From contig CAWFPR010000013.1 of assembly GCA_963817635.1 (NCBI GenBank), positions 156,740 through 220,739 of the forward strand: a stretch of 64,000 nucleotides of DNA. The letters are read 5' to 3'. Positions 1 through 64,000 of the stretch are shown here, piece after piece; position 1 is the first letter of the stretch, and each line of letters opens with the position of its first letter. Below the pieces are notes generated by a model. It did no database searches and was not told the origin of the DNA. It saw nothing but the letters and a program-made list of their open reading frames with translations. Origin of the DNA: an uncultured Acidobacteriota bacterium (GTDB lineage: Bacteria > Acidobacteriota > Vicinamibacteria > Vicinamibacterales > 2-12-FULL-66-21). Both the position numbers and the translations under genes were made by a program.

Positions 1-1811
1 AACCGGTACCAGGGCGCCCACAACCTGAAGTGGGGCGGCGAGATTCGGACCTACTACGGCGAGGCCGCCCGCTTCGAGCCCATCAACCTGGTGTTCAACT
101 CCGCTCTGACCGCGAACAGCTCCGACAGTCCGGACGTGACGAACACGGGCAACCAGTGGGCTACGTTCATGCTCGGCGCGCTCGACGCCAACACGTCCGC
201 GCGGCTCGTGCCGCTCCAGCAGCCGGACCGATGGGGTATGCCGCCTATTTCCAGGACGATCTCCACCTCAACGATCGCCTGACTCTGAACCTGGGGTTGC
301 GCTGGGAATACGAGCTCGGCCTGACTGATCCGCAGAATCGCCTGTCGCAGCGCCTCGATCTCACGCAGGCCATCCCGGAGATGCAGACGACGCCGCCGGC
401 GATCCCGTCGCAGGCGCAGGACCTGATGAGCGCGAAGGGCTACAGCTACAGCTTCAACGGCGCGTGGATCTTCGCGACCGCGTCGAGTCCACACGCCTGG
501 CACAGCACGCCCTGGAATTTCCTGCCGCGTGCCGGCGTCAACTACCGGATGGGAGACGACGCCGTCGTCCGGTTCGCATATGCACGCTACCTGATACCAC
601 CACCAACGTGCGGGACACGCTGGGTGATTTCGTCAACCAGTATCCGGATTCGCGCAGACCACGACGACGCTCGGGCTGGCGAGCGGAGTGCCGCAGCAAA
701 CGCTGGCCTACGGTTCCCGACGAACAATCCGGTCATCGAGCCGTACGGACAGGCCTACGGCGGTACACGGGCCTCGGCGGCGCGGTCAGCCTGGACCAGG
801 ACCGAGCTCCGGCTCGACGAACGACCGGTTCAACGTGTCGTATCAGAGGCAGTTGCTCTGGGGCACCATCGTCGAGCTCAACTACTTCGTCAACCTGGGC
901 TCGCGCGGCTGGACAACATCAACCTGAACCTGATGGACCCGGTGTTCAAGTACAAGGACAAGACGCTCATCAACACCCAGGTCACCAATCCGTTCTACAA
1001 CTACCTGACGGTGGACAAGTTCCCCGTATCGCCGCGGAGCAACAAGACCGTGGCGCTGAGCGCTCTGCTCGTGCCGTACCTGCAGTACGGGACTATTACG
1101 CAGACGAACACCAACGGCAAGCTGGAGCGGACACACACCTTCGAGGTGCGCGCGCAGCGGCCCTTCACGCACGGACTGAGCTTCGTCGTCGGGTACGCGT
1201 GGAACCGCGATTGCGTGCAGGAGATGCTCGACGACGTCGCGCAGTACAAGGTCCTGACCACGAATGGGAAGGACGGGTGGGAGTGGCGTCCGACCGATAC
1301 GCCGGTGCACCGTCTGACGGCCGCGTTGAGCTGGGAGCTGCCAATCGGCCGCGATCCGGTGCTGCTGTCCGGATGCCGATGGCCCTTGATATGTTCCTCG
1401 GCGGGTGGTAGTACGCGCTGATGGCTCGGGCATATTCCGGATGTCTCCTGCTGTTCCTCAACAGCGACGTGGTGGATGGCAATCCGAAGCTCTCGAACCC
1501 GACGAACGACAAGCGGTGCGACAGAAGCTTGTTCGACACGGCCGATTCGTTCACGCTGTGGAGCAACCGCCGTGGTTCAAGGGGTTGAACGGTCCGGGCG
1601 TGTTCGTGACCGAGATGACCCTCACGAAACGTGTGAACGTGATGTCGAGATACGACTCGAAGCGCGCATCGAGGCACAGAACGCGCTCAAGAACATCATC
1701 TGGGATAAGCTGGAACTGGCGCTGTCGAATGCGAACTTCGGCAAGGTGACCGGAAAGCGTGCCGCCTGGAGCGGATGTGAAATCCAGGTTGGCTTGTGTT
1801 TCCTTTCGTAG
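1..1811 (+). pseudogene. TonB-dependent receptor, C-terminal beta-barrel part (5' end outside window), reading frame broken many times
   Basis: Barrel motifs are readable only by hopping frames. Frame 1: NRYQGAHNLKWGGEIRTYYG. Frame 3: YFQDDLHLNDRLTLNLGLRWEYE and NINLNLMDPVFKYKDK..FVVGYAWNRD. Frame 1: NDRFNVSYQRQLLWGTIVELNYF. Tail [20 protein letters not shown], with stop at 1809-1811. Confidence 0.75.
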
Positions 1812-1815
1812 GCCG

Positions 1816-3381
1816 ATGCACCGAAGGCAGTTCCTCGATGGAGCCTGCGTATGCGCCGGCTCCCTCCTTCTGCGTGCTGGGCGACCGGGAGCCTCGGCCT
1901 GGTGCCCGCGCAGGCCGTTGCCTCCACGACCGCGGGACGGATCGCGGCCTCGTGGAGGCCAACGGCGTCCTCGCGTTCAAGGGCGTGCCTGATGGGGCCG
2001 ACACCGCGCCGCGGCGATTTCTGCCGCCGCTCCCGCCGGCACCCTGGGCCGGGGTCGTGACGCGGCGGAGTTGCGGGCGATTGCGCCGCAGCCGGGCTTT
2101 CGCGGCTGGCTGATGAGCGAGGATCGCCTGCACCTGAACGTCTGGACTCCGGCGCTTCGCGACGGTGCAAGCGTCGAGGCCCGTGTGGTCGCATCCGGCG
2201 TGTTCTCGAGCGGCACGAGCAACGAACCGTCGGCCGACGGCGCCCGCCTGAGCCGGCGCGGCGATGCGGTCGTCGTGACGGCGAATGACTGGATCGACGC
2301 CTTTGGCTATCTGTATCTCGCGAGTTCGGCGGACTGGAATTCGCCGATTCGGGCAACGCCGGGATGCTCGACCTGGTTCTGGCGCTCCGCTGGGTGCGGG
2401 ACAACGTCGCTGAGTTCGGCGGCGATCCGGGTCTCGTCACGATTTCCGGGCAGTTGGGGCGGGGGCGCAAGTGCGCGACACTGATGGCGATGCCCTCGGC
2501 GCGCGGCCTCTTCCACCGCGTGTTCACGATGAGCGGACAGCAGCTGACCGCGAGCCGGCAGACGACGGCCGTCGCAACGCGTCCGACTGCTGGCGGCGCT
2601 GCACATCACCCGGACCGTGTACGCGATCTGACGCAGGTGTCCATGTATGACCTGATAGCGGTCAGCCGGGCCTCGAAACACCTCGGCCCCGTGAAGGACG
2701 GCTGTTCGCTGCCGCGCGATCCCTTCGATCCCGATGCGCCGCCGCAGTCGGCCGACATCCCGATGATCCTCGGCAACACCGACGACGAAACTCGGAACCT
2801 GATCGGCCGCGGCGACCTTCGACCTTCGAGCTGACGTGGGAGACGCTGCGGCCGAAACTCGAGGCGACAGCGCCGTTCATGGGTGACCTCGATCGCGGCG
2901 GGGTCATCGCCGAGCACGCCGGCTCGACCCGCACTACACCCCTGCCGACGTCTACTTCGCGTCCACCACCGCGTCGCGTTCGTGGCGCGGGCATGTCATC
3001 GAGGCGGAACGCCGCGCGGTGCAGACCGCCGCAGCCTCGCACACGTGGGCGAACCAGTTCGACTGGCCGACTCCGGTGGACGGCGGGAAGTGGAGGGCGC
3101 ATCACGGCCTCGACGTCCCGAGGCGTTCGACAGCGTCGCGGCGCCCGAGATGGCGGAACCGGCCCTGAACCCCAGCGCGTCGCCGATCAGATGAGCGAAT
3201 CGCTGCTCGCGTTTGCGCGAAGCGGGAACTCGAACACACGAGGCATTCCCGCCTGGCTCATGTACGGGCTCGAGCGACGGCAAACGATGGTCTTCAACCT
3301 GCGCTCTGCGGTGGTCGACGACCCGCGCGGCGATGAGCGGCGCATGTTCGAAAAGGTGCCCGATGTACAGCCCGGAACTAA
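1816..3381 (+). pseudogene. type-B carboxylesterase with Tat-like signal, frame-broken
   Basis: ATG 1816, [19 protein letters not shown]. Motifs [59 protein letters not shown] and C-terminal MVFNLRSAVVDDPRGDERRMFEKVP lie in different frames. The nucleophile-elbow region reads GQLGRGRK in the local frame. The 3' end is approximate. Confidence 0.7.
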
Positions 3382-3411
3382 TCGGACCGCGGCCATCGAA
3401 TTCGCCTTTGC

Positions 3412-5006
3412 GGCGTGCCTCTTGCCTGCGGCGTCAGGTCTGCTGTCTGGGCCCAGTCGGCGACCGCAGCGTCGGCCTCGCGCGAGCAGGTGCTCGAGAC
3501 GATGAAGCGGGCGACGACGTTCATGGTCGACAAGGCGAGCACGAACGGCGGCTACGTCTGGTCGGAGCTGCCCGATTTCTCTCGGCGATGGGGTGAACTC
3601 GAAGCGCGCGACACCATGATCTGGATTGAGCCGCCAGGCACGCTGGTCATGGGCGATGCTGGACCTCGATGCGGACCACGCGACGGGGATGAGTACTACG
3701 ACGAGGCGGCCGAGAAGGTCGCCGGCGCGCCATCTGGGCCCAGCTGCCATCGGGCGGCTGGAACTACGTGGCGGACTTCGCGGTCGATCGATTGCTCCGC
3801 GACTGGTACGACACGGTCGGCCGCAAGCGTGGCGCCTCGAGGAGTTCCAGCACTACTGGGGCAACGCGACGTTCGACGACGCGGGCAGAGCCGAGTCTGC
3901 CAAGTTCCTGCTGCGCCTGAACGTCGAGAAGCGCGACGCGAAATACGAGCCGGCCCTCGATCGTGCCATCCGGTCCGTCATCGAGAGCGAGGACCCGATC
4001 GGGAGCTGGCCGCAGCGCTACCCGCTCCAGGACCGAGTTCTCGCACGACGGCAGCCCGGATCACACGTTGAACATCATGTTCAACGACGACGTGGCGGGG
4101 CAGAACATCGAATTCTTGACGATGTGCGACCAGGCGCTGGGGATCCGCGATTGCTCGATCCACTGCGTCGCGGGATGAACGCGTTCCTGGTCATGCAGCA
4201 GGGTGCGCCGCAACCCGGATGGGCGCTTCAGAACACGCCCGACTTCAAGCCTGCGGGTGCGCGCACCTACGAGCCGAAGGCGATGGTGACCGACACCACC
4301 GCGACCAATATCGAGCTGCTGCTGCGTTTCTATCGCCTGACCGGCGAAACGAAGTTCCTCGCGCGGATTCCCGAAGCGATTGCCTGGCTCGAGAGCCTGG
4401 CGCTTCCTCCGGGTGTCGCGCCGCAGGGGCGCACGCACCCGACGTTCATCGAGGTCGGCACGAACAAGGCGCTCTACGTGCACCGCGAAGGCTCGAACAT
4501 CTTCAACGGACGATACTATGTGAACGCCGACCCGAAGGGCACCATCGGGCACTACAGCTCCTTCCGGCGTATCGATACCGCGAGGCTGCGGAAGCTCTAC
4601 GAGGAGGCGAAGGCCCTGTCGCCCGCGCAGGCGGCCGCTGATTCGCCCTTGACGCCCGGTGCGGGCATCGTGCCACTGCCCCGTTTCTACGTCGAGGACG
4701 CGGGCCGCGCACCCTCAGTCGAGACCCTCGTGGGATCGCTGAACGCGCTGGGCTACTGGCTCGTGCCGCTCGGGACGAACAGCCATTGGTACAGCGGCGA
4801 TGGCCTGACAACCATTCCGGACGGCGATGACTCGCAGACGATGGTGGGCGACGCGTCGGACACGTCGCTTATCCTGACAACCGGATCGTGGCATTTCGAC
4901 GGAGACGTACATCCGCAACATGGGTGTGCTGATACGTGTGCTCGATAGCGACCCTGGTCAGGCCGATGAGGCGGACGACCCGGGTGCCGGCCCTCCTGCA
5001 GGGTGA
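3412..5006 (+). pseudogene. pectate lyase, PelA/Pel-15E (PL10)-like, frame-broken
   Basis: Motifs spread over three frames: MKRATTFMVDKASTNGGYVW, FQHYWGNATFDDAGRAESAKFLLRL, DPIGSWPQRYPL, TLNIMFNDDVAGQNIEFL, APQPGWALQNTPDFKPAGARTYEP. Tail ISTETYIRNMGVLIRVLD, ending at TGA 5004-5006. The start is approximate. Confidence 0.65.
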
Positions 5007-5010
5007 GTGA

Positions 5011-5669
5011 ATGTTATGATGATGCGATTAGGCGCGCTCGCGGCGGGGCTGATCTCGCTGGCCGCGGCCATTGTCTGACCGGCGATCGACGGGCGTGCCC
5101 AGACTGTCGAGCTGATTGTCTGGAAAATGGACAATCTCTCCTCGATCGGGCGACATCCCGTCATGGCTGTTGGCATGCTGTGAGTGGTGGAGACGCCGAA
5201 TGGACGGGCTATCGAATCAAAGGCGCAACAGACGGACTGTCGTGGAGGTGAAACCGATCGGGGGCTTGTGCAGTTCATGCTGGAGGTCGTGTTCGAACGG
5301 GTGGCTGACGGCAACGAGGAGCAGCGATTCGTTCACGTCGAGGAGTCCGGAACGGGTAATCGGGCGCTCGTGGAGCTCCGTCGCCTGCCTGACGCCACGT
5401 GGGCGCTCGACACCTTCCTGCGGCACGGCGATGCGTCGCTCACGCTGCTCGATCGCGACCGCACGACCCCCACCGCGAGCTGGCACGTCGCGACGCTGGT
5501 GTTCGACGGACGGACGATGTCGCACGACGTGGACGGCGTGCGCGAGGCTGGAGGTGATGTGGCGTTCCAGCCGCTCGGCGAGGGGCGGACGTCCGTCGGC
5601 GTGCGGCAGAAGTGTTTCTCGCGGTTCAAAGGGAGGAATCGCGAAGTGCGCGTGACCCTGCCGTGGTGA
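5011..5669 (+). pseudogene. LamG/concanavalin-like domain protein with signal peptide, frame-broken
   Basis: Signal-like MMMRLGALAAGLISLAAAIV is followed by a premature stop. It continues in other frames as VELIVWKMDNLSS.. and FMLEVVFERVADGNEEQRFVHVEESGTGNRALVELR..WHVATLVFDGRTMSHDVDGV..GRTSVGVR (LamG-like pattern). Confidence 0.5.
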
Positions 5670-6463
5670 TTACCCTCTGGCCGGAAGGAGTTCCCGGCGC
5701 GACGCGAGACGGCGGCGAGGAGCGCCTGGAAGACGGCCGCGTCTACAACGTGCAGCGACCGATGCTGACCTGGCTGCCGCCGCCGCCCGGCACGGCGAGC
5801 GGAATGGCTGTGATTGTCTGTCCGGGCGGCGGATATGCCCGGCTCGTGATCGCCAACGAGGCCGACGGCGCGGCGCGGATCCGGCGCCCTCGGCATTTCG
5901 ACCTTCGCGCTCAAGGACCGGCTCGCGGAGATCGGGTACCCGGCCCGCTGCAGGACGTGCTCCGGGCGGTCCGGCTGCTGCGATCGCGCGAGGGGGAGTC
6001 GGGATCCGGGCCGATCGCATCGGGGTCTTCGGCGCGTCGGCGGGTGGGCACGTGGCCGCGATGGCCGCGACGCTGTTCGACTCGGAGGATGGCTGCAGGC
6101 GCGGTATGAGCTGTTGCACGCGATTGTGCGCTGCTCTATAGGTATCACGATGCAGGCGTTGCCACGACGGCTCGCGGACGGTTGCTCGGCAGCACGGCGA
6201 ACGACTCGTGAGCGGCTGTGCTAGAACGCGCGTCACTCGTGCGACGCGCCTGTTTTCTCGTGCATACCTGGAGGACTTGAGCGTTCGGTAGAGAACAGCT
6301 CCAGTTCTTACAGGCGCTGCGCGCGGCGGGCGTGTGCGCTGAACTCCACGTCTACGAGATAGGGCACACGGCTTAGGGATGTCGCCTGGTCTCGGGCTGA
6401 CGTCGGAGTGGCGCAGCGCTCGCGGAATGGCTGCGGTCGCACGGCTGGATTTCCACCCCATGA
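5669..6463 (+). pseudogene. alpha/beta-hydrolase esterase (acetyl-esterase/lipase-like), frame-broken
   Basis: ITLWPEGVPGA, AVIVCPGGGYARL, PLQDVLRAVRLLRS. In another frame: RIGVFGASAGGHVAAMAATLFD (GxSxG elbow). Tail EWLRSHGWISTP, then TGA 6461-6463. Confidence 0.6.
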
Positions 6464-6471
6464 CTGCGCAC

Positions 6472-8099
6472 ATGAAACGATTCATCACCGTTGCCGCCGC
6501 CGTCGTGCTGGCCATCTTCATGGCCGAGGCATCCTTCGCCCAGGGGCGCGGCTTCGAAGGACAGCGCAAAGCGGATTTCGGCAACGGCACGTATCTCAAT
6601 CCCATCTTCGCAGGCGACCATCCCGACCCGTCGATCCTGCAGTGACGGCGCCGACTACTACATGACGTTCTCCTCGTTCGACGCCTATCCGGGACTCGTC
6701 ATCTGGCACTGCGCGACCTGGTGAACTGGGAGCCGGTCGGCCCGGCGCTCTTCAGGAACGTCGGATCGGCTGGGCGCCGGATCGCGGAGCATGGCAAGCG
6801 GTACCATCTATTTTCGGCATCTCTCCGAACCGCTTGAACTACGTCATCTGGGCGGACGACATTCGCGGCCCCTGGAGCGAGCCGATCGATCTCGAGATGG
6901 GCAGATCGATCCCGGCCACGCCGTCGGTCCGGACGGCACGCGTTATCTCTTCCTGAGCGGCGGGCAGCTCGTTCAGCTCGCCGCCGACGGCCTGTCGGTG
7001 CTGAGTGCTAGAAGAAGGCGCGCAGCGGCTGGTTATACCCGAGGACTGGATTGTGGAAGGGTTCGCGAAGGAGGGCCCGAAGATCCGAAGCGCGGCGACT
7101 ACTACTACATGGTCCTGGCTGAAGGAGGCACCGCCGGCCCGCCGACCGGACACATGGTCGTCGTGGTCCGGTCGAAGACCATCGAGGGACCGAGGGAGAA
7201 CTCGCTGCATCAACCCGGTCGTGCGAACGGTTTCGCGCGGCGAGTACTGGTGGTCCAAGGGGTACGGTACGCCGTTGAGGCACCGGACGGCACATGGTTC
7301 CTCGTGTACCGCGCCTACGAGAACGGCTTCTACAATCTCGGCCGGCAGACGCTGCTCGAGCCTGTCGAATGGACCGCCGACGGCTGGTTCAGGGCCACCG
7401 GCGTCGATGTGTCGGCGCTGATCGAAAGCCGGATGGGGCGGCCGTGACGACGGATTTCCGTATAGGACCACTTCTCGACGAACCGGATGGGTGTGCAGTG
7501 GAGCTTCTACAGGGGCAGCGGGGAAGATACCGGGCGCTATCGCTACGAAAAGAACGGTTCGCGCTGAAGGAAAGGGCACGACGCCCGCCGACAGTTCGCC
7601 GTTGTGGTTCGTGACGGGTGATCACGCGTACGAGATCGAGGTGGAAATCGACGCCGATCCGGGGGCGTCGGCCGGACTGCTCCTGTTCTACAGCCGCAAG
7701 CTCTATGCGGGGCTCGGGTTGAGCGAATGAATCTGATCAGGCATCAGTACGGGACCGAGCGGCCCGGCGCGAAGCCTCCCGATTTCGGCCGGCACGTCTT
7801 CCTGCGCCTGCGCAACGATCGCAACATCCTCACCATGTTCTACAGCCCTGACGGGCGGATCTGGCGGAGGTTCGATCGCGGCATCGACGTGTCCGGCTAC
7901 CACCACAACGTGGCGTGATTTCCTGAGCCTCCGTCCGGCCTTGTATGCTTCCGGCATCGGGGAGGTACGCTTCCGGAACTTCCGGTACCGCGCGCTGGCT
8001 GTCGAGCCCGCCCCGGCGTCGCGGTCAAGCGGATCCCTGCTGCAGCACGATTGTGACATCGCGGTCGAGAAACCAGGAACCCACGAGGCGGTGGCATGA
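6472..8099 (+). pseudogene. glycoside hydrolase family 43 (beta-xylosidase/arabinofuranosidase-like), frame-broken
   Basis: ATG 6472, signal MKRFITVAAAVVLAIFMAEASFAQ. NPIFAGDHPDPSIL, GADYYMTFSSFDAYPGLVIWH, DLVNWEPVGPAL, IDPGHAVGPDGTRYLFLSGG, KRGDYYYMVLAEGGTAGPPTGHMVVV, PDGTWFLVY.AYENGFYNLGRQTLLEPVEWTADGWF. C-terminal sandwich AYEIEVEIDADPGASAGLLLFYS..VFLRLRNDRNILTMFYSPDG. All three frames are needed repeatedly. The 3' end is approximate (8000-8099). Confidence 0.75.
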
Positions 8100-8378
8100 C
8101 GACCGGCTTTTCGTTCTTCAAGGATGTGGCGGACCTGCCGTTCATCTTCCGGAAGCGCGCGCTGCACCCGGGCTCCGGCATCGGCCCTCACGAGCAGAAG
8201 GAAGACGAGATCGACGACGTCCTGAGCGGCAAGGGGGAGCTGACGCTCGACGGCAGGTGGATCGAGATGGGGCTGGTCGACGCGATCCGGACGTGCCCCG
8301 GGAGCACGACAGTCTGCGTCAGGTCGGCCCGACGACCTGGTGATCATGATTGTGTATCCCAACGCCGGCGCATCGCGA
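8096..8378 (+). pseudogene. small cupin-domain protein (KdgF-like position in the locus), frame-broken
   Basis: MTTGFSFFKDVADLPF..HPGSGIGPHEQKEDEIDDVLSGKGELTLDGRWIEMG. It continues in other frames as EHDSLRQVGP and DDLVIMIVYPN. Confidence 0.5.
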
Positions 8379-8389
8379 TGAGGACCGAC

Positions 8390-9074
8390 ATGGCAACAGT
8401 GAACGGCACCGCAGGACGCGAGCAGCGCGCAGGCACCGTTGCGGCCATCGAGGCGGCGGGTGTGGTTGCGGTCATCCGTCTGAAGGAGCCCGCGTCGCTC
8501 CGTGCGGTCGTGGACGCGCTCGCCGAGGGCGGCGTGCGCGCGCTCGAAGTGACGATGACGGTGCCGGGCGCCGTCGAGCTGATTCGGGCGCTCGCGCCGA
8601 CGCTGCCGACCGGGCTTCCTGCTCGGCGCCGGCACGGTCATCGACGCCGAGACCGCGTGCGCGTCATCGACGCCGGCGCGCAGTTCATCGTCAGCCCTGT
8701 GTTCCGGATGCAGGTGCTCGCCGCGGCTCACGCGCGGACGTCCGCGGCCATGCCGGGCTGCTTCACGCCGACGGAGATCCTCGAGGCCTGGGAGGCGGGC
8801 GCCGACATCGTGAAAGTCTTTCCGGCGACGGCGCTCGGCCCGGGGTTCTTCAAGGACATGCACGGGCCGCTGCCGCAGGTGAAGCTCATGCCGACCGGCG
8901 GCGTCACGCTCGACAACGTCGGCGACTGGATTCGAGCCGGCGCCGTCGCGGTCGGCGTCGGCACGGCGCTGCTCGACGCGAAGGCGATCGCGGCGGGCGA
9001 GTCACGGTGCTGCGAGCGAACGCGGAGCGGATGGTCGCGAAATGTCCGGCGCGGCCCGGGAGAAGGCGTGATGA
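8390..9074 (+). pseudogene. eda: 2-dehydro-3-deoxyphosphogluconate (KDPG) aldolase, frame-broken
   Basis: VVAVIRLKEPASLRAVVDALAEGGVRALEVTMTVPGAVELIRAL; GFLLGAGTVIDAETA only in a shifted frame; IDAGAQFIVSP; MPGCFTPTEILEAWEAGADIVKVFPA; KLMPTGGV. The tail shifts again before TGATGA at 9069-9074. Confidence 0.75.
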
Positions 9075-10105
9075 CCAAGGTCGTGACGTTCGGCGAGATC
9101 ATGCTGCGGCTCAGCCCGCCCGGGTTCGAGCGCTTCTTCCAGTCGCCCGTGCTGTCGCGCGACGTTCGGCGGGGGCGAGGCCAACGTGGCGGTCAGTCTC
9201 GCGCAGTTCGGCCTCGAGAGTAGCTACGTCACGCGCGCTGCCGGCCCATGCGATCGGCGAGGCCGCCGTCGGGGCGCTGCGCGCCGAAGGCGTGCGCACG
9301 GACTCGCATCGTCCGCGGCGGCGACCGGGTCGGCATCTACTTCGCCGAGGCCGGCGCCAGCCAGCGCGCATCCGACGGTGATCTACGACCGCGCGCACTC
9401 CGCGATCAGCGAGCATGGCGCCCGACGCCGTGGACTGGGCGGGCGTGTTCGACGGCGCCGACTGGTTTCATGTGACCGGCATCACGCCGGCGCTCGGCGC
9501 CAAGGCGCGGCGGCGACACGCCGCGCCATCGCGGCCGCGAAGCGCGCCGGGGTGCGGGTCAGCGTCGATCTGAACTTCCGCAAGAAAGCTGTGGTCTGAG
9601 GCGCAGGCGCAGGACGTGATGCGCCCGCTGATGCAGCACGTCGACGTGGTGATCGCCAACGAGGAGGATATGCAGTCGGTGCTGGGCGTGGCCGTCCACG
9701 GAACCGACGTGACCACCGGGGCACTGGACCTCGCGGGCTTCAGGACGGCGGCTGGGCAGGTGTCGAAGGACTTCGGCCCGCAGACGGTCGCGATCACGCT
9801 GCGGGAGAGCCTGTCGGCCAGCGACAACGGCTGGAGTGCGGTGCTGTGGGACGCCGATGCCGGCACGATTCCATCGCAGCCAGCGCTACGAGGTCCGTCT
9901 GGTCGATCGGATCGGCGGCGGCGACAGCTTCGCCGCCGGGCTGATCTACGGGCTGGTGACCGGTCGCACGCCCGAAGCGGCGCTGCGGTTCGCGGTGGCG
10001 GCCAGCGCGTTGAAGCAGACGATCCCGGGCGACTTCAACCGGGTGACTGTCGAGGAAGTCGACCGGCTTGCCGAAGGCGACGCCTCGGGACGCGTCCAGC
10101 GCTGA
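9071..10105 (+). pseudogene. kdgK: 2-dehydro-3-deoxygluconokinase (PfkB family), frame-broken
   Basis: MTKVVTFGEIMLRLSPPGFERFFQSP; GGGEANVAVSLAQFGLES; RGGDRVGIYFAEAGASQRAS; WFHVTGITPAL; VSVDLNFRKK; VDVVIANEEDMQSVLG; [18 protein letters not shown]. Several frame switches are needed. Confidence 0.8.
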
Positions 10106-10145
10106 AGACCGCTTGTTGGGCCGTGTCGGGCTGGTTGATCCTTCG

Positions 10146-10956
10146 ATGGATGAGGCCTGCATGGACGACAGAGTCTCGGACGAGATGTTCGACCTGTCCG
10201 GCCGCGTCGCGGTCGTCGTCGGCGGGACGAGCGGCATCGGCCGGGCGCTCGCGCTCGGACTGGCCGACGCCGGGCGCCGACGTCGTGGCGACGGGGCGCC
10301 GGCAGGAGCTCGTCGCCGAGGTCGCGCGGCGCGATCGAGCGGCGAGGACCGGCGGACGGCTGCGAATGGCCGTCTGATGTCGGCGACCCGGCGTCGCTCG
10401 AGCGGCTGCGCGATGCGTGCCTGGCGCAGCTCGGCCGGCGTCGACATCCTGGTCTGCGCCGCCGGCCTGACCAAGCGGGTGCCCGACGCTCGAGATGGCC
10501 GAGCCGACTGGACGCGGATCATCGAGACGAACCTGACCGGGCGTCTGCGGCGCCTGCCGGGTGTTCGGGCGCCGATGGTGAAGCGCGGCAGCTGGCCGCA
10601 TCATCACGATCGCCTCGCTGTCGTCGTTCGTCGGGCTGTTCGAGGTGGCGGCCTACACGGCGAGCAAGGCCGGCGTCGCCGGCCTGACGCGGGCGCTGGC
10701 CGTCGAGTGGGCGCTCGCACGGCGTCAACGGTCAACGCGATCGCCCCGGGCGTGTTCAGGACCGACCTCAACGCGCGCCCTGCTCGACTCGCCGCGCGGC
10801 CAGGAGTTCCTCATGCGCACGCCGATGGGCCGGTTCGGCAGGCTCGAGGAGCTGGTCGGCGCGGCCGTGTTTCTCGCCTCGGACGCCGCGTCGTTCGTCA
10901 CCGGCCACCTGCTCGCCGTCGACGGCGGCTTCCTCGCGAGCGGGGTCAACCAGTGA
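10146..10956 (+). pseudogene. short-chain dehydrogenase/reductase (KduD/gluconate-5-dehydrogenase-like), frame-broken
   Basis: MFDLSGRVAVVVGGTSGIGRALALGLADAG; ADVVATGRRQELVAEVA (other frame); VDILVCAAGL; AAYTASKAGVAGLTRALAVEWA (YxxxK); NAIAPGVFRTDLN; FLASDAASFVTGHLLAVDGGFLASGVNQ, stop at 10954-10956. Confidence 0.75.
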
Positions 10957-12469
10957 AAGCCGTGCCCTGGTCATCAGCGACCGCGACAACGTCGCGACCG
11001 CGCTCGAGCCGCTCGAGGCGGGCCGCCGCGGTCGAGGGATCGCGGGAGCGACCGTCGAGGCGCGTCGAGCCGATTCCGCCCGGCCACAAGATGGCGCTCG
11101 AGCCGATTGCCGCCGGCGCAGCCGGTCGTGAAGTACGGCAGCCCGATCGGCCTCGCCACCTGCGACATCGCGCCGGCGACGCACGTGCACACGCACAACG
11201 TGGCGAGCGGCCGCGGCCGCGGCGATCTCGCCGTCCGGCCGACGCCGCCTGCGATCCCAGGCGACCCGGACGCGGCGCGCGAACGATGAGCGACCCGGCC
11301 CGGCTTCCTCGGCTATCGGCGCCCGACGGGCGCGTCGGCACCCGCAACCACGTCCTGGTCGTGCCGACCGTCATCTGCTCGGCGGTCGTGGCGAGCGGAT
11401 GCCGCGGCTGTCGACCGCCGCTCTGTGCCGCGCTGCCGCACCTGGCCGGCTGCGGGCAGCTCGGGCCGGACATGCGCCTGACCCACGAGACGCTGGCCGC
11501 CTACTGCGGCCACCCGAACGTCGGCGCGGTCCTGGTCGTGGCGCTCGGGCTGCGAGCAGGTGGTCGCGCAGAAGCTGGCCGAAGCCGCGGCGCAGCACGG
11601 CAAGCCGGCCGCGATCACTCGCGATCCAGGCCGAGGGCGGCACCGTCGCGGACGACGGCGGCCGGGATCGAGATCGCGCGATCGATGGCGGCCGGGCTCG
11701 ACGGCGCAGCAGCGGGCATGGTGCGACGTCTCGGAGCTCGTCCTGTCGCTCAAGTGCGGCGGGTCGGACTACACCTCGGGGCTCGGCGTCGAATCCGGCC
11801 CTCGGCCGGGTCGCCGATCGCCTCGTCGATCTCGGCGGCACCGCCGTGCTCGGCGAGATCGCCGAGATCATGGGCGCCGAGCACCTGCTGGCGGCGCGCG
11901 CCACGCGTCCGGACACGTCGGACCGCCTGCTCCACGTCATCAACCCGCGTCGAGCTGGAGGCCCGCGGCCTCGGCCTCGACATCCGCGGCACCCAGCCGT
12001 CCCCGGGCAACATCCGCGGCGGTCTGACGACGATCGAGGAGAAGTCGCTCGGCGCCACGCACAAGGGCGGCGAGCACGCCCGCTCGACGACGTCGTGCGG
12101 CTACGCCGCGCCGATCGCGGCGAAGGGCCTGACCGTGATGGACACACCCGGCCTCGACGTCGAGTCGGTCACCGGCATGGTCGGTGGCGGCGCGCAGGTC
12201 GTCGTGTTCACGACGGGCCTCGGCACACCGACGGGCAATCCCATCGCGCCGGTCATCAAGATGACCGGCAACGCCCGGACGGCGAGGCAGATGGCCGACA
12301 ACATCGACCTCGACGTCAGCGGCATCATCGAACGAACACGGAGACGCTCGACGCAGGCCGCCGATCGCCTCTTCGCGTCGATGCTCGCCGTGGCGTCCGG
12401 CAAGCCGACCGCGGCCGAACGCTCGGCCACCGCGAGTTCGCCATCCACCGGCGCAACCCGACGATCTGA
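10953..12469 (+). pseudogene. uxaA: UxaA-family altronate/galactarate dehydratase, frame-broken
   Basis: SAF-domain start LVISDRDNVATALEPLEAG..PPGHKMALEPIAAG..VVKYGSPIGLATCDIAPATHVHTHNV. Then DGRVGTRNHVLVVPTVICS, PHLAGCGQLGPDMRLTHETLAAYCGHPNVGAVLVVALG, SLKCGGSDYTSGL, GLTVMDTPGLDVESVTGMVGGGAQVVVFTTGLGTPTGNPIAPVIKMTGN. Tail GHREFAIHRRNPTI, stop at 12467-12469. Confidence 0.75.
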
Positions 12470-12515
12470 GAGCGCTGGGGAGCGCCCGGCTGGAGCCGCC
12501 CGATGCCGCACGTTG

Positions 12516-12809
12516 TGGGTGGCGGTCGCGCTCATCAGTCTCGCGGCCGCGGCCCACCAGGGCTGGTCGGCGAACCTGTTTACCACGGCATCGGACATGT
12601 TCCCGCGCCATGCCGTCGGCTCGATCGTGGGACTGGGCGGCACGGCGGGCGCGGTGGGCGGGATGCTCATCGCGAAGCTCACCGGCTACCTGCTCGACAG
12701 CACCGGCAGCTACGTCCCGGTGTTCCTCATTGCCGGCTCCGCCTACCTGACGGCCCTGACGATCTTCCATCTGGCCGCACCGCGCCTCGAGACCGTCCGG
12801 CTGCAGTAG
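12516..12809 (+). pseudogene. C-terminal remnant (about 97 codons) of an MFS hexuronate-transporter-like gene
   Basis: WVAVALISLAAAAHQGWSANLFTTASDMFPRHAVGSIVGLGGTAGAVGGMLIAKLTGYLLDSTGSYVPVFLIAGSAYLTALTIFHLAAP resembles the last helices of ExuT-type MFS proteins. No N-terminal two-thirds is present between uxaA (end 12469) and this segment. Confidence 0.55.
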
Positions 12810-13014
12810 GGCGGACACGTCCCTGAGGCGCCCGGTCACCATAAGGGCACTTCCTGCGGGCCGGGCGCCGCTGGCGCGCTGCGTGAGCGCTCGGGCTCGA
12901 GCATCCTGTTCGTCGAACTGAGCACGGTCACGTCGCCGTCTCCGCCGGAGCAAGGGCGGCGCCAGCGTGGAAGCTCAACGGGGAACCGTCTCGCCGCGTG
13001 ACGGTTTTCCGAAA

Positions 13015-13043
13015 TTGACAACCTCGACCAGCCAGCGAACAAT
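13015..13043 (+). promoter_or_regulatory. sigma-70-type promoter candidate (TTGACA-17-AACAAT) immediately upstream of ATG 13049
   Basis: TTGACA at 13015-13020, 17-nt spacer, AACAAT at 13038-13043. The ATG lies 6 nt downstream, so the transcript would be leaderless or nearly so. Confidence 0.4.
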
Positions 13044-13048
13044 GGCAC

Positions 13049-14020
13049 ATGATCTCAACGGTCCTGCTTTCCCTCGTCCTGGCGCAGACTCCGGCCGCGG
13101 CCCAGGCTCCCAGCCAGCCGCCAGCTTCGCCGCATATCCAGCCGGCCGCGTCGGGCGCGTACATTCCGCAGCGCGTCTTCGACACGCGCCGCAAGGCGTT
13201 CATCGATTTCGAGATGATGCTGGCGGACCTCGCGCGCGCCGACGTCGTCCTGGTTGGCGAGCAGCACGACGATCCGAACACGCACCGGCTGGAGTCGGCA
13301 ATTCTCCAGGGGCTCATGCGCCGCGGAGTACCGATCACCGTCTCGCTCGAGATGTTCGAGCGCGATGTCCAGGGCGTGCTGGATCGCTATCTCGCCGGAG
13401 CGATATCAGAGGAGGACTTCCTGAACGCCACGCGGCCGTGGCCGCGCTACGCCACCGACTATCGCCCGCTCATCGAGATGGCCAGAGGGCACGGCTGGCG
13501 GGTGATCGCGGCTAATGTGCCGCGTCGGCTCGCCGCCGACCTGTCCAAGGCAGGGCAGGCGGCGTACGAAATGGCCAAGGCCGAGGATCGCCCCTGGATG
13601 GCGAGTGAACTCCAGTGCCCGCAGGACGACTACTTCAAGCGCTTCTCCGAGCAGATGGGCGGCCATCCGATGGCCGGCGCGGCCCCGCCCAAAGACAGCG
13701 CGGCGGCCGCCAAGGCCGCCGAAGACCAGCGCGCGCTCGTCGAGCGGTTCTACCTGGCGCAGTGCCTGAAGGACGAGACCATGGCCGAGTCGATCGCGCG
13801 GGCGTTCGCGACCCAGGAGGGACGTCCCGGCACGATCGTCCACTATGACGGCGCGTTCCACAGCGACTACGGCCAGGGAACGGCCGAACGCGTCCGGCGG
13901 CGCCTTCCGGGCCGGCGCGTCGCAATCGTCTCGATGATCCCGACCGACGACCTCGACACGCTCGCGCCGGACGACGACGACCTCCAGGTCGCGGACTACC
14001 TGATCTACACGATCAAGTGA
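13049..14020 (+). CDS. ChaN-like haem-binding/iron-regulated lipoprotein family (Tiki/erythromycin-esterase-like fold)
   Basis: Intact 323-aa ORF. Hydrophobic N-terminus, then ADVVLVGEQHDDPNTHRLE, ITVSLEMFERDVQ, RVIAANVPRR, IVHYDGAFHSDYGQGT, typical of the ChaN/cofactor-haem-binding family. Confidence 0.7.
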   Translation: MISTVLLSLVLAQTPAAAQAPSQPPASPHIQPAASGAYIPQRVFDTRRKAFIDFEMMLADLARADVVLVGEQHDDPNTHRLESAILQGLMRRGVPITVSLEMFERDVQGVLDRYLAGAISEEDFLNATRPWPRYATDYRPLIEMARGHGWRVIAANVPRRLAADLSKAGQAAYEMAKAEDRPWMASELQCPQDDYFKRFSEQMGGHPMAGAAPPKDSAAAAKAAEDQRALVERFYLAQCLKDETMAESIARAFATQEGRPGTIVHYDGAFHSDYGQGTAERVRRRLPGRRVAIVSMIPTDDLDTLAPDDDDLQVADYLIYTIK

Positions 14021-14051
14021 TCGCCGTCGCCAGGCCCGCGACCCCGAGGCC

Positions 14052-15458
14052 TCAGCGCAACCGATCGGGCATGTCGGCAATCACGTACGTCATCACCGCG
14101 ATGGCGGCCGATGCCCGTGACATGTCCATCGGATCGATCTTGTCGACGGTGTCGGCCGGCGTGTGGTGGATCAGGAAGTAGTTGCCGTCCACGTCCAGCG
14201 ACATCGCCGGCATCTTCCCGGCTTCGACACTCGGGCCGATGTCGGCGCCGTCCCCGGCGGCGCTGATGTGGTCCGCCTGGATCCCGCGCAGGAGCGTGGC
14301 GATTTCCTTCACGATCGCGCGCGCGGCGTCGCTGCCGGTGAAGCCGAATCCGGTCGGACGGAACACGCCGGAATCCGATTCCATCATCATGACGTGATTG
14401 GCCAGCTCCTGGGCGTGCCGGTCGCGGTAGGCCTGGCCGCCGCGGCCGCCGTTTTCCTCGTTGACCCAGAGCACGACCCGCACCGTGCGCCTCGGCCGCA
14501 GGTTCAGCTGCTTCATCAGCCGCAGCGCTTCCCACGTCACCACGCATCCGCCGCCGTCGTCGGTCGATCCGGTGCCGACGTCCCAGGAGTCGAGGTGTCC
14601 TCCGATCACCACGACTTCGTCCGGCGTTTCGCGCCCGCGGATTTCACCGACGACGTTGAACGAGTCGGCGTCGGGGAGGAACCGGGCCTCCATCTTGAGC
14701 CGCAGGCGCGTCGGCGTGCCGCGATCCTGCATGCGCTGAAGGCGATCGGCGTCCTCGGTCGTCACGGCGGCAGCCGGAATCTGTGGGGCGCCATCGGTGT
14801 AGCGGAGCGCCCCCGTGTGCGGCAGCCTCAGTCCCGGCGGGCCGACTGACCTGACCAGGGCCGCGACCGCGCCAAGCGCCGCGGCGCGCGACGGTCCGAC
14901 GCCGCGATAGACGACGGTCTCGCCGTAGTTCGTGAACGGCACGTTGAAGAGCACGATCTTGCCCTTCACGCGGTCGCCCGCTGCCTCCAGCTCCGGGAAG
15001 CTGCCGACGACGAGCACCTCGCCCTCGACGCCCGCAGCCGGCGTGCCGACGCTGTTGCCCAGGCCAAGCATCACCAGGGTGTGATGTCGCGGCGAGATGA
15101 TCTCGAGGCTCTCCTGTCCCCGTACCCAGTGCGGCACCTTCGCGGGCTCGGTGTGGACGTTTTCGAGGCCGTCCTTCTTCATTTCCTGGACGGCCCACTG
15201 GATGGTGTCCTCGAGGGCCTGCGATCCGCTCAGACGGGGCCCGAACGTGTCGCCGATCAGGGCCAGACGCTGCCAGGCGAAATCGGTGGCCAGGGCGGCA
15301 CCGATCAGGCGCCCCGCCGGTTCGCGGTACGGCTCGAGGAGGGCGGACGGCGCCTTGGCGGCGGGTTGCGGTGATTGTCCGGCCGGCGCGGCGGAGGATA
15401 CGACGAGAACGCCAACGGCGAGGGCTCCCAGTGCCCTCGTACGAACTGATGTATGCAT
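14052..15458 (-). CDS. M28-family aminopeptidase with PA domain, secreted
   Basis: Intact 468-aa ORF with signal peptide MHTSVRTRALGALAVGVLVVSSA. Motifs FNVVGEIRGRETPDEVVVIGGHLDSWDVGTGSTDDGGG, VLWVNEENGGRG, LIHHTPADTVDKID. Confidence 0.85.
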   Translation of the reverse strand: MHTSVRTRALGALAVGVLVVSSAAPAGQSPQPAAKAPSALLEPYREPAGRLIGAALATDFAWQRLALIGDTFGPRLSGSQALEDTIQWAVQEMKKDGLENVHTEPAKVPHWVRGQESLEIISPRHHTLVMLGLGNSVGTPAAGVEGEVLVVGSFPELEAAGDRVKGKIVLFNVPFTNYGETVVYRGVGPSRAAALGAVAALVRSVGPPGLRLPHTGALRYTDGAPQIPAAAVTTEDADRLQRMQDRGTPTRLRLKMEARFLPDADSFNVVGEIRGRETPDEVVVIGGHLDSWDVGTGSTDDGGGCVVTWEALRLMKQLNLRPRRTVRVVLWVNEENGGRGGQAYRDRHAQELANHVMMMESDSGVFRPTGFGFTGSDAARAIVKEIATLLRGIQADHISAAGDGADIGPSVEAGKMPAMSLDVDGNYFLIHHTPADTVDKIDPMDMSRASAAIAVMTYVIADMPDRLR

Positions 15459-15492
15459 CCGCGTATTCTATGCCAGGGACGGCACGCCGCCG

Positions 15493-16557
15493 TCAGAGCG
15501 CGACGCGATGGCGTCCGCTGTGCAGGTAGTTCATCGTCTGGACGGTGAGCATGATCGTGAAATCGAGCTTCGTGTGTTCCTCGGTGCCCTTGAGGCGGAG
15601 GTTCAGCTCGGTGGCGCGGGCGATCATGTTCTCCAGGACCTGGTCGATCGTGTACTGATATTCGCCGGTCCAGGCGGCGATCATCCGGCGCACTTCCTTG
15701 CGGACGCGGGCGATGAAGCGCGCCGCCTTCATGTTGCCGGCGTGCTCCGGGCGGTCGGAGAAGAGCCGTCGCAGGTCGCGATCGTAGAAGTGCGGGTGCT
15801 CGACGCCGTAGTGGCGGCGCTTGCGCTCGTAGTGGGCGCGCAGCGTCTTGCGGATGTTCTGGAGCGGCTCGACGCGGCGGCGCGTCCGCACGATCATCGG
15901 CTTGCCGGCGAGCTCGCGCATCAGCGCGTCCATGTATTCCAGCTTCTTCAGCGCCGGCCAGTCGGCGTAGCGCGTGCGCCAGTCGGCGTCCGGCGTGAGC
16001 CACAGCGCGAAGGTCTCGGCGAAGTCCTCGTCGGGGTGGCTCTGCGCATACCAGCTGTCGAGGTGCAGGACGAAGCTCTTGCTGTAGGGTTTCGGCGTGT
16101 AGTACTCCGGGTACTGCATGTAGGACGGGCCGAAGATCTGCTGGCGGCGCCGCCGCTGGCGCAGCTTGTAGGCGTTGTCGATCGCGTGCCCGGCTTCGTG
16201 GCGCAGGATCTTCATGCACCACTCGGGCGTGCCGCCTTCGACTTCGAGCATCTGCGAGCGCTCGAGTTTCTCGAGCCGCGGATGGGCGAGGAAGAACGGA
16301 ATGGCCACGCCGGGCACTGCGTCGGGTGAGAACCACTCGGCTGACAGCCAGAAATGCGGCTGAAACTGCTGCAGGCCGCGGCCGTCCAGGTCGCGCTGAA
16401 GGTCCGCGATGCGAGACTCCAGCACGCTGCCTTCGATGGTCAGGCCCAGGTCGCACATGCGCAGGTCGAGCAGCTTCTCGTCAGGCCAGGAGGGCCACTC
16501 GAGTGGCGGCGGCGCCTCGTCCGGGACGGGCAGTGGGGCGGCTGGGTCGGTGGACAT
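15493..16557 (-). CDS. putative zinc-binding metallopeptidase (HExxH)
   Basis: Intact 354-aa ORF with ILRHEAGHAIDNAY (HExxH) and DEDFAETFALWL, as in the putative zinc-binding metallopeptidase family. Confidence 0.65.
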   Translation of the reverse strand: MSTDPAAPLPVPDEAPPPLEWPSWPDEKLLDLRMCDLGLTIEGSVLESRIADLQRDLDGRGLQQFQPHFWLSAEWFSPDAVPGVAIPFFLAHPRLEKLERSQMLEVEGGTPEWCMKILRHEAGHAIDNAYKLRQRRRRQQIFGPSYMQYPEYYTPKPYSKSFVLHLDSWYAQSHPDEDFAETFALWLTPDADWRTRYADWPALKKLEYMDALMRELAGKPMIVRTRRRVEPLQNIRKTLRAHYERKRRHYGVEHPHFYDRDLRRLFSDRPEHAGNMKAARFIARVRKEVRRMIAAWTGEYQYTIDQVLENMIARATELNLRLKGTEEHTKLDFTIMLTVQTMNYLHSGRHRVAL

Positions 16558-16695
16558 CTCGTTTCGGGCCTCTCAGTCTAGCCGAATCGCGCTGGTTGCC
16601 TGTTTTGTGGTATATCCGTCTGTCCCCAGACGCCCGCACAGGTCGATCGTCGCCGTTTGCGGCGGGCCGCCAGCCCGTTCGATATAGGAGCCTCT

Positions 16696-18906
16696 ATGAA
16701 GTTGGTCTGCCGAATTGTGTTCGCCGCCGCCATCTGCGCGTGGCTGCCGGTCTCCGCCGGTGCCGCGCCGCAGGGTCCTTCGGCGCAGGATCCGAAGGCT
16801 GCGCAGAAGCCGGATCAGAAGCCGACTCCGAAGCCGGACGAGCAGAAGCCCGACGAGCAGAAGCCCCAGAAGTACGAGGAGACCGTGGTCGTCAGCGCCT
16901 CGAAGACGGAGGAGAAGCTGGTGAACGCCCCGGCGACGATGACCGTGGTCGGGCTGCGTCAGCTCGAAACTGCCACGTCGCAGAACTTCGCGGAGCTGTT
17001 GCGGAACGTGCCCGGGCTGAACCTGACGCAGGTGTCGGCGCGCGACATCAACATCACGACGCGCGGCGCAACAGGCACGCTGGCAACGGGTCAGCTCGCC
17101 CTGCTCGACGGCCGCAGCCTGTATCAGGACTTCTTCGGGTTCGTGATGTGGGACTTCCTCCCCGTCAACCTCAACGAGATCAAGCAGATTGAAGTCATCC
17201 GCGGACCGGCCTCCGCGGTATGGGGAGCCAACGCGTTGTACGGCGTCGTCAACGTCATCACGAAATCGCCGCGCGAGATGCAGGGCACCAGCGCCACGTT
17301 CGGGCTGGGCACATTCGATCGGACCAATGGCGCCAGTAACGGGTCGCTCTGGTACATCAGCGGCACGCACGCGCAGGCGATCGACGACCACTGGGCGTTC
17401 AAGCTGTCGGCCGGCGGCTACTCGCAGGATCCGCTGTCGCGGCCGACCGGGATTATCCCCGGCTCACCGGGCTCGGCCACCGGCGGCGGGACGCCCTATC
17501 CGGCCTACACGAACACCGGAACCACCCAGCCGAAGTTCGACGGCCGCCTCGACTACGACTACGACGACGGCCGGAAACTGTCGATTTCGGGCGGCGTGGC
17601 GGGCACCGACGGAATCATGCACTCGGGCATCGGCCCCTTCGACATCAACAGCGGCTCGGTGATGAGCTATGCGAAGGTGAACTTCACCCGGCAGGGGCTG
17701 CGGGCGAGCTTCTTCACCAACATCCTCGACGGCGATGCCACGAACCTGCTCACCCGCGACGCGACCGGCAATCCGATCGGGTTCGCGTTCAAGACCAAGA
17801 CGTTCGACTTCGACGTCTCGAACGTGCAGACCTTCGCCAGCCGCCACGTGGTGAACTACGGGGGCAACCTGCGGTACAACAAGTTCGACCTCTCGCTCGC
17901 GCCGGCCGCCGACAACCGCACCGAGTTCGGCATGTACGCGCAGGACGAAATCTTCCTGAACGACCACTTCCGCTGGGTGATCGGCGGGCGGCTCGATCGC
18001 TTCGACTACCTCAATGACTTCGTGTTTTCGCCGCGCACGACGTTCATGATCAAGCCGTTCGAGAACCACACGGTGCGGCTGTCCTTCAACCGGGCGTACC
18101 GGTCGCCGTCGGTCATCAACAACCACCTCGAGGTGACGCTGGTCGAGCCGGTGGATCTGACGCCGTTCGCGTTCCTGAACCCGGCGGTCGCCAACCGGAT
18201 CTACCCGCTGCCGGTGCAATCGGTCGGCAATCCTGACCTGAAGGAGCAGTCCCTCGACGCCTACGAGATCGGCTACACGGGCATCGTGCGCTCCAACACG
18301 GTCCTGAGCGCGTCGTTCTACGTCAACAAGATGAAGAACGAGATCCTCTTCACCGAGCTGACCAACGAGCGGTGGACGGCAGCCAACCCGCCGCCCAACT
18401 GGGCGTTCGGCCTGCTGCCGGCCGCGGTCATCAACTTCGTGCCGGGCCAGAGCCTCCCGGCGCGCTTCACGTACCTGAACTTCGGCAAGTCCACGCAGAA
18501 GGGGCTGGAGCTCGGCGTGGACTCGTCGCTGAACCGCTACCTGAACGTGTTCGCCAACTACTCGTATCAGGCGAAGCCCGTGCCTCATGGCTTCGACATT
18601 TCCGAGCTGAACCTGCCGCCGAAGAACCGCTTCAACGCCGGCTTCGGGTTCACCTACAGCCGGTTCCTCGGGAACCTGGCGGTCAGCTACTCGGACAGCG
18701 CGTTCTGGCAGGACGTGCTCGACGACCGGTACCACGGCACGACCGACGCCTACACGCTGGTCAACGCCGGTTTCGGCGTCAAATGGGGCGACAGGCTGAC
18801 GACCACGGTCAAGGTCGTGAACCTCGGCAATGCCGATGTCCAGCAGCACGTCTTCGGCGACATCCTGAAGCGGCAGGTCGCCGGCGAACTTCGCATTCAG
18901 TTCTGA
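16696..18906 (+). CDS. TonB-dependent outer-membrane receptor
   Basis: AGGAG 6 nt upstream of ATG 16696. Signal MKLVCRIVFAAAICAWLPVSAGA, a K/P/D/Q-rich linker (QKPDQKPTPKPDEQKPDEQKPQK), and the plug (ETVVVSASKTEEKLVNAPATMTVV..IEVIRGPASAVWGANALYGVVNVITKSP). The barrel ends ..GELRIQF. No frame breaks. Confidence 0.9.
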   Translation: MKLVCRIVFAAAICAWLPVSAGAAPQGPSAQDPKAAQKPDQKPTPKPDEQKPDEQKPQKYEETVVVSASKTEEKLVNAPATMTVVGLRQLETATSQNFAELLRNVPGLNLTQVSARDINITTRGATGTLATGQLALLDGRSLYQDFFGFVMWDFLPVNLNEIKQIEVIRGPASAVWGANALYGVVNVITKSPREMQGTSATFGLGTFDRTNGASNGSLWYISGTHAQAIDDHWAFKLSAGGYSQDPLSRPTGIIPGSPGSATGGGTPYPAYTNTGTTQPKFDGRLDYDYDDGRKLSISGGVAGTDGIMHSGIGPFDINSGSVMSYAKVNFTRQGLRASFFTNILDGDATNLLTRDATGNPIGFAFKTKTFDFDVSNVQTFASRHVVNYGGNLRYNKFDLSLAPAADNRTEFGMYAQDEIFLNDHFRWVIGGRLDRFDYLNDFVFSPRTTFMIKPFENHTVRLSFNRAYRSPSVINNHLEVTLVEPVDLTPFAFLNPAVANRIYPLPVQSVGNPDLKEQSLDAYEIGYTGIVRSNTVLSASFYVNKMKNEILFTELTNERWTAANPPPNWAFGLLPAAVINFVPGQSLPARFTYLNFGKSTQKGLELGVDSSLNRYLNVFANYSYQAKPVPHGFDISELNLPPKNRFNAGFGFTYSRFLGNLAVSYSDSAFWQDVLDDRYHGTTDAYTLVNAGFGVKWGDRLTTTVKVVNLGNADVQQHVFGDILKRQVAGELRIQF

Positions 18907-18909
18907 GAA

Positions 18910-19082
18910 GGCTCAAGGCTCAGGGCTCAGGGGGCCGGGCTCAGGCGGCCGGGCTCAGGGGCAGGGGAAAAGGTTTCGGGGTTCGAGCGGCCGCGTGGCG
19001 GTACAATGGTGCGCCGGGCGTCCGTGAGCCGTGAATCCTGAGCCCTGAACCTTGAGCCCTAAGCCCTCTCAGTCCCTGAGCC
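18910..19082. repeat. heptamer-repeat palindromic intergenic element (GGCTCAR type), copy A
   Basis: Left arm: ggctcaaggctcagggctcagggggccgggctcaggcggccgggctcagggg. Right arm: cctgagccctgaaccttgagccctaagccctctcagtccctgagcc (its approximate reverse complement). The roughly 70-nt core contains TACAAT (19001-19006). Confidence 0.8.
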
Positions 19083-19932
19083 TTGTCCATCCGCCTCCTC
19101 GCCATCGACCTCGACGGGACGCTCCTCGACAGCCAGGGGCAGGTGCCGGAGGCGAACCGGGTGGCCATCGGGCGCGCCGTCGATGCGGGGGTGGAAATCG
19201 TGCTCGCCACGGGCCGGCGCTACGATTTCGCCCGTCCGGTCTTCGAGGCCCTGCCGCAGCCGCTCACGCTCATCCTCAGCAACGGAGCCGTCGTCAAGAC
19301 CCGCGACGGGGAGACGCTGATGCTGCACCTGCTGCCGCGGGCGGTGGCGCGCGCCGTGCTGATGCAGGTGCCCGAGCACCGTGACAGCGCCGCGGTCATC
19401 TTCGATCGTCCGCGCGAAGGGCAGGTGGTCTACCAGGCGATCGACTGGGAGCACTCCCGTCACCATCGTTTCTTCTCGGCGAACCGGCCGTACCTCGCCG
19501 AAGTGGCCCCGCTCGAAGACTGTCTCACCGAGGATCCGGTGCAGGTGATGTTCTCCGGCGGATGTGTCGAGATGCGGGAGCTGTACGGGCGGCTGAAGCC
19601 CGTGACCGCCGACGTCGCGCCGTTCTTCGAGGTCGCGCTCACCGAGGTACGAGGACCGTGATTTCTCTCTCGTGGACGTCGTCCGCGCCGGCTGCTCGAA
19701 AGGATCGGCGCTGGCGGAATGGGCGGCGCGGCGCTGTGTGCCGCCCGCGGCGGTGATGGCGATCGGCGACAATCTCAACGACCTTCCGATGCTGGAGTTC
19801 GCCGGAACGCCGGTCGTGATGGGCAACGCGTCCGGCGAGCTGAAGACACGCGGCTGGGCGACGACTTCCACCAATGACGACGCCGGAGTCGCGCAGGCGA
19901 TCGAGACGTTCGTCCTCGAAAGGGCGTCATAA
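19083..19932 (+). CDS. Cof-type HAD-IIB phosphatase (one frame switch near 19650)
   Basis: TTG start. IRLLAIDLDGTLLDS, VEIVLATGRRY. After the switch, frame 1 gives VDVVRAGCSKGSALAEWAARR..VMAIGDNLNDLPMLEFAGTPVVMGNA. Confidence 0.8.
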
Positions 19933-19942
19933 CATCGTGGCT

Positions 19943-21865
<1,923 letters not shown>

Positions 21866-21872
21866 AGCTTCC

Positions 21873-22043
21873 CGATTGCAGACTGCAGATTGCAGATTGC
21901 AGATTGCGGGGATTGAAGAGTGAAGATTGCCGATTGGGGCTTTGAGCCGCACCTTCCAACCGCAGTAAGATAGGCCTTGGTCCAATCGGCAATCGCCACT
22001 CGACAATCCGTCAATCTTCAGTCTGCAATCTTCAGTCTGCAGT
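21873..22043. repeat. heptamer-repeat palindromic intergenic element (GCAGATT type) with embedded promoter candidate
   Basis: Left arm: cgattgcagactgcagattgcagattgcagattgcggggattgaagagtgaagattgccgattgg. Right arm: ccaatcggcaatcgccactcgacaatccgtcaatcttcagtctgcaatcttcagtctgcag. The core has TTGAGC (21942-21947), an 18-nt spacer and TAAGAT (21966-21971). Confidence 0.8.
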
Positions 22044-22048
22044 GCGTT

Positions 22049-23719
22049 ATGCCCGAATTCATCTACACCATGAAGGGTCTGGGGAAGGTGCATCCCCCGG
22101 ACCATGTCGTGCTGAAGGAGATCTGGCTCTCCTTCTACTACGGCGCGAAGATCGGAGTCCTCGGCCTCAACGGGGCGGGCAAGAGTTCGCTCCTCCGCAT
22201 CATGTCGGGAGAGGACCAGTCGTTCATCGGGGAGGCGTGGCCCGCCTCCGGGATTTCGATCGGGATGCTGCACCAGGAGCCGAAGCTCGACCCGGCGAAG
22301 AACGTCCTCGGCAATGTGGAGGAGGGCGTCGCCGGGATCAAGGCGCTGCTGCAGCGCTACGACGACATCAACGCGCGGTTCGCGGAGGACCTGTCCGCCG
22401 AGGAGATGGACAAGGTCCTCGAGGAGCAAGGAAAGGTACAGGACCGCATCGAGGCGGCCAGCGGGTGGGACCTCGACTCGCGGGTGGAGCTGGCGATGGA
22501 CGCCCTGCGCCTGCCGCCGCCCGATGCGGACGTCACGACGCTGTCCGGCGGCGAACGGCGCCGCGTGGCGCTCTGCCGGCTGTTGCTGCGTTCACCGGAT
22601 CTGCTGCTGCTGGACGAGCCGACGAACCATCTCGACGCCGAGTCGGTCGCCTGGCTCGAGCGGTTCCTGAAGGACTACCAGGGCACCGTCGTGGCCGTGA
22701 CCCACGACCGGTACTTCCTCGACAACGTCGCCGGCTGGATCCTCGAGCTCGACCGAGGGTCCGGGATTCCGTGGGAGGGGAACTACTCGTCGTGGCTGGA
22801 GCAGAAGCAGGCGCGGCTCGCGCAGGAAGAGAAGGCGGAGACCAAGCGCCAGCGCACGCTCGAGCGCGAACTCGAGTGGATCCGCATGTCGCCGCGCGCG
22901 CGCCAGGCCAAGGGCAAGGCGCGACTCAACGCTTACGAGGACATGCTGAAGGAGGAAACGACGAAGAAGATCGACCAGGTCGAGATCTTCATCGCGCCCG
23001 GTCCACGCCTCGGCGACATCGTCGTCGAAGCGCGCGGCCTCAAGAAGGGCTACGGCGACGTGCTCCTCATGGACGACGTGAATTTCACGCTGCCACCCGG
23101 CGGGATTGTCGGTGTGATCGGTCCGAACGGCGCCGGGAAGACGACGCTGTTCCGGATGATCACCGGAAAGGAGCAGCCGGATGCCGGCACGCTGCGGCTC
23201 GGCGAGACGGTCAAGGTCGGGTACGTCGACCAGTCCCGTGAACTCGATCCCGGCAAGAGCGTGTGGGAGGAAATCACCGATGCGCGCGACATGGTGGAAC
23301 TGGGCAATCGCGAGGTGGCTTCGCGCGCGTATGTCTCCTGGTTCAACTTCAAGGGACGCGACCAGCAGCGCAAGGTCAGCGAGCTTTCGGGCGGTGAACG
23401 CAATCGCGTGCACCTCGCGAAGCTGCTGAAGGGCGGCTCGAACCTGCTGCTCCTCGACGAACCGACCAACGACCTCGACGTGGACACGCTCCGAGCGCTC
23501 GAGGAGGCTCTGCTGAATTTCGCCGGCTGCGCCGTCGTCATCAGCCACGACCGCTGGTTCCTCGATCGCATCGCGACGCACATGCTCGCCTTCGAAGGCG
23601 ACAGCAAGGTCGTGTGGTTCGAGGGGAACTACCAGGACTACGAGGTGGACCGCCACCGCCGCCTGGGTGCCGACGCCGACCAGCCGCACCGCATCAAGTA
23701 CCGGAAGCTGACGCGATGA
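22049..23719 (+). CDS. ettA: ABC-F energy-dependent translational throttle protein EttA
   Basis: Near-colinear with my memory of E. coli EttA: [135 protein letters not shown]. Confidence 0.95.
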
Positions 23720-24684
23720 TCCGGCGCTCGGCGCTGGGCGTTCGGGGCTCGCTGGTGCTCGCCATGCTGGCGGTGAACGCCTGCGGCGGCTCGGGGGAAA
23801 AGTCGCGCTTTATCTCCATCGCCACCGGCGGCACGGGCGGCGTCTATTACCCGTACGGCGGTGGCATCGCGAAGGTGCTGAACGAGAGCGTCCCCGGCAT
23901 CCGGGCGACGGCGGAGGTGACATCCGCTTCGGTGGACAACCTTAAGCTGATTCGCGACGGGAAGGCCGATATCGCGTTCACGCTCGCCGACACGCTGGCC
24001 GACGCGGTCGCCGGACGAGGGGCGTTCGCGGGCGGCGCGCCGGTTCCGGCGGCGAGCCTCGCGGTCCTGTATTCGAACTCCACCCAGCTCGTCGTCCTCG
24101 CTTCGTCCGGCATCACGTCGGTCGCCGGATTGAAGGGGAACATCGTCTCGACCGGTTCGCCGGGAAGCGGAACGGAGGTAATCGCGTTCCGGGTGCTCCG
24201 AGCCGCCGGGCTCGACCCCGACACTGACATCTCGAAGCAGGGGCTCGGCGTGTCGGAATCGGCCGACGCGCTGAAGGACGGCAAGATCGACGCGTTCTTC
24301 TGGAGCGGAGGGCTTCCGACGCCGTCGCTTCAGGATCTTTCGCACACGTCCGGCATCACCATCCGGATGATCCCGAGCGCCGACCTGGTGCCCGCGCTGC
24401 AGCGCGAGCATGGCAATCTCTACTTCCCGATTGAGATTCCCGCCGGCACCTACCCGGGCGTGACGGCGGCCGTGCCGGTTGTCGGCGTGGCGAACGTGCT
24501 CGTCGTCAACCGCTCCATGCCGGACGATCTCGCGTACCAGATCACGAAAGCCATCTTCGAGCACCAGTCCGAGCTTGCCGCGATCCACCCCGAGGCGCGC
24601 AACTTGTCGATCCAGGCCGCGCAGGTCGGGTCACCAGCCCCGTTTCACCCAGGCGCGCAACGGTACTTCGACGAGCGCAAGTAG
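23716..24684 (+). CDS. TRAP transporter solute receptor, TAXI family
   Basis: ATGA overlap with the ettA stop. Lipoprotein-like [25 protein letters not shown], then [63 protein letters not shown]. Confidence 0.85.
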
Positions 24685-24735
24685 GCTCAAGGCTCAAGGC
24701 TCAGGGGGCAAGGCTCAAGCCCCTGTGAGCCCCAG
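24684..24735. repeat. GGCTCAR heptamer element, short copy between convergent genes (terminator-like)
   Basis: ggctcaaggctcaaggctcagggggcaaggctcaagcccctgtgagcccc. CTCAGGGG pairs with CCCCTGTGAG. It overlaps the last codons of the minus-strand gene. Confidence 0.7.
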
Positions 24736-26481
24736 CCGCTGCGTGTTCTCCTGCACCGGTTCCTCCACCTCGCCAGGGCTTCGCAAATCGGCTTGTCGGC
24801 TGGCGATGAATCCCAGCGCGGCGTAGAGGGTCAACGCGATGGCGACGAAGGTGCCGATGCCCCTGGGACTCGCGAGAGCCGCGCGCTCCAGCCATCCGAT
24901 CCAGTAGACCGCCGCGATTCCAGCGAACAGGTAGACCGGGCCGCGTGTCTTCAGTGTGCCGCTCGGGGTATAGGCACACGCCAGTGGCAGGCGTTCGGCG
25001 CCGAGCGTCGCCACCTGCAGCAGCACCGCGCCCAGAAGCGTGCCGAGCAGCGCATGTGCGCCGGCGCCGCGGAGGCCGAGCGGTACCGCATAGATCGGCG
25101 CCAGCAGCAACGTCGTGGGGACGATCACGCCTGCGACGGCAAACCGCTTGACTCCCGCCACATAGTGCCGCGCATCGCCCAGCCACGCGACGTGGAACAC
25201 CCAGTTGGCCCGCAGGTCCGCGGGTAACCCCATCGCGTGGCGGAACCCGATCACGACCGCGATCACCGCGACAACCTGCGGCGCGAGCAGCAGCACCGGG
25301 ACGTCCGGGCGTTGCCCGGCGCTGGCGACGAACGGCAGGAGGATGATCGTGAACGCGATGGCGACCGCCGCAGAGGTCGCCATCGAGATGCGGTGGGGCA
25401 GGCTCCGGACGACGCATCGACACGCGAACCAGTACCCCGCGCCTGGGCCACCGGATGCCTGGCGATCATCGCATTCACGATGCGCGTGGTCATGCGGGCG
25501 GCAAGCGTTCGGCCGCCGCTGCTCGCAGCGGGTGGCGCTCCATCGATGCGCCGGTTGTTCCACCAGTAGGCCGGCAGGGCGGTTATGGCCGTGGCGGCCA
25601 GCGCGATCACCGCGACCAAAGCCAGCCCGGCGAACGCCGGCTGTGCGCTGGAATAGATGGTCGCGAGCCGCGCTTCCTGGCCCGCGACCCAGCGGGGCAG
25701 CTCTCCATGTGGAAGGCCACTCATGATGTCGCCGACAAGGTACTCGTGCAGGCTGACGAACCAGAGAGGCGGGATCCGCCAGCGCAGCGGCGCTGGCTCG
25801 ACCAGCCACCGCTGCGCGACACCGGACGACAGTCCAGGTAGCAGCAGCAGGCTGACGATACCGGCAACCGTGAGTGTTGCGTGCACGGGCACCGACACGC
25901 GCATGAAACGCGCGGTACCGAGCGCGGCATGGAGGAGTTCGCGCACGGCGAGCACCGCGAGGAACCCGAATGCGCCCGCTGACAGCGCGACGAGCGCGTG
26001 CGCGAGCAGCAGCTTGCCGGTATCCACGAATCCGATGGGCAGCTTCGCGACGACCAGCAGAGGAAAGAGCACGCTGGTGACGGCGTTCAACACGATGGCG
26101 GCGCCGCCGGCGACGATCACGACCGAGGCCAGCTTGGCGCGGACGATCGTGCGACGCTCGATCGGCAGCGGCCGAGGATCGCGATGTCGCGCGCGTCTAG
26201 CGAGAGCGCGTTCCACGACGCGAGCGCGGCGAGCGCCATCACCGTCATCGAAATGCCGAACAGGAAGAACCAATCGTCGAGGGCCGGGACCGCGGTGCGA
26301 CCCGGCGACTGGAAGACCTGCAGGACGGACTTGAGCGACATCATGAGGTGACGAACAGGCCGCCGGCGATCAGCCCGGCCGAAATCGCCGCCAGCATTTC
26401 GTGCCGGTCGGCGTCCGGGGAGATGAGGTCGTTGTCCAGGAACCGCCGGACGAAATGCCTCCGCAGCAGGCGTTCAGGCAC
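24715..26481 (-). pseudogene. large polytopic membrane protein (putative ABC-associated permease), at least three frame switches
   Basis: GTG 26481 overlaps the ATPase stop. VPERLLRRHFVRRFLDNDLISPDADRHEMLAAISAGLIAGGLFVTS, then (shift) MSLKSVLQVF..WFFLFGISMTVMALAALAS, then (shift) IERRTIVRAKLASVVIVAGGAAIVLNAV..., then (shift near 25440) ..AVAIAFTIILLPFVASAG..YLFAGIAAVYWIGWLERAAL. Confidence 0.6.
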
Positions 26482-27245
26482 GGCGCGCCACCACGTCCGC
26501 GATGTCGTTCGCGGTCTGCTCGGGATCGGCGTGCATGACCAGTTGTGCGAACACTTCTTCGAGCGAGCCTCTCGCCATCAGCGCGCGCAGCTGCGCCACC
26601 GAGTCGTCGGCGACGACCTTGCCGTGGTGCAGCACGATGACGCGATCGCAGACGCGTTCGACCACCTCGAGAATGTGCGAGCTGTAGAGGATGGCCTTGC
26701 CCCGCCGGGCCAGCGCCTTCAGGAGGTGCCGGAGCACGAGGGAGGTCGTGACGTCGAGGCCTGACTCCGGCTCGTCGAACACCAGGAAATCCGGGTCGTG
26801 CAGGAGCGCCGCCGAGATCAGCACCTTCTGCCGCATACCTTTCGAGTAGGTCGCAATGGACTGCTCGGTCGCGCCGGTCAGGCCGAACAGCCCGAGCAGA
26901 TCGCCGATCTTGACGATCGAGGAACGCCGCCGGCAGCGCGCGCAGGCTGCCGACGAACTCCAGGTATTCGCGGCCCGACAGGAACGGATAGAGGTGCGCC
27001 TCCTCGGGAACGTATCCGAGGCGCCGGCGATACCCAATCGGGTCCGCGCTGATGTCGCATCCGTCGAACCAGACCGTGCCACGCGTCGGCTCGGTGAGGC
27101 CGGTGACCAGCCGCGCGGTCGTGGACTTTCCGGAGCCGTTCGGCCCGAGGTAGCCGACCACCTCTCCGGGCTGGACGACGAAGCTCACGTCGTTGACGGC
27201 GGGGATACCGAAGTACTGCTTCACGAGGTGTCGCGCTTCGAGCAT
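26474..27245 (-). CDS. ABC transporter ATP-binding protein (one frame switch near 26920)
   Basis: MLEARHLVKQYFGIPAVNDVSFVVQPGEVVGYLGPNGSGKSTT (Walker A). After the switch: YSKGMRQKVLISAALLHDPDFLVFDEPESGLD (signature-like + Walker B), YSSHILEVVERVCDRVIVLHHGKVV. Confidence 0.8.
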
Positions 27246-27254
27246 GTGTCAGCC

Positions 27255-29875
27255 TTACTCGTGCTGGAGGATCGCGAGTGGATTCAACCGTGCGGCATGC
27301 CTGGCAGGCCACAGGCTCATGGTGAGCGCGACGGCACCGAGAAACGCGTTGACGATCAGCAGGTTCGTCAGCGTAAAGAACACATGCGAAGTGCCAAAGA
27401 GTCGCTCCCATACGAACGTCAACAGGCATCCTGCCGCGGCCCCGTAAGTGACCCGTCGCGCAGCGTCCCGCAAGATGAGCGCCGTAACCTGCTCGGGTTG
27501 ACTTCCCAGCGTCATGCGGATGCCGATCTCGTGGCGGCGCTGTGCCACGGCGTGCCACGTAAGCGAGGAGAGGCCGCCGGCCGACAGGCCGAGCGCGATC
27601 AACGCGATCGCGGTGATGAGGACTTCCGACACGCGGGCGTTCCACGTGAGGTTCCAGACGGCCTCCTCGTACCAGCGCACCGCGTATGTCGCGAGCACCG
27701 GGTCGATTTGGCGAATCGCCTCGCGAGCCGCATCGATGACCGGCGTCATAGGGCCCCGCGCGCGAATGAAGACGATCGGCGCCTGGCCCGACAGCGTCCA
27801 GATCGGCACATACGCGACCGGGACAGGCCGGGGCGTGCCCTGGCCGATGGTACGGGAGATGCCCACGATGGTGAGCCAGGGCCCGCTCGCCTCGTCGCCC
27901 TGCGAGAGCGTGATGCGACGGCCGATGGGATCGGCGCCCGGAAAATACGCGCGGGCGAAGTGCTCGTTGACAATCGTGACCGGGTGGCCGGGAAGACCGT
28001 CCTGCGCGGTGAAAGGCCTTCCCTCAACCAGCGGTATCCCCAGGGTGTGGAAGTATCCCGGGTCGACACCGACTGCTGGAATCGACGGCGCGGCAGCCTT
28101 GCTTCCGTCGCGCCCCTCGATGGCCAGTTTCAGCGCAGCGGCGCCGGCGCCCGGCATCGTCGTTGCGACCCCGACGGCGGTGGCGGACCGAATCGACTGC
28201 AGCGCCTCGCGCAGCCTTCCGAACAGCGCCCGCCGCTCCAACGGTGACGTGTGACCGGGCGGCAGCGCGAGGCGCATCGTCACGATTCCCGTGCCGTCGA
28301 TCGGCCATCCTCGGTCCGCATTCAGGAAGACCCGCAGGGTACCGGCGACCGAGCAGAGCAGCATCACGCTGACAGCCAGTTGCGCGGTCAGCAGCGCCGT
28401 GGTCCAGCGCCGCGTTCTCCGGCCGGAACTGGCGCCTGCGCCCGACATCGCGAGAGGCGCGATCGTGTTACGGCCCACGGTGTGAAGGGCTGGCGCCAGC
28501 CCGGACAGAAGCACGGTCCCGACGCATGCCAGCGCGAGCATGGCGATCACGCGGCCGTCCATCGTGTACTCGATCCAGTACGGGAGCCCGCCGTCCGGGA
28601 TGGCGCTGCTGAACACGCGCAGACCAATGGCAGACAGGAACAGCCCGATTGCGCCGGCACACGCCGCGAGCAGCGCACCTTCCACCAGCACCTGCCTGAC
28701 GAGGCGCGCCCGGGACGCTCCAAGCGCGCGGCGGACAGCCATCTCCCGCTCACGGCGGACGGAACGCGCCAGCATGAGGTTGGCCACGTTGAAGCACGCG
28801 ATCATCACCAGCAGGACTCCGACCGTGAAGAACGCGAGCCACACGCGGCTGGTGAGCTTCCCGTTGAAGACCTCGTTGATCGGCGAGACTTTCAACTGGA
28901 TGGGCGCTTCCTCCGACGGCGGAGATCCAACCTGTGCGTCCAGCCCAAGGCGTGTCAGTTCCTCTTCCGCCTGCTGGCGGGTGATGTCCCGGGCCGGCAG
29001 CCCAATCGCCTCGATGGAGCGCGCCGAGGATGCTGCACCCTGGCGGGCGGGGCCCTGCGCCAGGGCAAGCCAGACGTCGGCATTATCGGGGAACCTGAAC
29101 TGGTGGCGGAGCACGCCGACGATCACGGCGCGAGCGCCGGCAACCTGCACCGGCGTGCCAAGGACGGCGGGATCGCGGTGATAACGCGCGTTCCACAGTG
29201 ATTCGCCTATCAGTACCACCGGCTGGGCGCCGGCCCTGTCGTCGTCGGCTTGCAGTCCGCGTCCGGTACCGGCTGCTCACTCAAGAGGGGCAGCGTTGCT
29301 GGCGACACGTAGGCGATTGTCACCCGGTCGGCTGGCATCGCGTCGTCGATCAGCACGCCCGCCGTGCTTTCGAAGCCCGCAACTGCCTCCATTGTGCCGG
29401 CGGATCGGACGGCGTCGAATTCCGCAAGCGTGAGCGGCCGATCCTCGCCCTTCGGGTTGGTCGACGCAACGTAGAGCAGCCTCGCGGCGTGCTCGACAGG
29501 CAGGCCCCGGATGCAGTGCGCATTGACGATGGTGAAGAGCATGTTGTTCACGCCGATCCCCAGCGACAGGACGACGACGGCGCTGATTGACAGCGCGCGC
29601 TCCTTCCGAAGCAACCGAAGCGCGTACCGGCAATCCTGCGCGATCTCGTGCGCGAGCCGGGTGCCGCGTGCGTCCCGACACTGCTCCTTCACCTGCTCGA
29701 GCCCGCCGAATTCGAGACGGGCCTGGCGTCGCGACTCGTCGGGAGAGAGGCCGGCGCGCATCTTCTCGGCGACAAGTTCCTCGTAGTGGAACCGCAGTTC
29801 GTCGTCCAGTTCGCGTTCGAGCCGGTCGCGGCGCCAGAACGCCGCCACCAGGTCATGACGGGTCCCCTTCGGCAA
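27255..29875 (-). CDS. ADOP-type duplicated FtsX/MacB-like permease (frame switch(es) near 29220-29280)
   Basis: N-terminus RRDRLERELDDELRFHYEELVAEKMRAGLSPDESRRQARLEFGGLEQVKEQCRDARG and the first TM are in ORF 29210-29875. The periplasmic domain and two FtsX-type 4-TM modules are in ORF 27255-29219, ending ARLNPLAILQHE. Confidence 0.8.
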
Positions 29876-30198
29876 TGGCGAAGAACAACCGCATCGCTTC
29901 CGACAGGCGTGCCCAGTTCTCCGTGTGGGTCTTCAGCTGCACGCGCCCCTTTTTCGTGATTCGGTAGAACTTGGCGTCTGCGGCCCGTCTCCGTTTCGCG
30001 CCAGTCGGCGGCGAGTAGCCTTCGATTCTCCAGCCGATGAAGGGCGGGATAGAGCGAGCCCTGCGGCACCTGGACGACGCCGCCCGAGATGCGGCGCATC
30101 CGCTGGGCCAGCGCATACCCGTGGATCGGGCCCAGCGTGGCGACCTGGAGGATCATCAGATCGAGAGTGCCCTGGGGGAGGTCGGATCGGTCTGTCAT
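29853..30198 (-). CDS. PadR-family transcriptional regulator (one frame switch near 29990)
   Basis: [70 protein letters not shown]. After the switch: AKFYRITKKGRVQLKTHTENWARLSEAM. Confidence 0.8.
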
Positions 30199-30273
30199 CG
30201 GCGACGCCTCCGGCTTCTGCATATCCATAGCCGATCGACAGGTAGAAGCGCAAGGTTGTCTTGACGCTCGTGT

Positions 30274-30510
30274 ATGATTCTGTCACCCTTACACATGGGG
30301 GCTGTCATGCGGACCAACATCGACATCGACGACGATTTGATGCGGGAGGCGCTTCGCGTGAGCGGTGTCCGGACGAAACGGGCGGCAGTGGAAGAGGCGC
30401 TTCGGCTCCTCATTCAGACACGCGGCCAGGCGGATATCCGCCGGCTCAGAGGGAAGATCGCGTGGGAGGGAGATCTCGGCGCCTCGCGCCGTTCGCGCGT
30501 CGCAGGGTGA
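30274..30510 (+). CDS. vapB: type II antitoxin, VapB family
   Basis: MRTNIDIDDDLMREALRVSGVRTKRAAVEEALRLLIQ is the typical VapB N-terminus. It ends 6 nt before the PIN gene. Confidence 0.85.
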   Translation: MILSPLHMGAVMRTNIDIDDDLMREALRVSGVRTKRAAVEEALRLLIQTRGQADIRRLRGKIAWEGDLGASRRSRVAG

Positions 30511-30516
30511 CCCGCG

Positions 30517-30912
30517 ATGGTCATCGTGGACAGCACGGTCTGGGTAGATTTCTTCAACGGCTTTCAGACACCTGAAACCGACTGGCTCGATTTCGAACTG
30601 GAGCGGCAGCGGCTGGGCATCACGTCCCTGATTCTGTGCGAGGTCCTCCAGGGCATTCAGCGTGAGCGCGACGCGGCGGAGATCCGCGGTGCTCTGCTGC
30701 GTTTCGCCGTATTCGACAGCATTCCCGCGGACGTCGCCGTGGCGGCCGCCCGGGCGTATCGCGACCTGCGCAGGCGCGGAGTCACGGTGCGAAAGACCGC
30801 CGACCTCCTCATCGCCAGCTTCTGCATCCACGGGCAGCACGCGCTGCTGCACCGCGATCGCGATTTCGATCCGTTCGAACAGTTCATGGGACTCACCGTC
30901 GTCCACCCCTGA
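30517..30912 (+). CDS. vapC: type II toxin, PIN-domain ribonuclease VapC
   Basis: MVIVDSTVWVDFFNG (first PIN acidic residue), ILCEVLQG, TADLLIASFCI, LLHRDRDFD. Confidence 0.85.
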   Translation: MVIVDSTVWVDFFNGFQTPETDWLDFELERQRLGITSLILCEVLQGIQRERDAAEIRGALLRFAVFDSIPADVAVAAARAYRDLRRRGVTVRKTADLLIASFCIHGQHALLHRDRDFDPFEQFMGLTVVHP

Positions 30913-30971
30913 GGCGGCCCGGAGGGTCGCCGCGAGCCAGCGTTCAGGCCGTGGCATAATCCCGCCACCGC

Positions 30972-32907
30972 ATGCTCCCAGGCGAACTCCCCGAGGTTCC
31001 GTCAGACGAGGCACCCGTCCGCCAGCTCGGCGGGGTGGCGGGGCGGCTGGCGCTGGTCCTCTCGGTGGGCCTGTCGCTCTACGCGCTCTACTGGGTCCTC
31101 TTCATCGTCCAGCCGCAGATCTACCGGGTCAGCTTCCTCCTCGTCGCGCTCGTGCTCACGTTCCTGCTGTTTCCCCGGCGGCGAGGGGACCTTCGCGGTG
31201 TGTCGCCCTTCGACTGGGTCCTGATCGCGACGACGATCGTCGCGCTCTCGTGGCCCATCGTCGATTTCAACGTGTTCGTGTATCGGGCCGCCGATCCGCG
31301 CGCCCACCGATCTCGTGCTCGGCGGGCTCACCGTGCTGCTCGTGCTCGAGGCGACGCGGCGGTCGGTCGGGGCGATCCTGCCGGTGACGGCCCTGGCGTT
31401 TCTCGTGTATGCCTACCTCGGGCCCCTCTTCGACAACATCGGCCTGCCGGTGCTGGCTCACCGCGGATACGGGATCGACCGTCTGATCGGCACGCTCTAC
31501 ATGACGCTCGAGGGCATCTTCGGCGTGCCGCTCGACGTGGCGGCGACCTACATCATCCTCTTCACGATCTACGGCGCGGTGCTCGAGTACTCAGGTGCCG
31601 GCGCGTTTTTCATCGACTGGGCGATGGCGGCGATGGGACGATCCCACTCCGGCGCGGGTCCGGGCCGCACCGTCACGCTCGCGGGGTTCCTGCTCGGCAC
31701 GGTCTCGGGCAGCGGTGTGGCGACGACGGTTATGCTGGGGTCGGTTGCGTGGCCGCTGCTGAAGAAGGCGGGCTACAAGCCGGAGACCGGCGGCGCGATC
31801 CTGAGCGCCGCCGGCATCGGCGCACTGCTGTCGCCGCCGACGCTGGGTGCGGCTGCGTTTCTCATCGCCGAGTTCCTGCGCATCTCGTACCTGCAGGTGC
31901 TCGTCATGGCGACGGTGCCGACGCTGCTCTACTACCTGTCCATCTTCCTGATGATCGAGGCCGACTCGCGCCGCCTGGGGGCGCAGCCCGCCGCCGTCGA
32001 CACGCCGGGTCTCGGCGCCCTCACCGCGCGCTACTGGTATCACTTCACGTCGCTTGGCGCGATCGCGGTCCTCATGATTGGCGGCATGTCGGCGTTCCGC
32101 GCCGTGTTCTGGGCGACGGTGCTCGCCTTCGCCCTGAGCTTCGTGCGCCGGGAGAGCGCCCTCACGCCGGCGCGCCTGGTCGCCGCCCTGCGGGCCGGTG
32201 GCGCGGGTGTGCTCGGCGTGGCCGCGACCACCGCGACCGCCGGCGTCATCGTCGGCGTCGTGACGCTCACCGGCCTCGGCCTGAAGATCGCCGGCATCAT
32301 CGTTGCGATGGCGGGGGGCCACTTGTTCCTCACGGTCGTGTATTCGGCGATCGCCGTGTGGCTCCTCGGCCTGGCGGTGCCGGTGACGGCCTCGTACATC
32401 ATCGCGGCGGTGATGGTCGCGCCCGCCCTCGTCCAGGCCGGCGTCCCCGAGGTCGCCGCGCACATGTTCATCTTCTACTACGCCGTGCTGTCCGAGGTGA
32501 GCCCGCCCACCGCGCTGTCCCCGTTCGCCGCGGCCGCCATCACGGGCGGCAATCCGTTCAGGACGATGATGCTGACGTGGAAGTACACGCTGCCGGCCTT
32601 CCTGGTGCCATTCGTGTTCACGCTCAGCCCGCAGGGTATGGGGGTCCTGCTCCAGGGGCCGCCCGTCGACATGGTGATGGCGTCGGTCACGGCGGCCATC
32701 GGGGTCGCCGCGCTCGCGGCGGGGCTGGGTGGCTGGTTCGTCCATGCCGCCAGGCCCGCCGAGCGGGCGCTGCTGATCGCAGGAGGGCTCCTCCTGACGT
32801 ATGCGGCCGGGTGGGCCGACGTAGCCGGGTTGTCGATACTGGCCGTGGTGTCAATCTTGCATTTTCTTCGGCATTCCCCGGCTTCGACCGCAGACAATGC
32901 GCGCTAA
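30972..32907 (+). CDS. TRAP transporter fused 4TM/12TM permease (one frame switch near 31300)
   Basis: N-terminus LALVLSVGLSLYALYWVLFIVQPQIYRVSFLLVALVLTFLLFP..VFVYRAADP. After the switch: LVLGGLTVLLVLEATRRSVG..GSGVATTVMLGSVAWPLLKKAGY..AAHMFIFYYAVLSEVSPPTALSPFAAAAI. Confidence 0.85.
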
Positions 32908-33066
32908 GGTAGTGAAACGCAAGGGTTTGTGGATACGTAGAGGGCGATGGTTCTGCAGACGGCAGCTCGTCGGGACACTTTAGGCCTGCCGAAAAATGGC
33001 AGAGTGCCGAAAATTGTCCATGGTTGTCTGGCGGAAAGCGGACCGTCCGGCCGAACAGGGTGTTAC

Positions 33067-33621
33067 ATGAAGGCATTGCGCAGGGGCCCGTCGCGCGGCG
33101 ACGCCGGCTTCACACTAATCGACATGTTGTTCGTCGTTGCGCTGATTGTGCTGCTCTCCTCGCTCGCCATCCCCGGGCTGATGCGGGCGCGCGGCGCCGC
33201 GCAGGCGGCCTCGGCGCTCGGGACCATTCGGGTCATCAACAGCGGCGAATTGAGCTTCGCGATCAGTTGTGGGCTCGGCTTCTATGCGTCCGACCTGCCC
33301 TCGCTGGGGATTGCGCCTCCGGGCGCCAGCGAGGCCTTTCTGGGCGATGAATTGACGTCCGGACCCACTGTCGTCAAGAGTGGCTACATGCTCAGTCTCG
33401 CCGGGACGCCCGCCGGAGGCGCGCCCGCGGCGTGCAACGGGCTCGGGCCCGGCGCGACCTCCCCGGCATACGCGGCCGTGGGGGACCCTCTGGACGGAGG
33501 TGGCGCAACTCCCAGGTTCTTCGGCACCAATTCGGACGGCGTGATCTACGAAGCGACCGCCACGCTGGCGGCCGTCATGCCCGAATCCGGGCCGCCGCCG
33601 ATCGGCGCGCCCATCAAGTAA
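33067..33621 (+). CDS. prepilin-type N-terminal cleavage/methylation domain protein (pilin/pseudopilin-like)
   Basis: MKALRRGPSRGDAGFTLIDMLFVVALIVLLSSLAIPGLMRARGAAQ carries the class III signal (G/FTLI.ML) followed by the hydrophobic helix. No other pilus genes are in the window. Confidence 0.75.
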   Translation: MKALRRGPSRGDAGFTLIDMLFVVALIVLLSSLAIPGLMRARGAAQAASALGTIRVINSGELSFAISCGLGFYASDLPSLGIAPPGASEAFLGDELTSGPTVVKSGYMLSLAGTPAGGAPAACNGLGPGATSPAYAAVGDPLDGGGATPRFFGTNSDGVIYEATATLAAVMPESGPPPIGAPIK

Positions 33622-33743
33622 GCGTTTCGTCTGCCGGTGGCGTCATTCCCCCTGACGCCGTCGGCTCCTCTTTAGCGGGCGTCCGCCCGACTCCAAAACG
33701 TATTTCTGGTATCGTTCCCCCGTTTCAACGGAGGCTTCCCTTG

Positions 33744-36588
<2,845 letters not shown>

Positions 36589-36591
36589 GGC

Positions 36592-36706
36592 GCTCAGGGC
36601 TCAGGCTCAAGGCTCAGGGCTCAGGGCTCAAGCAAGAGCATTCATGACAAAGGCCGGCACGTGAAGTGCCGGCCTTTGTGTTCTTTCCCTAAGCCCTAAG
36701 CCCTCT
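36592..36706. repeat. GGCTCAR heptamer-repeat element, copy C, enclosing a strong hairpin
   Basis: Left arm gctcagggctcaggctcaaggctcagggctcagggctcaag (36592-36632). Right arm ccctaagccctaagccctc (36688-36706). Confidence 0.8.
36647..36686. terminator. perfect 14-bp hairpin terminator between convergent genes
   Basis: acaaaggccggcac (36647-36660), gtgaa loop, gtgccggcctttgt (36666-36679), followed by gttcttt. Confidence 0.75.
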
Positions 36707-37184
36707 ATCGCCGCCGAAGGCCCTTCTTCGCGGCGGCCTTCCGCTTCGGCGCGGCCCTTCGTGCGGCGGCCTTCTTCTTCGGTGCCGCGCGCTTCGCGGC
36801 GGCCTTCTTCTTCGACGCTGCGCGCTTCGCGGCGGCCTTCTTCTTCGGCGCTGCGCGCTTCGCGGCGGCCTTCTTCTTCGGCGCCGCGCGCTTCGCGGCG
36901 GCCTTCTTCTTCGGTGCCGCGCGCTTCACGGCGGCCTTCTTCTTTGGCGCGGCGGGCATCACCGCCGCCCTCTTCGGGGCGGCGGCCTTCTTCGCGGCCG
37001 GTTTCGCCCGCTCCATCCTGCCCCCGCCCGCGCTGTCCGGCGCCGGTCCCTGAATTTCCGTGATCGTTTCAACGATTTCCGTCACGATCACGTCGTTACC
37101 GTCGAACGGGCTGCCATCGATGTCGTCTGGGTGTGGCAGCAGGGTCTCGTCGTCTGGCTCGTCCTGGTACGGTTCGTCTGCCAT
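36705..37184 (-). CDS. histone H1-like / AlgP-like lysine-alanine repeat protein with acidic N-terminal domain
   Basis: MADEPYQDEPDDETLLPHPDDIDGSPFDGNDVIVTEIVETITEI, then about six tandem AKRAAPKKKAA units. These are encoded by a 33-bp DNA repeat between about 36760 and 36950. Confidence 0.75.
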   Translation of the reverse strand: MADEPYQDEPDDETLLPHPDDIDGSPFDGNDVIVTEIVETITEIQGPAPDSAGGGRMERAKPAAKKAAAPKRAAVMPAAPKKKAAVKRAAPKKKAAAKRAAPKKKAAAKRAAPKKKAAAKRAASKKKAAAKRAAPKKKAAARRAAPKRKAAAKKGLRRR

Positions 37185-37224
37185 CGCGTATCGTCTCCTT
37201 GTCCGTGGATTGACCTGACTGCGG

Positions 37225-38832
37225 TCAGCGGCCTCCCCCCGTGCGCGCCGGCGGTGTCGGCGGGGCAGGCATCTGATCCTTGCTGAAGCGCGGCAGCATC
37301 TCGTCGCGCATGGCGAGCTCGTAGACTGCCGCCGCAATCGAGATCGCCGATTTCTTCACGTCGTCTTCGATGATGCGCTCGTAGGTGTCGAGCGACGTAT
37401 GCCAGGTGTAGGTGCCGTATTCGATGGGATCCTGGCTGAGCCCGATGCCCGGCAGGCCGGCCTCGTTGAAGGTCGTGCTGTCGGTGCCGCCCGAACGCCG
37501 GCTGTTCGTGGCAATCGCACCGGCGACACCAAGATCGGCGAACGGCGCGAATGCTTCGCGCAGCACGGTGGCGGCTTCGTCCGGGCCGAAGACGCTGGCG
37601 CCGCGAATTCGGCCCGTGCCCGAGTCCACGTTCAGGTACCCGTCGAAGGTCGCGAACTCGGGCTTCTGGGCCTCGTACGTGCCGAAGTGCTGCGCGACGT
37701 AGGCCTTCGAGCCCAGCAGACCCTCTTCTTCACCCCCCCAGAGCGCGACCCGGATCGTTCGCCGCGGCTGCACGCCGAGCGCCTTCAGGATGCGGGCCGC
37801 CTCCATCATCACCGCGCAGCCGATGGCGTTGTCGGTGGCGCCCGTCGCCGCATGCCACGAATCCAGGTGCCCGCCGAGCATGACCACTTCGGCCTTCTTG
37901 TCGGTCCCGGCGATTTCGGCGATCGCGTTGTACGAAGTCGTGCCTTCGGGGTACGCGTGATTGACGATCGTGAACTCGAGCTTGACCGGGCTCCCGTCCG
38001 CGATCAGGCGCGAGATTCGCCCGTAGTCCTCATTGCGGAGGATCACGGTGGGCACGGCCTTCGTCACGTCGTAGGTGCTGTTCTGAAACGCGCGAATCTG
38101 GCCGTGGTCGCGCCCGGCATCGTTCACGCGCACGAGCGCGCCGCCAGCAACGAGCATGGCATCGACCTGGAGGTTGACTTGGCGCGCGGGTACGCGCCCC
38201 TGGCTGGGAGATGGGGCCGGTTGGCCGCGGCGGCCACCCCGCGCGGCCGGCGGTGTGTTCGGGTCGTACTGCCGCCGCACGTCGTCATCGTTGCGGCGCA
38301 GGGGAGCCTTGTCGATCGTCACGGGCACGACGATGGCCTTGCCGACCAGGACGATCTTGCCGGCGACGGTGCCCTTCGTCGCGGCGATCCACGCCGCCAG
38401 CTCTTCGGCGGTCGGGTTGGCCGGCGGCACGATCTGGACGGCATCGCCGCTCGCGGTGCCCTTCGTCGACGGTGTCCACCCCAGCACTTCTCCGACGAGG
38501 CTGTCCTTCACGGGGGCGACGATGAAGCCCGAGAAGCGCTCGTTGAGCCAGCCGGGATGCCCGAAATCCCACGGTTCGAGGTGGGCGTTGGTGAGGCCCC
38601 ACTCGGTCATCTGCTTGAGCGTCCATTCGGCTGCCGCTTTGTAGTTCGGGGAGCCGATCAGGCGGGGACCGTACACATCCGTCAGGTAGTGCATCGTCCG
38701 CATGATCTGGGAGTGGTCGCTCTCTTCGGCGCGTATCTTCGCGTTGATTTCGTCGTTGAGGCGTTCCGGTGCCGTCGTGGGAGTCGCGACAGCAGCCAGG
38801 ACAATCACGACGGCGGTGGCGGTCTTGAACAT
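37225..38832 (-). CDS. M28-family peptidase with PA domain, secreted
   Basis: ATG 38832, [85 protein letters not shown]. Confidence 0.85.
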
Positions 38833-38917
38833 GGCAGCTCCCTCGAGTTCGTGGATGATTGCGCATAGTAGCAGAGCGCTGCGCAAAGCGTGCACCCAAT
38901 GTAAAGTGACAGGCAGG

Positions 38918-39955
38918 ATGTGGCGCCGCGCGCTCGTGATCGTCGTGGCCGTCGGGGGCGCCGTGCCCGCCGCGGCCCAGGTCCGGAGCGACGAACGGGT
39001 CGAGGTGGCGCGGGTCCTGGTCGACGCGAGGGTGACGGATAGGCAGGGACGGCCCGTTCGCGACCTGCGGGCCGCCGATTTCCAGGTGGAGATCGACGGT
39101 AGCGCCGCGCCGGTGGAGTCAGCGACGTGGATCGGCTACGCGTCCTCCACTCTCGGCGCCGGCTCCGACGGGGCGGTTACGTCCACGCCGGCCGCGGTGA
39201 GCCCGGCCCAACCCGGCCGGTTGACCGTCTTCATGTTTCAGCACAGCCTCGAACGGTCCAGGATCGGCGGGATGCTCCAGATGATGCACGAGTCCGCCCG
39301 ATTCGTCGATCGGCTTGGGCCGTCCGACCGGGGGGCCGTGGTTGTTTTCGACTCGCGCCTGCGCGTCTGGCAGGATTTCACGACCGACCGGGTGCGGCTG
39401 TCGGAGGTGCTGGGGCGGGGCATCCTGTTCGAGCGTCCGGACGAGGAACCGGCGCCGGGGGTTTCGCTCGTGGCCTCCCTGGACCGCGACGCCGCCGAGC
39501 ACGCCGCCAGCATGGAGGAGGCGCTGCTGGTGGTCGCGCGGGCGCTGCGGCCGATCGAGGGCGCCAAATCGCTGGTGATTTTCGGACACGGTTTCGGCTC
39601 GTTCACCCCCCTGGCCGGCTCGCCGACCGGGATGGCCCTCCTGGGACCCGACTACGAAGCGGCGCGCGAGGCCCTGATTGCCGCGCGCGTCACGGTCTTT
39701 GCCTTGGATATCACCAACGCCGACAGCCACACGCTCGAGGGCGGGTTGATCGCGGCAGCCGAGGATACCGGCGGGTTCTACGCCAAGGTCAATATTCAGC
39801 AGGCGGCGGCGATGGACCGGCTGGAGGGAGCACTCGACGGCTACTACCTGCTGGCCGTCGAGCGCCCGGCGACCAGCCGCGGACGTCACGACATACGGGT
39901 CAGCACGACCGTCTCGAAGGCGACCGTCTCGGCGCGGCGGTACTACGTTGACTGA
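38918..39955 (+). CDS. VWFA-related acidobacterial-domain protein (secreted von Willebrand A-like)
   Basis: [21 protein letters not shown], then [37 protein letters not shown]-like core [39 protein letters not shown], and tail [16 protein letters not shown]. Confidence 0.75.
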
Positions 39956-40229
39956 CACCTACGCGTACCACCAGCAGATCCTGGACGAACTCGCGCGTCA
40001 TGGGTTGACGCCGGCACCCACGAGTTCGCCACAGCGGCTGCGCGATGCGGTCCGGGACCTCTACAAGTACCAAATCCGCCGTCTCCGGGACGCGTATCTT
40101 GCCGGGGCCTTTCCGAAGCCGGAGTTCGCCGGCCGGGTCATCGAGCTTCGCAAGCGTTACTGGCTGTTGTCCATTCCGACCGAATTGTGGCTGCTGCCCG
40201 CCGTGCCAAAGCCGCCGGCGGCGAGATAG
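39948..40229 (+). CDS. hypothetical 93-aa protein, translationally coupled between the VWA gene and the ATPase
   Basis: TTG 39948 overlaps the VWA stop (39953-39955). Protein-like, helix-prone sequence [67 protein letters not shown]. It ends 9 nt before ATG 40239. Confidence 0.5.
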   Translation: MTDTYAYHQQILDELARHGLTPAPTSSPQRLRDAVRDLYKYQIRRLRDAYLAGAFPKPEFAGRVIELRKRYWLLSIPTELWLLPAVPKPPAAR

Positions 40230-40238
40230 GATCCGTGG

Positions 40239-42653
40239 ATGCAGGATATCGAGAAGCTGGGGCTGTTCTACCTCGGTCGCGAGTACGATCTGGCCGCGGG
40301 CACACGTCTCGAGGCACCCGTGCTGTACGACTCGCGCGACCTGGTGACTCACGCGGTCTGCGTCGGGATGACGGGGAGCGGCAAGACCGGTTTGTGCCTC
40401 TCGCTGATCGAGGAAGCCGCCATTGACGGCGTTCCAGTGATTGCCATCGATCCCAAAGGCGATCTGGGCAATCTCCTCCTCACGTTTCCGTCGCTCGCCC
40501 CGGCCGACTTCGCGCCGTGGGTGGATCCGGACGAGGCCCGCCGGGCCGGGACGACGCCGGCGGCGTACGCGGCGGACCAGGCCGAGACGTGGCGAAAAGG
40601 AATCGCCGACTGGGGCCAGGATCCCGCCCGCATCGAACGGCTCAGGGCTTCGGCCGATTTCGCCATCTACACGCCCGGCAGCCGCGCGGGTCTTCCGGTC
40701 TCGGTCCTCAGTTCGTTCGCGGCCCCAGAGCCCGCGCTCCGCGACGATCCCGAGATGCTGGCCGAGCGCGCCGGCGGGACGGCCACGAGCCTCCTGTCGC
40801 TCGCCGGCGTGGACGCCGAGCCCCGCAGCCGTGAGCACACGCTCATCGCCTCGCTCCTGGCCGCAGCCTGGAAGGAGGGGCGCGATCTCGATCTTGCGAC
40901 GCTCATTCAGCAGGTGCAGGCTCCTCCGTTCAACCGGCTTGGCGTGGTCGACCTGGACTCGTTCTTTCCACAGAAAGACCGGTTCGAGCTGGCGATGCGC
41001 TTCAATGCGGTCCTGGCGGCGCCAGGCTTCGACCAGTGGTTCGACGGCGAGCCGCTCGATCCGTCGACGCTGCTGTACACCGCCGAGGGCCGGCCGCGTG
41101 TCGCCATCCTGTCGATCGCGCATCTTGGCGACGCCGAGCGGATGTTCTTCGTGTCGCTCCTGCTGAACCAGATGGTTGCCTGGATGCGCGTCCAGAGCGG
41201 CACGTCGAGCCTCCGCGCGATCCTCTACATGGACGAGATCGCGGGCTACTTTCCGCCGGTCGCGAATCCGCCGTCCAAGCCGCCGCTGCTCACGCTGCTC
41301 AAACAGGCCCGGGCGTTCGGCCTCGGGGTCGTCCTGTCCACGCAGAATCCCGTGGATCTCGACTACAAGGGGCTGGCCAACACCGGAACGTGGTTCCTCG
41401 GGCGCCTGCAGACGGAGCGCGACAAGGCCCGCGTCCTCGACGGGTTGCAGGGCGCCGCGGCGGGCGGCCTGGATCGGGCCGAGGCCGATCGCATCCTGTC
41501 GGCGCTCGGCAAGCGCACGTTTCTCCTGCACAACGTGCACGAGAAGGGCCCGGTCGTGTTCCAGACCCGCTGGACGCTGTCGTACCTGCGCGGACCGCTG
41601 TCGCGCGACCAGATACGCGCACTGATGGCGGAGCGGGCTGATCGGCGTCCGGCCCCCGCGGAGCGTTCAGGGAAAGAAGACAACCCTGAGAAGAGTGCTG
41701 CGCCCCAGGGGAAGGACGTGCGTCCGCCTCAGTCCGGTCCGGGGGGCGAAGGGTACGGCGGAGCGCCGATCGTTCCTCCAGGCATTCAGCAGGTCTTCAT
41801 CCCGGATGGCGGCGATGCGCCGGTCTACACGCCGGTCGTCATCGGCGCGGCCCGGGTGGCCTTCGCCGATGCCGCACTGGGCGTCGACACGTCGCGCGAC
41901 GTGGTCTACGTCGCCCCCGTCGCCGACGGCGCGGTACCGGTGGACTGGGCGCAGTCGTCGCGGCTCGACGTGGCGCCCGGCGCGCTCGGCAAGGCGCCGG
42001 CTGGCGGCGCGAGCTTCCTCACGGTGCCGCAGGCGGCGCTTCAGCCCAGGAGCTTCGCCGTCTGGCAGAAGGCGCTCGCGCAATACCTTGCGCAGGCCGA
42101 GAAGATCGAACTCCTCAGGCATGGCCCGACCAGGCTGACGTCGAATCCAGGGGAGTCGGAGCGTGACTTCCGCATCCGGCTGAAGGATGCGATGCGATCG
42201 GCGCGCGACGAGGCGGTCGAGGCCGTCCGCCGGAAATATGCCTCACGGCAGGCCGCGCTCGCCGACAGGCTCCGGCGGGCGCAGGGGGTCGTGGAGCGTG
42301 AAGCGCAGCAGGCGTCGCAGCAGAAGCTGCAGACGGCCGTCTCTTTCGGCGCCACCGTCCTTGGCGCGCTCTTCGGCCGCCGCGCCGTGTCCACCGGCAC
42401 GCTCGGCCGGGCCACCACCGCGGTGCGCGGAGTCGGGCGCTCGATGAAGGAAAGCTCCGACGTCAGGCGCGCGTCCGAAGGCGTCGAGGCCGTGCAGGAA
42501 CAGGTCAGGGATCTCGAGGACAGCATCCGTCAGGAGACGCAGGCACTCGTCGCCGAGTTCGACGCGGTTCCGGCGCTCGATCGCGTGACACTTGCGCCTC
42601 GCCGCGGACAAATCACCGTGCAGTTCGTCGCGCTGGGCTGGGATCCGCGGTGA
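40239..42653 (+). CDS. HerA/FtsK-superfamily P-loop ATPase (DUF87-like) with long C-terminal coiled-coil-like tail
   Basis: THAVCVGMTGSGKTGLCLSLIEEAAIDGVPVIAIDPKGDLGNL (Walker A), RAILYMDEIAGYF (Walker B), GLGVVLSTQNPVDLDYKGLANTGTWFLGRLQTERD. A low-complexity linker (aa ~470-500) and a charged helical tail (RRKYASRQAALADRLRRAQGVVEREAQQASQQKLQ). Confidence 0.8.
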   Translation: MQDIEKLGLFYLGREYDLAAGTRLEAPVLYDSRDLVTHAVCVGMTGSGKTGLCLSLIEEAAIDGVPVIAIDPKGDLGNLLLTFPSLAPADFAPWVDPDEARRAGTTPAAYAADQAETWRKGIADWGQDPARIERLRASADFAIYTPGSRAGLPVSVLSSFAAPEPALRDDPEMLAERAGGTATSLLSLAGVDAEPRSREHTLIASLLAAAWKEGRDLDLATLIQQVQAPPFNRLGVVDLDSFFPQKDRFELAMRFNAVLAAPGFDQWFDGEPLDPSTLLYTAEGRPRVAILSIAHLGDAERMFFVSLLLNQMVAWMRVQSGTSSLRAILYMDEIAGYFPPVANPPSKPPLLTLLKQARAFGLGVVLSTQNPVDLDYKGLANTGTWFLGRLQTERDKARVLDGLQGAAAGGLDRAEADRILSALGKRTFLLHNVHEKGPVVFQTRWTLSYLRGPLSRDQIRALMAERADRRPAPAERSGKEDNPEKSAAPQGKDVRPPQSGPGGEGYGGAPIVPPGIQQVFIPDGGDAPVYTPVVIGAARVAFADAALGVDTSRDVVYVAPVADGAVPVDWAQSSRLDVAPGALGKAPAGGASFLTVPQAALQPRSFAVWQKALAQYLAQAEKIELLRHGPTRLTSNPGESERDFRIRLKDAMRSARDEAVEAVRRKYASRQAALADRLRRAQGVVEREAQQASQQKLQTAVSFGATVLGALFGRRAVSTGTLGRATTAVRGVGRSMKESSDVRRASEGVEAVQEQVRDLEDSIRQETQALVAEFDAVPALDRVTLAPRRGQITVQFVALGWDPR

Positions 42654-42673
42654 CTCGGGCGGCCGGCTGACGC

Positions 42674-43366
42674 TCAGATTTCGCGCCTGTCGCGGCCGTC
42701 CGTGTGGCCGGCGAAGTCGCTGCCGCCGGGCGACACGACCGTGATGGTTGTGGTTGTCTCCTGGCGCCACCCCGACGCGAGCAGCCACAAGCCGGCGAGG
42801 TACAGGGCGACCGTGAGCATGGCCACGTAGCCCGTTGCCGCGGAGTGGGGCTGATAGTCAATCGCACCCAGGCTGACGCCTTCGAGCAGCAGCGTCAGCA
42901 GCCGCTTGGCGGTCCCGGTCGCCGGCGCATACAGTGTTTCCAGCACGACCCACCGCAGGACCAACGCTCCGGTCAGCAGTACGCCGAGGCTCCGCAGCAG
43001 TTGCCGTGGGCCGCTGGTGCCCGCCATCGTCGTCAGGATCTGGATGAAGAAGAAGGTGATGAAGAGGACGTGCAGCAGTCCTGTCTCCGGAACCACCACG
43101 TTGAACACCTGCGCCGAGGCCGTCAGCAGCGACACGATGACGACGGTGCCGGACGCGTTCTCGAGGGCCGCACGGTGGCCGTTGACGAGGCGCCCGGTGA
43201 CCAGGACACCGCCGCGCGCCAGAGTCCCGACGAGCAGCACACCGAGGACCACCACGACCAGCGACGGCGTCAGCCACGCCACGCGCGCGTCGAGCCGCAG
43301 ACCACCGAGGAGCGTGGCCGTCAGGAAGAGCCCCGGAAGAACGAGCGCCTCGCGGACAGTCGTCAT
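42674..43366 (-). CDS. hypothetical polytopic membrane protein (about 6 TM)
   Basis: Intact 230-aa hydrophobic ORF. Its ATG shares an ATGA overlap with the stop of the upstream gene (43363-43366). Confidence 0.6.
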   Translation of the reverse strand: MTTVREALVLPGLFLTATLLGGLRLDARVAWLTPSLVVVVLGVLLVGTLARGGVLVTGRLVNGHRAALENASGTVVIVSLLTASAQVFNVVVPETGLLHVLFITFFFIQILTTMAGTSGPRQLLRSLGVLLTGALVLRWVVLETLYAPATGTAKRLLTLLLEGVSLGAIDYQPHSAATGYVAMLTVALYLAGLWLLASGWRQETTTTITVVSPGGSDFAGHTDGRDRREI

Positions 43367-43851
43367 TTCCGGCGCCGGAACACTTTCAGCGGATTGAAGT
43401 CGGAGGGCTCGCGCGTCACGCCGCGCGTGAGCTCTGCTTTCAGTTCGTCGGCGGTGTGCATCTCGATCGCCGGGTCATCGACCACGATCCGGTGATCCGG
43501 CGCGACCGCAATCGCGCGGTCCACGGCCTCGAGGCCTTTCGTGAACAGGGCGTCGTCGCTGTAGAGCCGTCCCCACCCCTGGCGGTAGTAGCTGTAGGCG
43601 ATGTAGAACTGCGCCCGCGCGTCGCGGTGTGCCGGGTCTGCCCGATCGAACGCCGCGCGCGCTTCGAGAAACGCATCACGGTGGAAGAACGCCAGGCCGT
43701 CCTGCATCGCCTGCTCGTTGATGCTGTAGGCCCCAACGCCGGAAGACAGCCCGCCTGTCACCTCGGCGACCGTCTGGGGCTGCGCGGCGTACAACCAGAC
43801 GATGAGCGCGGCGTAGAGAATCGAGAGGACAAGCCCGGCTGCACGGACCAT
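43363..43851 (-). CDS. membrane-anchored TPR-like protein
   Basis: N-terminal TM MVRAAGLVLSILYAALIVWLYAA, then a helical repeat-like region (FLEARAAFDRADPAHRDARAQFYIAYSYYRQGW..GLEAVDRAIAVAP). Confidence 0.55.
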   Translation of the reverse strand: MVRAAGLVLSILYAALIVWLYAAQPQTVAEVTGGLSSGVGAYSINEQAMQDGLAFFHRDAFLEARAAFDRADPAHRDARAQFYIAYSYYRQGWGRLYSDDALFTKGLEAVDRAIAVAPDHRIVVDDPAIEMHTADELKAELTRGVTREPSDFNPLKVFRRRK

Positions 43852-43890
43852 CGTTCCACCAGTGTAGCGCTGGTGGGCCCCGTGCGCGTG

Positions 43891-45144
43891 TCAGCGGAGA
43901 TCGAGGGCGACGATCTCTTTCTCGTTGCGGACGAAGAGCGTCGTCCCGCTGAGCGTCGGGACCGTCCAGGAGCGGCTGTCGAGGATTTGAGCCTTGGCCT
44001 GCAGCACCAGGCCGGTGTCGCCCGGCGTGGCGATGGCCAGGTTGCCGTCCTCGTCGAGGAGGATCAGCCGGGATCCCGCGCCCACGAGCGTCGCGCGGGC
44101 CACGCTCCGGTCGCGCCACGCCATGTCGCCGGTGCCGACGTCGATCGCGGCGAGCGGGGCCGAGCCGAAGTCGCCGTTCGAGGCAAAAATCCGCTGCCCG
44201 AAGCGCACGGCGTTGCCGAAGTGAATCCGGATGCGTTTGTTCGCCCAGACCTCGGTGACCGACACCGTCGATCCGCTGCGCCCGAGCTTCAGCACGCGGC
44301 TGCCGCCGTTGTACGCCGACGAGACGAACAGCAGGTGGTCGTCTCCCCAGATCGGCGTCGCGACGTTGACGCCGGAATCCGCCGGGTGCGGCTGTTGCCA
44401 CTCGAGCTGACCGGTGTCGGGATCGAGGCCCGAGATCTCGCCGTACGTGAAGACCACGAGTTCGGGACTTCCATCGAGGTCGATCAGAATCGGCGACGAA
44501 TAGCCGTTCTCGAAATCCTGCGTCTCCCAGGCGACCGCGCCTGTCGCCGCGTCGATCGCCACCACGCCGCGCCCCTTGCCGCCGACGGTCGTGATGATTC
44601 GATCCTTGTAGGCGAGCGGGCTCGACGAATAGCCGCAGGCCCGCACCGAGTCGTGGGCTCCCGCGAGCAGGTCGCGCGTCCACTGGAGCGTGCCTGTCCG
44701 GCGATCGAAGCTGTGCATCAACCCGCCGGCGCTCACGGTGACCAGGCGATCGCCGGCCACGAGCGGGGCGGCGCGCGGGGCGGGTCCGAGCTGCTGGGAA
44801 CAGGTTTCGTTGAACGGCGCCGCATACCGCGTTTCCCACGTCGTCCTGCCGGTCGCCGCCTCCATGGCGATCACGACATCGTCGTCGCCGCTCCGATAGA
44901 GCGTGTAGAGCGTGATGCCGTCGGTGACAATCGACGAGAAGCCGTCGCCTAGGGGACGGCGCCAGATCTGTCGCGGTCCGCCGTCCGGCCAGCTCGTCGC
45001 GAGCGGGGGCGCCTCGACGACGAAGTTGCGATGCGGTCCTCCCCACTGGAGCCAGGCGGTCGACCCGACAGGGGCGGGCGCCGGTCCATGACCACCAGTC
45101 AGTGCGAGCGCGGCCGTCATCGCCAGCGCCGCCGTGACGTTCAT
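43891..45144 (-). CDS. PQQ-like/BamB-like beta-propeller repeat protein, secreted
   Basis: Signal MNVTAALAMTAALALTGG, then repeated ..G..W......S.P...D..... blades (e.g. TGRTTWETRY, TGTLQWTRDL, TGAVAWETQD, TGQLEWQQPH, TGDMAWRDRS). Confidence 0.75.
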   Translation of the reverse strand: MNVTAALAMTAALALTGGHGPAPAPVGSTAWLQWGGPHRNFVVEAPPLATSWPDGGPRQIWRRPLGDGFSSIVTDGITLYTLYRSGDDDVVIAMEAATGRTTWETRYAAPFNETCSQQLGPAPRAAPLVAGDRLVTVSAGGLMHSFDRRTGTLQWTRDLLAGAHDSVRACGYSSSPLAYKDRIITTVGGKGRGVVAIDAATGAVAWETQDFENGYSSPILIDLDGSPELVVFTYGEISGLDPDTGQLEWQQPHPADSGVNVATPIWGDDHLLFVSSAYNGGSRVLKLGRSGSTVSVTEVWANKRIRIHFGNAVRFGQRIFASNGDFGSAPLAAIDVGTGDMAWRDRSVARATLVGAGSRLILLDEDGNLAIATPGDTGLVLQAKAQILDSRSWTVPTLSGTTLFVRNEKEIVALDLR

Positions 45145-46259
45145 TTCCCGTCTCCCTTCGGCGCGGCGAACAGGGCGGGATCGACCGCCTGGTCGATCGC
45201 GATGGTGTCGATCCTGGCGGTGCGGAAGCTGTCGGGTGTGCCGTCGAAGAGCGCGCGGATGTCGTAGGGCAGCAGCAGGCCGCCGGTCTGGCGATAGTCG
45301 CCGAACACGAGCGTGTACTCGCCGATCTCCGCGTTCATGTTGCGGCCCGTGAAAGCGAGGCTGTGGACGCGGCCGGAGGCCGGGTCGATCCCGAGAGTCA
45401 CGTCCACGAACCCGTTCTGAATGCGCACGCGATCGACAGGCTTGCCCGCGATCGTCTGACGGTCCAGGGCCGCCGCCTTGAACTCAGGCCCTTTCCGCGA
45501 CCGGAGCAGCGGGACCAGCGTCCGCCCGTACTCCGCTTCACTCGTCAGGCGCGCCGTCGGATTCTGCGGAAACACCCGGTCGGGGCCGCCGATGAACCAG
45601 GCGCCATCGGTCGTGACGAGCATCGCCGATGTCTGCGACCGCCCCGGCATGGACATCGTGCGCTCGGAACGGATGTCGCCGGGAAAGCGCCACGTGGTTT
45701 TCGTGGAAACGGACACGGTCATCGTGCCGCGGACCTGCTCCTGCGTGATTTCCTCGCCGTAGGTCTTGATTGTGTCGAGCTTCTCCGCGCCGCCGAGCGC
45801 GGCAACGGCGCGCTCGACCAGCGCGCGTCCGTCCGCGAGCGCCGTCGCGCCGTCCGGCATGGCGGGCACGGGCCTGGGCATGAACTTCGCCGGGGCCGCC
45901 ACGAACTTCTTGTGGCAGTCGTCGCTGCCGAAGATGTAGATCTTGCCGTCCACGACGGCGAAGTCGGAAGGATTGCCGCCCACGCCCGGTCCCATCCGGG
46001 CGCACGCCCCGTCCATCTGGATCTCGTAGCGCGCGGGATCGCGCTCGAACGTCGCCTTGCTTTCCGGCGTGGCGAACAAGTACGTGAACTTCCCGCGAAC
46101 GACCTTCAGGTCCGGCTTGCCGGACACTTCCTGTCCCTGAATCAGGAGCACGGGATCGACGCCGTCGAGCGCCTCGACAGCCGCCCCCTGCTGCGCCTGG
46201 GCGGTCATCGAAAGCGCCGCAACAGCGAACATGCCGGCCGCGAGCAGGTGGTGCTTCAT
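45141..46259 (-). CDS. secreted protein: YHS-like N-terminal domain plus LolA/LppX-like C-terminal region
   Basis: ATG 46259, MKHHLLAAGMFAVAALSMTAQA. LDGVDPVLLIQGQEVSGKPDLKVVRGKFTYLFATPESKATFERDPARY..MDGAC..VVDGKIYIFGSDDCHKKF is YHS-like. Only the last 372 codons of the 1137-codon ORF look coding. Confidence 0.6.
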   Translation of the reverse strand: MKHHLLAAGMFAVAALSMTAQAQQGAAVEALDGVDPVLLIQGQEVSGKPDLKVVRGKFTYLFATPESKATFERDPARYEIQMDGACARMGPGVGGNPSDFAVVDGKIYIFGSDDCHKKFVAAPAKFMPRPVPAMPDGATALADGRALVERAVAALGGAEKLDTIKTYGEEITQEQVRGTMTVSVSTKTTWRFPGDIRSERTMSMPGRSQTSAMLVTTDGAWFIGGPDRVFPQNPTARLTSEAEYGRTLVPLLRSRKGPEFKAAALDRQTIAGKPVDRVRIQNGFVDVTLGIDPASGRVHSLAFTGRNMNAEIGEYTLVFGDYRQTGGLLLPYDIRALFDGTPDSFRTARIDTIAIDQAVDPALFAAPKGDGK

Positions 46260-46309
46260 ATCGCCTCCTTCATACCCTCGTACCCTTTTCCATTTCCCAT
46301 TGGCGTTGC

Positions 46310-48943
46310 CTACCCCACGCGCAACGCCACCATCGGATCGACCGACGCCGCGCGGCGCGCGGGCAGGAAGCAGGCGAGCGACGCCACCGCCACCAGCACC
46401 ATCGAGACCGCGAGATAGGTGAGCGCGTCGGTCGGCTGGACGCCGAAGAGCAGCGTCGAGAGCACCCGCGTGAGGACGAGCGCGCCGGCGAGGCCGATCG
46501 CTAGCCCGGTCAGCACGAGCTGGAACCCCTGGCCAAGGACCATCGCGACGACGTTCGCGCGCTGCGCGCCGAGGGCCATCCGGATGCCGAACTCCTGCGT
46601 GCGCTGGTTGACCGACAGCGCGATGACGCCGGCAATCCCCGTGGCGGTGATGACCAGCGCCAGCAGCGCGAACAGGCCGAGGAGCGCGGCAGTGAGGCGG
46701 GGAGGCTGGAGCGAGGCGGCCCGCACCTGCGCGACCGTGCGGAAATGGTCGACGGGCTGATCGGGATCGATCGATCGCAGCGCGGCGCGGATCTGCCGTT
46801 CCATCACGGCCGGGTCGATGTTGCTGCGCACGAGCCAGTTGGTCGACAGCTGCCGGCCCTGGAACATCGGCACGTACACCTCGTCGCGCGCCGGCTGGTC
46901 GAGGCGCTGCAGCGTGTCGCCGACGACACCGACGATGGTGCTCCAGTTGTCGTCGCCATTCGAGATCCGGCGTCCCACGGGATCCTGATCCGGCCAGTAG
47001 TGCCTCGCCATCGTGCGATTGATGATGGCCACCGGGTGGTCGCGACCGCTGTCGGCCGGCGTGAAGGGCCGTCCGGCGACAATCGGCTGGCCGATCGCGG
47101 AAAAGTAGTCGGGCGAGGCGACGTGATAGTCGACGCGCGGCTGCCCTGCATCGTCGGGCATCTCGCGTCCCTCGATCCTGAATGTGCCGGCGAATACATT
47201 CTGATCGTTGAGCGGGAACGTCCCGCCGCCGCCGACGCCGAGTACGCCGGGTTCGGCGCGCAGGGTGTCCTCGAAGCGCTTCCAGAAGGCCGGAATCGCA
47301 TCGTCCCGGTACTTCGAGAAGTTCAGGTCGATCCGCATCGTCAGAAGGTTGTCGGTCTCGAAGCCGGGATTGACCCGCTGAAGGTTGATGAGGGTGCGGA
47401 TCGTCAGGCCCGCGCCGATCAGCAGCATGAACGAGGCTGCCACCTGTACGACGATCAGGACGCTGCGGACGCCGTTGGTGGCATGCGTCGTGCGCGACCC
47501 GTCGCGGGCGCCGGCGCTGGTATCGAATGCGCCGGTGAATGCCGGGACCGCGCCGAACACCAGGCCGGTCGCGACCGACAGGATGATGGTGTAGGCGAGG
47601 ACCATCCGGTCGATGCTGACCTCCGCCGCTCGCGTCGTGAACCGCTCGGCGAAGGCGACCAGGAGATCCACGCCCCAGCCGGCGAGTGCGAGGCCAATCA
47701 GTCCGCCGGCCAGCGCGAGGAGCGTGCTCTCGGTGAGCAGCTGGCGAAGCAGCCGCCCGCGGCTGGCTCCGAGGACCGATCGGATCGCGATCTCCCGTTC
47801 GCGGCGCACCATGCGCGCCACCGTCAGGTTCGCGACGCTCGCGCAGACAATGAGCAGCACGAAGGCGGCCGTGCCGAGCAGGACGAGGAGTGTCGCGCGG
47901 AACGATTGCGTCAGTTCTTCCTGCAGCGGCACGGCGGCCATCCGGTAGCCGTCCGCCTCCCGGTAGTATTTCGGGTAGCGCGCCTGCAGCCCGGCGGCGA
48001 CCAGGTTCAGATCGGCGCGCGCTTTTTCGAGCGTGATTCCGGGCTTGATGCGCCCGAACGCCTGCATCATGCGCGCGTCCCGCGCCTCGACCATCGCGGG
48101 GTTCGATCGGAACGGGCACGCCGAGGTCGGCATGTACACGTCGACCTCGCGCGGATACTGCGGCACGGGAGGCAGGATGCCGACTACCTGGTGCGGCCGA
48201 TCGTTCATCCGGAAGATCCGGCCGACGACCGACGGATCCCCGCCAAAGCTGCGCTGCCAGTATTTGTAGCCGAGCACGAGCACCGCGGGCGCGCCGGGCG
48301 CGTCGTCGGCGTCCACGAAGGTCCGGCCGTACAGCGGCCTGACACCCATGACGTCGAAGAAGCCCGCCGACACGACGCCCGTGGACACCCGCTCTGGTTC
48401 GGGACGCCCCAGGAGGATGAACCACATGTCGTGGAATTCGACGACGCCGTCGAGGCTCTCCGCCTGCCTGCGGTAGTCCAGGATCTCCTGGTACGAGAAG
48501 CCGGTATCGTTGACACCCGCGAGGGGCCGCTGCTGATGGAGCACGACCAGCCAATCGCCGCTCGCGTACGGCAACGGACGCAGCAGCACACCATTGACGA
48601 CGCTGAAGATGGCGGTGTTGGCGCCGATGCCCAGCGCCATCGTGACGATGACCATGACGGCGTAGCCGGGGTTGCGCCTGAGGTTTCTCATGCCGTAGCG
48701 CACGTCGTGCGCCACGGCCTCGACAACGCGCGACAGCCAGGTGTCCCGCACGTTGTCCTTCACCTGGGCCACGCTGCCGAACGCGCTCAACGCCCGCCTC
48801 CGCGCCTCCTCCGGCGCGAGTCCCGCGCGCACGTGCTGCTCGGTCAGCATGTCGACGTGAAAGCGCAGCTCCCTGTCGAGATCCGCTTCCATCCGATCGC
48901 GCTGAAGCAAGGAGGCGATTCGGGTCCTGAGACGCCGGAGCAT
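46310..48943 (-). CDS. ADOP-type duplicated FtsX/MacB-like permease, intact
   Basis: ATG 48943, MLRRLRTRIASLLQRDRMEADLDRELRFHVDMLTEQHVRAGLAPEEARRRALSAFGSVAQVKD. Two FtsX 4-TM modules, ending RRAASVDPMVALRVG. No frame break. Confidence 0.85.
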   Translation of the reverse strand: MLRRLRTRIASLLQRDRMEADLDRELRFHVDMLTEQHVRAGLAPEEARRRALSAFGSVAQVKDNVRDTWLSRVVEAVAHDVRYGMRNLRRNPGYAVMVIVTMALGIGANTAIFSVVNGVLLRPLPYASGDWLVVLHQQRPLAGVNDTGFSYQEILDYRRQAESLDGVVEFHDMWFILLGRPEPERVSTGVVSAGFFDVMGVRPLYGRTFVDADDAPGAPAVLVLGYKYWQRSFGGDPSVVGRIFRMNDRPHQVVGILPPVPQYPREVDVYMPTSACPFRSNPAMVEARDARMMQAFGRIKPGITLEKARADLNLVAAGLQARYPKYYREADGYRMAAVPLQEELTQSFRATLLVLLGTAAFVLLIVCASVANLTVARMVRREREIAIRSVLGASRGRLLRQLLTESTLLALAGGLIGLALAGWGVDLLVAFAERFTTRAAEVSIDRMVLAYTIILSVATGLVFGAVPAFTGAFDTSAGARDGSRTTHATNGVRSVLIVVQVAASFMLLIGAGLTIRTLINLQRVNPGFETDNLLTMRIDLNFSKYRDDAIPAFWKRFEDTLRAEPGVLGVGGGGTFPLNDQNVFAGTFRIEGREMPDDAGQPRVDYHVASPDYFSAIGQPIVAGRPFTPADSGRDHPVAIINRTMARHYWPDQDPVGRRISNGDDNWSTIVGVVGDTLQRLDQPARDEVYVPMFQGRQLSTNWLVRSNIDPAVMERQIRAALRSIDPDQPVDHFRTVAQVRAASLQPPRLTAALLGLFALLALVITATGIAGVIALSVNQRTQEFGIRMALGAQRANVVAMVLGQGFQLVLTGLAIGLAGALVLTRVLSTLLFGVQPTDALTYLAVSMVLVAVASLACFLPARRAASVDPMVALRVG

Positions 48944-48957
48944 GTGCACCCTCCGAT

Positions 48958-49284
48958 CTACGTCGACAGCACGCGGGCCACGGCCGCCGACAGCCGCTCC
49001 CAGTTCTGCGTCTCTTCGGTCAGCTGTTTTCTGCCGGCTCTGGTGAGCTGGTAGAACTTCGCCTGGCGGTTGTTTTCGGAGTTGCCCCACTCGGCCTCGA
49101 CGAGGCCCTGCTGCTCCAGGCGGTGGAGTGCCGGATACAGCGATCCCTGGTTGACCTGCAGCACTTCTTCGGAAACCTGCTGGATGCGCAGCGCGATGCC
49201 CCATCCGTGCATCGCGCCCGGGGCGAGAGTCTTGAGAATCAGGAGGTCCAGCGTTCCCTGGAGCAGATCGGATTTTTGCGACAT
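48958..49284 (-). CDS. PadR-family transcriptional regulator
   Basis: ATG 49284, [88 protein letters not shown]. Confidence 0.9.
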
Positions 49285-50739
49285 GAGCTCTCCTGTAGAC
49301 GAACGACAAGAGAGTACGGTTCCGTCCTGTAGGTTGTCAAGGGAAAGACGCGATGACGGGTGGGACGAGCGGTGGGACTGGCGCGCGCCGCCGGCGGCGT
49401 GTCCGGGCACCCTGGCGCACATCATGCTGTGGGCGGTGATGCCCTCCGGGTACATGAACCGGCGCCCGGCCAACCACGACAGCGCCGCGAGGACGGCTCC
49501 GTACTCCACGAGCATCACGACCGCCGGGACTTTCCACGGACCTCTCAGCGCTGGCACGTACCACACGAGGTACACCGGCAGGATGCTGAAGGTCCACACG
49601 AGGAGCGGCAGCGTCATCCTCGAAAAGAGAAACGGCGTGAGGTAGAGCAGATACCACGGGTAGATGACGGGCGCGCCCGCGAGTGCCACCGCCATCGGCC
49701 ATGCCCATGCGCCGGGTTCATCCGCGCCCCGGCGCCATCGCCACCACGCCGATACGAGCAGGCCCAGGCCAACCGCTGTCGCCGCCGCGGCCGCTGGCGT
49801 CGCCAGGAACGCGATGGCGCTGAACAGCGGTCCGTTGAACCGGATATGCGCCACGACGTTCGGCACGGCGCCAAGCGGCATCGTGCCGCCCCGCGTGAAC
49901 GGCAGATACAGAAAGACGAAGAGCGCGACACCGAACAGGGCATCGCGTGCCCTGACGCGGCCCACGTAGAGCGGGATCAGCACGATCGGCAGCAGCTTCG
50001 TGGCGACGGCAAGGACGAGGGCGACAACGGACAGCGCCGTGCGCTTGCGCGCGAGCCAGTACGCGGACGCCGTGATCCACAGTGCGCCGACGACATCGAC
50101 GTGCCCGCTGTGCGCCACTTCGAGGACGACGAGGGGGTTCCACGCATAGGCCACCGCCAGCCACTCGTTCCGGCCCGTCGCGACCAGCCAGCGCCACAGT
50201 ACGATCATCGTCAGCAGATCGCAGAAGACGAGCGCGGCTTTCATCGCGCCCGACGAGTCGCGGAGGCTGACGACCAGGCGGAAGAACAGCTGCGCTCCGG
50301 GCGGGTACGGTGTGGCCGCCCGGCGGCTCGGCATCTCGCGCGTCTCGTCGTTGTGGGTGGAGGCCATCGCCGGATCGGCCGGTCTGACGGCGTAGGGGTT
50401 GTAGCCGAGCACCTGCACGCGCCCGTCCCACACGTAGCGCATCATGTCGCTGTCGCGACCGACAGGAGCCGCCGCGAGCGGCAGGCGAATGGCGACCGCG
50501 ATCGCGAACGCCCCGTACAGCAGACGACGCGATGCAGGAGGACGAACCCAGATACGCCGGAGCACCAGCAGGTACGCGAGGGCCATGACCGCGGCCATCG
50601 CAAAGAACAACGGCGAGCCGAGCGGCGCCCGCGAGACCGCGAGCGTGACGCTCGCCAGAACAGAGGCGGCACCCGTTGTAAGCAGGACAGACGAAAGGGA
50701 CTGCATCTGAGGGGCAGTTGGATTATAAATGACCTTCAC
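49285..50739 (-). CDS. GT87/DUF2029-like polytopic membrane glycosyltransferase; 3' boundary undefined (no in-frame stop before padR)
   Basis: About 12 TM segments. Motifs [59 protein letters not shown]. Protein-like sequence fades near 49450. An alternative start is ATG 50706. Confidence 0.6.
49311..49340 (-). promoter_or_regulatory. sigma-70-type promoter candidate for the padR-ADOP operon (TTGACA-18-TACTCT)
   Basis: Minus-strand TTGACA (49340-49335), 18-nt spacer, TACTCT (49316-49311). The direct repeat CTACAGGA occurs twice around it. Confidence 0.5.
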
Positions 50740-50741
50740 TT

Positions 50742-51932
50742 ATGGCTACCCGACAGCTGCTGATAGCCGCCATCGTCCTGGCCTCCGCCGCCGGAGCCGC
50801 CGCGCAAGAGCCAGCCTCACGCGCGGCAGAGCTGGCCAGCCGCCAAGCCGAGAAGGCCACCGCGCTGCACCCCGAACAGAAGAACTGGATCGAGCGCCGC
50901 ATTCTTGCCGTTGAGGACAGCGGAGGCTTGCTGGTCCCGCACGGATTCTTCGTGTCGTTCGGCGGCATCAAGACAGGCTCCGGGGTGGCGCCGGGGATCG
51001 GATACGGCCGCCTGCTCGACAACGGCGCCCTCGTCCAGGCGAAGATCGGCTACTCCATCCGCAACTTCAAGCTCGCCGAGATCTCGTACCTCTCCCAGCC
51101 CGTGGCCGGCGACCGCCTGAGGTTCACGACACGCGCGCGGTGGCAGGATGCCCCGTCGCTTCCTTTCTACGAGCTCGGCACCCACCCGTCCACGCTGCGC
51201 GCCGACTACGCCGAAAGGAAGACCGAGATCAGCGCCGGAGCGGACTTCCGGCCGGTCCGCCTGCTGCAACTCGGCGGTACCGTCGGCGTCGAGCGATTCG
51301 ACACCGGGCCAGGCGCTTCGTCGAAGCCGCGTATCGGGACCCTCTTCCCGGACGTGCCCGGAAACGACGCCGATCCGGACTACATCCACACGTCGGCCTC
51401 GGCCGCGATCGATTCCAGGTTTTCGCCCGGCTATACGCGCTCCGGTTCGCTTCTCCGCGCCACGCTGCACGACTACCATCAACGGAGCGGCAGCGCGTAT
51501 TCGTTCCAGAGTGTGGACGGCGTGGCTGAACAGTACCTGCCGATCCTCCACGGCAACTCGGTCCTGTATGCCGGACTGCACGTCTCGACGACAACGGCCG
51601 GCCAGGGACGCGAGGTCCCGTTCTTCCTGATGCCGTGCGTCGGCGGCACCGACCTGCGCGGCTACGAGAACTATCGCTTCCGCGACCGGCACTCGATCGC
51701 CTTCACGGCGGAGTATCGATGGTACGCGCAGGAGTACCTGGACGCGGCGCTCTTCTACGACGCCGGAAAGGCCGTCTCCAGGCGCGGAGACCTGGACTTT
51801 TCCGGACTCAAGAGCGACGTGGGCGCGGGTGTGCGGCTCCACGGTCCGAGCCAGACGGTCCTGCGCATCGAAGCCGCGCGGGGTCGCGAAGGGGTTCGCT
51901 TCGTCCTCGGCTTCACTGCGGTGGGAGGCTAG
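50742..51932 (+). CDS. outer-membrane beta-barrel protein (surface-antigen/BamA-ShlB-like)
   Basis: Signal MATRQLLIAAIVLASAAGAAAQ. Alternating beta-strand pattern, FFLMPCVGGTDLRGYENYRFRDRHSIAFTAEYRW..AALFYDAGKA..GAGVRLH, typical of surface-antigen barrels. Confidence 0.65.
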   Translation: MATRQLLIAAIVLASAAGAAAQEPASRAAELASRQAEKATALHPEQKNWIERRILAVEDSGGLLVPHGFFVSFGGIKTGSGVAPGIGYGRLLDNGALVQAKIGYSIRNFKLAEISYLSQPVAGDRLRFTTRARWQDAPSLPFYELGTHPSTLRADYAERKTEISAGADFRPVRLLQLGGTVGVERFDTGPGASSKPRIGTLFPDVPGNDADPDYIHTSASAAIDSRFSPGYTRSGSLLRATLHDYHQRSGSAYSFQSVDGVAEQYLPILHGNSVLYAGLHVSTTTAGQGREVPFFLMPCVGGTDLRGYENYRFRDRHSIAFTAEYRWYAQEYLDAALFYDAGKAVSRRGDLDFSGLKSDVGAGVRLHGPSQTVLRIEAARGREGVRFVLGFTAVGG

Positions 51933-51934
51933 CG

Positions 51935-53633
51935 ATGCGGGTCCCGACTCTGCTTGCCTCTGCGATCCTGCTCGCCGGCTCAGCGATGCTGTCGGCCCAG
52001 GCGGCCCGGACCACGCCGAAGTTCTACGACGACGATCCGATCGCACGCGTGGCCGACACGCAGGATGCGACGAAGGTGCAGCCGCGCGAGATCTCGCTCA
52101 CCTACGACGCGGTCATCAACCTGTTCGGCCGGCCCGGGCTCCAGTTCGTCGGCCGCGCCGAGGACGTCAACACGATTGACGAGGTCCCCGATTCGAGCTG
52201 GTTCACCAATCGCGCCGGGACGCGGCCGTTCACCGCCGACGAGATGTACCAGGGCGTCAATGACGACGCCGGACCGCAGGCAGGCACGTGGACGGTGAGC
52301 CGGAAGGCCAACGGCGTGTCGCCTGGCTTCACGATCACCGACGGACGGGGCCGCCGGTACTTCGTCAAGTTCGACCCGCCGGGCCAGCCCGAGCTCGCGA
52401 CAGGCGCCGAAGTGGTGGTCACGCGCATCTTCCACGCGCTCGGCTACAACGTGCCCCAGGCGCTCATCGCCACGCTGAGGCGCGACACCCTTGTGGTCGG
52501 CAAGGACACGACCGTGCAGCTGCCCAACGGCCATCGCCGCCCGATGAACGTCTCGGACATCGACGAGCAGTTGCGGCGCGCCGAGCGCAACACGGATGGC
52601 TCGTATCGGGTCATGGTCAGCGAGGCGCTCGAGGGAACGCCCCTCCAAGGATTCAAGTACGAAGGGACCCGTCCCGACAATCCCAACGACATCGTCCCCC
52701 ACGAGAACCGCCGGGAGCTGCGCGGCCTGCGCGTCTTCAGCGCCTGGGTGAATCACACCGACGCGAAGGCCATCAATTCGATGGATACGCTCGTCAAGGA
52801 TGATGGCCGATCGGTCGTGCGCCACAGCCTCATCGACTTCAACGCCACGCTCGGGAGCGCCGGCATCGGACTGCGCGAGCGACGCGACGGCCACGAGTAC
52901 ATCGTCGAATTCGCACCGACCTGGAGGGCCCTGCCGGCGTTCGGTCTCTACGTCCGGCCGTGGATGACGATCGACTATCCGTCGTATCGCGGCGTTGGCC
53001 GCTTCGAGGCCGCGCGGTTCGTGCCCGAGCAGTGGCGTCCCCGGGTGCCGAACCCCGCGTACGTACGCTCGCGCCCCGACGACACGTTCTGGGCGGCCCG
53101 CAAGTTGATGGCGCTTTCCGACGACCTGGTCCGCGCCGCCGTCCGGGCGGGGCAGTACAGCGATCCCCGGGCGGAGCGATTCCTCGCCGATGCGCTCATT
53201 CAGCGGCGCGATGCCATCGGGCGCGCCTTTCTCGTGCCGGTCAATCCCGTCGTCGATCCGGAATTGTCCGGCGACGGCCGCCTTTCGTTCGGCAACGCCG
53301 CCGTCCAGTACCGGCTTCGCGTCCGCGCCCTCTTCCTACACCGTGACCTGGCAGCGATTCGACAACGCAACCGGCGCGCTCGAGCGGATCGGCGAGACGT
53401 CCGGCACGGCCGGCGGCGTGGCGGCGCCGCCCGCATTGCCGTCCGATGCCGGCGCCTATCTGCGCGTCGAGATCGCCGCCGTAGGCGGTGCGCACCCGTC
53501 GTGGGCCGTGCCCGTGCAGGCCTACTTCAGGCGCATGTCGGCTGGCTGGAAGCTCGTGGGTTTCGATCGGCTTCCGGGCGCGCCGGCAATGCGTCCGGGG
53601 CTTGTCGGAGCCGAGGCGGCCAACGCCAGGTGA
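51935..53633 (+). CDS. secreted hypothetical protein with protein-kinase-like/PI3K-like motifs (one frame switch near 53305)
   Basis: ATG 51935 lies 2 nt after the barrel gene stop. Signal MRVPTLLASAILLAGSAMLSAQA. EVPDSSWFTNR, RRYFVKFDPPGQPELATGAEVVVTRIFHALGYNVP, HENRRELRGLRVFSAWVNHTDAKAINSMD. The C-terminus continues in ORF 53190-53633 (YTVTWQRFDNATGA..). Confidence 0.55.
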
Positions 53634-54772
53634 GCCGTCAACCCCTCGAGGACGTCGGCGACCAGGTCCTTCGGGTGTTCGCAGCCCGGTGACAGCCGAA
53701 TCAGCTGGTCTGACAGACCAAGCGCGGCGCGCGCGTCGGGGGGAATCGACGCGTGCGTCATCCGCGCGGGATGGCAGAGCAGGGACTTCACGCCCCCGAG
53801 ACTCTCCCCCAGCGTGAAGAACCGCCGCGACTGCACGAAGGCGACGACATCGTCCACCGTTCCGTCCAGCTCGAACGACACCATCCCGCCAAACCCCGTC
53901 ATCTGCCGCCGCGCGATCGCGTGCCCGGGATGGCTCGACAGTCCCGGGTAGTACACGCGCCTGACGGCCGCGTGCGCTGACAGCATCTCCGCGATGGCCG
54001 CCGCGTTGTCCGCGTGGCGCTGCATCCGCAGCTCGAGCGTCTTCAGTCCGCGCAGCGTGAGCCAGCAGTCGAAGGGCGACGGCACGGCGCCGGTGGCGTT
54101 CTGCAGGAACTTGATCGGCTCGAACACCGCCGGGTCCTTCGCCAGCACCGCGCCCTGGATGAGATCCGAGTGGCCGGCAAGATACTTCGTCACGCTGTGC
54201 ACGACGATGTCGGCGCCGAGCGCAAAGGGCTGCTGGAAGAGCGGCGTGGCGAACGTGTTGTCCACCACCACGAGGGCGCCGCGAGCGTGCGCGGCGGCCG
54301 CGACGGCCGCGATGTCGTACACGAGCAGCCGCGGGTTGCTCGGCGATTCCAGCCACACGAGCGTCGTGCGGGGCGAGAACGCTCCGGCGAGCGCCTCGGC
54401 ATCGGCGACGTCCACCTGTCGGATCACGCAGCCTCGCGGCTGGAACACCCGCGTCAGCATGCGATAGGTGCCGCCGTAGACATCCTGCGGCACGACGATT
54501 TCGTCACCCGGCGCAAGCCACGCCTGGAGGACCGCATGTTCGGCTGCCAGCCCCGAGGCGAACACCGCCGCGTGGGTCACACCCTCGAGATCGGCGAGGA
54601 CGGCCTCGAGCCGCGCTCGTGTCGGGTTGTTCGTGCGCGAATAGTCGAAGCCCCGGTGTTCACCCGGCGCATCCTGTTCGAACGTCGAGGTCTGGAAGAT
54701 CGGCGCGACGAGTGCGCCGGTTCCGGGTTCCGAGGGCTGCGCCGCGTGAATGGTCCGTGTCGCGAATTCCAT
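53522..54772 (-). CDS. Cys/Met-metabolism PLP-dependent enzyme (cystathionine gamma-synthase/beta-lyase family)
   Basis: ATG 54772, MEFATRTIHAAQPSEPGTGALVAPIFQTSTFEQ. VVDNTFATPLFQQPFALGADIVVHSVTKYLAGHSDL (PLP lysine), GGVKSLLCHPARMTHASIP. Confidence 0.85.
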   Translation of the reverse strand: MEFATRTIHAAQPSEPGTGALVAPIFQTSTFEQDAPGEHRGFDYSRTNNPTRARLEAVLADLEGVTHAAVFASGLAAEHAVLQAWLAPGDEIVVPQDVYGGTYRMLTRVFQPRGCVIRQVDVADAEALAGAFSPRTTLVWLESPSNPRLLVYDIAAVAAAAHARGALVVVDNTFATPLFQQPFALGADIVVHSVTKYLAGHSDLIQGAVLAKDPAVFEPIKFLQNATGAVPSPFDCWLTLRGLKTLELRMQRHADNAAAIAEMLSAHAAVRRVYYPGLSSHPGHAIARRQMTGFGGMVSFELDGTVDDVVAFVQSRRFFTLGESLGGVKSLLCHPARMTHASIPPDARAALGLSDQLIRLSPGCEHPKDLVADVLEGLTAHLALAASAPTSPGRIAGAPGSRSKPTSFQPADMRLK

Positions 54773-54800
54773 GAGCGTTTCTCCTTCAGCCAGGAACAGA

Positions 54801-55523
54801 TCAACTGATATGGGTGGCTCCCTCGCCGTCGACCGATCGAACGACGAGCGGCAGGCAGTGGCGGGCGGCGGCTTCGAGGGCGTGGCGCTGTACGAGGTCG
54901 CACCCGCCATCTGCCATCGCGAGCGCGCCCGCGAAATCCAGCGCGGGAATCGGCCGCGCGCCAGGGTGGATGTGGGGGTCCGACGAGAAGTAGCCCGGCA
55001 CGTCCTTGACCAGCTCGCAGCGGCGGGCGCCGAGCGCCGAGGCAAGCAGCACGGCCGTCAGATCGGACCCTCCGCGTCCGAGCGAGACGACGGCGTCGCC
55101 GGCTGCCCGCGCCAGGAAGCCGGGCACGACAACGACGTCGTGGACGGCCAGGGCTGCCCGCACCGCCAGGGAACGCACCGCCGCGTGGCCGGGGCGCCGG
55201 TCGCCGTCCTCGACGAGTCCGGCCTGATGGACGTTGAGCGCGCAGGCGCGCAGACCGCACGCCTGCAAGTGCAGCGCGACAATCGCCGCGGATCGCACCT
55301 CGCCGGTCGACCAGAGGAGGTCGAGCGTGGCGGCGTCCGGCTCCGCGGCAATCGCTCGGGCCGAGGCGAGGAGCCCGTCAGTCTCGCCGAAGGCCGCCGA
55401 CGCGACGACGAGCCACGAACCGGCCGGGTCGCTGGCGACACGGTCGGCGACGAAGTGCGCCGCTCGGCGATAGCCGGCCGCATCCGACAGGACGGAGCCG
55501 CCAAGCTTCAGGACGGTCAGCAT
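54801..55523 (-). CDS. aspartokinase-like amino-acid kinase, catalytic domain only (no ACT domains)
   Basis: MLTVLKLGGSVL.., VVPGFLARAAGDAVVSLGRGGSDLTAVLLASALGA (aspartokinase hallmark), CELVKDVPGYFSSDP. It is only 240 aa. Confidence 0.7.
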   Translation of the reverse strand: MLTVLKLGGSVLSDAAGYRRAAHFVADRVASDPAGSWLVVASAAFGETDGLLASARAIAAEPDAATLDLLWSTGEVRSAAIVALHLQACGLRACALNVHQAGLVEDGDRRPGHAAVRSLAVRAALAVHDVVVVPGFLARAAGDAVVSLGRGGSDLTAVLLASALGARRCELVKDVPGYFSSDPHIHPGARPIPALDFAGALAMADGGCDLVQRHALEAAARHCLPLVVRSVDGEGATHIS

Positions 55524-55525
55524 GG

Positions 55526-56800
55526 TCAGCCCTCCAGCACCCGGAGCGTCGTCGCCCGGCAGGTCGTCGCGAGCGACAGGACCCGCAGCGCGGCGTCCAG
55601 GCGGTCGCGCTCACACGGGTACGTGAGCAGCCACGCTGTGTGCGCGCGGGTGACGGAGCGCCGGTTCCAGATGGAGTACGAACCGAGACAGGCGGCGAGG
55701 TCCTCGCCCGACGGCAATCCGGGGCCGTCGAGGCGCACCAGCCACGGGGTCGCCGGCGCGGCAACGGACAGCGACTGGCGGCAGCGAGGCGCGGTGTCCT
55801 GCGCTCCCCGAGCCGCTTCCACGACATCGTCCAGCATCGTTGTCGCCGTCGCGACCGGGCCCGCGCCCGGGCCGGCGAAGAAGAGCCGGCCGGACTCCGT
55901 CTCGAGCTGGAGCGCGTTGTCGGCGCCGTCGATGTGCGCCAGGTGGTGCGACCATGGCACGAGCGCCGGTCCGACAAAGGCGACGGTGCGGCGGCCCTGA
56001 CGTGAGAGCCAAGCCACCGGCTTGATCGACCCGCCGAATTCGCGGGCGATCGCCGCGTCATCACCGTTGATTGCCTCGATGCCGGTAGTGTCGATGGCGT
56101 CGGGCGCGAGCGAGCCGAGCCCGAAGTGCCATGCGAGCACGGCGAGCTTGTGTGCGGCGTCCCCGCCGCTCAGGTCGTACGACGGGTCCGGCTCGGCGAG
56201 TCCGAGCCGCTGCGCCTCGCGAACGGCGCAGTCGACGCTCGTCCCGGCCGCCGCCACGCGCGTCAGGATGAAGTTGCTGGTGCCGTTGAGTATGCCGGCG
56301 AGCGCCGACACACGCGCGGCCAGCGGTCTGGCTGCGAACGTGCCGAGAAATGGCACGCCGGCCAGCACGGAGGCTTCGTATCGGAACGACGTGCGGGAGC
56401 GCAGGGCGACGTCGAGCAGCTCCGGCCCGTGCCAGGCGAGGAGCGCCTTGTTCGCCGTCACGACGGGCAGGCGCCGCTCGAGGGCGGCGCGCACCAGGGT
56501 TCTCGCCGGTTCGATTCCGCCGAGCGCCTCGATCACCACGTCCGGGCGGGACGCGAACAGCTCATCGGCGTCGCCCGTGAGGATGACGCCGTCGCCGTCA
56601 TCGCGCGGCCGCTCGGGCTCGCGAACGAGCGCGCCGGCGACGCGAAAGCGATGCGGCGACGTACCCGGCCCGCAGCGCGACAGATGTGCGATGGCCGAGC
56701 CAATCCGGCCGAAGCCGAGCAGGGCGATGGTCAGCGGGCGGGCGGACGCGGCGGCAGAGGCCGGCGCGAGCCGCACCGCCGCCCGGGCGGGTGCAGACAT
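55526..56800 (-). CDS. hom: homoserine dehydrogenase
   Basis: IALLGFGRIGSAIAHL (NAD fold), VVTANKALLAWHG, ASVLAGVPF, LAGILNGTSNFILT. C-terminal ACT-like region. Confidence 0.85.
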   Translation of the reverse strand: MSAPARAAVRLAPASAAASARPLTIALLGFGRIGSAIAHLSRCGPGTSPHRFRVAGALVREPERPRDDGDGVILTGDADELFASRPDVVIEALGGIEPARTLVRAALERRLPVVTANKALLAWHGPELLDVALRSRTSFRYEASVLAGVPFLGTFAARPLAARVSALAGILNGTSNFILTRVAAAGTSVDCAVREAQRLGLAEPDPSYDLSGGDAAHKLAVLAWHFGLGSLAPDAIDTTGIEAINGDDAAIAREFGGSIKPVAWLSRQGRRTVAFVGPALVPWSHHLAHIDGADNALQLETESGRLFFAGPGAGPVATATTMLDDVVEAARGAQDTAPRCRQSLSVAAPATPWLVRLDGPGLPSGEDLAACLGSYSIWNRRSVTRAHTAWLLTYPCERDRLDAALRVLSLATTCRATTLRVLEG

Positions 56801-56857
56801 CCGAAACTCCTGAACACAGAGGGAGCGAGTACTTCAGAGACCGGAACGGTCTGCCGA

Positions 56858-56965
56858 GGTTCTTATCTCTCCCGGTTTATCGGGCAGGAAGTAGCACCTG
56901 GGCATCAGCGCCTGGTTGCTGTGGCTTCGACGGGCCTGTTCCCTCAGCCACTCTGGATAAGCGTC
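56858..56965 (-). promoter_or_regulatory. SAM-I (S-box) riboswitch
   Basis: Minus-strand RNA: CUUAUCCAGAGUGGCUGAGGGAACAGGCCCGUCGAAGCCACAGCAACCAGGCGCUGAUGCCCAGGUGCUACUUCCUGCCCGAUAAACCGGGAGAGAUAAGAA. It matches the S-box core (CUUAUC.AGAG.GG..GAGGGA..GGCCC..GAAGCC.CAGCAACC...GGUGCUA..UCC.GC...GAUAAG). It lies about 60 nt upstream of hom ATG 56800. Confidence 0.9.
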
Positions 56966-56987
56966 CGCAGCGAGTGCAGACAGCGTC

Positions 56988-57017
56988 AGAGTAGCCAACA
57001 TCCGCGGCGGCTGTCAA
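56988..57017 (-). promoter_or_regulatory. sigma-70-type promoter candidate for the riboswitch-hom operon (TTGACA-18-TACTCT)
   Basis: Minus-strand TTGACA (57017-57012), 18-nt spacer, TACTCT (56993-56988), about 20 nt upstream of the riboswitch P1 stem. Confidence 0.55.
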
Positions 57018-57063
57018 GCAGAGGATTCACGTCGCACGGGAACGACCGCCGCGCGGCGCGCCG

Positions 57064-57941
57064 CCATCGAAGAGCCGGCTCCGGCAGGTCGTCGTCAATC
57101 TGGTGGGCAACGCGATCAAGTTCACCCCGTCGGGGGACGTCACCGTCACGGTTGCGGTACAATCGGCCCAGCCCCGTTCCGTCGTGCTGCACTTCCGCGT
57201 GTTCGACACCGGCATCGGGATTCCGCCCGAAAAGCAGCGCATGATCTTCGAGCCCTTCAGCCAGGCAGATGGATCGACGACTCGCCGGTTCGGCGGAACC
57301 GGGCTGGGATTGTCGATCTCGCATCAGCTCGTGCTGCTGATGGGCGGCGCGCTGTGGCTGGACAGCGCGATTGGAGTCGGCAGCACGTTTCACTTCACCG
57401 CCTGCTTCGACCTGGCGGCCGACGACGAGATGATGCCCGGCAGGGCGTCGAGCCGCGCCGGGTTGCCGGGCGTCCGCCGGCGCCGGCGGGTCGCCGGCGT
57501 CGGGTGCTGATCGCGGAGGACAACGTGACCAACCGCCAGTTCGCCGCCACGCCGGTTCCAGCCGCCCCTGCACCGGATGCCGAACTCGCCGCGCCGTGCG
57601 ACACGACCCGGTTCATCGAGCGCATCGGAGGGGACGCCGGGCTGGCGCGAGAGATGGCGCGCACCTTCCTCGACGAAGCCGACCGTCTCCTCGATGCGGT
57701 GGCCTCCGCGATTGCGGCCGGCAACGTGGACGCCGTGCGGCGCGCCGCGCACGCGCTCAAGGGAGCCGCCGGCACCTTCGACGCCGCGCCGACCGTCGCC
57801 GCGGCGGCTGAACTGGAGCGGCTCGCGCGCGGCGGCGACCTGGCGACCGCCGGCGCGATTTGCACGCGCCTGAACGCGGAGGCGGCCAGGCTCGTCACGG
57901 CCCTGCGGGAGTTCGGAGGATCTGAAACATGCGCGTCCTGA
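57064..57941 (+). pseudogene. remnant of a hybrid sensor histidine kinase: HATPase_c + stub of receiver + Hpt domain
   Basis: RLRQVVVNLVGNAIKFTPSGDVTVTV..FDTGIGIPPEKQRMIFEPFSQADGSTTRRFGGTGLGLSISHQLV..GSTFHF (ATPase domain only; no HisKA or sensor upstream). A frame switch near 57480, then RVLIAEDNVTNRQ (first ~13 aa of a receiver), then directly an Hpt domain (VRRAAHALKGAAGTF). Confidence 0.7.
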
Positions 57942-58528
57942 TTGCCGATGATGACGCGGCGCTGCGATATGGCCTGCGGGTGCAGCTGGAACGGTGGGGA
58001 TACGAGCCGGTCGTGTGCGTGGACGGCGACGCCGCCCGGGCGGTCCTGCGTGCGCCGGCTGCGCCTCCGCTCGCCATCCTGGACTGGAGCATGCCGGGCG
58101 CCGACGGCGTCACCCTGTGCCGCGAGATTCGCGCGACGCCGGGGCTCGAGACGACCTATGTCGTGCTCCTGACGGCGCACGACACACGCAGAGGAGATGG
58201 TCGTCGGGCTCGACGGCGGAGCCGACGAGTACATCGTGAAGCCATTCGACTGGAGCGTGCTGCACGCGCGCATCAACACCGGCGCGCGCATCGCCTCCCT
58301 GCAGCAGAGCCTCGCCAACCGCGTGGCCGAACTCCAGTCGGCCCTGGACATGGTGAACAAGCTGTCGGGCCTGTTGCCGATCTGTTCCTACTGCAAGCGC
58401 ATCCGGAAAGAGGAGAATCGCTGGCAGCAGCTCGAAGCCTACCTGTCGGAACACTCCGAGGCGGAGTTCAGCCACGGCGTCTGTCCCGACTGCTTCGAGC
58501 TGGCGCGCAAGGATTTCGAACGCTGACG
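57929..58528 (+). CDS. response regulator: receiver domain + C-terminal four-cysteine module (one frame switch near 58186)
   Basis: MRVLIADDDAALRYGLRVQLERWGYEPV..LAILDWSMPGADG..VVLLTAHDT. After the switch: EEMVVGLDGGADEYIVKPF..LLPICSYCKRIRKEENRWQQLEAYLSEHSEAEFSHGVCPDCFE. Confidence 0.8.
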
Positions 58529-58529
58529 C

Positions 58530-59150
58530 ATGGTGCCGCTCTGGGGGTTCATCGCGGTGACGGTGCCGCTCGTTCTCACGCCCGGGGCGACCACCGCCGT
58601 GGTCCTGCGCAACAGCGTTGAAAGCGGCACTCGCGCCGGGCTGGTGACGGCGATCGGCGCCAATACGGGGTCGGCCTGCTACGGCCTGCTGACCGCCTTC
58701 GGCTTTGCCCTCGCGCTCCAGCGGTTCCCGTCGATCTGGTCGGTTCTGCGGGCAGGCGGCGTCGGGTACCTCGCCTGGCTCGGTCTGCAGTCGTGGCGAC
58801 GGGCCGCCGCACCGCGCGCCGGTGCGCCCCAGACAGGCGAGGCCCGCGAAGCCCGGAGTGGCTGGCGGCACCTCTATGAGGGGTTCGTCACCAATGCCCT
58901 GAACCCCGCGGTGGCGACCTACTACCTGGTGCTGCTGCCGCAGTTCATCCCGCGCGGCGCCGCCATCGTGTCGAGCGCGCTCACGCTCACGGTCGTGCAC
59001 GTCAGCCTGGCGGCCACCTGGCACGCGACGTGGGCGGCCGCCGGGGGCACGCTGGCCCGCACGCTGACTGGCGGGCGCCCGCGCCAGGCGCTCGAAGCCA
59101 TCGCCGGTACCGCCCTCATCGCCCTCGCCCTGAAAATCGCCTTCAGCTGA
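58530..59150 (+). CDS. LysE/RhtB-family amino-acid exporter
   Basis: Intact 206-aa ORF. LVLTPGATTAVVLRNSVESGTRAGLVTAIGANTGSACYG, NPAVATYYLVLLPQFI, six TM-like segments. Confidence 0.8.
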   Translation: MVPLWGFIAVTVPLVLTPGATTAVVLRNSVESGTRAGLVTAIGANTGSACYGLLTAFGFALALQRFPSIWSVLRAGGVGYLAWLGLQSWRRAAAPRAGAPQTGEAREARSGWRHLYEGFVTNALNPAVATYYLVLLPQFIPRGAAIVSSALTLTVVHVSLAATWHATWAAAGGTLARTLTGGRPRQALEAIAGTALIALALKIAFS

Positions 59151-59242
59151 CCCCACGCCGGGTTTTCGTCAGAATCGCCAGCAGGCGCAAGCCGGATTCC
59201 CGGCGTAGGCGTTGAAATCCTCAGCAATCGTGCGGCCGGGGC

Positions 59243-59258
59243 TGGCAGTCGGCTTGCT
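59243..59258 (+). promoter_or_regulatory. sigma-54 promoter candidate upstream of the sensor kinase
   Basis: TGGCAGtcggcTTGCT matches TGGCAC-N5-TTGCW with exact spacing. The ATG at 59278 is only about 10 nt from the predicted start site. Confidence 0.55.
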
Positions 59259-59277
59259 CTGAGCCATCACGACTCTC

Positions 59278-60927
59278 ATGCACACTCTGAAGATCCCCTG
59301 GTGGAACCGCCTCGGGGTCCGGCTGGCCGTATCGATTGCGCTCGTCAGCATCATCACACTCAGCGTGTTCCTGTTCCTGGTCGTCCGCAGCCAGACGGCG
59401 CATCTGATGGACCAGGCCCGCCGCAGCGCGGCCATCGTCAACGACACGATCACGAGCAGCATCGAGCACGACATGCTGCACGACCGGCGCGAGGATGCCT
59501 ACAAGATCATGGGCAAAATCGCGCAGCAGGACCAGGTCGAACGGCTCCGGCTGTTCGATGCGGTCGGCCGGATTCGCTATTCGAAAGACGAAGCCGAAAT
59601 CGGCGTCATCCCGGACATCAAGGCCGAGTCGTGCTCTCCGTGCCACGGGTCCGGCCGGTCCCAGCTGCCGTTGTCGGTCGCGGATCGGACGCATGTCTCG
59701 GTCCGCAACGGGCGCCACGTGCTCGGCGCCGTGACGCCGATCTACAACCAGCCGGCCTGCTCGACGGCGAGCTGCCACGTGCATCCGCCCGCGCAGCGCG
59801 TGGTCGGCCTCGTGGAGCTTGGGCTGCAGCTCGAGTCGATCGATCAGGAGAGCGAGACGCTTGCGCCGCAGCACGATGGGCCTGACGCTGCTCGCGACGC
59901 TGACGCTGGGCATCCTGACGTTCGCGTTCACGCGCCGGCTCGTGATCGACCCGGTGCGGGGGCTGGTCGCCGCAACCAAGCGTGTGCGTGCCGGCAAGCT
60001 CGACGAGCACCTGCCGGTCAGCGGTCTGGGTGAGATCGGCGCGCTCGAGGAGTCGTTCAACGAAATGGAGCGGGCGCTCGCGACCGCGCGGGCCGAGCGC
60101 AACGAGCTGTTGCAGGGGCTCGAGCAGCAGGTGCGCGAGCGCACCGAAGCGCTCGAACGCGCCCAGGCCCAGCTGATCCAGACCGAGAAACTGTCCTCGC
60201 TCGGCAAGCTGTCGGCCTCGATCGCGCACGAAATCAACAACCCACTCGCCGGCATCCTCACGACCGCGAAGCTGCTCATCCGGACGATCAACGAACAGCC
60301 GCGCGAATCCGGCGTCCGCCGGGACGATTCGGATGCTCAAGCTCGTGCAGCGCGAGACCGAGCGCTGCTCGGCCATCGTGCGCAACCTGCTCGGATTCGC
60401 GCGCGAGCGGGCACTGACGCTGACCGACGCCGACGTCGACCGCCGCGCTCGAAGAGGCGCTCTTCCTGGTCGCCAACCAGTTCGCGCTGCTCGGCATTCA
60501 GCTCGATCGCGACCTCCAGCCGGTGCCTCCAATCCGGGCCGACTTCGGCCAGTTGCGCCAGGCGTTCGCCAACATCGTCATCAACGCCTGCGACGCGATG
60601 CCCAAGGGCGGCACGCTGCGCGTGCATTCCCGGTTCATCGAGGCAGAAGGGGTCGTTGTCGTGGAAATCGGGGACACCGGCGTGGGCATTCCGCCCGAAC
60701 AGCTGACGAAGGTGCTCGACCCGTTCTTCACGACGAAGGAAAAAGGGACGGGACTCGGGCTCTCGGTCGTGTACGGCGTGGTCGAGCGGCATGGCGGCCG
60801 GCTGCTGATCGACAGTACGCCGGGTGCCGGGACCACTGTGACGATCCGGTTGCCGCTCTCGGGTGCCGAGATGGGCCGGGTCGAGGCGGCACCCGCGCCG
60901 TCGGGTAGCGTGCATGGCGCCGCGTGA
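59278..60927 (+). pseudogene. sensor histidine kinase (periplasmic CXXCH-containing domain, HAMP, HisKA, HATPase_c), three frame switches
   Basis: TM plus periplasmic domain with CSPCH and CSTASCH; switch near 59850. TM2 + HAMP ([33 protein letters not shown]), H-box [19 protein letters not shown]; switch near 60325. [22 protein letters not shown]; switch near 60432. [48 protein letters not shown]. Confidence 0.8.
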
Positions 60928-61487
60928 GGCCGTCCAGGCCCCGACCCGAGGGATCGCGGTGTGGTGGATTGGCGAGGGAGCGTTCGAGCCGGATTTGCTC
61001 GGCGTCGTCTGCGAGCGCCTGGTGGCGGAGTTCGGGTGTGACGTGAGGCTCGTGGACGGGCCGACGCGGCCCGCCGGCACCCGCGATCCGCGGCGCGGGC
61101 AGCACTCGTCGCGCGCGGTGCTGACCTGGCTGCTCTCGCAGGTGCCCGCCGGAGAGCGGGTGCTCGGGATTACGGACGTGGATCTCTTCATCCCGATCCT
61201 GACGTTCGTCTTCGGCGAGGCACAACTCGAGGGGACCGCCGCCGTCGTGTCGGTGGCCCGTCTGGTGGACCACGCCGATCGCCGGCGTACGGCGTTGCGC
61301 CTGGCGACCGAATCGGTGCACGAGCTGGGCCACACGTTCGGGCTCGTGCACTGCGGTGCGATTGAGGGGACGGGTCGCCATGCCGCCCCCTGCGTGATGT
61401 CACGCTCGGCGAGCGTGCGGACGGTCGACGAGAAGAGCCTGCGGCTCTGCCCGGCCTGTCGCGCGAGGTATCTCACGTTTCAGCAGG

Positions 61488-62849
<1,362 letters not shown>

Positions 62850-62952
62850 GCGCTCGCCACCGCTCGCCCGGGGCCGCCCGGGCGGAGGTGCTGTTCCATC
62901 CCTCGCGCGAGGACTGTTTCGGGCCCATCGCCCCGCGCGCAGGGGCCGCGGC

Positions 62953-63069
62953 CGTTGAATTCCTGAACACCGCGGCGAATTTCTCAACACCCCACACCCC
63001 ACACCGTTTGCTCAGCAAATCCGGTGTAATTGCAAAACCCAACGATTGCCGCGTTGAGTTCTTCAACAC
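62953..63069 (+). promoter_or_regulatory. enhancer-like repeats (putative activator binding sites) plus a central palindrome
   Basis: Three copies of GTTGAnTTCnTnAACACC-like sequence: gttgaattcctgaacacc (62953-62970), gcgaatttctcaacacc (62974-62990), gttgagttcttcaacacc (63052-63069). The palindrome caccgTTTGCTCAGCAAAtccggtg sits at 63001-63025. Confidence 0.5.
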
Positions 63070-63142
63070 CCCTCGAAAGCCGCGTTTCCGGAGTCTTCCT
63101 CGTAACCATAGGCCGATCAACCACTTGAAGCGCGCGCCCGAT

Positions 63143-63158
63143 GTGGCGCGACCGTTGC
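63143..63158 (+). promoter_or_regulatory. sigma-54 promoter candidate upstream of the Cys-rich ORF / HybA-like operon
   Basis: TGGCGCgaccgTTGCC matches TGGCAC-N5-TTGC spacing exactly. It lies 75-190 nt downstream of the repeat cluster and about 80 nt upstream of ATG 63238. The leader contains the hairpin ccccgcgg-N9-ccgcgggg. Confidence 0.65.
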
Positions 63159-63237
63159 CATACAGAAAGGCGAGTCCGCTACCGCCCCGCGGACGCAAAC
63201 GCCGCGGGGCTTCGGCGAGACGGAAATGGATCGACAC

Positions 63238-63562
63238 CATGGCCTGTCCGTACCTCAAGGAAGTCGTGATGCTCTTCTGCGATGCCTACTGCATCAAGAA
63301 GATGCTTCCGCTGGATCGCATCGCGACCGCGAATCCGTGCCTCGGGGAGTTCGGCAACTGCCCGCTGTTCCAGGAGGTCATGGCGCGCCTTGCGGCGGGC
63401 AACGCGACCGCCCCGACGGCGCCGGTCGTCCTTCCCGCGCACGTCTCCACGATGGCCCGAAAGGAAGGCTCCCAGATGATCCTCGCGCTTCCACTCTCAC
63501 TCGTTGCGCTGGTGGCGGTCGTCACCAGCCTGGTGCTCTCGCATCGCGCGATCGCGCGGTGA
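63238..63562 (+). CDS. small Cys-rich protein with C-terminal transmembrane anchor, hypothetical
   Basis: MACPYLKEVVMLFCDAYCIKKMLPLDRIATANPCLGEFGNCPLFQEV.. (five Cys in the first 41 aa), then an A/P linker and the TM helix ILALPLSLVALVAVVTSLVL. Only the last 108 codons of ORF 62102-63562 look coding. Confidence 0.55.
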
Positions 63563-63571
63563 GGACCGATC

Positions 63572-64000
63572 ATGAAACTCAGTCGCCGGACATTCTTCAA
63601 GGTAAACGTCGCCGGGGCCGCGGCCCTGGCGGCGGGGGCGCCGCAGTCGGTTGCGGCCGCGTCCTTCGCCGCCAACCCGCACGCCCGCGGCGTTCTGGTC
63701 GATACCACCCGCTGCGTTGGCTGCCGCGCGTGTGAAGCGGCCTGCAGCGAAGCCAATACCCTGGCCGAACCGGCCGTCCCTGGTGACGACCGCGTGTTCG
63801 ACTCGACGCGAGACACCGATCAGTACCACTACACCGTCGTCAACCGCTTCGAGGGCGGTGGTGCGGCGGACGCACGCTTCGTGAAGAAGCAGTGCATGCA
63901 CTGCCTGGAACCGGCCTGCGTCTCGGCTTGTCCGGCGCGCGCGCTGGAGAAGACGCCTGACGGCCCGGTCACCTACAACGGCAACCACTGTCTCGGGTGC
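63572..64000 (+). CDS. Tat-exported 4Fe-4S ferredoxin-type subunit (HybA/NrfC/DmsB-like), 3' end outside window
   Basis: My own translation of frame 2 from ATG 63572: [22 protein letters not shown] (twin-arginine signal), [51 protein letters not shown] (Fe-S cluster CxxCxxCxxxC motifs). The ORF is open to the window end. Confidence 0.8.

Follow-up and report, generated by a model that had tools for sequence, protein, structure and literature searches.

Gene clusters for the use of pectin and for Ashwell-type hexuronate catabolism bring together UxaA, KdgK, and Eda alongside pectate lyase and esterases. A locus in true decay collects nonsense mutations alongside insertion sequences, larger deletions, and indels of many sizes; the spectrum of changes stays near strand-symmetric, and the lesions are partly shared with related strains.

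Also relevant here are the error profiles of Nanopore data. In the Microflora Danica project, R10.4.1 reads were assembled with metaFlye and polished with one Medaka round, without short-read polishing (PMC12313526); according to the same group, Nanopore bins under ~40-fold coverage require extra polishing (PMC9262707). Liu et al. (bioRxiv 10.64898/2026.01.14.699587) report that Nanopore reads from different flow cells and basecalling models share a read-orientation bias toward G>A and A>G changes.

We analyzed a window of 64,000 nucleotides from an uncultured Acidobacteriota bacterium (GCA_963817635.1 CAWFPR010000013.1:156740-220739), in which, according to a sequence-only reading, an entire pectin/hexuronate utilization locus is frame-broken gene by gene while the neighboring genes are clean. 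The frame-broken genes are real in the sequence, yet the finding is almost certainly an ordinary one, with its cause in the assembly and no decaying gene island. The sequence-only reading had left the choice between very recent decay and consensus errors; the second is supported and the first disfavored, given the intact genes in an independent assembly, the strand-specific 1-nt indels, and the substitution patterns described below.

Two proteins encoded in the window (P0121 and P0271) are found on a 280,344-bp contig in NCBI and ENA. Sibling contigs belong to the ERZ250395xx series, one member of which, ERZ25039547:contig_18710, corresponds to CAVZGT010000008.1, a Nanopore MAG contig of the Microflora Danica project. 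This provenance would fit a contig assembled from Nanopore reads.

Frame-broken genes of the pectin/hexuronate locus

The frameshift-aware protein-to-DNA alignment that had been proposed for comparing the indel density of the island with that of the downstream genes was run with intact homologs. In the window segment 1-12,470 (12,466 nt aligned), 98 frame corrections were needed, that is, 7.9 per kb, and 6 in-frame stops were encountered, compared to 2 frameshifts in the control segment 12,519-23,716 (11.2 kb). The two densities are clearly unequal (44-fold contrast, p=6e-25), so that the gene-by-gene breakage next to clean neighbors is borne out, and the earlier argument that a uniform error rate is unable to give such a contrast is correct. 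One of the two control frameshifts lies in a HAD hydrolase (~19,647); the other, at the C-terminus of a TonB receptor, probably reflects a flawed reference, given that the ORF in the window terminates in RIQF directly followed by a stop codon. Between positions 1 and 12,000, the phase of high third-position G+C (GC3) shifts 40 times; in 13,049-24,700, a single phase is kept throughout each gene. Likewise, a Viterbi path on codon usage makes 62 frame jumps in 1-12,000 vs 30 in the remaining 52 kb, most of the latter located at gene boundaries and no more than 18 nt from a stop. Apart from the HAD hydrolase (19,647), scattered within-gene frameshifts occur in the window in ABC_tran (26,918), PadR (29,979), and a histidine kinase (59,872, 60,332, and 60,441).

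For the identification of the genes, we relied on Pfam searches with stitched translations and on comparison with L081 (ENA ERZ25039533 contig_26209), an independent assembly of the locus, itself error-prone, that is collinear with window positions 1,353-22,393 (21 kb). All genes are on the plus strand. The first is the C-terminal part of a TonB-dependent receptor (1..1805; OMP_b-brl_4, PF25183), truncated by the window start, which is 68% identical to P0241 once corrected for 10 frameshifts, all of the missing-base kind, and which contains 1 stop; at least eight frame switches had been claimed for this fragment. It is followed by a carboxylesterase (1816..3379; COesterase; residues 1-527 of the 527-aa L081 protein, 92% identity, 12 frameshifts) and a pectate lyase (3363..4955; Pec_lyase, PF09492; 1-533 of 537 aa, 92%, 10 frameshifts), which we take to be of the PL10 family. 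Next come a LamG domain (Laminin_G_3) fused to an alpha/beta-hydrolase esterase (BD-FAE; 5016..6460; 1-497 of 497 aa, 84%, 13 frameshifts, 4 stops) and a GH43 glycoside hydrolase with a GH43_C2 domain and a C-terminal cupin (6460..8378; 1-647 of 647 aa, 92%, 18 frameshifts). Downstream are the KDPG aldolase Eda (8390..9068; PF01081; 226/226 aa, 93%, 5 frameshifts), a PfkB-family, KdgK-like sugar kinase (9071..10102; PF00294; 342/342 aa, 91%, 8 frameshifts), and a short-chain dehydrogenase (SDR; 10161..10953; PF13561 and PF00106; 261/261 aa, 84%, 7 frameshifts, 1 stop). The series is completed by the small (10961..11286; SAF domain, PF08666; 5 frameshifts vs the 106-aa L081 protein) and large (11293..12466; altronate dehydratase, GD_AH; 10 frameshifts vs the 391-aa L081 protein) subunits of UxaA; more than 100 homologs of the large subunit are 389-400 aa long. 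The gene identities assigned from sequence thus hold both in the window and in L081, except that LamG and esterase, as well as GH43 and cupin, are not separate genes, each pair being one ORF in L081.

Despite the frameshifts, all ten island genes align end to end with intact homologs. The gap runs relative to L081 are 1 nt long in 135 of 153 cases and reach 5 nt at most; a scan of the island for larger lesions detected nothing above 5 nt and no insertion sequence or other inserted element. In L081, the 9 island ORFs that follow the TonB-dependent receptor are all uninterrupted and of full length (527, 537, 497, 647, 226, 342, 261, 106, and 391 aa) and yield much higher Pfam scores than the stitched translations of the window (270 vs 131 bits for COesterase, 305 vs 182 for GH43, and 79 vs 35 for Pec_lyase).

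The last frame-breaking indel of the stretch is at 12,422. The breakage had been extended to 12,809; it ends at ~12,470, since 12,519..12806 on the plus strand is an undamaged ORF, the last 96 codons of an ExuT-like MFS transporter. This tail shares 76% identity with the 458-aa MFS protein of the relative L082 (residues 360-455) and matches the ORF in L081 in 95 of 96 residues, with zero frameshifts. When the frameshifts of the window were sought in L081, none was present, the exuT truncation being the only lesion in common; this tail is the sole genuine gene remnant.

The stitched window translations and the L081 ORFs include pectin-active enzymes (Pec_lyase, COesterase, BD-FAE, and Glyco_hydro_43 in Pfam) and the lower part of the pathway, which leads to pyruvate and glyceraldehyde-3-phosphate, namely, UxaA (GD_AH and SAF), KdgK (PfkB), and Eda (KDPG aldolase). 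No family of the isomerase UxaC or the reductase UxaB occurs at positions 1-12,809 of the window or in the matching region of L081. The SDR might stand in for the reductase of the UxaB step, and the genes for UxaC, UxaB, and ExuT may be located upstream of the window. In two further relatives, L083 and L084, the pectin/hexuronate locus is absent at the corresponding position; it is an accessory segment.

Two zones with different lesions

Comparison with L081 divides the broken stretch into two zones. Zone A (1..8400), which may continue upstream of the window, is characterized by single-base deletions and one-strand substitutions. In its aligned part (1,353-8,700), 101 bases are missing (64 C, 23 T, 7 A, and 7 G) and 6 are extra, and substitutions are found at 277 pyrimidine and 49 purine sites. 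On the plus strand, ~9.5% of the pyrimidine sites are changed vs ~1.3% of the purine sites (~7:1, p=1e-52), and this asymmetry is uniform along 7 kb. About 5.9% of the positions are affected, with an over-dispersed distribution; in an error burst located in the esterase portion of the LamG-esterase gene (6097..6420), 38 bases, nearly all C, are missing in 6,001-6,500, and the gene that holds it (5,016-6,460) is the one with 4 in-frame stops. Deletions are mildly enriched beside an identical base (59 observed vs 41 expected). The 7 frameshifts in 1-1,352 are likewise all due to missing bases, matching zone A. The zone A substitutions are distributed evenly over the three codon positions, with only 37% on position 3 where the clean flank has 77% (p=5e-10); they carry no imprint of selection.

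On the plus strand, C>T, C>G, and C>A predominate, and the T sites account for 70 substitutions and 23 deletions in a broad sequence context. Viewed from the minus strand, zone A has G>A as its leading class (4.95% of G), followed by A>G (2.9% of A), G being affected ~1.4 times as often as A; beyond these two classes, every purine class as well as purine deletions are raised.

Changes on one strand alone over at least 7 kb of a sequence that otherwise is nearly identical to L081 could suggest real hypermutation, that is, a kilobase-scale mutation shower in which one strand of the island suffered damage or enzymatic editing that then became fixed. Possible routes would be damaged environmental DNA taken up via natural transformation, or deaminase action or depurination on exposed single-stranded DNA, and both the prevalence of C>T, C>G, and C>A on the plus strand and the ~1.4-fold higher impact on G than on A on the minus strand count for such an event. 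If true, a one-strand shower would inactivate a whole catabolic locus at once. We nevertheless consider it extremely improbable: C and T are both hit on the plus strand and in broad contexts, a pattern that no single deaminase fits, single-base deletions (~1.3%) occur alongside the substitutions, the defect in the adjacent zone is different, being of the insertion type, further frameshift errors are present on the contig, and the zone A signature is that of a known sequencing bias. Editing by a cytosine deaminase, resembling kataegis, was considered separately and rejected, given the affected T sites, the broad context, and the 101 single-base deletions.

Zone B (8480..12476) shows single-base insertions on top of true divergence from L081, with 53 extra bases (25 C, 15 G, 7 A, and 6 T) and 17 missing ones. 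With L082 as the outgroup, 39 of the extra bases are unique to the window; the inserted bases show only a weak asymmetry (20 C vs 10 G). The substitutions in this zone, 68% of which fall on codon position 3, do not differ from those in the clean flank in this respect and look like ordinary divergence under purifying selection, with the anomaly limited to the indels. The change from the deletion-only block of zone A to the insertion-dominated block of zone B is highly significant (Fisher p=3e-23). How far the window truly diverges from L081 varies in a mosaic fashion: ~0% in zone A, ~9% in zone B, 0.2% in 12,476-12,925, and ~4% in zone C.

The L081 contig has a bad patch of its own, with 123 extra and 35 missing bases, and its fragmented genes (Mx peptidase, TonB receptor, and ABC transporters) fall where the window and L084 are intact. 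Lying at another place than the broken stretch of the window, this patch exemplifies how the error rate shifts along a contig.

Within the same class of artefact, the broken stretch could represent either the collapsed consensus of two co-occurring strains or a read path that joins strains in a chimera; in variants of this scenario, reads are diverted to a sibling contig in polishing, or haplotypes are merged, with spurious indels at variable sites. The mosaic divergence fits this scenario, as do the reciprocal position of the bad patches in the two homologous contigs and the many C<->G differences that accompany the insertions in zone B and in the bad zone of L081; that the locus is accessory, absent here in L083 and L084, counts in the same direction. 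However, neither the 7:1 strand asymmetry of zone A nor its deletion-only profile is expected from strain mixing, which we regard as a possible but rather unlikely source of the errors.

Origin of the broken stretch

The explanation that we favor, with high confidence, is that positions 1-12,470 belong to a metagenome assembly built from long reads, probably from Nanopore alone, and that the consensus here is near raw-read quality and the genes are not pseudogenes. This reading follows from the intact L081 genes, together with the strand- and base-specific 1-nt indels and the substitution patterns in zones A and B. The contrast within the contig does not favor a biological cause because error rates in long-read metagenome assemblies differ along a contig.

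Across the accessory locus, the path of the assembler would be supported by very few reads, leaving polishing unable to outvote read errors. The most likely mechanism combines low coverage from one strand with a two-read structure: positions 1-8,400 probably had the support of one or few minus-strand reads, which would yield deletions and purine-directed miscalls, and 8,480-12,476 that of another read or strain, which would yield +1 insertions. From ~12,480 on, normal two-strand coverage would be back, and the genes read cleanly. Some features count against this explanation. The error in zone A (~6%) is 10-20 times the typical published R10 substitution rates, such that an ordinary read does not fully account for the spectrum, and the mild enrichment of deletions beside identical bases departs from the usual homopolymer-centered consensus errors of Nanopore data.

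Genuine, very recent pseudogenization, in which the island decays by ordinary mutation after loss of selection, would fit the damage to all genes of the locus next to clean neighbors and the accessory character of the locus, and the exuT tail, as a true remnant, testifies to earlier gene loss. However, a strain nearly identical in this segment (L081) keeps every gene intact, and 98 frameshifts vs only 6 stops, without any deletion above 5 nt or any insertion sequence, count against decay. The same applies to the 7:1 strand-asymmetric mutation spectrum of zone A, the succession of a deletion-only and an insertion-dominated block, and the lack of an excess of non-synonymous changes in zone B in the face of more than 50 insertions. 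Decay therefore is strongly disfavored, and we consider it very improbable.

Comparison with known systems

Once corrected for the frame, the locus resembles the Ashwell-type and pectin clusters: it codes for a lyase, esterases, GH43, a cupin, Eda, a PfkB kinase, an SDR, and a two-subunit UxaA, and a TonB-dependent receptor adjoins. It differs from these clusters in that UxaC and UxaB homologs are absent in the visible part and ExuT is cut to 96 codons, as in L081. With the pseudogene-rich loci of genome-reducing bacteria, the island shares several frame breaks per gene in a whole functional locus with clean neighbors, but the mixed lesion types, strand-symmetric spectrum, and shared lesions of such decaying loci are all unseen in it.

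The minus strand of zone A ranks G>A first and A>G second, as do the ONT basecalling models in the bias described by Liu et al. (bioRxiv 10.64898/2026.01.14.699587). The published R10 rates, however, are 0.1-0.4% per base compared to 3-5% in zone A, where purine transversions and deletions are elevated too. The residual consensus errors reported by Sereika et al. 2022 (PMC9262707) are sparse and homopolymer-centered, whereas here ~8 frameshifts per kb occur within 12.5 kb, with a mild link to base runs and with ~4% substitutions in zone A. In other respects, the stretch resembles the Nanopore-only indel errors of that study, which break up gene calls, most severely in low-coverage metagenome bins: conserved ORFs are split by single-base indels, the errors would be coverage-dependent and are missing from better-supported assemblies of the same sequence, and the related contigs were made with a Nanopore-only pipeline of metaFlye and Medaka.

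Frame breakage and its limits

The window has a G+C content of ~67%, so that the coding frame is legible from third-position G+C (GC3). The phase of high GC3 changes 40 times in 1-12,000, compared to one phase per gene in 13,049-24,700. A Viterbi path over codon usage, trained on the clean genes of the window, contains 62 frame jumps in 1-12,000 vs 30 in the other 52 kb, and most of the latter are normal gene boundaries, with a stop in the preceding frame no more than 18 nt away. The sequence-only reading held that the pectin/hexuronate genes of the window are broken by repeated frame switches, whereas the neighboring genes are clean. A frameshift-aware protein-to-DNA alignment, written for this analysis and run with intact homologs as references, bears this out: we identified 98 frameshifts and 6 in-frame stops in 1-12,466, but only 2 frameshifts in the control stretch 12,519-23,716, a 44-fold ratio (p = 6e-25). 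The multiple switches reported in the TonB-receptor fragment were recovered as well, as 10 frameshifts. A plain tblastn search with this fragment was dropped because a wrong-frame ORF (30..1421), which stays open in the G+C-rich DNA, masks the frame switches. The right limit of the broken stretch, originally placed at 12,809, has to be moved to ~12,470: the ORF at 12,519-12,806 is undamaged.

Isolated within-gene frameshifts occur elsewhere in the window; the contig therefore has a background of consensus errors. These are located at 19,647, in a HAD hydrolase of which the first ORF covers positions 1-118 of the 255-position Pfam profile; at 26,918, where an ABC_tran domain is split across two frames; at 29,979, where a PadR regulator matches its 75-position profile only up to position 57; and at 59,872, 60,332, and 60,441, where three breaks divide one histidine kinase (sensor, HAMP/HisKA, HATPase). 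Further candidate frameshifts lie at 25,414, 26,169, 29,247, 31,281, 53,336, and 58,184. A second bad patch at 25-31 kb, suspected from the phase plot, proved to consist of gene boundaries and a few isolated frameshifts instead.

Intact counterparts of the island genes in related contigs

A search with the UxaA sequence stitched across the frame switches led us to ENA ERZ25039533 contig_26209 (126.5 kb; L081 hereafter), an independent assembly of the same locus that is collinear with window positions 1,353-22,393 in a single 21.2-kb alignment. All island genes located 3' of the receptor are open and full length in L081, each as one ORF: COesterase (527 aa), Pec_lyase (537 aa), LamG-esterase (497 aa), GH43-cupin (647 aa), Eda (226 aa), PfkB kinase (342 aa), SDR (261 aa), and the small (SAF; 106 aa) and large (391 aa) subunits of UxaA. 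Pfam agrees with the previously proposed gene identities, both for the stitched translations of the window and for the intact L081 proteins (L081 vs window: 270 vs 131 bits for COesterase, 79 vs 35 for Pec_lyase, and 305 vs 182 for GH43).

The corrected locus thus encodes a TonB-dependent receptor, a carboxylesterase, a pectate lyase (Pfam Pec_lyase; presumably, PL10), a LamG-esterase, and a GH43 protein with a cupin tail, followed by Eda, a KdgK-like PfkB kinase, an SDR, and a two-subunit altronate dehydratase. This is plausibly a pectin and hexuronate utilization locus; UxaC, UxaB, and a transporter are not visible in it. Most likely, the source organism, a member of Vicinamibacterales represented by metagenomes only, has a working version of this locus. 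The altronate dehydratase is encoded by two overlapping genes, for the SAF subunit of ~106 aa and the large subunit (window 10,961-12,466; L081 9,684-11,176). More than 100 homologs share the large-subunit format of 389-400 aa, in agreement with the L081 protein, so this split is normal for the clade and is not a frameshift.

L081 contains a dense frame-broken patch of its own, at 14,186-21,176 (window ~15,500-22,400), with 123 extra and 35 missing bases, an insertion-type signature like that of the right part of the island (zone B below). In L081, the genes for an Mx peptidase (123-aa piece), a TonB receptor (Plug, 250 aa; barrel, 100 aa), and an ABC transporter (229 and 203 aa) are fragmented; their counterparts are intact in the window and in another related contig, L084. 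With the island intact in L081 and the downstream genes intact in the window, two very close genomes carry dense break patches in different, adjacent blocks. Fragmented genes for ABC transporters and TonB receptors are also present in L083 (1,759-8,762), a third contig from the same project; comparison with L084 revealed no dense patch like that of the window, only scattered single indels, about one per 0.5-1 kb.

The intact TonB receptor of the window (749 aa) ends with RIQF followed by a stop codon (18,890-18,906), that is, with the terminal aromatic residue typical of TonB-dependent receptors, a Phe. The L084 homolog (6,388-8,760) is called as 790 aa, and aligning it past the window stop takes a frame change; a defect or read-through in L084 is the more likely cause of this discrepancy.

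Lesion spectra and the choice between decay and assembly error

Comparison of the window with L081 delineates three successive zones. In zone A (1,353 to ~8,400; counts taken to 8,700), the window has 101 missing bases (C 64, T 23, A 7, G 7), 6 extra ones, and 277 pyrimidine-site vs 49 purine-site substitutions; ~9.5% of the pyrimidine sites but only 1.3% of the purine sites are changed, evenly over 7 kb (p = 1e-52). The substitutions are equally distributed among the three codon positions (37% in position 3), and the few purine-site changes also lack a position-3 bias; hence the underlying sequences of the window and L081 are essentially identical here, and nearly all the differences are noise. 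This noise is bursty (variance/mean 3.2 per 100 nt): errors crowd together at 6,097-6,420 and are few at ~4,150-4,750. To the left of the L081 alignment, window positions 1-1,352 contain 7 frameshifts, all of the missing-base kind seen in zone A.

In zone B (~8,480-12,476; counts for 8,701-12,500), 53 bases are extra (C 25, G 15, A 7, T 6) and 17 are missing; with L082, a related contig, as the outgroup, 39 of the extra bases are specific to the window. The switch from deletions only to a dominance of insertions is very sharp (Fisher p = 3e-23). The zone B substitutions (~9% of sites) are strand-symmetric, split about equally between the window and L081 lineages, and fall in codon position 3 in 68% of the cases, a profile not different from that of the clean flank. 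These substitutions are those of normal divergence with purifying selection in force; the insertions alone are anomalous. Zone C (12,500-16,900), with almost no coding indels, symmetric substitutions at ~4% of sites, and 77% of these in position 3, illustrates the real divergence between the two genomes.

Given the intact genes of L081, the one-strand spectrum, and the small size of the lesions, the alternatives left standing by the sequence-only reading, a decaying catabolic island or a locally poor stretch of assembly, can be separated, and we are highly confident that 1-12,470 is broken by poor assembly. Fixed double-stranded mutations cannot yield a 7-fold one-strand excess at both pyrimidines over 7 kb, nor 1-nt deletions alone in one block and 1-nt insertions in the next. 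Genuine decay is not supported: it predicts larger deletions and mobile elements, whereas the largest island lesion is at most 5 nt and every gene aligns end to end, and it predicts that nonsense and non-synonymous changes accumulate in proportion, whereas zone B shows no relaxation at all. A genuine mutational shower on one strand, which would account for the asymmetry of zone A, appears extremely improbable. Homopolymer slippage was rejected as the main cause, the tie of zone A deletions to base runs being mild (59 beside an identical base vs 41 expected) and runs of at least 4 nt holding only 3% of the bases; methylation-motif errors were rejected as well, the affected contexts being broad and the effect local instead of contig-wide. 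The broken pectin locus is no novelty as biology.

When only true divergence is considered, the window and L081 differ in a mosaic manner: ~0% in 1,353-8,400, ~9% in 8,480-12,476, ~0.2% (one substitution) in 12,476-12,925, and ~4% beyond. Two readings are indicated by this pattern: part of the island was recently exchanged between strains, or the assembly followed a chimeric path through the reads. The pattern also fits a variant of the assembly explanation, in which a sibling contig drew reads away or two strains were collapsed. The strand asymmetry of zone A does not need this variant.

The sole genuine gene remnant in the locus is the intact 96-codon ORF at 12,519-12,806 (+), the C-terminal tail of an ExuT-like MFS transporter, with 76% identity to residues 360-455 of a 458-aa L082 gene; the first ~360 codons are gone. 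L081 has the same remnant (95/96 residues identical), which shows that the truncation is genuine and common to both contigs. Next to it, 12,833-12,938 (~105 bp) matches the 3' end of the L083/L084 tonB gene (75-78% identity). Both are old rearrangement scars at the island edge. In L083/L084 (12,570-14,775), the position beside ChaN is filled by exbB-exbD-exbD-tonB rather than the pectin locus, which is therefore accessory and bears a rearrangement scar on its right side; the island was found beside ChaN in 0 of 80 loci of Acidobacteriota metagenome-assembled genomes (MAGs).

Sequencing provenance and comparison with known nanopore errors

The relatives of the clean neighbors are all Acidobacteriota of the order Vicinamibacterales and are known only as MAGs. 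In the protein collection, two window-derived entries, P0121 (an M28 peptidase) and P0271 (ORF 231..1421), are assigned to one 280,344-bp contig (NCBI and ENA), and the closest contigs carry names of the form ena:ERZ250395xx:contig_N. One of these, ERZ25039547:contig_18710 (405,444 bp), is found in GenBank as part of MAG MFD05567.bin.2.150, which identifies the series as the Microflora Danica long-read project; we infer that the contig of the window belongs to it too. That project used Nanopore R10.4.1 sequencing and metaFlye 2.9.2 in nano-hq mode, with one Medaka round and no short-read polishing (PMC12313526). The pipeline developers report that Nanopore bins below ~40-fold coverage need further polishing, as indels fragment gene calls (PMC9262707).

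An accessory segment present in part of the population would have lower read depth, and we propose, as the most likely mechanism, that the assembler path over the island rested on very few reads: 1-8,400 on one or a few minus-strand reads, and 8,480-12,476 on another read or another strain. A single Medaka round would be insufficient to correct such a path.

A public contig thus carries 12.5 kb of near raw-read-quality sequence. P0271 (396 aa) is the exact translation of 231-1,421 (+), of which roughly one-fourth follows the wrong frame, given that this frame remains open in G+C-rich DNA; the deposited annotation accordingly includes partly fictitious protein sequence. When long-read MAGs are used to count pseudogenes, predict metabolism, or scan for gene decay, such patches will mislead; the broken locus, while of no importance as biology, has value as a caution for such calls. 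Three discriminators between artefact and decay require no reads: strand asymmetry vs a close relative, the codon-position profile of substitutions, and the indel size spectrum.

On the minus strand, the top substitution classes of zone A are G>A (4.95% of G) and A>G (2.9% of A). The same classes have been reported to make up a recurrent read-orientation bias of nanopore reads, seen in different species, flow cells, and basecalling models and strongest for G>A in ONT models (preprint 10.64898/2026.01.14.699587). Zone A differs in that its error level (~6%) is far above that of typical R10 reads and in that the increase extends beyond transitions to every purine class and to purine deletions, with G affected ~1.4 times as often as A; any one of the following could explain these features: a very poor read, a pile-up from only one of the strands, or damage to the template strand.

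Follow-up and report, generated by a model that had tools for sequence, protein, structure and literature searches.

Heptanucleotide repeats are the most abundant long SSRs in many prokaryotes (PMC4679880, PMC4692102), an over-abundance on record since Mrazek (2007), which PMC4679880 cites. The closest described kind to the elements reported here is found in Xanthomonas, whose G-rich heptameric SSRs (GGGAATC) form convergent inverted pairs; G-rich heptameric SSRs of Nostoc have the unit GGGGA(C/T)T (Rehm 2015, PMC4692102). Each Xanthomonas genome has 70-75 convergent pairs, with the G-rich array first, able to form stem-loops or cruciforms. The repeats show a strong intergenic bias and a preference for about four units, are found at ~50 bp or less from a stop codon, as a rule where the flanking genes are co-directional or convergent, and occupy the same loci in related genomes with highly variable length and sequence; transcripts start or stop inside the pairs more often than in controls (PMC4692102). 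Direct repeats of the heptamer TAACTGA have been described in marine Beggiatoaceae, cyanobacteria and Bacteroidetes (MacGregor 2015, PMC4679880). In Haemophilus influenzae, the (ATCTTTC)n SSR of hmw1A is part of a long 5'UTR hairpin that is cleaved by RNase III, and the structure and processing of this hairpin set expression and also affect changes in repeat number (Rapun-Araiz et al. 2025, PMC12721329). REP and BIME sequences (PMC3733652) are extragenic palindromes tagged by GTAG or CGTC, with proposed roles in termination and mRNA stabilisation.

The window analysed here (the whole stretch of DNA, 64,000 nt) has an intergenic element, E1, that wholly occupies the gap between a TonB-dependent receptor gene and a HAD hydrolase gene, running from stop codon to start codon as an array, a core and a reverse-complement array:

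16657..18906, + strand: upstream gene, TonB-dependent receptor (Pfam Plug and TonB_dep_Rec_b-barrel; reading frame as in the ORF list), stop codon TGA at 18904-18906
18910..18967, no strand: E1 left arm (G-rich): (GGCTCAR)3, then GGGCTCA/GGSGGCC units alternating with period 14
18968..19021, + strand: E1 core (hairpin loop, ~55 nt), holding TACAAT
19022..19082, no strand: E1 right arm (C-rich): array of the (YTGAGCC) type
19083..19932, + strand: downstream gene, Cof-type HAD hydrolase (Pfam Hydrolase_3)

The left arm sets in 3 nt past the receptor stop codon with the units GGCTCAA, GGCTCAG and GGCTCAG, and its period-14 part carries GGGGGCC and GGCGGCC units. The right arm reads TGAGCCG, TGAATCC, TGAGCCC, TGAACCT, TGAGCCC, TAAGCCC and onwards to a final TGAGCC (19077-19082), which directly adjoins the HAD start codon, TTG at 19083. 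Three of these units (TGAATCC, TGAACCT and TAAGCCC) are degenerate, and the changes are not compensatory between the arms. TRF identified tandem repeats of periods 7 and 14 at 18910-18961 and 19025-19067. With at most one mismatch allowed, the window contains 11 copies of GGCTCARGGCTCAR, where 0.11 would be expected, and none of 100 shuffles attains this number. An earlier note on this DNA had described a palindromic intergenic element with heptamer arms around a TACAAT-bearing core. The arms, the inverted repeat and the fold bear this out, and the core has a -10-like TACAAT at 19002-19007 and a conserved block, GGCGGTACAATGGTGC, at 18997-19012; the gap, given there as 173 nt, measures 176 nt (18907-19082). 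The longest inverted repeat has 44-nt arms with 75% complementarity. Folding, which the note had proposed as a check, returned a long imperfect hairpin: the 186-nt stretch 18905-19090, spanning the gap, has an RNA fold of -116.7 kcal/mol (z = -7.27), the hairpin varies from -109 to -117 kcal/mol with the span folded, and the DNA fold is -53.3 kcal/mol (z = -4.95). A sigma-70 scan of the core found no -35 match or full promoter, only the -10-like hexamer, and no intrinsic terminator (hairpin plus U-tract) was found in 18700-19300. Regarding the HAD gene itself, it appears to be broken by a +1 frameshift near 19646-19648 (tblastn, frames +1 and +2), and the orthologue at the related locus L120 is intact, with 284 aa.

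Three further elements occur in the window:

21866..22048, no strand: E2, the layout of E1 with another heptamer (GATTGCA), between an ABC exporter gene (stop codon 21863-21865) and EttA (start ATG at 22049)
21874-21936: E2 left arm, (GATTGCA/GACTGCA)n
21937-21982: E2 core, with TTGAGC (21942-47), an 18-nt spacer and TAAGAT (21966-71)
21983-22041: E2 right arm, (CAATCnn/TGCAATC)n
24684..24735, no strand: E3, (GGCTCAR)4-5, overlapping the TAG stop codon of a TAXI/NMT1_3 solute-binding gene
36592..36706, no strand: E4, between convergent M14 peptidase and KKAAA-repeat genes
36592-36632: E4 left arm, (GCTCAGG)~6
36647-36679: E4 core, a canonical intrinsic terminator hairpin and then a T-rich tail
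36687-36704: E4 right arm, (CCCTAAG)2.6

The recurrence of the E1 arm at 24684-24735 and 36592-36706 had already been recognised, correctly. E2, with its different heptamer, had been overlooked, and with it the main point, namely that the architecture recurs and not the GGCTCAR sequence. E2 has an RNA MFE of -96.9, and the right arms of both E1 and E2 adjoin start codons that are not preceded by a Shine-Dalgarno sequence. Its core likewise has -10-like hexamers with no full promoter passing the sigma-70 scan, and no intrinsic terminator was found in 21700-22200. E3 lies between convergent genes and has one inverted unit only, GCCCCTGTGAGCCCC. Among all these hairpins, solely the inner one of E4 (36647-36679) is a G+C-rich hairpin followed by a U-tract; as the E4 array stands between a stop codon and this canonical terminator, it would be transcribed as 3'UTR if the terminator works. 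A further period-7 TRF match, at 23722-23751 (CGGCGCT), was rejected as an element, being coding sequence for the signal peptide of the TAXI protein.

It is very improbable that these elements act as G-quadruplexes (G4), with a regulatory effect on transcription or translation exerted by a G4 in the G-rich arm and, on the opposite strand, in the C-rich one. The earlier note had proposed a G4 for each of the two arms. For the left arm, a G4Hunter peak of 2.0 at 18957 (the arm/core junction) and relaxed motifs with 10-11-nt loops, found when loops of up to 12 nt were allowed, are in its favour, but a regex search for the canonical motif (four G3+ tracts, loops of 1-7 nt) gave no match on either strand of E1. 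The right arm fares worse, with a G4Hunter value of only -1.08 and no canonical motif, and E2-E4 have no G4 motif even under the relaxed definition. Any G4 in E1 would also compete with the hairpin of -109 to -117 kcal/mol. Four or more units of GGGCTCA do constitute a canonical motif, the orthologous E3 array of L120 has ~22 such units, and GGGAATC oligonucleotides of Xanthomonas form G4 in vitro (PMC4692102). However, only 40 of 152 arrays of the family (26%) and 4 of 25 paired left arms contain the canonical motif, since ~29% of units have A as their seventh base, and in the sister elements (GATTGCA, AAATCGT, GATTTTG and similar) the heptamers have no G-runs, so that a G4 is impossible.

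E1 and the related loci share several characteristics with the Xanthomonas pairs: 7-nt units in head-to-tail tandem, convergent arrays with the G-rich one first and capable of forming a stem-loop, an intergenic site close to a stop codon (3 nt in E1, an overlap in E3, 1-16 nt in compact copies described below), most often with co-directional or convergent neighbours as far as a crude GC3-based call of gene orientation shows, a preference for about four units, and the same locus with variable length and sequence in relatives. They differ in belonging to another phylum, the Acidobacteriota, and in using a different heptamer. In addition, several heptamer "dialects" are present side by side in a single genome and supplant one another at an orthologous locus, four G3 tracts are absent from most arrays, the cores hold either a canonical terminator or a -10-like box that is conserved, and some GGCTCAR copies have a conserved non-repetitive inner stem resembling a dispersed repeat. 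E1 is neither an isolated oddity nor a unique REP family, but an acidobacterial case of a kind known from Xanthomonas. The earlier note had not recognised a described REP or MITE family, which agrees with the Rfam results: at the gathering score the sole match in the window is a SAM riboswitch elsewhere and none falls at the elements, nothing meaningful appears in 18800-24800 at E<=1, and 17 related loci gave no match. It had missed, however, that the kind itself is described, as the GGGAATC convergent inverted pairs (PMC4692102). A comparison with plasmid records returned a single trivial 62-nt match.

The orthologous TonB-HAD gap shows the array-core-inverted-array layout in at least seven heptamers across relatives, GGCTCAR and at least six others:

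Window and L120: GGCTCAR
L125: GGCGSTC
L127: GCCTTTT, right arm only, as the contig begins inside the core
L131: GGGATCA
L133: CAGGAGA/CTAGGAG
L134: GCAGATT, ~50 units, with no core
L135: GGGGCTR
L121: a plain hairpin
L129 and L132: GTAG-type REPs
L130: nothing

At this gap the heptamer has been replaced while the layout and the -10-like core box persist. The block GGCGGTACAATGGTGC is kept in the gaps of L120 and L127, the boxes TACACT (L125) and TAAGCT (L131) stand at the position of TACAAT, and the box, as GTACAAT, GTACACT or GTAAGCT, is thus retained where the arms differ. The window and L120 share their element sites, with variable length and sequence at three of them, and the same holds against further relatives. 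For E3, the window has 4-5 units and the orthologous L120 array ~22; no array follows the stop codon of the TAXI orthologue at L038, so E3 is not universal. E2 is expanded in L125 and reduced to 34 nt in L120, where the seemingly empty site retains 1+2 heptamers and, judged by these remnants, looks like a collapsed palindrome and not an excision. Copy number therefore shifts fast between relatives.

The class is common in Acidobacteriota (Vicinamibacterales). The earlier note had named confinement of the motif to the window as the finding that would speak against its element; instead, a scan of species-representative genomes revealed at least 119 (GGCTCAR)3 loci, and a hand tally of the record titles assigns at least 62 of the matches listed to Acidobacteriota. 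At least six GGCTCAR loci occur in MFD02242.bin.2.7 and several in each of other MAGs, and the E1 architecture is found with other heptamers, such as GATTGCA, AAATCGT and GATTTTG, at unrelated loci too. In 363 kb that had not been selected by pattern, 26 tandem arrays have period 7 (and five period 14), against at most four for any other period. An inverted partner accompanies 17 of 34 arrays, compared with 3 of 34 in each control; the other half are solitary. The G-rich arm almost always precedes the C-rich one, whichever strand is read: 27 GGCTCA array-pair combinations, making up ~24-25 distinct elements, have the F->R order and a single locus has R->F, and with other heptamers 17 pairs are G-first and 5 C-first (p = 0.017). 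The copy-number mode is 3-4 units and (4,4) is the most frequent pair, in a scan biased by its requirement of at least three units on one arm. We are highly confident that E1 belongs to a class of paired, convergent arrays of heptanucleotide SSRs that extends across the lineage.

Like the STRR heptamers of cyanobacteria, which are comparable heptamer repeats, and like the TAACTGA arrays, those of this class are lineage-specific and occupy many intergenic sites. The TAACTGA repeats form 169 direct sets and one indirect set (PMC4679880), whereas half of the arrays here are in inverted pairs.

Within the class, a compact GGCTCAR element, ~90 nt long, contains an inner stem (type-1: GGCAAGATCTTCGAG, loop, TCGAAGGTTTTGCC) that is conserved, asymmetric and non-repetitive, and its core is present at 10 unrelated loci in at least five MAGs, in both orientations. 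Its arms lie 1-16 nt from stop codons. This raises the question whether the GGCTCAR hairpin is a non-autonomous dispersed repeat, similar to REPs or MITEs, that an enzyme acting in trans copies into new gaps between genes; the window would then hold old copies, expanded or decayed, in E1, E3 and E4, and E1 would have inserted around a local promoter or absorbed it. In agreement with this, the elements are dispersed intergenic palindromes at gene ends, several GGCTCAR loci occur per MAG (as in MFD02242.bin.2.7), elements at the MAG loci L025 and L089 match the left part of E4 at 94-95% identity, while the genes of these MAGs are only ~70% identical to the window, and GTAG-type REPs, seen in L126, L129 and L132, take the equivalent gaps of relatives. 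We nevertheless consider this origin rather unlikely. The elements are variable-copy heptamer arrays, not a fixed palindrome of 20-40 nt, and have no GTAG/CGTC tag. Inspection by eye of the flanks of 24 compact copies revealed no target-site duplications, and the terminal inverted repeats with such duplications that mark MITEs are missing. A multi-copy conserved body is a property of the compact type-1 copies and not of E1 or E2; the cores of these two are each specific to one locus and homologous between relatives, with arms that are exchanged in situ. E4 has a partial type-2 match, the only one in the window, and all window matches to the type-1 inner palindrome fall in coding sequence. Moreover, the window and a genome 88% identical to it carry the elements at orthologous positions, which argues against recent mobility here.

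Alternatively, the arrays could be a neutral or selfish by-product, heptamer SSRs being favoured mutationally in this lineage and having no function, with the promoter or terminator of the core already present in the gap. As 7 is not a multiple of 3, they would survive only between genes, and template switching at hairpins (quasipalindrome correction) would both create inverted pairs and preserve their complementarity. This account, a serious rival though less likely than not, draws on the fast gain, loss and resizing at orthologous sites (absence in L130, collapse in L120), the uncompensated decay of the E1 arms, the lack of a consistent sense-strand bias in compact elements, the solitary half of the arrays, the slippage idea of Mrazek (2007) as far as PMC4679880 quotes it, and a Xanthomonas RNA-seq analysis that found no function (PMC4692102). 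It has difficulty with an architecture that outlasts several complete heptamer replacements at the TonB-HAD gap, and with the strong G-first rule, the favoured 3-4-unit arms and the precision with which arms adjoin stop and start codons. In addition, one heptamer is common to many loci of a genome, which pure local slippage does not explain. A dedicated process, an enzyme or selfish element instead of plain slippage, could be writing lineage-specific heptamer arrays symmetrically on both sides of the hairpins, promoters and terminators that lie between genes, always with the G-rich arm first and overwriting one dialect with another, in Acidobacteriota and probably Xanthomonas, cyanobacteria and others. 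We regard such a process as improbable; if it exists, the arrays would be evolvable insulators between transcription units.

It is also quite improbable that the arrays are sites for a DNA- or RNA-binding protein, or a copy-number switch that tunes the adjacent gene in the manner of hmw. Both would fit arrays that adjoin start codons with no Shine-Dalgarno sequence, as the TAACTGA arrays of Beggiatoaceae also do, for which binding of S1, Csp or CsrA was proposed (PMC4679880), and both would fit copy numbers that differ between relatives and strains. The hmw locus (PMC12721329) offers a mechanistic precedent by analogy, since the transcript of its heptamer SSR forms a long hairpin in the stretch that separates promoter from start codon, and a role at the RNA level may be envisaged here. 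However, hmw is a single contingency locus of a pathogen with demonstrated phase variation, and only one arm of its hairpin is an SSR, the other being a non-repetitive G-rich region. Many unrelated heptamers at one locus and in one genome argue against one sequence-specific binder. Among strains 99.5% identical, one of three arrays differs, by a 4-unit indel, and two of three are the same in four strains, so that variation is slower than at contingency loci. The flanking genes (EttA, HAD, peptidases) are of housekeeping type, which also speaks against this reading.

The overall explanation that we prefer, and hold somewhat better than even, is that of a class of paired heptamer arrays made by slippage, which form a transcribed boundary hairpin around an internal promoter. 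Arrays would be born and resized by replication slippage, presumably especially efficient with 7-nt units, and the arms may stay complementary because pairing is selected, because template switching occurs within the palindrome, or for both reasons. Transcripts reading through from the upstream gene would fold into an imperfect hairpin of ~60 bp that could mark the transcription-unit boundary, as 3'-end protection, a processing site or a termination barrier, and the HAD-ABC-EttA genes could be driven from the promoter-like box in the loop. In that case, their 5'UTR would be the unpaired C-rich arm. Precedents are the Xanthomonas pairs, with their excess of transcript starts and stops over controls (PMC4692102), and the hmw hairpin (PMC12721329). 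The boundary function taken separately is tentative and stands somewhat below an even chance, as we infer every functional step in it. With intrinsic terminators the elements share a G+C-rich hairpin immediately 3' of a stop codon; they differ in that no U-tract follows in E1, E2 or the compact elements, and in that E4 has a separate terminator inside its loop. Like the absence from E1 of a U-tract terminator and of a full sigma-70 promoter, further observations count against the boundary hairpin or its generality. With arms only 75% complementary and degenerate units that are non-compensatory, pairing in E1 is not tightly maintained; relatives with nothing or with another element in the TonB-HAD gap indicate that the element is dispensable; and the -10 box of L159 is outside the hairpin, so a promoter in the loop is not general.

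The two strands of the elements were compared for signs of selection at the RNA level. Of 11 large co-directional elements, 7 have a sense-strand RNA that folds better than the antisense one and is richer in G.U pairs, which is suggestive. In compact GGCTCAR pairs, around which gene orientation was called crudely, by GC3, the bias is absent or mixed, and in the type-1 core the G.U-favoured strand is the antisense one in all three clear co-directional cases; both results count against the hairpin function. Occlusion of translation, with read-through RNA hiding the start and core-initiated RNA exposing it, is not supported, since the start region is predicted to be unpaired with much the same probability in both RNAs (0.32 and 0.39 for HAD, 0.43 and 0.42 for EttA); this, too, counts against the boundary function. 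We also set aside a link between GGCTCAG and 16S rRNA, whose 5' region, at the end of the 27F primer site, it matches; this was judged a chance coincidence of a heptamer.

The Vicinamibacterales loci provide a comparative system in which one gap has at least seven heptamers, a conserved core box and the G-first orientation, and in which changes of array length are measurable between relatives and strains. Two questions can be tested with it: whether pairing is selected or template-switched, and what seeds one heptamer at many loci. The elements also affect annotation. The L120 TonB receptor was called as 790 aa, extending into the element to ~50 nt before the HAD start, which indicates that gene callers read through the arrays and that annotations of soil MAGs are corrupted in this way.

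The TonB-dependent receptor and HAD genes are separated by a stop-to-start gap of 176 nt, which consists of a left array, a core and a right array (element E1). Three further elements of the window (E2, E3 and E4) are listed with it.

18904-18906, stop codon TGA of the TonB-dependent receptor gene (Plug and barrel domains)
18910-18967, E1 left array: GGCTCAA, GGCTCAG, GGCTCAG, then a period-14 alternation with GGGGGCC/GGCGGCC
18968-19021, E1 core, with TACAAT at 19002-19007
19022-19082, E1 right array of YTGAGCC-type units, the final unit adjoining the start codon
19083, start codon TTG of the Cof-type HAD gene
21866-22048, E2, from the ABC exporter stop codon to the EttA ATG: (GATTGCA/GACTGCA)n, core, (CAATCnn/TGCAATC)n reaching the ATG
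24684-24735, E3, overlapping the stop codon of the TAXI gene: mainly a direct array, plus one inverted unit
36592-36706, E4, between convergent genes: GGCTCAR units, a canonical intrinsic terminator hairpin (36647-36679), CCCTAAG units

The earlier note had described E1 as a heptamer-armed palindromic intergenic element with a TACAAT box in its core, which is present, and with arms recurring at two other sites. With at most one mismatch, the window contains 11 copies of the double heptamer where 0.11 are expected, and all 11 matches fall in three clusters, namely the E1 gap and those two sites (24684-24735, 36592-36706). In E1 the longest inverted repeat has arms of 44 nt that are 75% complementary. 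The 186 nt spanning the gap (18905-19090) fold into a strong hairpin, with -116.7 kcal/mol as RNA (z = -7.27) and -53.3 kcal/mol as DNA (z = -4.95). Counts, inverted repeat and folds therefore bear out the description far beyond chance: E1 is a real, non-random element. The interpretation given to it was too narrow. It omitted E2, an array-core-inverted-array unit built from GATTGCA/GACTGCA, which shows that the architecture, not the heptamer sequence, is what matters. The E2 core carries TTGAGC, an 18-nt spacer and TAAGAT.

The left arm of E1 had also been proposed as a G-quadruplex (G4). Relaxed motifs with loops of 10-11 nt and a G4Hunter peak of 2.0 at the arm/core junction uphold this in part, but no canonical G3+N1-7 motif occurs in E1 on either strand. 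On the opposite strand, for which a G4 had been suggested too, the C-rich right arm scores only -1.08. E2, E3 and E4 have no G4 motif whatever. Canonical motifs occur in 40 of 152 GGCTCA arrays (G+C-rich loci) and in 4 of 25 left arms of pairs; they are few because about 29% of the units have A as their seventh base. G4 potential is thus incidental to the GGCTCA-array family, while hairpin potential is general.

A scan for (GGCTCAR)3 with one genome per species identified at least 119 loci, and the motif is not confined to the window. Acidobacteriota account for 62 of the 119 matches listed (hand tally of record titles), in Vicinamibacterales, Luteitalea and Microflora Danica MAGs, and MAGs contribute several loci apiece to these matches. 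Multi-locus arrays of GGCTCAR are also present in the cyanobacterium Phormidium pseudopriestleyi (L006, L054, L057, L059) and in the Gammaproteobacteria Wenzhouxiangella (L080, L083, L085) and Pseudomarimonas (L007, L018), so this heptamer occurs outside Acidobacteriota as well. In addition, 19 viral or proviral IMG/VR contigs (L207-L225) contain (GGCTCAR)3, some with 3-5 consecutive matches.

Among the matches listed, 27 pair combinations (about 24-25 distinct elements) consist of a GGCTCA array with a TGAGCC array no more than 250 nt further on, against one locus with the reverse order. Many of these pairs are compact, about 90 nt, with 3-5 units, a conserved inner stem (type 1, GGCAAGATCTTCGAG-loop-TCGAAGGTTTTGCC; type 2, AAGAGCATTCWGATC...) and 3-5 inverted units. 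Ten type-1 copies from at least five MAGs align well once oriented, and both orientations occur, which is the signature of a dispersed repeat. Compact elements of this kind match the left part of E4 at 94-95% identity, in MAGs whose genes are only ~70% identical to those of the window. At the same loci, array-core-inverted-array units are also built from GGTTCAG, GAGTCGG, AGCTTCC, TTTTCGG, GATTTTG, AAAAGGT, GGGTGCT, GATTGCG, AAATCGT and CTCCCAA, and units of other heptamers extend to Thermoanaerobaculia, Gemmatimonadales, Bacteroidales, Omnitrophota, Armatimonadetes and Gammaproteobacteria.

Period and pairing statistics were obtained from 363 kb of sequence chosen independently of the pattern. 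Tandem arrays of at least three copies have period 7 (n = 26) or 14 (n = 5), with at most four for any other period. An inverted partner (at least 12/14 bases, within 300 nt) accompanies 17 of 34 heptamer arrays; the controls, reverse-only and complement-only, give 3 of 34 each. Of the non-GGCTCA pairs, 17 begin with the G-rich arm and five with the C-rich arm (p = 0.017); this rule is strand-symmetric, since the G-rich array precedes the C-rich one whichever strand is read. A speculative explanation is that exposed C-rich, Rho-loading RNA is avoided. The distance from arm to stop codon is 1-16 nt, and where the flanking genes are co-directional, the arms directly adjoin start codons without a Shine-Dalgarno sequence. 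Four strains that are 99.4-99.6% identical differ by a 4-unit indel in one of three arrays.

The EttA of the window is 95% identical to Vicinamibacterales MAG proteins, and the relative L120 is syntenic with about 88% DNA identity. The TonB-HAD gap of L120 has GGCTCAR arms as in the window, more regular and of about 7-8 units each, and its core shares the block GGCGGTACAATrGTGC, with a 29-nt indel. Its E2 site has shrunk to 34 nt (cGATTGCActcTGCAATCTGCAATC...), and E3 has about 22 units versus 4-5 in the window. The same TonB-HAD gap in more distant relatives contains:

L125, (GGCGSTC)~9, core with a small terminator-like hairpin and TACACT, inverted array
L127, GGTACAATGGTGC retained, right arm (GCCTTTT)n
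L131, heptamer GGGATCA
L133, heptamers CAGGAGA/CTAGGAG
L134 (1166-1500), about 35 GCAGATT units directly adjoining about 15 GCAATCY units, no core
L135, heptamer GGGGCTR
L121, plain hairpin of 45 nt
L129 (690-840) and L132 (1255-1300), GTAG-type REPs
L130, no element

Five relatives have an alignable -10-like box (GTACAAT, GTACACT or GTAAGCT) flanked by differing arms, which means that arm turnover takes place in situ, around a core that is homologous. The gap upstream of EttA follows the same pattern, with GACTGMA arms and TTGCCG-17-TAGAAT in L125, GGGCGAC/GTCTCCT arms with TACAAT in L121, and REPs in L126 (2733-2840). The L134 gap is a near-palindrome of about 335 nt without spacer, with the heptamer of E2; where SbcCD is active, instability would be expected of so long a palindrome. 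Classical GTAG-tagged REP-like hairpins (e.g. GTAGGGGCCGTTCGTGAACGGCCC, GTAGGGCGAGGCTTCAGCCTCGCC) occupy, in L126, L129 and L132, gaps that hold heptamer units in relatives. Such gaps are hot spots for several kinds of hairpin element.

Such heptamer arrays corrupt MAG annotation. The public call of the L120 TonB receptor (4697-7069, 790 aa) runs into the element (6905-7118) and ends about 50 nt short of the HAD start, as none of the three frames of a GGCTCAG repeat contains a stop codon. The L120 TAXI gene has no stop codon ahead of its 22-unit array (12714-12868).

Regarding known systems, the element was rejected as a REP (no fixed palindrome, no GTAG/CGTC tag), a MITE (no target-site duplications), an intrinsic terminator (no U-tract) and a canonical G4 motif (defining feature absent). 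An Rfam search gave no family match, and the literature collection searched had no paper describing such elements in Acidobacteriota. Among described kinds, the GGGAATC heptamer SSR of Xanthomonas comes closest. Each genome has 70-75 of its convergent inverted pairs, which favour four units, lie near stop codons and are rare between divergent genes; Xcc and Xac share the loci although array length varies, and transcripts start or stop more often inside the repeats, which have no established function (PMC4692102). The Acidobacteriota elements share the inverted pairing, the unit preference, the location near stop codons, the rarity between divergent genes and the conserved loci of variable length, the G-first order corresponding to the "convergent" orientation. 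In many prokaryotes no class of long SSR is more abundant than the heptamers, according to Mrazek 2007 as quoted in PMC4679880. Beggiatoaceae TAACTGA arrays also adjoin start codons, and the ATCTTTC SSR of Haemophilus influenzae hmw, which forms a 5'UTR hairpin processed by RNase III (PMC12721329), is a mechanistic precedent. The element thus belongs to a known but unexplained kind, in which the phylum and the heptamers are new. Beyond the Xanthomonas description are the several heptamer dialects in one genome, the swapping of the heptamer at one orthologous gap with architecture and core box conserved, the G-first rule across unrelated heptamers and the promoter-like box or terminator inside the core. 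This comparative system could make the origin and function of heptamer pairs testable.

The elements combine hairpin potential, location at gene boundaries and rapid, slippage-type resizing of paired arrays. Heptamers are replaced in place with both arms still complementary and the core box conserved, and in E4 and its L121 counterpart the array lies between the stop codon and a real terminator. In the proposed mechanism, read-through RNA would form a long imperfect hairpin that delimits the upstream unit at its end, the HAD-ABC-EttA genes would have the core box as their promoter, and arm complementarity would be maintained by selection, intra-palindrome template switching or both. Evidence of a constraint at the RNA level is mixed. 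Among 11 large co-directional elements, seven have a sense RNA that folds better than the antisense and contains many more G.U pairs; compact pairs have no sense-strand folding trend, and in the type-1 core the G.U-favoured strand is antisense in all three clear cases. A start-codon occlusion model was not supported, and relative to L120 the E1 arms decay without compensation. The HAD gene adjoining E1 (19083-19932) is split by a +1 frameshift near 19646-19648 compared with the intact 284-aa L120 orthologue; either the gene is truly a pseudogene or the shift is an assembly (homopolymer) error. For these reasons, a neutral origin of the element remains a strong rival to the proposed mechanism.

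Other features were identified in the window. The ORF at 36705-37337 (-) encodes a histone H1-like basic protein without a Pfam family match; its KKAAAKRAAP-type repeats are encoded by 7.6 tandem copies of a 33-nt unit (36726-36975). Inside the M14 peptidase gene (883 aa), a GGC-rich triplet and 24-nt repeat at 35944-35994 encodes the Gly/Arg-rich linker GGRGGRGGGGGGGRGGG; a similar G/R stretch occurs earlier in the protein. A SAM riboswitch (RF00162, 80 bits) lies at 56860-56963 (-), upstream of a minus-strand gene.

Follow-up and report, generated by a model that had tools for sequence, protein, structure and literature searches.

Six genes in three units: an optional padR–ADOP pair beside a conserved periplasmic YHS/LolA-like and beta-propeller pair in Acidobacteriota

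Introduction

PadR–ADOP pairs of Acidobacteria (TIGR03433/TIGR03434) consist of a PadR-type regulator gene followed by the gene of a permease with duplicated MacB_PCD and FtsX domains and an N-terminal perm_prefix_1 domain, without an adjacent ATPase gene. A literature search on duplicated orphan permeases returned no title on ADOP. Comparable components occur in the LolCDE–LolA and MacB-type (type VII ABC) mechanotransmission systems. Permeases of the FtsX/MacB type also include FetBC of Campylobacter jejuni. In Proteobacteria, DUF1302–DUF1329–BNR propeller–RND exporter clusters encode a LolA/LolB-like protein, a propeller, and a transporter that are cofit (Price et al., bioRxiv 10.1101/072470). 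The FetMP–FetABCDEF cluster for iron uptake in C. jejuni encodes a periplasmic YHS-domain protein, an ABC transporter, and thioredoxin-like proteins (PMC10783030). Within this cluster, FetA is an 8-TM protein with a DUF2318 domain. YHS domains are also found in the short YHS domain-containing (seleno)proteins of family NF041384.

Locus organization

The locus compared here with these systems lies on the minus strand of a 64-kb stretch of DNA, referred to as the window, and comprises the following features:

49288..49340, minus strand, promoter and candidate PadR operator, conserved in an alignment of 18 loci
49284-48958, minus strand, padR, ORF
48943-46310, minus strand, ADOP, ORF with GGAGG 8 nt 5' of its ATG
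46259-45141, minus strand, P3 (YHS/LolA-like), ORF
45144-43891, minus strand, P4 (PQQ_2 propeller), ORF with a 4-nt ATGA overlap with P3
43851-43363, minus strand, P5, ORF after a 39-nt gap behind P4
43366-42674, minus strand, P6, ORF with an ATGA overlap with P5

The padR stop codon (48958) and the ATG of ADOP are separated by a 14-nt spacer. All six ORFs are full length compared with their homologues, and the preliminary description of six intact minus-strand genes with these positions and overlaps stands. Its domain guesses proved sound for padR, ADOP, the YHS domain, the LolA-like fold, the propeller, and the six-TM protein; the TPR guess for P5 holds only weakly.

Conservation of gene order

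Gene order was compared across about 40 related loci, mostly from Vicinamibacterales (Acidobacteriota), using tblastn maps and called-gene tables. Several of these loci are long-read assemblies with frameshifts, which limits pseudogene inference there. The arrangement is seen again in related genomes and is therefore more than chance, with an identical six-gene order in L001, L003, L086, and L089. Across the comparison set, the six genes resolve into three units: padR–ADOP, P3–P4, and P5–P6.

The padR–ADOP unit is present in about 13 of the 31 informative P3–P4 loci and absent in 18. In 13 loci, the distant L015 among them, an orthologous pair lies directly upstream of P3–P4 (ADOP identity, 53 to 87%; padR identity, 74 to 91% across orthologous loci), consistent with the earlier placement of padR at the head of the gene set. 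An entire nested clade of Vicinamibacterales is among the loci without the pair; there, P3 directly follows the same promoter. In an NJ tree based on P4, all GT87-adjacent loci without padR–ADOP fall in one nested clade, implying a single loss of the pair. In most lineages, P3–P4 are retained where the cognate ADOP is lacking, so their core function does not require ADOP.

The P5–P6 unit is also separable. In at least eight relatives, PadR(-ADOP) genes inserted on the opposite strand lie between it and P4 (L002, L007, L010, L012, L016, L025, L027, and one JGI contig), and both genes are missing from the tblastn maps and gene tables of L009, L015, L085, L088, L090, and all Pyrinomonadaceae loci.

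These patterns bear on the initial proposal of a single PadR-led operon of six genes, in which the five downstream products would be fixed envelope partners of ADOP. Although the genes share one strand with gaps of at most 50 nt or overlaps throughout, the coding strand lacks a terminator-like site, and the identical order recurs in the four loci named above, the detachment or loss of P5–P6 and the 18 loci without padR–ADOP argue against such an operon. In addition, the wider synteny (Omp85, GT87, HerA) is kept equally well, so that gene order within Vicinamibacterales partly reflects shared descent. We regard the six-gene operon as highly improbable. Its gene order does not survive as a unit, whereas the four-gene order padR–ADOP–P3–P4 does so in this lineage; ADOP would have here one optional, co-regulated pair of periplasmic partners, not five fixed ones.

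Promoter and candidate operator

The interval 49285-49345, suggested earlier as the place to look for PadR operators, indeed holds a candidate operator made of conserved repeats. On the minus strand, a -35 element (TTGACA, 49340-49335) and a -10 element (TACTCT, 49316-49311) flank the half-site CCTACAGGA (49333-49325). An inverted half-site, CTCTTGTCG, follows at 49312-49304, and a further half-site, TCTACAGGA, at 49299-49291 overlaps the ribosome binding site AGGAGAG. The repeats are TCTACARGA-type inverted repeats in the -35/-10 spacer, the -10 region, and the leader. The alignment of 18 loci shows TTGACA, CtACAagA, TAnnCT, and cTTGTCG.tCGTCTA to be invariant. This shared element precedes padR in loci with padR–ADOP; in loci lacking that pair, the element lies 35 to 50 nt 5' of P3. 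At the equivalent position, L015 carries ATCTACAGGA-N19-TCCTGTAGAT, a perfect 10-bp inverted repeat.

Within the window, the composite promoter/operator pattern occurs once (0.1 expected), and the only two near-exact half-sites both lie in this promoter; the sequence upstream of the paralogous padR of the window is only loosely similar. In L085, L088, and L090, where P3–P4 stand in unrelated contexts, palindromes of the form TCTTGTAGAC-CG-TC[TG]ACA... with the same half-site are found 10 to 60 nt 5' of P3, and in L085 four of the seven sites present in 17 kb fall within 45 nt. In our reading, P3–P4 may belong to the PadR regulon everywhere.

The candidate inverted-repeat operator overlaps padR's own promoter, as expected of a PadR-autoregulated operon. 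This suggests that PadR binds the TCTACARGA repeats and represses its own operon, which would make ADOP, P3, and P4 one inducible set driven by a single sigma-70-type promoter. A single PadR-controlled padR–ADOP–P3–P4 transcript is suggested here by the gene spacing, the absence of internal signals, and comparative logic. The uninterrupted transcription assumed in the preliminary description agrees with the ADOP–P3 interval of the window, in which the coding strand contains no operator site and no promoter-like or terminator-like match; it would not extend to P5–P6, which are separable from P4 in relatives. Among relatives, the ADOP–P3 spacer ranges from 14 to about 300 nt, and that of L009 holds a GC-rich hairpin.

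On balance, we lean toward a region of two transcription units, 49340-43891 (padR–ADOP–P3–P4) and 43851-42674 (P5–P6), in which P3–P4 would be a periplasmic pair that handles a metal or ligand cargo with ADOP as an optional partner. Alternatively, padR–ADOP could be a proliferating cassette that landed behind the P3–P4 promoter and is functionally unconnected to these genes. Such mobility would account for the second padR–ADOP copy within the window, for the paralogous, 33%-identical ADOP that at least eight relatives carry as an insertion immediately behind P4, and for the lineages in which P3–P4 do without the cassette; in L088, moreover, P3 retains its own operator although a paralogous ADOP is located upstream of it. 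It accords less well with the P3-adjacent ADOPs, which form one orthologous group (53 to 87% identity versus about 33% for paralogues) kept beside P3 from Vicinamibacterales to L015. It also leaves aside L023, where degradation affects ADOP, P3, and P4 together but leaves padR, P5, P6, a Metallophos gene, and HerA intact. Finally, the ADOP of the window lies behind the operator-bearing promoter and ahead of P3–P4 and would therefore necessarily be co-regulated with them. An accidental neighborhood is, in our view, unlikely.

PadR and the ADOP permease

The padR product (108 aa) matches Pfam PadR (E value, 1e-21) and TIGR03433 (159.8 bits; cut-off, 101.8), and its gene lies directly upstream of that of ADOP. 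It is predicted to regulate transcription and belongs to the acidobacterial PadR paralogue family. ADOP (877 aa) scores 918 bits against TIGR03434 (cut-off, 622.3), aligning with model positions 2-801 of 803, and 54 bits against NF038403. Pfam delineates two MacB_PCD and two FtsX stretches plus the N-terminal, cytoplasmic perm_prefix_1, and hydropathy analysis indicates about eight TM helices in a 1+3 and 1+3 pattern. The C-terminal repeat matches MacB structures (5nik; E value, 4.5e-16). As in the orphan permeases of TIGR03434, ADOP has no ABC ATPase gene alongside: there is no ABC_tran match among eight neighboring proteins, no ORF with an ABC signature (LSGGQ/Walker-A) within 42-50 kb, and no ATPase or MacA/TolC gene in 38-52 kb of the window.

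With both family cut-offs well passed, the same gene order and spacer, and the same domain composition, the pair resembles other acidobacterial PadR–ADOP pairs. It differs from them in the conserved secreted P3–P4 products encoded behind the same promoter and in an operator motif that stays with P3–P4 in other contexts. The combination of a MacB-homologous permease with an adjoining gene for a periplasmic LolA-fold protein recalls the LolCDE–LolA and MacB-type systems. In contrast to these, the locus lacks a LolD/MacB-type ATPase, MacA/TolC partners, and LolA sequence membership; its LolA-like domain shares a polypeptide with a YHS domain and has a propeller as its partner, and the permease link is facultative.

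ADOP would act as a MacB/LolCE-type permease whose two periplasmic domains make it an optional membrane partner, passing on or receiving the P3–P4 cargo. The perm_prefix_1 domain probably couples the state of the permease to PadR; it is found in all four ADOPs with an adjacent padR and in neither of the two without (a small sample, n = 6).

The P3–P4 pair

P3 is a secreted protein of 372 aa. A YHS-type domain occupies about residues 28-125; after it come a helix and, at 166-355, a half-barrel of the LolA superfamily. The YHS assignment is marginal: Pfam YHS (PF04945) reaches 34.5 bits over the whole protein (cut-off, 30.3), with no single stretch passing alone, and is precomputed for nearly all P3 homologues. 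The alignment of the P3 N-terminal domain with the NF041384 (seleno)proteins covers 100 of 113 model positions and includes their first Cys, in a GG-x-C-A context, but the score is below the cut-off (44.1 versus 70 bits); the second Cys, the Met, and the LolA-like domain of P3 have no counterpart in these short proteins. The AF2 model of P3 (pLDDT, 88; pTM, 0.82) contains 11-12 strands at pLDDT >90, and its C-terminal half is modeled with the LolA superfamily fold, in which a helical plug sits in an open beta-barrel. Foldseek matches this half to LolA-superfamily structures with E values of 7e-9 to 1e-4 (3bk5, LolA3, DUF1329, NE2245, LprG, and LolA/LolB), with a probability of 1.0 for 3bk5, 9tp6, 4z48, 3buu, and LolA/LolB/LprG and target TM-scores of 0.5-0.6. 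C86-x-x-M89-G90 and C115 are invariant across Acidobacteriota and Planctomycetota; loop 87-93 has low pLDDT. P3 could offer a Cys/Met/Cys site on this flexible YHS-domain loop and a LolA-type hydrophobic cavity.

P4 (417 aa, secreted) is a PQQ_2-type, BamB-like beta-propeller (PQQ_2, 115 bits). Only the generic PQQ_2 repeat family applies; its scores for BamB (TIGR03300, 52.5 bits; cut-off, 285) and PQQ-dependent dehydrogenases (TIGR03075, 47.8 bits; cut-off, 480) fall well short. P3 and P4 are adjacent in every acidobacterial locus examined, with the 4-nt (ATGA) overlap kept in all four related loci whose gene calls were checked. In two cluster representatives (P0369 and P0403), they are fused into a single protein, with a Pro/Ala linker in place of the P4 signal peptide. 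P3 and P4 are the stable core and may act as a physical pair in the periplasm.

In other contexts, the neighbors of P3–P4, each metal or thiol-redox neighborhood being a single locus, include DsbD with an AhpC/TSA-TPR protein, VKOR-DsbA, a YHS+HMBD P-type ATPase (Cu-type), and CusCBA. Because of these neighbors and the invariant Cys-x-x-Met and Cys residues, P3–P4 may handle a metal or metal–ligand in the periplasm in a thiol-dependent way. Judged by the neighbors elsewhere, the best-fitting cargo would be a thiophilic metal (e.g., copper) or a complex (metal–ligand or lipidic), with reduced cysteines taking part in its handling. The position of P3 beside ADOP here, and beside DsbD or VKOR-DsbA elsewhere, echoes the FetMP–FetABCDEF cluster, although P3 is a soluble YHS–LolA fusion, in contrast to the membrane protein FetA.

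Lipid or lipoprotein trafficking offers a different explanation, in which a LolCDE-like ADOP would take an acylated or hydrophobic molecule out of the inner membrane and deliver it to P3. The LolA-like barrel would receive it, P4 would serve as docking scaffold, and the cysteines would be structural elements or a redox switch rather than a metal site. The LolA/LolB/LprG/DUF1329-type fold of P3 and the homology of ADOP to MacB/LolCE-type permeases fit this idea, as do the proteobacterial cofit clusters, which likewise combine a periplasmic protein of LolA/LolB type with a beta-propeller and a large transporter of the inner membrane; one of the best fold matches of P3 is to the DUF1329 structure 4z48 (E value, 6e-8). 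The locus differs from these clusters in its MacB-type instead of RND transporter, its PQQ_2 instead of BNR/Ycf48 propeller, its lack of a DUF1302 outer-membrane barrel, and its additional YHS domain. Against lipid trafficking, P3 has no LolA-type Pfam or NCBIfam match, to LolA or LolA_like families, and no PDB sequence match, no ATPase gene lies near ADOP, and lipid carriage alone does not explain the invariant Cys/Met motif or the repeated metal-efflux and thiol-reductant neighbors. We consider lipid trafficking unlikely.

A more specific version of the favored metal/ligand reading would make P3 and P4 a dedicated acceptor (or donor) for the ADOP orthologue. By mechanical action, ADOP would transfer a thiophilic metal, or a hydrophobic ligand with metal bound to it, between membrane and P3, and PadR would sense the permease state via perm_prefix_1. 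This version is speculative, and we think it rather unlikely. If true, it would give the very large ADOP family its first member with an assigned cargo, partner, and regulatory logic, and would define a new widespread family of periplasmic carriers. The P3 family comprises at least 507 clusters at 50% identity (E value ≤1e-30).

The P5–P6 pair

P5 (162 aa) has one N-terminal TM helix by hydropathy and a helical-repeat, TPR-like domain. Its AF2 model has a pLDDT of 68; the best fold matches are TPR proteins (YbgF/BamD), at weak E values of 0.027 or above, with no Pfam match. P5 homologues comprise 5969 clusters at 90%, with 73 to 90% identity among the best 120 listed. P5 always adjoins P6, is often detached from P4, and is assigned as the first gene of a separate pair. 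P5–P6 would be an independent, translationally coupled membrane pair that lies merely downstream in this lineage, and their ATGA overlap is kept in all four related loci with checked gene calls. P6 (230 aa, six hydropathy peaks) is a short form, other relatives reaching 590-618 aa with an extra soluble C-terminal region of about 420 aa. Its homologues form 104 clusters, mostly of 215-240 aa, which indicates that the short form is a stable gene.

Gene content and predicted folds

An ORF check of the region bore out the six minus-strand ORFs of the preliminary description, together with their coordinates and overlaps, and all six encoded proteins are full length relative to their homologues, as expected of intact genes.

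Genes of the region, listed 5' to 3' on the minus strand
49284-48958, minus strand: padR, first of the six ORFs
48943-46310, minus strand: ADOP, a duplicated MacB_PCD and FtsX permease; 14-nt spacer after padR, GGAGG upstream of its ATG
46259-45141, minus strand: P3, a secreted YHS/LolA-like protein; 50-nt spacer after ADOP
45144-43891, minus strand: P4, a secreted PQQ_2 propeller; ATGA overlap with P3
43851-43363, minus strand: P5, a TM-anchored helical-repeat protein; 39-nt gap after P4
43366-42674, minus strand: P6, a six-TM protein; ATGA overlap with P5

Profile searches place padR above the PadR and TIGR03433 cut-offs (TIGR03433, 160 bits versus 102) and ADOP above that of TIGR03434 (918 bits versus 622), the latter with an N-terminal perm_prefix_1, two MacB_PCD, and two FtsX domains. 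In the same searches, the YHS match of P3 is passing and marginal, and P4 passes PQQ_2 and lies far under the BamB and PQQ dehydrogenase cut-offs. Nothing matched in Pfam and NCBIfam for P5, P6, or a longer form of P6, in PADLOC for P3 to P6, or in Rfam within the six-gene region; elsewhere in the window, a SAM riboswitch (RF00162) lies at 56860-56963 (-), scoring 80 bits versus a gathering score of 44. No ABC ATPase gene was found beside this ADOP among the neighboring proteins and ORFs (42-50 kb).

The AF2 model of P3 (pLDDT 88, pTM 0.82) comprises a small N-terminal domain, then a long helix, then an 11-12-strand open barrel. The earlier assignment of P3 as LolA-like is upheld by fold and not by sequence: Foldseek puts the barrel in the LolA superfamily (E 7e-9 to 1e-4), ranking 3bk5, LolA3, DUF1329, and NE2245 at the top and LprG, LolA, and LolB next, while a PDB sequence search using the P3 profile returned spurious matches only. 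For P5, described as TPR-like, a single N-terminal TM helix and a helical-repeat domain are seen (hydropathy, model, and fold search), but its TPR matches are weak, none being significant, and the fold search gave no significant match. The hydropathy of P6 has six peaks, in agreement with the six TM segments proposed for it.

Comparative analysis of the P3–P4 pair

About 40 loci encoding P3 relatives (L numbers) were compared by mapping every window protein onto each; close homologues and named loci belong to Vicinamibacterales (Acidobacteriota) MAGs, except where another group is given. Across these loci, padR–ADOP, P3–P4, and P5–P6 separate independently, which contradicts the idea of a six-gene unit with fixed ADOP partners. 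The reading that best suits this comparative evidence is a four-gene operon under PadR control, with P5–P6 as a separate, independent pair. P3–P4 is consequently the pair to focus on, and P5–P6 should not be counted among the ADOP partners.

P3 is next to P4 in all acidobacterial loci having a full-length P3, in a sample spanning Vicinamibacterales, Pyrinomonadaceae, and two MAGs labeled Clostridia and Bryobacterales; the order of the two genes is reversed in L019 and L036. Their 4-nt overlap is retained in four of four related loci with checked gene calls. In addition, the representative library holds natural single-chain P3–P4 fusions (P0369, 802 aa; P0403, 653 aa), in which a Pro/Ala-rich linker stands where P4 has its signal peptide; their propeller part shares 48% identity with P4 (E 3e-127). 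Adjacency, retained overlap, and fusions together provide strong evidence that P3 and P4 function jointly. A third candidate fusion, P0467, was discounted, as its middle consists of frameshift-like, low-complexity sequence. The P3 family numbers at least 507 clusters when 1.84 billion representatives are searched with a profile (E<=1e-30), almost all of them 340-400 aa long. As a two-protein family, P3–P4 is large and uncharacterised, and at times it occurs as one fused protein. Divergently upstream of P3–P4, an HTTM/vitamin-K-carboxylase-like membrane protein is encoded at two loci of Pyrinomonadaceae (L021, 7971-9404; L018, 4684-6207).

Retention and loss of padR–ADOP

Few gene families of soil Acidobacteria have expanded as much as the ADOP permeases, and a literature search for the phrase "duplicated orphan permease" found no paper titled on ADOP. 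ADOP orthologues beside P3 are 53-87% identical, compared to about 33% for paralogues. In the window, P3 is immediately preceded by orthologous padR–ADOP, as it is in L001-L003, L006, L009, L010, L014, L023, L027, L086/L087, L089, and the distant L015. This padR–ADOP is missing, with a GT87-like gene directly before P3, at L007, L008, L011, L012, L013, L016, L024, and L025, and is also missing at L085, L088, L090, and the Pyrinomonadaceae loci. A neighbor-joining tree of P4 groups the GT87-adjacent loci lacking padR–ADOP into a single clade inside the carriers, a topology implying that padR–ADOP would have been lost a single time in this clade.

The ~75-aa N-terminal perm_prefix_1 domain is present in all four ADOPs compared that have an adjacent padR (window, L015, L085, L089) and in neither of the two that lack one (L088, 5438-7891; L090, 501-2948). 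This correlation hints that the prefix domain interacts with PadR. At L023 (9045-11619), ADOP, P3, and P4 are each damaged by large internal deletions and frameshifts, with padR, P5, long P6, Metallophos, and HerA still intact; although it concerns one short-read MAG, this joint decay fits a functional ADOP–P3–P4 trio.

A second padR–ADOP pair is encoded in the window at 27255-30198 (-); its genes share 51% and 31% identity with those of the first pair, and each is apparently split by a frameshift. Directly after this ADOP, a 291-aa ORF (27245-26370) partially matches ABC_tran, so this second "orphan" permease may have, or may once have had, an ATPase neighbor.

Upstream of the first pair, no stop codon ends the ORF for a GT87/MptA_B-like membrane protein (49285-50739, -), which continues into padR in the same frame, so that 48958-50739 reads nominally as one ORF of 593 aa. 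GT87 and padR are separated in relatives by PspC and one or two other genes, of which the window keeps only an 18-aa PspC remnant on the opposite strand (49394-49447, +); the TGA closing the GT87 frame in L001 and L002 is TGC in the window. This read-through reflects either a deletion with stop loss or an assembly indel.

The independent P5–P6 pair

P5 and P6 adjoin each other wherever they are found. An opposite-strand PadR or PadR–ADOP paralogue splits P4 from P5 at L002, L007, L010, L012, L016, L025, L027, and a JGI contig, and the pair is absent at L009, L015, L085, L088, L090, and the Pyrinomonadaceae loci. With 5969 clusters, P5 is also commoner than P3, and it is conserved well above P3, at 73-90% identity among the best 120 matches listed; library protein P0122 is 100% identical to P5. 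The P4–P5 intergenic stem-loop (CCACCAG...CTGGTGG) was rejected as a terminator, its folding energy equaling that of shuffled sequences (z 0.05), and no conserved element was found 5' of P5 beyond a vague -10-like TAnnCT.

P6 exists in two lengths, short (~230 aa) and long (590-618 aa), and a neighboring Metallophos gene always accompanies the long form; the forms were recorded in the window (42674-43366), L003 (13076-14932), L010, L012, L023, L027, and L086. The extra part of long P6 is soluble, comprises ~420 aa, and has no family match. On the P4 tree, short P6 originated at least twice. That it is a truncated remnant was rejected, since 104 clusters of about 230 aa mark it as a stable gene. 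Convergent with P6, an 804-aa HerA-like ATPase (PADLOC mad8 and HerA matches weak) is grouped with conserved upstream genes of 345 and 93 aa, both without a family match, in a trio (38918-42653, +) that is syntenic across Vicinamibacterales.

A candidate PadR operator shared with P3–P4

A PadR operator had been anticipated around 49285-49345, and translating the tail of the ORF upstream of padR exposed a conserved non-coding block there (49340-49288), whose composite pattern is unique in the window. Its consensus across 18 aligned loci is cTTGACAatCTACAAGAgtGAACcgTAtgCTCTTGTCGaTCGTCTAcAGGAG. In our reading, this block is made up of a -35 box and a TAnnCT -10 box separated by 18 nt, together with half-sites of the TCTACARGA type, some inverted and some direct, the final half-site overlapping the padR ribosome-binding site. 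The promoter came to light solely by comparative alignment: a generic promoter scan of 42.4-49.7 kb gave 0 promoter-like sites, and a terminator scan of the same interval gave three terminator-like sites, all on the non-coding strand and equal in number to chance expectation.

At padR–ADOP-less loci, the same element lies 35-50 nt 5' of P3 and the former padR Shine-Dalgarno sequence has decayed. L015 has ATCTACAGGA-N19-TCCTGTAGAT at the same position. At L085, L088, and L090, where P3–P4 stands in unrelated contexts, palindromes of the same half-site occur 10-60 nt 5' of P3; in L085, four of the seven sites in 17 kb cluster within 45 nt. Pyrinomonadaceae loci have at most one weak site each 5' of P3, which is not convincing. 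From the recurrence of these half-sites, we infer that P3–P4 belongs to the regulon of this candidate operator, a predicted PadR site, in the sampled Vicinamibacterales-type loci.

Signals between the genes had been proposed as evidence against an operon, and the ADOP–P3 interval of the window contains no operator site, promoter-like site, or coding-strand terminator-like site. Given the shared element and this lack of intervening signals, we infer that padR–ADOP–P3–P4 is a single transcript in the window. The 50-nt spacer itself is not conserved among relatives: the corresponding interval holds about five copies of a ~35-nt tandem unit in L027 (9705-10000), GGGCTTT repeats in L086 (7896-8000), GATCAGGA repeats in L002 (9951-10000), and a GC-rich hairpin in L009.

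That orthologues are retained, that one promoter is shared, and that the three genes decay together at L023 indicate that the ADOP–P3–P4 link is real in this lineage. The link is also facultative. The locus offers a concrete handle on one ADOP orthologue, with a candidate operator, a correlation between padR and the prefix domain, and a putatively co-regulated secreted pair.

Clues to function

C86-x-x-M89-G90 and C115 are kept in all full-length P3 relatives, including those of Planctomycetota, and H116 is restricted to Vicinamibacterales. The loop around C86 has low confidence in the AF2 model, as would be expected for a flexible ligand site. In settings apart from ADOP, genes adjoining P3–P4, or P3 alone, encode DsbD and an AhpC/TSA-TPR protein (L085), a VKOR-DsbA fusion (L088), a YHS+HMBD P-type ATPase (L090), and a CusCBA-type efflux system (L030). 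The conserved residues and these thiol- and metal-related neighbors suggest a periplasmic Cys/Met site that has to stay reduced and whose cargo is a thiophilic metal or a complex of metal and ligand. A hydrophobic moiety could sit in the LolA-type cavity of P3. The MacB-type (type VII ABC) permeases, to which ADOP is homologous, have substrates that are periplasmic or in the outer leaflet. With moderate to low confidence, we propose thiol-dependent metal or ligand handling, in which ADOP would be an optional partner in the membrane.

The kindred known kinds are PadR–ADOP pairs and LolA-like/propeller/transporter modules. A LolA-fold neighbor of this ADOP is reminiscent of LolCDE–LolA, and the P3–P4–ADOP set recalls the DUF1329, propeller, and RND clusters that cofit (bioRxiv 10.1101/072470). 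A further likeness is to the Campylobacter Fet cluster, in which a YHS protein is encoded alongside an ABC transporter and thioredoxins (PMC10783030).
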